Origin: Fonticula alba ATCC 38817
Lineage: Eukaryota; Protista; Nucleariida
Direction: 5' to 3' (one strand)
DNA length: 18,569 nt
Assembly: GCA_000388065.2 (NCBI GenBank)
Contig: KB932203.1
The position numbers and the translations under genes were made by a program. This document shows, piece by piece, positions 1-18,569 of the stretch. Positions within the stretch are counted from its first letter, which is position 1; every line of letters begins with the position of its first letter. The notes under the pieces were generated by a model, which worked only from the letters and a program-made list of their open reading frames with translations, was not told the DNA's origin and searched no databases.

Positions 1-100
1 TCATGCCAAGAGGTTACTAACCAGGTGGCAGATCACACTGGTACCCTTCGTCAAGCCTCACTCACTTGACTTAGGCTTAACCCGTGTGAACCCTGCTACA
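1..100. other. Lower-GC segment abutting ORF 100..1470; possible end of an inserted repeat or LTR
   Basis: 51/100 G+C by hand count versus ~70% downstream. It ends ...CCCTGCTACA, and CA is the usual LTR 3' dinucleotide. In-frame TGA at 67-69 closes the downstream ORF, whose ATG is made from A100 plus TG101-102. Confidence 0.25.
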
Positions 101-1470
101 TGTTCCATGGCGACTCCTATCTGGAGTTCGTCTGGCTGTCCTGCCGGCCGGCCGGCCCGGGCGAGTCGTGCGTGGTCACCGGGCCGAGCACGCGAGGCAG
201 CGTGTCGGGCCGGGTGCTGCCGCTGGCCCGGCGCCTGGACGCGCGCCACCTGTACGTGACCGACGAGTACCTGATGACGCAGTTCATCCGGGCCAATCCC
301 GAGGACCGGTCGTTGAATTATGTGTGGATCCCGGCGTCGGACTTGCTGCCCCTGCCGGGGGGGTGGATCTTGCAGGTGACCGACAAGGTGCGCGTCAGCG
401 CCGGGCCGATGGGCCTGCTGTTCCACGATGAGCCGCGGTGGATGCCCGACGGCATTCACGGGGCCATGGTGCCGGAGGGGTCGTCCGGCGTCAAGTACCG
501 CGGGATCCTCCTCCCCCGAGGGGCCGAGGCAGGCCCCGGCCAGGAGGCGGACCCCCCGGCCGGGGAGCTGTTCCTGGTGGAGGACATGTGGTCGGCCGCG
601 TGGGATGTCATCCATGTGGCGGGCGGGGTGCCGCCGACCGGGCATGCGCGGTCGCGAGCGGCCGGCACGCGGCAGCACCGGCTCGGCATGCTGCCCCAGG
701 CGCCGCGGCTCGGGCCGGAGGAGCCGCCGCGATCCCGGGTCTTCGGGGTCCGGCTGGCCGGCGGATCGCCCGAGTACCCCAGCGCGCTGGTGCTGCTGTC
801 GAAGAAGTACATCGGCATGTCGGTGCTGTGGTGCCGGCCGGGCGGCCGGGCGGCGTGCGTTCTCCTGCCGGCCACCTTCGCCGACTTGCCGGAGGAGCTC
901 CAGCTCGACGAGCAGGCACCGCTGTGGGTGGAGCCGGTGGTGCACACCCCGGCGCGGGGAACAGTCCATGGGGCCGGCCTGCTGGCCACCCTGCTGACCT
1001 ATTCCCCGGGGGCCGGGCTGGTGTATGTCACCTTGCGGGTGCCCTGCCCGCCGGGGACCGCCGGGCTGTACTGCCTGCCCTGCCACTCGGAGTGTGTGGA
1101 ATGCTGGGCCCCCGGCGACTCGGCCGCATGCACGCAATGCCCCCCGGGGAAGCTGCTGGCCCTTGGGGGGGGCCTGTGCGGGGACACCTGCGCCGGGGAC
1201 GCCATGCCCGGGCAGGGGCCCGCCCAGGGCACCTGTGTGGCCTGCTTGCCGGGCACGGCCGGCAGCGGCTGTGGCCCTTGTGACCCGACATGCCTCGAGT
1301 GCTCGGCCCCCGGGGACCCGTATGCCTGCACAAGCTGCCCGCCGGGGCGGCTGATGTCGGCCAGCACCGGGGCATGCCTGCTTGACTGCTCCCGGGGGAC
1401 CATGCCGGGCATCGGCCTGGCGGCGGGCACGTGCGTTTCGTGTCCGGCCACCTGCCGAGCCGCCCGCTGA
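100..1470 (+). pseudogene. Truncated receptor-ectodomain gene or fragment: uncharacterised extracellular module plus 2-3 furin-like Cys-rich repeats
   Basis: 456-aa ORF. The C-terminal third has furin-like repeats (CLPCHSECVECWAPGDSAACTQCPPG; CGPCDPTCLECSAPGDPYACTSCPPG) of the same type as the large receptor. There is no signal peptide, it starts mid-module, it stops mid-repeat (CVSCPATCRAAR*), and I found no TM exon downstream. Coding origin is well supported; pseudogene versus soluble protein is uncertain. Confidence 0.6.
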
Positions 1471-2886
1471 TGCGGCTCCCGGCTCTCGGGGCACGCATGC
1501 ATTCGCCCTGGCCGGGGCACGGCGACGCACTTGACGGGTCCGTCGCTGGTGGCTGGGCATCGGGCGGTCGCGGTGGCTTTCCCTGTCCCTGTCTCGCCGG
1601 CTGGGCTCACGCTCGCTTATGGGGGGGGGCCGGGCATCGGGCCCACGCCCGGGCCCAGGGTGTTCGGGCAGCAATACACAACTGTCGGCCCGTGACAAAG
1701 GTAGCTCTGTAGGGCAAGAACCCGGGGGGGGGGGGCCGGGTGGCACATTGGTCAGCGTGCCCCCTCACGGCCCGCGGTAAGGCCCACGGTTGTGTGGCCG
1801 CTGGCTTGCATATCGGCCAGCCTCCGGTCGATCGATCCCGGTACCCGGGGCATGGGGCTCGGTACATTCCGGCGGGGGCCCAGTTGGGTTTTCCTCCCGG
1901 CAGCCATGGGTCGGCAAGTGGCTTTTTTCGCGCCGGCGCAGGCTCACCTCCACTCGTCAAGGCCGCTGCAGCGGCGGGCCCTGGGCGGGCATCAGCCGGG
2001 CCCGGCCACAAGAAGGGTAGGCCCGTTGCCGTGGGGGGACCCGGCACCCAGCGCACTCCTGGCAAAGAGGGGCAGGAGCATGGGAGGCAGCGTGTGGCCA
2101 CCATCCGGTCCGGCTCCGAAAGATGATCCAGCGAGGAGGGGCCGTTTTTGGGCGTGTGTTTATTTTCCCGTCGAGTGGGCCGAAAGGGAAACCCGGATGC
2201 CTGCCGAGCTTTGGCGCCCGGCAGGCGGTCTCCGACGCAGGCGTGACCCTTCGCCTGGCGGCACAGGCTCGCCAACCGCCGGGTCGCCGATTCGCGTGCG
2301 AGGATGCCGGCGGCGCGTGGCAACCGACCGTGGGAGGCGACTCGGCGATCGCATGCATCCATCGGGGCGCGCTGGTGCCGGCCGGAGCCGCGGCCTATGT
2401 TTGATGCATGGCCAGGGAGGACGAGTCGGTCCGTGTGCAAGGGAGGTCCTCGGCCCCGGTTGTCCGGAGGTCGCATGGGCTGGCGGCCGACACACCGCCG
2501 TGCGGGGGTGCTTCTGACGGAGGAGGTGCCATGCCGTGTGACCCGCCCACCGGCCGGGCTCGCACACACGCACACATCTGATGAGGCCCTGCCAGTGGAG
2601 ACATAGCGGGGTGCTCCCTGCCGGTCGCGGGTAAACAGCCTGCCACCGCTCGAGGGAGGCGGCGTGGGCCGGGAGCCCCGCTGCCTCGCTGCGGCGCGGG
2701 AGGGGCTTGTGCATGATCCCACGCCGGGAGCCAGTCGGTTTTCTTGTCAAGAAAGACGGGCAAATGAGCATGTGGATGCATTTGCCGCGGGTCAGAGGCT
2801 TGCTCGGGGGGGGGGGGGGGGGTGGGGGGTTATGGGACCCGGGAAAGGGGGCCCGGATTGGGGCGTGGGACAGGGGATGGCATGGG

Positions 2887-4194
2887 TCAGCGAGGTCGGT
2901 CGGGTGGCGTGCCTGCGGGTGAAGTGTCTTGCCGGGCGATGAGGGGCGGATGGCCCGGGGCTGGCCCCGGCGCGCGGAGATAGGGCCCCTCGTCAGGGGG
3001 CGCCCCTCGATGGGGGCTCACCGTGGGGGGGAGCTCGGGGAGCTCCGGCACTAGGGGCTCGCAGTGCCAAAAGGACACACGCCCTCGACCATACTTAGGG
3101 TGAGGCCGCGGGGATGAAAAAAACCCGTGGCGCCTGCGGGTGGCGAGGGCAAGCTCGCACACGATGCTGGTGGAGGGCGGCATGGTGGGCGGGGGGGCCT
3201 CTCATGGGGGACGACGTTCGGCGCCGATGGCCCACCGAGGCTGTGCTTGTCGGGCATGAGACAGCTCTCGGCCGGATGCGAGGGGCTCGCTGCTTCGAAG
3301 AGTGACCAGGAGCCGGACATGTGGGTGGTGCGCCGGGGCGGACGCCACTGCGCGGCGATTCAGATGGGCACACCGGTGGCCTTCGCACTTGTGCGGAGGG
3401 GATTACGCCCTGGCACAAGGTTGGCACTGTGCCGAAGATCCTCCCCCCCCCCCCGGGCAAGAGATGTTGGTCGACGGTGCGGCCCGGGGGCCGGGCGGAC
3501 GCGGGGCCTTTCCCGGGGGCCGCCACACACCCGCATCCGGCCAACGCCGGGGCATCGGCACATACAAAGGGGGACCGCAAGGCCCCGAGGCCCGGGTGCC
3601 AAGCATGCGGGTGGGTGCCCGAGGTCGTGTCCTGGATGGACGGCCTGCCGGGCAGGCTTCGATGCCCGGTAGGCACGGCTCCAGTCGATGATTGACCGGC
3701 GATGGGCAGGGAAAGGCCGCAGCTGCAGGGGCTCGGGGGCACAGCCTGGCTGGGCGGCTTGGGCGAAGGCCGATCCGCAAGATCCAAGATCCCTTGGCCG
3801 AGGGAAGGATGCTGAGGAGCCACCAAGACCGGGGCCAATGTTGTTGCCGGTGACGGCCCCCCGGGCATGACCTGGCGACCCCATGGCAAGGGAATAATAA
3901 TCGCCCGGGCGACGAGCTCCCCATCTCCGGGTATATGGGCACGATCTTGGCCTCTTTGGCCCTGAGGGGGTGCGAGGAGGCCTGGGTGGGCGGCTGGGGA
4001 GGGCTGCACATCCCCGGCCGCGGGCGCTCGCCGGAGGGCACCCGGAGGCTGGGCTCCCGTTCGAGAGGCAGGGCGCGGACGCGCCGCGGCGAGGGCTGGG
4101 TCATCGAGTCCCCAGGGCGGTGTCCTGCAACTGGGGGCACCGCATCGGTGGGTGCCGGGCACAGCGTGCACCGTGCGCCGGGACATGGCTGCAA
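2887..4194 (-). pseudogene. Possible eroded or multi-exon coding sequence, product unknown
   Basis: ORFs 3403..4194 and 2887..3183 share one frame, separated by in-frame stops. Codons 4110->3904 have G/C at 64 of 69 third positions (DSMTQPSPRRVRALPLERE...KEAKIVPIYPEMG). No domain recognised. Confidence 0.3.
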
Positions 4195-5702
4195 AGCGTC
4201 GACCGGCAGCCCGCGGAGCGCGGCCCCGGCCCCGTATGCCGAAGGAAGCCCGCAGACTGGCAGGCAGCCGGAGCCCGGCTTCTAGAATGCCGGTCAGGAG
4301 CCCTTCCAGCCGCAAGCACTCACCCACAGGCAGCGTACCCTTGTGGGAGGGGGGGGGGGGCTTTGTCGATCGGGGAGGTGAGAGGGGGGGGGACGCATGC
4401 GCGGAAGGGATCGGGTCCTGTGACAGCGACAATGAAAGAAGCATGCAAGCAATGCAACAAACCGACATATGCCGGGGTCCACGAGGGGCGGGGGGCGGGG
4501 GGCATCCATCCGGCATGCAGGCGCCGGGGATCACGGAGGCCGGTGCTCGAGCTGCCACATGGGTGGCTGGCTGTGTCGCCCGAAGGTGCGGTGCCAGCCC
4601 GGGAGCATGTCCGATCCCGGCGGGCCGTGGTGGGGGCAATGTGCACCTTGTTTCAAGCATCCCAACATGGTCAGGACACTCGGGATGGGGGAAGGGCGAT
4701 GCCGCCCTCGGGGCCCGATCGCCAGGCCAGGCTTGATACGGAGGGGGGGAAGTTGGGGAAATGCCCGGAAAAAGGCCCTCCCCCCGACGGCGCGCCTCCT
4801 AGTTGGGGGTCCATGCTCGGGGCAGATGCCCGGGGGCTCCTCGTCCGGCCTCGCGCGGGATCGAATGCAGCCGGTTGCCGGGCGTCTTGCCTGCTGGATG
4901 CCTCGTCGGCCCGGGCCGGGGGCCCACAAGAAACCGGGTGTGCGCGAGGGTGGATCCCGGCAGCCCGTCGTCCAAGAGGGTCGCCCATGGGGAAGACAGC
5001 CACCATGTAGACTTGGCGCGAGAGCGGTGATTTCCGCGAGCCCGGCCCCTGTGCTCCGCTGTCCTGGACACTGGGTGTGGGATGGGCCCAGGGCCGATCG
5101 TGGGCTTGCCCGGTTGGGAGGACGACCGGCCGTGGGTGTGATCGTGTCCGACATGTGGCACTTCGGGGGGTGGGCCCGCATGAGCACGCACATGGGCAGG
5201 AATGCCGAGCCGTGCGCCCTCGCGGGCCCCGCCGGTCGGCCCGTGGTTCAGCAACGCGGGGAACCCCCTTCGGGGCCTCTCATCCGCTCGGCACCGGGCG
5301 TCGGTGAATCGGCTCAAGTGCGGCGCCCAGCCCGACACCCCTGCCGGCGGAGGGGCCTCGGAGGGCTTCTTCCTGCAGACCAGTGCTCGGCCCGAACAGC
5401 CCTGCCACCACCCGGCTACTGAGTGGCCCGGCTGGGGTGGTGTTCGCCCGCCGGGGCCAGCCCTCTCCCCCGGGCAAGTGCTTTTTCGCATGCGGCCAGC
5501 CGGCAACTCTGTCTCGGGGCGGGCGGGCGGACGGGCGAGCGGCTTTGCTGCCACTGGGCTCGGAGACAATGGGGTGCCTGCAAGGTGGCGGACATTTTTA
5601 TTGTGCCAAGAAGAGCGAGTCAAGGAAAGAACCGCCAGCAGGCGGCCTGAGATGTCCATGGCCGGGGCAGGCCGAGCGGGGGGGGGGGGATCTCGACAAG
5701 CG

Positions 5703-6442
5703 TCAGTGCCCCGCCAGGCGGGCCAGGTCGGCCGCCACATCGGCGGCGCTCGGGCGGGCTCGGGGATCCCCCACCCATGCCTTTTCATAGACACGGCGGA
5801 AGTCGGGCAGCCATGCCGGCGGGTGGTCCTCGTGGGCGAGCAGGTGAGCTGGGACCACGGCATCCGGGCGCGTGCCTCCGATGACGGCGTGGGTGATTTC
5901 GTCGGCCTCGGCACCTGGAGAGCAACACAGGCAAGCGTGAGACGGGGTGCGGGAGGGGGGCGCGCGGCGGGCCCGGGGAGGGGGCATGGTGGGCATGGCG
6001 GGCAAAGGGGCGCCAATCGAGGGACGAACGCACCGCTCCATGGCTGAACCGGCGCCAGGAGGCTGTAGAGCAGCACCCCGAGGGAGAAAATGTCCACCTT
6101 CAGCTGGGACGCGATGTCATCCTCGGCCGGGGCCAGGGCAAAGGGGACGCCGCGCAGCCGGGCCAGCGTCTCCGGCGGGGCGAAGGGCACACTGCCGGCG
6201 GCCACATTGCCGAGGGTGGGGATGACGGAGAACCGATTGAGCACGAGCGCCACGCCGAAGTCCCCGATGACCGGGCGCAGGTGGCTCGGGTTCTCGGGGT
6301 CCGGCTGGAGGAAGATATTGCCCGGCTTGAGGTCCTTGTGGGCGATGCCGCGGGCGTGGATGAAGGCCACCCCGGCGGCTGGGTCGAGCGGGTCAGTGGT
6401 GGCCCGGGTGCGGCGGACGCGCATGACAGGGGGCAGGAGAGG

Positions 6443-6511
<69 letters not shown>

Positions 6512-9500
6512 CGCACCGATGTCCGCGGCCAGGCGCAGGGCCTGGGCGTGGCCGAAGGCCGACGGCCAGAGCAAGTCCTCCAAATCGCCCGGGTAGTGCG
6601 GCATGATGAGCGCCCGCGTGGGGGCGGCCGTGTAGCCGAGCATGCGGCATACGAAGGGGCACCCGCCGTCCGCCAGGAGGATGCTGCAGAGGGTTGCCGG
6701 GCGAGTGAAAGGTGGCAATGACGCGGGTCGGGTGCGTGTTGGATGGGGCAACATGAGTGAGTGTGTATCTGTGTGTGTGTGTGTGTGTGTATCTGTGTGT
6801 GCGTGTGTGCGTGTGTGCGTGCGTGCGCGTGTGTGCGTGTGTGGGTGTGCGAGGTTCAATGGCACGCACCCGAGGATGGCGATTTCCTGGTCCAGTAGCG
6901 GTTCAAATTGCGTGCGAAAGGGCAAGTCTGAAATCCGAGGGCGCGGACGGGAGGGGGGGGGGGCGAGGCGAGAGCATTGTCAGTGCATGGGCTCCACCAG
7001 AGGAGGCGGCTTGCCCTGTGTGGCTTGGGGCTGTCGCCGGCTTCGACCGGGGCTTCTCTTGGCTGGCGGTGCGGTCACGCACCGGGGGGGACCATCTTGA
7101 CGGCCCCCTCCGAGCCGCCGGCGAGGGTGCACAAGTCGGCACGGAGGAGCGTGCACGGCAGCACCACGGCCTGGGCGCCGCGGCCGAGCTCCTTGCGGGT
7201 ATGCTCGATGCGGTAGTCGAATTCCGGGCTCAGGGTCAGGTGCCCAGGCAGGGAGAGCTCTGCAAGGGGGCATGGGGGGCAGGTCCGCGGGGGAGGTGAG
7301 TTCATTGGCAAGTTCCGGCACGAGCGCAGGGCCAACGACCGGGCATACGCACCGACCATGGTGTTCATGACGGTCAACTCCTCCTGTGGCATGGGGTGCA
7401 TGGCAGGCCCGGCGGGCCGGCCCAAAGGGGCGGCGTGGGGGGGAAGTGCCGGATCCATGCGCAAGAGGGCCGCGGCGGGGGGCGAGGGGGTCCGACCCCG
7501 GGGGCAACCCACCCGGCAAGGGGACACGCGCGTCCGATCCCCGGCGAGTAGCCCAACAGGAGTCCAGCCAAGAGGCGCTCGGTCAGTCGGGGCGGGGAAG
7601 CATACATGCGCGGTCGGACATCGAGCCCATGCGAGCGGGCGGTGCTCCGGCCGACGTACCGGATCGCCGATGCGTTGCATGGGGATGGATTCGGCCCCCT
7701 TGGCGGCCGGCTGCCAGCGACGGTGCCGCCAACACAGGAAGAGCACCAGGCCGGCCAGCATCAGGAGCAGAAGCAGCACCGCGGCCACCGGCACGACGAT
7801 GTACAGGAGGAGGGAGCGCGAGCCTGGACCCATGCCGGGGAGGGGGGGCATGCCGGGGGCGGGTTAGCGGTCGGGCGTGGTGCCCCATGAAAATTCTACC
7901 AACATCGCGAGGAGCCTGCAAGTGTCGAACGTACCGGACTTCGGGCAGCCGCCGGGCAGGCCGCACCCCGGGTCCAGGCAGCCATCGGGCCCCGGGCCGG
8001 AGCACACCTCGCACGACAGGTCGCAGGCGTGGCAATTGAGCCGGTCCTTGTCCGGGGCGAACCACCCGTCGGGGCATGTGGCAATGCATGTGCGCGGCCC
8101 GGTGCCCTGGGGCAGGGCGGCGGTCGGGTGGCGGTCCGACAGGCGGATGGCCCGGAGGTCCGGCTGGCACTGGTCGCAGTCGGCCGGCGCCGCGACACAC
8201 GACAGGCACCCCTCGGCGCAGGGGAGACACCGGGCGGCGGGCATGGCCTGCGAGTGCCAGCCCGCCGGGCACGCCTGCCCCGGGTCGAGGCAGACCCCGA
8301 GGCCGACCAGCAGAAAGCGATCGTCGATGCACCGGTGGCAGGCCGACGGCTCGGGCCCAGTGCATTGGGCACAGTCCGCCGGGCAGGGCTGGCAGATGTC
8401 CCCCCCGGGCGGGGTGGGGTCCGGGCGGAAGAAGCCGGCCGGGCAGGCGACCAGGCAGCCGGTGTCATGGTGGAGCACCCGGCCCGGGCGGCAGGAGGTG
8501 CAATGCTCGGGGCCGGGGCCCTCGGCGCAGGTGGCGCAGTCCGGATGGCAGGCCAGGCACCGGGCCGGGAAGAGGGCCACCGGGTACTCGCCCTCGGAGC
8601 AGCTGGTGACGCAGGTGCCGGGCTCGGTGCCGAGATGGCGGCCGGCCGGGCAGGAGGTGCAAAAGTCCGGGCCGAGCTCGCACTGGGCGCATGCCGGGTC
8701 GCATGCCAGGCACTGGGCCCCGTGCGGGAGGAAGCCCCGGCCGCATGTCGCCACGCACCCATGCGCCGGGTGCTGGACCAGGTCCCCGGTGCAGCGGGAG
8801 CATTGGTGGCTGGCGGTGCCGGTGCACTGGCGGCAGTAGGGCCCGCAGGGGGTGCAACTTTGCTCGGCATCGGGGAAGGTGCCGGCCGGGCAGGCCGCCA
8901 CACAGGCGCCGGCCCACAAGCCGGGCCTGGGCGCCGCGCAGGCGGTACACTGGTCGGCCGCCGGGCCGGCGCACGCGGCGCACGTGGCGTCGCAGGGGAC
9001 ACAGGTGCCCGACAGCGAGGCGGTGCCCGGCGGGCAGGCGGCCAGACAGCGGCTCTGGTGGAAGACATCCGTTCGGCGGCAATGCTGGCACTGGTCGGGC
9101 CCGGGCCCGGAGCAGGTCAGGCATGAGGCATCGCACGCGTGGCACGCCTGGCCCTCCGGGAAGAACCCATGCAGGGGGCAGGCGTCGCGGCAGAACCCCC
9201 GGTCCAGGAGGAAGCCCGCCGGGCAGGCGGTGCAGGCATTGGCCCGGTGGCCGGAGCACTGGGCACAGGTGGCGTGGCAGGGCAGGCAGCCCCCGTCATC
9301 CGGGTGGGGGTAGGTGCCGGGCGGGCAGGCATCGGCACACTGGCCGGCTGGGGTGAGGCTCCAGCCGGGCAGGCACATGAGGCACTGGTTGGCATTGGTC
9401 GGGTCGCATGCCTGGCAGCCGGGGACATTGCACGGGCAGTCGGGACAGTCGGCCGGCAGGCAGGTCCCCTCCGGCTGGAGCAGCCAGCCCTCCGGGCAGG

Positions 9501-12500
9501 AGGTGCAATCGGCGGCCAGCGGCCCGGAGCATGTGGCACACCGCCCGGCGCATGGGTCGCATCCGGCCGCCTGGGGGAAGGTCCCCTCCGGGCAGCTGGC
9601 CAGGCACATGGTCCCCTGGAGCAGGAGCCCCGGGGCGCAGGCGAGGCACTCGTGCTCGGCCGGGCCATGGCACGCGGCGCAGGAGGCATGGCACTGGATG
9701 CACTGCTGGCCGGAGGGGCCGACTTGCAGGTGGCCGGCGCAGGCGCGGCACATGGCACCCGGGTCGGCGGTCACGCAGGACAGGCAGTCGGCCTCGGCGC
9801 AGGGCAGGCAGCGGGCATCGCCGGGGGCACTGGCCGGCCCGGTGCCCTCGGGGCAGGCGCGCACACATTCGCCGGCCGGGCTGAGCAGCCAGCCGGCGGC
9901 GCAGGCGATGCACTGGTCGGGCCCGGGGCCGGTGCACCCGGCGCAGGCCATGTCGCAGGAGCGGCAGGGCCCGGGCAGGCCGCCCGGGAGGAAGCGATTC
10001 CCCAGGCAGGCGGTGCATTGCGAGGTGGCCGGGCCGTTGCAGGTGTGGCAGGTGGCCGCGCAGACATCGCACCGGCGCCCGTCGGCCGAGGGGGCGAAGC
10101 CCGCGGCGCAGCTGGCCACGCAGATGCCGGCCTGGAGGCGCATGCCCGGCGGGCAGTCGCCACATAGCCCGGGCCGGGCGGCCGAGCAGGCGGCGCAGGT
10201 CCCGTGGCAGGAATCGCACCGGGCCGGGGTGGCCCGCAGGCCGGTCTGCTCGTCGGCCACGGGCAGCAGCCCCGGCTGACAGCCGCACGCCGAGGCCCCG
10301 GCCTGCATGCCGCTGGGGCAGACACAGTCGTCGGTGCCGCGCTCCGGCTCGGCATGCTCGATGCACTGGCAGGAGCCGGTGGTGGGGTTGAGCATGCGCC
10401 CGGCCCCGGTGCACCGGCAGCCATGGCCCAGGGAATCGAGCTCGGCCCCGGGCGGGCAAGAGGCGTCGGCCACATCGCCGCGGCTGAAGACCGTCAGGGT
10501 GCCCGGGGCGCCGGGCTCGGCCGGGGCCTCCATCTGCACGATATCCAGCAGGCCATCCTGGTCGACGTCGGCCAGGAAGACGGTCGGCCGGGCGGCCACC
10601 ATGGCGGCCGAGGGGCCTTGGGCATGGGCCTGCCCCGGCAGGAGGACCACCCGGCGGAAGGACGTGTGAAGGATGTCCTGGGCGATGTAGGCCACCAGGC
10701 GCCCGGAGAGCGGGTAGTGCAGGACAAAGTCCAAGATCCCATCGTCATCCACGTGCAGCGCCTGGAGGACCACATCCTCGGAGATGGGCTCCCGCTCGAG
10801 CACGCGCAGGGGACACTCATAGGTCGGGCGGCCGGCGTGGCCGGGGGGGGCTTCTTCGTCGCCGCCGCCGGTGCTGCCGCTGGGGCCGCTGGCGGAGCTG
10901 GCCGCCGGTGACAGCGGCAGGCTGAGGCAATTTTCGCTGCGAATGCACCCCACGTCCATGAGGACAATGCTGTCGGGGAGACCGTCGGCCCGGACGAGGG
11001 CCACATTGTCCCAGTGGTCCTCGTTGCCGAGCGTGAGGACGGTATTGGTGATGTGGCGGTCCGAGGGGTGGAGCAGCCACAGGCACGGGGCATAGGGGCC
11101 GAGGATGATGGCCGGCCCATCGTCCGGGTGGCCCGGGGCCAGATCGCGCAGCGAGTGCACCAGGAGCAAGTCCCTTCCATGGTCGCGGTAGCCGGTGGCC
11201 GGCCCGGGGGAGGGCCAATGCCAGGGCAGGCCGCCCGGCCCGGCCGGGGGGGATAGCTCCAGCAGGAGCAGGTCACAGAGTTGGAAGGGCCCTTGCGCAA
11301 GGGGCAAATAGGACCGCGGCAGCAGGAGCACCTCCTGGCGCCGGCCCGGGGCCGGAACATGCACCAGGCGCAGGCCGTAGTCGCCCAGGCCGCCGGCCAG
11401 CGAGGCGCCATCCAGGAAGGCCTCCTCCTCCGGGTAGGGCAGGGCGAAGTAGGAGAAGGAGCAAGAGGCCATGGCCTGGGTGGGGGTGCTCATCTCCGAG
11501 TGGGCCGCGATGTCGGCCATGACCAAGTGCGACTGGGGCTCCACCAGCCGGGCATGGATGTCACACACCTGGGGGGGGGGCTTGTCGGCCAGGATGGAGG
11601 GCGCCGGCGGCCGGCCGGGTCGAAGCTCCCACACCAAGATCGTGCGGGCGCCCCGGTGGGTGACAAGCTGCTTGGCCAGCCCCGGGGGGAGGGCCGAAGC
11701 CTGGGCCGAGGCCGATGTGGCGGCGAGTGCCTCGGGCGGGGGCCGCGACACGGCCTCGAACCATGGCCGGGGGGCCGGTATCGCCGGGCGCGCCGGGATG
11801 GCCCCCGCCGGGATGGTGTCCCAAGTCTCGGGGACCGATGCGCCAGAGGCCTGGGCGGTGATGGCACGCTCGCCGGAATGGCCCGGCTCCGGGAACCGAT
11901 GGGCCGGGGCTCGCGCGTCCGAGCCATGAGGCCCGACGGATTCGAGGCGGACGGTCCAGCCCGTGCAATAGTCGCGCATGCCCTGGAGCACATGGCCGGG
12001 GCGCATGGCAGCCGGGGCGGTCGGCTGGCCGTCCGGGTGGAAGTCGGCCGCCGGCAGGAACCACTGCTCGGCGACGCCGGCCTCGGGCGCACGGGCCAGA
12101 TGGAGATATTGCCCGGGGCCGAACATGGGGGCCACATGGTGGCCGGGCGAGGACCGGATCGCCCGCAGGGGGGACACCTGCACCGGGACCATGGCGGCCC
12201 AGGCCGGATGAACCGGCACCCGATGGGCCGGCAGCCAACTGTCCGCCAGGGTGGCGGCCTGGCACCGGGCGGCGGCCAGGATGACGGCATCCGGCCGGTC
12301 GCACTGGCGGGCACATTGGCCGGCTTCGGTCACCAGGAACCCCGGGGCACAGGACACACACCGGTGGGCCAGGCATTGCAGGCAGTGGTCGGGCGTGCAT
12401 GCCGGGCATTCGCCCGGGGGGCTTTCCTCGCCTCCGTGGCCGATGCACAGGCTGCACGGCTCGAGGCCGGTCAAATCGGAGTGGTCGAAGATCGGCGGGC

Positions 12501-15500
12501 ATTGGCAGAAGGCCCGGGCGCCCAGTTGGGTGGGCAGCTTCGGGCACAAGCTCCAAGCATGGGGGCCCTCGGGCCGGGGGTCGACCGACTGAGGGCAGAC
12601 ATCGGTCTCGAGCCAGGCGTCGGGCGACCGGCACTGGCCGTCGGCCCCGCAGCCGCAGCCATTTTCCGGGGTCCCCTCGCGGAAGAGGGTCCCCCTGCCG
12701 GTGTGGTGGTTGATGAGGGCCACCTCCGACCGGCCATCCAGCTCCACATCCAGGACCACCAAGTCCACCGGGGCCCACTCGAAGGGCAGGAAGTTGGCCC
12801 ACCGGGTGACGGCCGGCTGATGGGTGACGGTGAGGGCGTGGGTGCCGGGGTGCTGGTCGAAGGCCAGGTGCACCACGTGCAGCCAGTTGCCGGTCCACAG
12901 GAAGAGCCGCGCCCGGCCGGGCTCCATGGTCCGGGGGTCGACCGCGGCCGCCAGCCGGTCGGTGCCTTGGCGACCGGAGTGCAGGTCGCCCAAGGTCAGC
13001 ACCGGCAAGGGGGCGCGGAAGTCCGGGCGGAAATCGCGCCCGGTGGCCGTGTTCCGGAGGAGGAACAGCACCTCCAGCGAGGAGGGCCCCGGGGAGTGGG
13101 GGATCAGGAGCAGCGGCGGCCGCGTGGTGCCGGCCCCCGGGAGCAGGGGGACCAGGCGTCCGCATGGGAGCGCCGGCAGGAGGACCCTCCCATCCAGCTC
13201 CGAGCTGGTGATCATCGGGTGGCTAAAGGCCTTCGGGTACCAAATGAGCTGGCAACCAGCCTCCGGCGTGGCCAGGTAGGGGTCAAGACTGACCAGGGCC
13301 AGCAGGGTCTCAATGCCGAAGTCATTGTCCACGGCATGCCAGAGGGCCGAGTGAATGGCCTCGGTGGCGATGCGCTGCGAGCCGAAGGAGGGCCCTGACA
13401 CCGCATGGAGCATGGGGGTCCCGGGGCCGGCCGGGCTGCCGGAAGTCCGGCCGACGGACACATGTGCCGGCTCGTGAATGGGCGCCATCCGGGCCCCATG
13501 CTCATGGCACATGCGGGCGCTGAGGGGATTGCCCCAGTCGCACAGGAAGACCGAGCTCCCGAGGGCGGTGGCCAGGGCCGGGTTGCCGTACTTGGCAATG
13601 GGCCGGGTGGCGGCGATGCTGTCGGCGGTCGAGATGGAGGAGTAGACCCCCCGGCGGGGGCCTTCCCGGAAGGACACCAGGCCTTGGATGAATCCGTTGT
13701 TGAGGAAGCCGATCCCCTCGGCCGAGGGCCGACTGCGCAAGTGCAGCATGCTGCGCTGCTGGGCCTCGACAAGGTCCAGCAACTTGTCCGAGTAGGTGCC
13801 AGTCCAAAGGGCGACCACCGGCCGGCGGCACTCTTCGGGCGCCATGTGGCCGGGGCAGGCGTCGAAGCCGAAAGACCCCTCCAGGAGGGCCTCGTAAAAG
13901 GGCCGCGTGGGGGGGGCGCGCACGATCGTGACATCGGGCCCGGGCTCCGCAACGCAGGCGCCATTTCGCAGGGGCCCATTCTCCGGGCATGACAAGCACT
14001 CGAGGGGACCGGGCCCGGAGCAGGTTTCGCAGGACCCGTCGCAGGGCTGGCACTCTCGCACTTCGGGCAGGGCAGGCCCCGTGGGAAAGTCGGCAGCCCC
14101 GGGGGTGGGGGTGGTGGGGGGGGGGGGCGGTCGGCCGGTGAGCCCGACCAAGGGGTGCCAGGCGCAAGCCACAGGGCCCCGGGGGCGGCCATGCGGAGGC
14201 CATTTGAGGTAAGGAGGCGTTCGGCAAGTCGAAGACACAGGCGGAGGGGGGGGGGGTGTCAGTGGCGGCCGGGGCCATGGCATGTGCTTAGCAGGGCGGG
14301 AGGAAGGCGTCAAGGAGGTCCGGATGCATGACGCAGGGACATGGCCCGGGGTGCCCCTTGCGCCAGGACCATGATCGAGTGATTCCCGGGAGGCGGGGCC
14401 GCAAGGGCAGCAGCCACCAGGCGCACCGTCGGCCCGGAAGAAGCCCACCTCGCAGAACTCACACGGAGCAAGGTAATCCTCCAGGGCATTGGGATCGTCA
14501 CATTCGCATGTGGGCGCGGCGTAGAAGTCGTCCAGGGCCGGGGCGCACCGAGCCCACGGGCCGCAGAGGCAATTCGGCGAGGCGGCCTCCAGCGACAGGA
14601 GGAGGATGCCCCCGCTGTGGGCCGAAGTAGCCATGGCCAGGTCGGGGGATCCATCGGCGTCGAAGTCCCCCACGGCGAGGTCCATCCAGCCGCCATACCG
14701 TTCGAGGGGCAACTCCGGCAGCAGGGCCCGGCCGTCGACATCGGCCAGGGAGAGGAGCAATCCCGGGCCGGGGCTCGGCCGCACCGGGCCCGGGATCAGC
14801 CACACCCGAGTGCCATGGGCCACGATGATGCTCGTGTGGTCGGGATGTACCAGCTTCGGGGCCGGGGCGGCCTTCGGCTGGCGACTGGTCTGCGGCGGCT
14901 CCAGGAGCCCCGGATCGCCGGCGGTCATGTCGGCCAGGGACACATGCACCGGGAGGGCCATGTTGGAGGACAGGAAGAAGATGATGCGCTCGGTGAGGGT
15001 GGACTCGAGGCCGGAAATGATGGCCACATCGGTGGCGAGGCCATCGGCGTCAAAGTCCCCGACGATGATTTTCCCGGCCCGGAAGCCCGACGGCAGTCGG
15101 TACAGCAGGGAGACGTCGCCCAGGGATCCGGGGCCGACCGGGCGGGCGATGTTGCTCAGCCAGTAGATGGACTCCGGGCCGTCCGGCTGCAGCGGCAGGG
15201 TGGCCACAAACACCGCGTCCACTTGACCGTCATTGTCGAGATCGGTCGGCGTCAGCAGCCGGATGTTGGCCAGGCCGAAGTTGTCCTGCTGCTCGGTGTC
15301 CTGGCCGCCGAATGCCAAGGCTCGGCTCAGGATGGCATCCTGGTGGATGGTCAAAAGTTGGGGGTCCATGCGCCGGGGATGGTGCGAGTCGAATGCGAGC
15401 ATCGGCTCCCGGCCCCAGAGGGTGAAGAAGGTGGCTCCGCCGATGCCCTGCAGGATGACATCCGAGTCGACTTGCACCAGGGACTCGTACACCTGCGAGG

Positions 15501-15972
15501 CGGCGGGGACCTGGGTCGGCTTGAGGACCAGCGGCCCCGGGCCGTTCGGCGCAAAGGGATGCACCCCTAACAGGCAGGCCACGGACGAGGGAGGGCCCTG
15601 GAGGAAGGACACCGGGCGGTCGGCGGAGAAATCGCCCCGCTGCTTGCCCTCGGGCGAGCTTCGAACCGAGAAGTAGGTGTCGGCGAAGTGGATGTCATCG
15701 AAGGAGTCCCGGCCGCCGATGGCCATATAGCGCTGGGAGAAGAAGTCGCAAAACCGGAGCTCGGAATCCAGGTTGGGGGACCTTGTGCTGGGCAGGTAGT
15801 GGACGGTGCGGAACGATGGGACCGATGATGCCCTTGCACCAGGGCCGTCTGGCGGCCCAAGGAGCAGCAGCAGCAGCAGCAGCAGCAGGAGCAGCAGCAG
15901 CGGCAGCAACGGCCGCGGCCTCAGGCCCCGCGGAATCCGGAATGGACAGGGGCCGGCCCCGGTGGCTGACAT
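5703..15972 (-). CDS. Giant single-pass receptor Ser/Thr protein kinase (TKL-like) with FG-GAP/VCBS modules, EGF-like units and a furin-like repeat stalk; 9 exons, ~2941 aa
   Basis: Exons 15972-14427, 14060-7935, 7823-7660, 7383-7353, 7259-7083, 6927-6870, 6683-6517, 6378-6034 and 5914-5703 sum to 8826 nt (3n). All junctions are GT..AG with matching phases, and splicing restores continuous kinase subdomains. Signal peptide, TM and all catalytic motifs are present. Intron 1 (14426-14061) is the least certain junction. Confidence 0.88.
6444..6511 (+). repeat. 68-nt poly-G homopolymer (poly-C in the pre-mRNA) inside intron 7
   Basis: Uninterrupted G from 6444 to 6511. It lies between donor GTGCGC (6516) and branch CTGAC / acceptor CAG (6379). 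Confidence 0.95.
6754..6850 (+). repeat. Compound (GT)n/(GC)n microsatellite in intron 6
   Basis: Pure (GT)10 at 6771-6790 flanked by degenerate gtgc/gtgt units, within intron 6869-6684. Confidence 0.9.
7729..7812 (-). other. Transmembrane helix of the receptor kinase
   Basis: LLLYIVVPVAAVLLLLLMLAGLVLFLCW followed by the basic stop-transfer RHRR; encoded at the start of exon 3. Confidence 0.92.
7936..10218 (-). repeat. Stalk of 16 tandem furin-like Cys-rich repeats
   Basis: I count 16 units of the form C-x2-C-x3/4-C-x2-C-x-GP-x4-C-x2-C, from CDSCHGTCAAC to CHACDLSCEVCSGPGPDGC. Confidence 0.92.
10532..15260 (-). other. FG-GAP/VCBS-like Ca-binding beta-hairpin motifs spread over three ectodomain modules
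   Basis: TDLDNDGQVD (~15210-15260), VGDFDADGLATD (~15010-15075), VGDFDADGSPDL (~14620-14685), degenerate LDVELDGRSEV (~12710-12765), LHVDDDGILDF (~10715-10770) and ADVDQDGLLDI (~10532-10582). Confidence 0.8.
14061..14426 (-). other. Predicted 366-nt in-frame intron 1 hidden inside the 2782-aa ORF
   Basis: Donor G|GTGCGC at 14426. The acceptor AAG at 14063-14061 is the first AG after ~220 AG-free nt. Two poly-C tracts lie inside. Removal restores GFFRAD-VRECQPCDGSC furin spacing and deletes a Pro-rich insert. Confidence 0.65.
15829..15972 (-). other. Signal peptide with poly-Leu core
   Basis: MSATGAGPCPFRIPRGLRPRPLLP-L14-GPPDGPGARA|SS: basic n-region, hydrophobic h-region and an A-x-A cleavage motif. 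Confidence 0.85.
15865..15900 (+). repeat. (CAG)8-GAG-(CAG)3 trinucleotide repeat, read as CTG = Leu on the coding strand
   Basis: Read directly; it encodes most of the signal-peptide Leu run. Confidence 0.95.
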
Positions 15973-16150
15973 GCTGATGCCGGACGATCGGGGTCCCGGT
16001 GTGTGGAGGGGCTCCAAAGGGGGGGGGGCGAGGGGGCGAGTGCAAGGCAAGGGCAGCAAGGGGAGGGGGAGGCGACGGGGAGGGCCGAGGCGTTGGGCGA
16101 CCGTAGAGACCAGACTGGCCCACACCCGGGCACGCCGGCGGGAGGGTGGA

Positions 16151-16157
16151 TTATATA
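16151..16157 (-). promoter_or_regulatory. TATA box (TATATAA) of the receptor kinase gene
   Basis: Canonical TATATAA on the gene's strand in otherwise ~70% GC sequence, ~180 nt upstream of the signal-peptide ATG (15972). Confidence 0.6.
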
Positions 16158-17381
16158 GCCGCGGGGCAGGAGCCAGGAAAAGTAAACAAAAATGGGAAAC
16201 ATTCCCAAGCATGTTTCAATGTTTGTTTGGTTCCCTCCGAGATCTTCCGGATCAGGGGGCGAGAACCCGAACGGCGGGGGGGGGGCGCGCCTCACGGGGG
16301 GCGATTCCCAGGGCCGGGAGAGGTGGGCGGGGCGCTACTAGCAGTGCTATCTGGCCGTCCCCCTCGCGCAACAAAGGCCCCGCCCGCGGACGCGGGAAGT
16401 GCCATCCTTTTCACCCAACGGCGGGGGGTCCGGGCGTACCGTTATTATGCCGGCGTCTGGCTGGCCATCACAATGTGGCGTTTGCGGATGTGCGCCGAAC
16501 GCCGCGTGTCCGGCCGACCCGGCTCCCACGAATCGGCCCCTTGGTGGGGTGCTCCATTCGTCCGATGCCCGTGACTTCTGGCAGATCATATGCCCGATCG
16601 GTCTCCTGGTCTCTCTCGCGCGCCGGTGTCCGACACGGGGCTGCCCTCTCCTCCCGGTGTGGGACCGTGGCCTTTCTTTTCTTTCGGTGACCCGCCCCGG
16701 GCCCCGGGAATGGCTCTTCCTCCAGCACCACCCTCTCTTTCGCCCGGCTTTTGCCCCCCACCACCTGCATGTATGGCGGTCGTCTGTTTCCTCCCTCTTT
16801 TGAGCTCCTCCCGTCTTCGGGCTCTCCCTTGCACATTCCCCGTCTCGCGCCTTCGCTCGCCCCCACTCGGCCTCTCTCCCGGGTCCGCTGGGCTCGCCGC
16901 TGTTCCTGTCCATCCGCCGGCCCACCAATGCCTGGCAAGGAAGGCGCACACGATCCGCGGAGCTCCGGCCCCTCCCATAGCCGGCAAGCTACCAATACCA
17001 AGTGCCCCGGCGGTTGCCATCGACCTGGTGGGTTTTTGTGGGCAGGGATTCGCCCTGGGGCGGGCGGAGATGTCGGGAATTCCATCCTGCTCACGACCAG
17101 CGGTCGCCGGCAGCCGGGCAAACGGGCTCGGGCATGGCCGACGCCGATGTGCCTGTCCTCCCTGCCTCTCCGATGGGGGCACCCTCTCGCCTTCTGGACA
17201 CGAACGCTGTAGCACCCCCCCCCCCTGCAGCACCACAACATTTTATGCCTCGGGGCTGTGGACCACGCCAGATACGAGCGCATGCTCCAGGCCACACGCA
17301 GATAGAGCCCCAAAGCCGTGAGGCTGCACCTCGCGCACCACTCCGAGGGCACTCCGCGCGCGTGAAAAAAGAAACAGGATG

Positions 17382-18338
17382 TCAGCCATCGGGAACCCAA
17401 ACAGCGGCACGCGTGGCTCGCTCCGAAGATCGGCCAGCATCCGAAAGGTCGCGCGCCCGGCCGCGGGTCTGCCAGGGGAGGCGACTCACCACCGCCAGGA
17501 GGCGCGCCACAACCGTGGCCCCGAGTCTCGAGGCGGGACCGGCGGACATTCGAGCGGTGCGCGTGGCTCCGGCTTGCTGGCCCTCCGGGGCACCCGGCAA
17601 GAGGCTCCGCCTTGGTCCATGAACCCCACCGCCGCCGGGGCCGGCCAAGCGGGCCGCGCGATCGGGGCCCTCGGGCGACACCCACGAGGCGCCGACCGAA
17701 AAGTCGCCGGGCATCAGGGAGGCTGACGCGGCGCCCTGGCACCCGATCGCCTCAATGTGGGTCCGATCGAATGGCGAGCCTGAGCTGAGCGCCTCGAGGC
17801 GCTCGGCATGGGTGATCGACCGGATATGCCGGGGGACATCCAAGCACGCCAGAGGCCGGGGGAGGCCCGGCCAGGGGGCCGCCCCGGGGCAGGCCAATTC
17901 CCCACCGCCAGCGGGCAGACGGGCATTCGCCCAAACAATAGCACCCCTGAAGGATCGTTGCCATAACGGGCAGGAACGATGAATTCCGGCACGCGTGGGC
18001 GCAGGCTCTTTGTCCCTGGGGCTGGTGGGACATTCATCGAGGGGGCGCACTTCGGCCACCTCCGCCGCCCTGAGCGCATGAGGAGGGGGACGACCGGTGT
18101 GAAAATCAACTGCCAACGGTCGGGATTTACCTCCGCTGATCGGAGCGCGCGCGGCTTGCCCTTCCGGGCGGATCTGCCGGCCGCCCGGTTCCCTGGGGAT
18201 GTTGTTGGTCGAAATCTCCTGACGCGGCGCCCTGCACTTGTGTGAGTCTGGCGGCTGGGCATGCTTGCAACCTGGGGCTTTTGCCGGACAAAAGGTGGGC
18301 TGCTCCTTGTTATGGGTTATGTGTATAGCCATGCACAT
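17382..18338 (-). CDS. Putative exon(s) of an unidentified gene; likely exon ~18218-17490, probably 5'-incomplete
   Basis: 318-codon open frame. Codons 17870->17670 have G/C at 57 of 67 third positions (LACLDVPRHIRSITHAERLEALSSGSPFDRTHIEAIGCQG). The in-register plus frame has stops. A phase-0 CAG acceptor (18221-18219) and a GTGAGT donor (17489) bound a 729-nt candidate exon. No domain recognised. Confidence 0.35.
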   Translation of the reverse strand: MCMAIHITHNKEQPTFCPAKAPGCKHAQPPDSHKCRAPRQEISTNNIPREPGGRQIRPEGQAARAPISGGKSRPLAVDFHTGRPPPHALRAAEVAEVRPLDECPTSPRDKEPAPTRAGIHRSCPLWQRSFRGAIVWANARLPAGGGELACPGAAPWPGLPRPLACLDVPRHIRSITHAERLEALSSGSPFDRTHIEAIGCQGAASASLMPGDFSVGASWVSPEGPDRAARLAGPGGGGVHGPRRSLLPGAPEGQQAGATRTARMSAGPASRLGATVVARLLAVVSRLPWQTRGRARDLSDAGRSSERATRAAVWVPDG

Positions 18339-18440
18339 GTTATTATGTATATATTATATCCACGTACACCCACGTACACCCACGTACGCCCGTGTGCACA
18401 CCCATGTACACACATATGTATACGCATATACACGCACACA
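18310..18440. repeat. AT-rich alternating purine/pyrimidine tract with a 10-bp tandem repeat (CACGTACACC x~3, 18361-18390)
   Basis: cacgtacacc cacgtacacc cacgtacgcc, flanked by tatgtatatattatat and acacatatgtatacgcatatacacgcacaca. Confidence 0.75.
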
Positions 18441-18569
18441 CCCCGTGCGAAGGGGTGATAATGCCTCAGCATTCACTCCGGCAGGTGGTGTCGGTCCCTC
18501 ACGGGGAATCGTGTGAGGTCCACCGGGCTGGGTTTGTGTAGCCCTGCCTGAGGAGTCTGGAGGGGGGGG

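What the first reader, a model, noticed from the sequence alone, without database searches (positions are those of the whole stretch)
5703..15972. ~2,940-aa receptor kinase with three stacked FG-GAP/EGF/furin cassettes on a 16-repeat stalk
The ectodomain looks like three serial cassettes, each a ~400-600-aa module with DxDxDG calcium-blade motifs followed by an EGF/laminin-like Cys unit and furin repeats. Cassettes 1 and 2 end alike (CLCGPWARC...CECDD...PCEFCEVG versus CGCGADGQC...CQCPP...PCSLCIG), suggesting internal duplication. FG-GAP repeats are known from integrin-alpha propellers and bacterial VCBS adhesins, and furin-like repeats from animal RTKs and proprotein convertases. Here both are wired to a Ser/Thr TKL-type kinase. 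Inference: a Ca-dependent adhesion or recognition receptor held far from the membrane. If the host is Fonticula-like, it is a candidate for prey, kin or aggregation sensing that evolved independently of animal RTKs and plant RLKs.
Basis: partly seen in the sequence, partly recalled or inferred. Interest (0 to 1): 0.75.

Follow-up and report, generated by a model that had tools for sequence, protein, structure and literature searches.

The report
Giant propeller-headed receptor kinase of Fonticula
This is a real, spliced and expressed gene of the slime-mould-like amoeba Fonticula alba for a roughly 2,940-residue surface receptor: integrin-like calcium-loop propeller heads on a long cysteine-rich stalk, wired to a serine/threonine-type kinase, and one of at least eleven copies found only in this organism.

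Summary
Window 15972-5703 (minus strand) is one gene. RNA-derived contigs join the end of the ectodomain exon to the transmembrane and kinase exons at six of the seven 3' introns I predicted. The 2,782-codon "single ORF" very probably hides one more in-frame intron (14426-14061).

- **Head 1:** a Pfam FG-GAP module with three canonical DxDxDG loops.
- **Head 2:** no Pfam match, but it folds (pLDDT 74.5, pTM 0.82) as a seven-bladed propeller closest in shape to FG-GAP, integrin-alpha and BBS propellers.
- **Head 3:** two FG-GAP blades by sequence; its fold is unresolved.
- **Stalk:** 16 furin-like units, as stated.
- **Kinase:** all catalytic residues are present (HKDLKPGN, DFG).

Not supported: duplication of whole cassettes, and a firm TKL assignment. 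"EGF/laminin" rests on cysteine spacing only.

A head-2 profile found only Fonticula alba proteins plus one marginal metagenome hit among 1.84 billion representatives. The family has 10 annotated paralogs besides this gene, some in tandem arrays.

The scan had already found paralogs of this family on other DNA of the same genome, and the paralogs carry automatic GenBank names. I call it a new variant of a known kind, the receptor kinase. Function is inferred.

The parts
15826..15972 (-). Start codon and signal peptide (MSATGAGPCPFRIPRGLRPRP-L17-GPPDGPGARA). The poly-Leu core is encoded by an (AGC)15 repeat on the + strand.
   Evidence: Read from the translation. TRF repeat at 15863-15908. The paralog N-termini align from here.
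14572..15825 (-). Head 1 (ORF aa 130-547): FG-GAP module with three canonical Ca-loop motifs, DLDNDG at aa 324, DFDADG at aa 386 and DFDADG at aa 516. It is presumed to be a seven-bladed propeller.
   Evidence: Pfam FG-GAP_3 2.1e-8 in 2 stretches and FG-GAP 3.5e-4. Internal blade HMM i-E 5e-20, 2e-18 and 1e-14. The fold was not predicted here.
14427..14571 (-). Cys unit 1 (CLCGPWARC...CEC...CEFC, 7 Cys), up to the donor of the hidden intron.
   Evidence: Invariant in paralogs. No Pfam EGF hit.
14061..14426 (-). Probable in-frame intron of 366 nt with no stop codon. The donor is G|GTGCGC. The acceptor is AAG|TG at 14061, or possibly GAG|AG at 14055. It corresponds to ORF aa 596-718, a Pro-rich stretch.
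   Evidence: Absent from all nine paralogs compared that span it; every BLAST alignment breaks at q517-548 and resumes at q635-641. GC3 falls to 0.62-0.70 against 0.88 overall. Donor motif. Not checked with RNA.
13936..14060 (-). One furin-like unit after head 1 (CQPCDGSCETCSGPGPLECLSCP...C).
   Evidence: Weak VSP match 0.57.
12658..13935 (-). Head 2 (ORF aa 760-1185): seven-bladed beta-propeller with a lineage-specific sequence. The last blade carries a degenerate Ca loop (DVELDG) that is canonical (DxDGDG) in four paralogs.
   Evidence: AF2 pLDDT 74.5, pTM 0.82, 29 strands. Foldseek returns only propellers, several of them integrin alpha. VIA-align Z 14-16.6 over 275-306 residues. In the ESM Atlas shape search, 7 of 10 rows are FG-GAP families, TM 0.55-0.56. 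No Pfam hit in 0 of 10 members. Alignment.
12253..12657 (-). Cys unit 2 (CGCGADGQC...CQC...CSLC) followed by about 1.5 furin-like units.
10459..12252 (-). Head 3 (ORF aa 1321-1918): about 600 aa with two FG-GAP blades at its C-terminal end (VDDDGILD at aa 1821, ADVDQDG at aa 1882). The rest includes a variable Pro/Ala-rich part whose fold is not resolved.
   Evidence: Pfam FG-GAP_3 0.007 in the window and in 8 of 9 family members, best 1.6e-6. hhalign against head 1 gives probability 90%, E 1.5e-6. The AF2 model failed at pLDDT 38.9 with a 3-sequence alignment.
10219..10458 (-). Four short CxC units (CRC, CQC, CVC, CGC) between head 3 and the stalk.
   Evidence: Conserved in paralogs.
7935..10218 (-). 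Stalk of 16 furin-like / VSP-type CXXC units of about 48 aa with 8 Cys each, ending exon 1.
   Evidence: Pfam VSP 1.9e-23 in 9 stretches, GF_recep_IV 5.7e-14 and Furin-like_2 0.006. Unit list. No DNA-level tandem repeat.
7660..7823 (-). Exon 2: transmembrane helix (LLLYIVVPVAAVLLLLLMLAGLVLFLCW) followed by a basic stop-transfer stretch (RHRRW).
   Evidence: Joints at 7822/7934 and 7382/7659 in RNA contigs.
7353..7383 (-). Exon 3, a 31-nt mini-exon (EELTVMNTMV) in the juxtamembrane region.
   Evidence: Carried by X2 record 9. 70-78% identical to paralogs.
7083..7259 (-). Exon 4: kinase subdomains I-II (LGRGAQAVV, AVKMV).
   Evidence: 72-81% identical to paralog kinases.
6870..6927 (-). Exon 5: kinase alpha-C helix (FEPLLDQEIAIL).
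   Evidence: 80-100% identical to paralogs.
6517..6683 (-). Exon 6: kinase subdomains IV-V.
   Evidence: (X3 record 15).
6034..6378 (-). Exon 7: catalytic loop HKDLKPGN, DFG, APPE and DIFSLG.
   Evidence: Pfam Pkinase 5.7e-14. PDB hits at about 1e-8. 72-75% identical to paralogs.
5703..5914 (-). Exon 8: kinase subdomains X-XI and the stop codon (5705-5703). An AATAAA-like signal lies near 5600.
   Evidence: X1 record 1 joins exons 7 and 8 and runs to 5666.

Best explanation
One minus-strand gene of Fonticula alba encodes a type-I transmembrane receptor protein kinase of about 2,941 aa. It probably has nine coding exons.

The parts, in order:
- signal peptide
- FG-GAP propeller with three Ca2+-loop motifs, a small Cys knot and one furin-like unit
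- a second seven-bladed FG-GAP-shaped propeller, a Cys unit and furin-like units
- a third module of about 600 aa ending in two FG-GAP blades, then four CxC units
- a rigid stalk of 16 furin-like units
- one transmembrane helix
- a short juxtamembrane segment
- a Ser/Thr-type kinase with every catalytic residue in place: Lys in AVK, Glu in the alpha-C helix, HKD...N, DFG and APE.

Shown here: the gene structure, the transcript continuity, the domain content and the fold of head 2. Also shown: the gene belongs to a Fonticula-restricted family of at least 11 genes, partly arranged in tandem.

Inferred: the propeller heads, held tens of nanometres from the membrane by the disulfide-rich stalk, bind an extracellular ligand, probably with Ca2+ at the blade loops. 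Candidate ligands are prey surfaces, matrix or another cell. Ligand-driven clustering would then switch on the cytoplasmic kinase, as in other single-pass receptor kinases.
For: Gene and transcript:
- The exon/intron model is in frame with a uniform donor consensus.
- Spliced contigs show 6 of the 7 3' introns and link exons 1-2-3-4, 4-5-6 and 7-8.
- Exon peptides align colinearly with the annotated paralogs P0005, P0006 and P0011 at 43-100% identity (57-100% for exons 2-7), including the exon 6|7 junction.

Domains:
- Pfam gives FG-GAP_3, VSP, GF_recep_IV and Pkinase.
- An internal blade HMM supports the Ca-loop blades.
- Head 2 folds as a propeller at pLDDT 74.5 and pTM 0.82. It matches integrin-alpha, BBS and WD propellers at Z 14-16.6 and FG-GAP clusters at TM 0.55-0.56.
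- Head 3 shares two blades with head 1, hhalign probability 90%.
- FG-GAP_3 hits 8 of 9 head-3 homologues.

Family:
- The head-2 profile found 9 proteins among 1.84e9 representatives. Eight are F. alba and one is a marginal metagenome hit.
- Adding P0002 and P0011 gives 10 annotated paralogs.
- The kinase word search drops from at least 209 bits for Fonticula to 79 bits for everything else.
- The kinase is more conserved (about 70-80% identity) than the heads (28-47%), as expected for a receptor family with diversifying ectodomains.
Against: - No ligand, localisation or kinase-activity data exist.
- The head 1 fold was not predicted, and the head 3 model failed (pLDDT 38.9).
- Head 2 has no sequence-level FG-GAP match, and in this copy its one Ca loop is degenerate.
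- Its structural matches do not separate FG-GAP from WD40 propellers by Z.
- The catalytic loop is HKD rather than HRD, and the glycine loop is GxGxxA. Activity is therefore plausible but not proven.
- The hidden intron has an unusual AAG acceptor and no RNA support.
- The RNA evidence consists of assembled contigs from one study whose library type is only guessed.
Confidence: 0.78

Rival explanations
1. It is mainly an adhesion molecule. The FG-GAP heads would stand in for integrins in cell-cell or cell-substrate contact during collective invasion or fruiting, and the kinase would only report or tune attachment.
For: The heads have integrin-alpha-like propeller shape and Ca-loop motifs. F. 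alba makes actin-rich cell-cell contacts, yet its genome is reported to lack obvious integrins, cadherins and Dictyostelium-type adhesion molecules (PMC9097593). Some annotated paralogs lack a complete kinase.
Against: There are no thigh or calf domains, no GFFKR motif and no beta-subunit partner. The kinase is the most conserved part of the family, which argues that signalling matters. No expression data by life stage were obtained.
Confidence: 0.3
2. It is a diversifying recognition receptor for prey bacteria, or for kin and self, comparable in logic to innate-immune pattern receptors or allorecognition loci. The family would have expanded by tandem duplication and its ectodomains would evolve fast.
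For: There are at least 11 paralogs, some in tandem arrays that broke the assembly. The heads are 28-47% identical against about 70-80% for the kinases. The catalytic loop is HKD and so non-RD (read from sequence). From memory, non-RD kinases are over-represented among innate-immune receptors. The Entamoeba CXXC-repeat transmembrane kinase PATMK takes part in phagocytosis (PMC2211552).
Against: No test of positive selection or polymorphism was done. Lys keeps the positive charge of the RD arginine. Only one genome is available.
Confidence: 0.3
3. The kinase is catalytically dead, and the protein works as a scaffold or decoy receptor.
For: The kinase is very divergent: best PDB E-values are only about 1e-8 to 1e-12. 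The C-lobe of paralog P0002 found nothing in the PDB. The motifs are HKD and GxGxxA.
Against: All residues needed for catalysis are present (K, E, D, N, DFG, APE) and are conserved across paralogs.
Confidence: 0.15
4. The long ORF and the kinase exons are two neighbouring genes, or a mis-assembly of tandem paralogs, and not one gene.
For: Paralog loci in the public assembly are broken by gaps, and two annotated models (P0001, P0002) are chimeras across such gaps.
Against: The window has no gap. A single spliced contig joins exon 1 to exons 2-4 with a canonical intron removed. The full-length paralog P0011 (2,917 aa) has the same colinear architecture.
Confidence: 0.03

Closest known systems
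Integrin alpha-subunit head (FG-GAP seven-bladed beta-propeller with Ca2+ hairpin loops)
   Same: Head 1 matches the FG-GAP profiles and has DxDxDGxxD loops in its C-terminal blades. Head 2 superposes on the alphaM, alphaX, alphaL, alphaV and alpha5 propellers (Z about 15). The protein is extracellular, on a long leg, with a single transmembrane pass.
   Different: There are three heads in series and not one. There are no thigh or calf Ig-like legs, no GFFKR motif and no beta subunit. The leg is made of furin-like repeats and the tail is a kinase. F. alba is reported to lack integrins (PMC9097593).
Entamoeba histolytica transmembrane kinases (for example PATMK, EhTMKB1-9)
   Same: They are amoebal single-pass receptors with a CXXC-repeat (Giardia VSP-like) ectodomain, one transmembrane helix and a divergent kinase of unclear specificity. 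The family is large and lineage-expanded. PATMK acts in phagocytosis (PMC2211552, PMC2880585).
   Different: No propeller heads are described for them, and they are much shorter (PATMK is 146 kDa). Homology of the kinases was not tested here.
Animal EGFR/insulin-receptor type RTKs (furin-like, GF_recep_IV cysteine-rich domains)
   Same: Furin-like disulfide modules sit between a ligand-binding head and the membrane (GF_recep_IV 5.7e-14). The topology is a type-I receptor kinase.
   Different: The catalytic loop is HKDLKPGN (Ser/Thr type) and not HRDLAARN. Fonticula has no tyrosine kinases (PMC4342544). The heads are propellers and not L domains. There are 16 or more repeats.
Bacterial FG-GAP/VCBS propeller proteins, including Ser/Thr kinases with FG-GAP domains
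   Same: They are the nearest shapes to head 2 in the ESM Atlas (TM 0.55-0.56) and the nearest by language-model features for heads 2 and 3. One 1,516-aa database protein (P0099) combines Pkinase with FG-GAP.
   Different: There is no detectable sequence homology to head 2: the head-2 profile found none of them. They lack a furin-like stalk. P0099 matches kinase exon 7 at its residues 256-346, near its N-terminus.
Plant receptor-like kinases / non-RD pattern-recognition receptors
   Same: They are single-pass receptors with a Ser/Thr kinase, form lineage-specific tandemly expanded families, and lack the RD arginine.
   Different: Their ectodomains are unrelated (LRR, LysM, lectin). A kinase relationship was not shown here.

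Membership tests
FG-GAP repeat / integrin-alpha-type beta-propeller (Pfam PF13517, PF01839) | Significant match to an FG-GAP profile above the curated cut-off | tested here: met
   Head 1 scores FG-GAP_3 42.2 bits on the whole ORF and 35.1 bits alone, against a cut-off of 26.9. Head 3 scores only 17.4 bits in this copy but matches in 8 of 9 homologues. Head 2 matches in 0 of 10.
FG-GAP repeat / integrin-alpha-type beta-propeller | Seven-bladed beta-propeller fold | tested here: inconclusive
   Met for head 2 (pLDDT 74.5, pTM 0.82, Z 14-16.6 over the whole domain, FG-GAP clusters nearest in the Atlas). Head 1 was not folded. The head 3 model is unusable (pLDDT 38.9).
FG-GAP repeat / integrin-alpha-type beta-propeller | Ca2+-binding DxDxDGxxD loops in the blades | tested here: met
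   Three in head 1, one strict and one degenerate in head 3. In head 2 the loop is degenerate in this copy (DVELDG) and canonical in four paralogs. Metal binding itself was not tested.
Integrin alpha subunit proper | Propeller followed by thigh/calf Ig-like legs (Integrin_alpha2), a GFFKR motif after the transmembrane helix, and a beta-subunit partner | tested here: not met
   No Integrin_alpha2 hit. The juxtamembrane sequence is CWRHRRWQ. Integrins are reported absent from the genome (PMC9097593).
Type-I receptor protein kinase | Signal peptide, ectodomain, one transmembrane helix and a cytoplasmic kinase, all on one transcript | tested here: met
   Translation. Pkinase 5.7e-14. Spliced contigs link exon 1 to the transmembrane and kinase exons.
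Active eukaryotic protein kinase | Catalytic residues: beta-3 Lys, alpha-C Glu, HxD...N, DFG, APE | tested here: met
   AVK, DQEIAIL, HKDLKPGN, DFG and APPE are all present and conserved in paralogs. Enzyme activity cannot be tested with these tools.
TKL group kinases | Clusters with TKL kinases (Raf, RIPK, IRAK, MLK, LRRK) rather than other groups | tested here: inconclusive
   Exon 7 matches Chk1, GCN2, LKB1 and Raf, all at about 1e-8. The whole kinase domain of paralog P0005 matches the EGFR N-lobe at 4.8e-12, B-Raf at 7.5e-11, RIPK1 at 6e-10 and ULK1 at 1e-9. Pfam scores Pkinase above PK_Tyr_Ser-Thr. No phylogeny was made.
Tyrosine kinases (animal-type RTK) | HRDLAARN or HRDLRAAN catalytic loop; membership of group A TKs | tested here: not met
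   The loop is HKDLKPGN. A published survey found no TK in Fonticula (PMC4342544).
Furin-like / VSP-type CXXC cysteine-rich repeats | Profile match above the cut-off and a regular 8-Cys unit | tested here: met
   VSP 83.4 bits (cut-off 31.4) in 9 stretches and GF_recep_IV 52.5 bits (cut-off 29.5). Sixteen units are listed.
EGF / laminin-EGF domains | Match to an EGF-type profile with six-Cys connectivity | tested here: not met
   No EGF-family Pfam hit at E<=5 on either Cys unit. Only a CxC...CxC spacing resembles EGF. UniProt's 'EGF-like domain-containing' name for two paralogs is automatic.

The most novel reading that the evidence does not exclude
The Fonticula-only family of triple-propeller receptor kinases is the missing cell-contact or recognition system of this aggregative amoeba. 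It would be an integrin-like Ca2+-dependent adhesion head fused directly to its own kinase, diversified in tandem arrays for prey, kin or partner discrimination. It would have evolved independently of animal integrins and RTKs and of plant RLKs.
Probability: 0.15. Interest if true: 0.8.

Novelty: new variant of a known kind. Interest (0 to 1): 0.5.

Why it matters
Fonticula alba belongs to a sister lineage of the fungi. It forms collectives and fruiting bodies, yet its genome is reported to lack obvious cadherins, integrins and Dictyostelium-type adhesion molecules (PMC9097593). It also has no tyrosine kinases (PMC4342544).

A lineage-restricted, expanded family that puts integrin-like propellers on a furin-repeat stalk and couples them to a Ser/Thr-type kinase is a concrete candidate for how this organism senses surfaces, prey or neighbours. 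It would be a further independent invention of receptor kinases.

It is not a surprise in kind, because receptor kinases with cysteine-rich stalks are known. The paralogs are already in GenBank under automatic names, and this scan had already reported paralogs.

Tried and rejected
**Whole-cassette duplication.** BLASTP of cassette against cassette gave nothing significant; the best was E=0.05. Profile-profile comparison of head 1 against head 2 gave E=0.0013 with shallow profiles and E=0.04 with deeper ones. Only single or double blades are shared. I rejected duplication as a demonstrated fact.

**Head 3 model.** AF2 on head 3 with a 3-sequence alignment gave pLDDT 38.9. I discarded it and used it for no fold search.

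**Language-model look-alikes.** Heads 2 and 3 both pointed to FG-GAP, at 0.93-0.94. Recognition was low and shared features were 150-155 where about 170 is expected. I kept these as leads only.

**Weak searches.** The C-lobe of paralog P0002 against the PDB gave no hit. Pfam on eight flanking ORFs gave nothing. A paper search for Fonticula with FG-GAP found no paper.

**Alternative splice sites for the hidden intron.** A GTGGGC donor at 14448 with a CAG acceptor would delete the conserved VGFFRAD, so I rejected it.

**The window's own annotated protein.** Neither protein search returned it. I could not establish whether or how this locus is annotated.

I never joined the exons into one protein for any search or fold. 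The kinase was examined exon by exon by reference, and through the contiguous kinase domains of database paralogs. No kinase phylogeny on the joined domain was made.

Full report
**What is there.** The window is about 71% G+C. On the minus strand a 2,782-codon ORF (16212-7864) runs into a series of short open pieces that carry a transmembrane helix and kinase motifs. Reading the DNA and computing frames gives an eight-exon model:
- exon 1: 15972-7935
- exon 2: 7823-7660
- exon 3: 7383-7353
- exon 4: 7259-7083
- exon 5: 6927-6870
- exon 6: 6683-6517
- exon 7: 6378-6034
- exon 8: 5914-5703

All donors read GT[GA]CG[TC], all acceptors read CAG, and every junction is in frame.

I laid the contigs of four small 2012 runs (one study) on 5550-9500. 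Their library type is only guessed, but the contigs are spliced.
- They show joints at 7934/7822, 7659/7382, 7353/7259, 7083/6927, 6870/6683 and 6030/5910. These are my introns 1, 2, 3, 4, 5 and 7 to the base, allowing for the stated cut ambiguity.
- One 462-nt contig (X2 record 9) runs from exon 1 (7934-8071) through exons 2 and 3 into exon 4.
- Another contig links exons 4-5-6, and another links exons 7-8.
- Intron 6 contains a 68-nt homopolymer and was not bridged.
- That junction (..LAADI|AAGVAFIH..) is reproduced in the annotated paralog proteins (..MAADIAAGMAFIH..).

The ectodomain and the TM-kinase part therefore belong to one mRNA.

**A hidden intron.** ORF residues 596-718 are a Pro-rich stretch.
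- It is absent from all nine homologues compared that span it. The multiple alignment has a 120-column gap there, and every BLAST alignment breaks at that point.
- Third-position G+C falls to 0.62-0.70 there, against 0.88 for the gene.
- The stretch begins exactly at a G|GTGCGC donor in the phase used by most other donors of this gene.
- The best acceptor, AAG|TG at 14061, keeps the frame and gives FFRAD-V-RECQPC. This matches the paralogs' FFRPDGGACQEC in length.

I conclude that 14426-14061 (366 nt) is very probably an in-frame intron. The non-CAG acceptor is a weakness.

**The ectodomain, module by module** (numbering from the ORF's first codon at 16212).

*Head 1 (aa 130-547).*
- It matches Pfam FG-GAP_3 (2.1e-8, two stretches) and FG-GAP (3.5e-4).
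- It has three canonical DxDxDG loops at aa 324, 386 and 516.

*Head 2 (aa 760-1185).*
- It has no Pfam match, neither in this protein nor in any of nine homologous segments.
- With a 10-sequence alignment AlphaFold gives an all-beta model with pLDDT 74.5, pTM 0.82 and 29 strands.
- Foldseek against the PDB returns only beta-propellers, with several integrin alpha heads near the top at E about 1e-5.
- VIA-align gives Z 14-16.6 over 275-306 residues spanning the whole domain, for BBS9, integrin alphaM, alphaX and alphaL, BBS7 and EED. This is a generic seven-blade signal that does not separate propeller classes.
- The ESM Atlas shape search is more specific. Seven of ten rows are FG-GAP families, with TM 0.55-0.56 over 306-314 residues.
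- In the alignment, the last blade of head 2 carries a canonical DxDGDGxxE loop in four paralogs and a degenerate DVELDG in this copy.

*Head 3 (aa 1321-1918).*
- It has a sub-threshold FG-GAP_3 match in this copy (0.007), but 8 of 9 homologues match, the best at 1.6e-6.
- Its last two blades align with two blades of head 1 at hhalign probability 90%, E 1.5e-6.
- The only model I obtained, from a 3-sequence alignment, was unusable at pLDDT 38.9.

*What follows each head.* Each head is followed by a Cys unit. Heads 1 and 2 are then followed by one or two furin-like units, and head 3 by four CxC units and the stalk.

*Stalk.*
- It has 16 furin-like units of about 48 aa with eight Cys each.
- Pfam gives VSP 1.9e-23 in nine stretches and GF_recep_IV 5.7e-14.
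- The units are old, with no DNA-level tandem repeat.
- No EGF-type profile matches the Cys units.

**Internal duplication.** Whole cassettes are not demonstrably duplicates.
- BLASTP between cassettes is not significant.
- Head 1 against head 2 by hhalign gives E=0.0013 over the last blade plus the Cys unit with shallow profiles, and it weakens to E=0.04 with deeper profiles.
- What the heads share is one or two FG-GAP blades.
It is not statistical evidence of duplication.

**The kinase.**
- Exon 7 alone matches Pkinase at 5.7e-14 and PK_Tyr_Ser-Thr at 0.0016.
- The catalytic residues are all present: LGRGAQAVV, AVK, the alpha-C Glu, HKDLKPGN, DFG, APPE, DIFSLG and a subdomain-XI Arg.
- The loop is of Ser/Thr type and non-RD (HKD).
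- Against the PDB, exon 7 matches Chk1, GCN2, LKB1 and Raf equally at about 1e-8.
- The contiguous kinase domain of paralog P0005 is about 70-80% identical to the window's exons 4, 6 and 7. It matches the EGFR N-lobe (4.8e-12), B-Raf (7.5e-11), RIPK1 (6e-10) and ULK1 (1e-9).
- A word search with that domain finds the Fonticula paralogs at 209 bits or more, then drops to 79 bits for GCN2-type and bacterial kinases.
- TKL affinity is therefore possible but unresolved. A tyrosine-kinase identity is excluded by the loop and by the published absence of TKs in Fonticula (PMC4342544).
That step, and a phylogeny on the joined domain, were left out.

**Family and organism.**
- A search with the head region found two F. 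alba proteins, H696_06116 and H696_06082, at 37-38% identity.
- A full HMMER scan of 1.84 billion representatives with a head-2 profile found nine proteins. Eight are F. alba and one is a marginal 289-aa metagenome hit.
- Adding P0002 and P0011, there are 10 annotated paralogs of 1,046-2,959 aa.
- All of the long ones are colinear with this gene. P0011 (2,917 aa) has the complete architecture.
- Two paralog loci in assembly GCA_000388065.2 are tandem arrays interrupted by gaps, and their annotated models are chimeras across those gaps.
- Heads are 28-47% identical between paralogs and kinases about 70-80%.
- The window's own annotated protein did not appear in either search, so I cannot say how this locus is annotated.
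- Earlier notes of this scan list six more such genes on other pieces of the same genome, one followed up as a 4,005-aa triple FG-GAP receptor kinase. The scan has therefore found this family before on other DNA.

**How it most likely works.**
- *Shown:* the architecture and the transcript.
- *Inferred from established knowledge of single-pass receptor kinases and of integrin-type propellers:* the propeller heads bind an extracellular partner, probably with Ca2+ at the blade loops, and the disulfide-rich stalk holds them far from the membrane. Ligand-induced clustering activates the kinase.
- *Open:* whether the partner is prey, matrix or another Fonticula cell. The adhesion and recognition readings are given as rivals.

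**Comparison with what is known.**
- It works like a receptor kinase, and its heads look like integrin-alpha heads.
- It is not an integrin: no thigh or calf legs, no GFFKR motif and no beta partner.
- It is not an animal RTK.
- The nearest described architecture in an amoeba is the Entamoeba CXXC-repeat transmembrane kinase family, which lacks propeller heads (PMC2211552).
- I found no paper that mentions Fonticula together with FG-GAP.
- Toret et al. state that the genome lacks obvious integrins and cadherins (PMC9097593).

**Verdict.** This is a new variant of a known kind and of moderate interest. It is a good candidate for experiments on Fonticula's cell contacts or prey sensing, but paralogs are already annotated automatically and the family was already flagged by this scan.

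Noticed in passing
window 6444-6511: A perfect 68-nt homopolymer (G on the + strand, C in the transcript sense) lies inside intron 6. RNA-derived contigs stop at it. In the reading frame it would mimic a poly-Pro tract.
   Followed up: partly
window 6757-6851: A GT/CA microsatellite of about 95 nt lies inside intron 5. It stays open in frame, so exons 5-7 sit in one 708-codon ORF together with their introns.
   Followed up: no
window 15863-15908: An (AGC)15 trinucleotide repeat on the + strand encodes the poly-Leu core of the signal peptide. Its length could vary between strains.
   Followed up: no
window 100-1470 (+ strand): An ORF of 456 aa shows strong coding periodicity (GC3 0.89-0.94). 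Part of it (about 1045-1455) resembles the furin-like repeats of the paralogs (tblastn E down to 6e-7). It is probably a convergent neighbouring gene for another Cys-repeat protein. It has no Pfam hit at E<=0.01.
   Followed up: partly
window 1800-5600 and 16000-18569: No frame shows the GC3 excess typical of coding sequence here, despite many long ORFs. These stretches are apparently long non-coding flanks or UTRs on both sides of the gene.
   Followed up: partly
L002 10001-27367 and L001 10001-47269: The annotated paralogs H696_06116 and H696_06082 are chimeric models that run across assembly gaps in tandem arrays of this family. L002 holds at least three copies. L001 has a 27.6-kb N run inside the 'gene'.
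   Followed up: partly
P0099 (database protein, 1,516 aa, Logan assembly): This protein combines Pkinase with FG-GAP/FG-GAP_3 domains. It shows that the kinase-plus-FG-GAP combination exists elsewhere, probably in a bacterium. Its exon-7-like region is 33% identical.
   Followed up: no
P0003 (H696_03220), C-terminus: The closest paralog (44-47% identity) has the kinase N-lobe and the last exon but lacks the catalytic-loop exon in its annotated model. This is either a mis-annotation across a poly-C intron or a natural pseudokinase copy.
   Followed up: no
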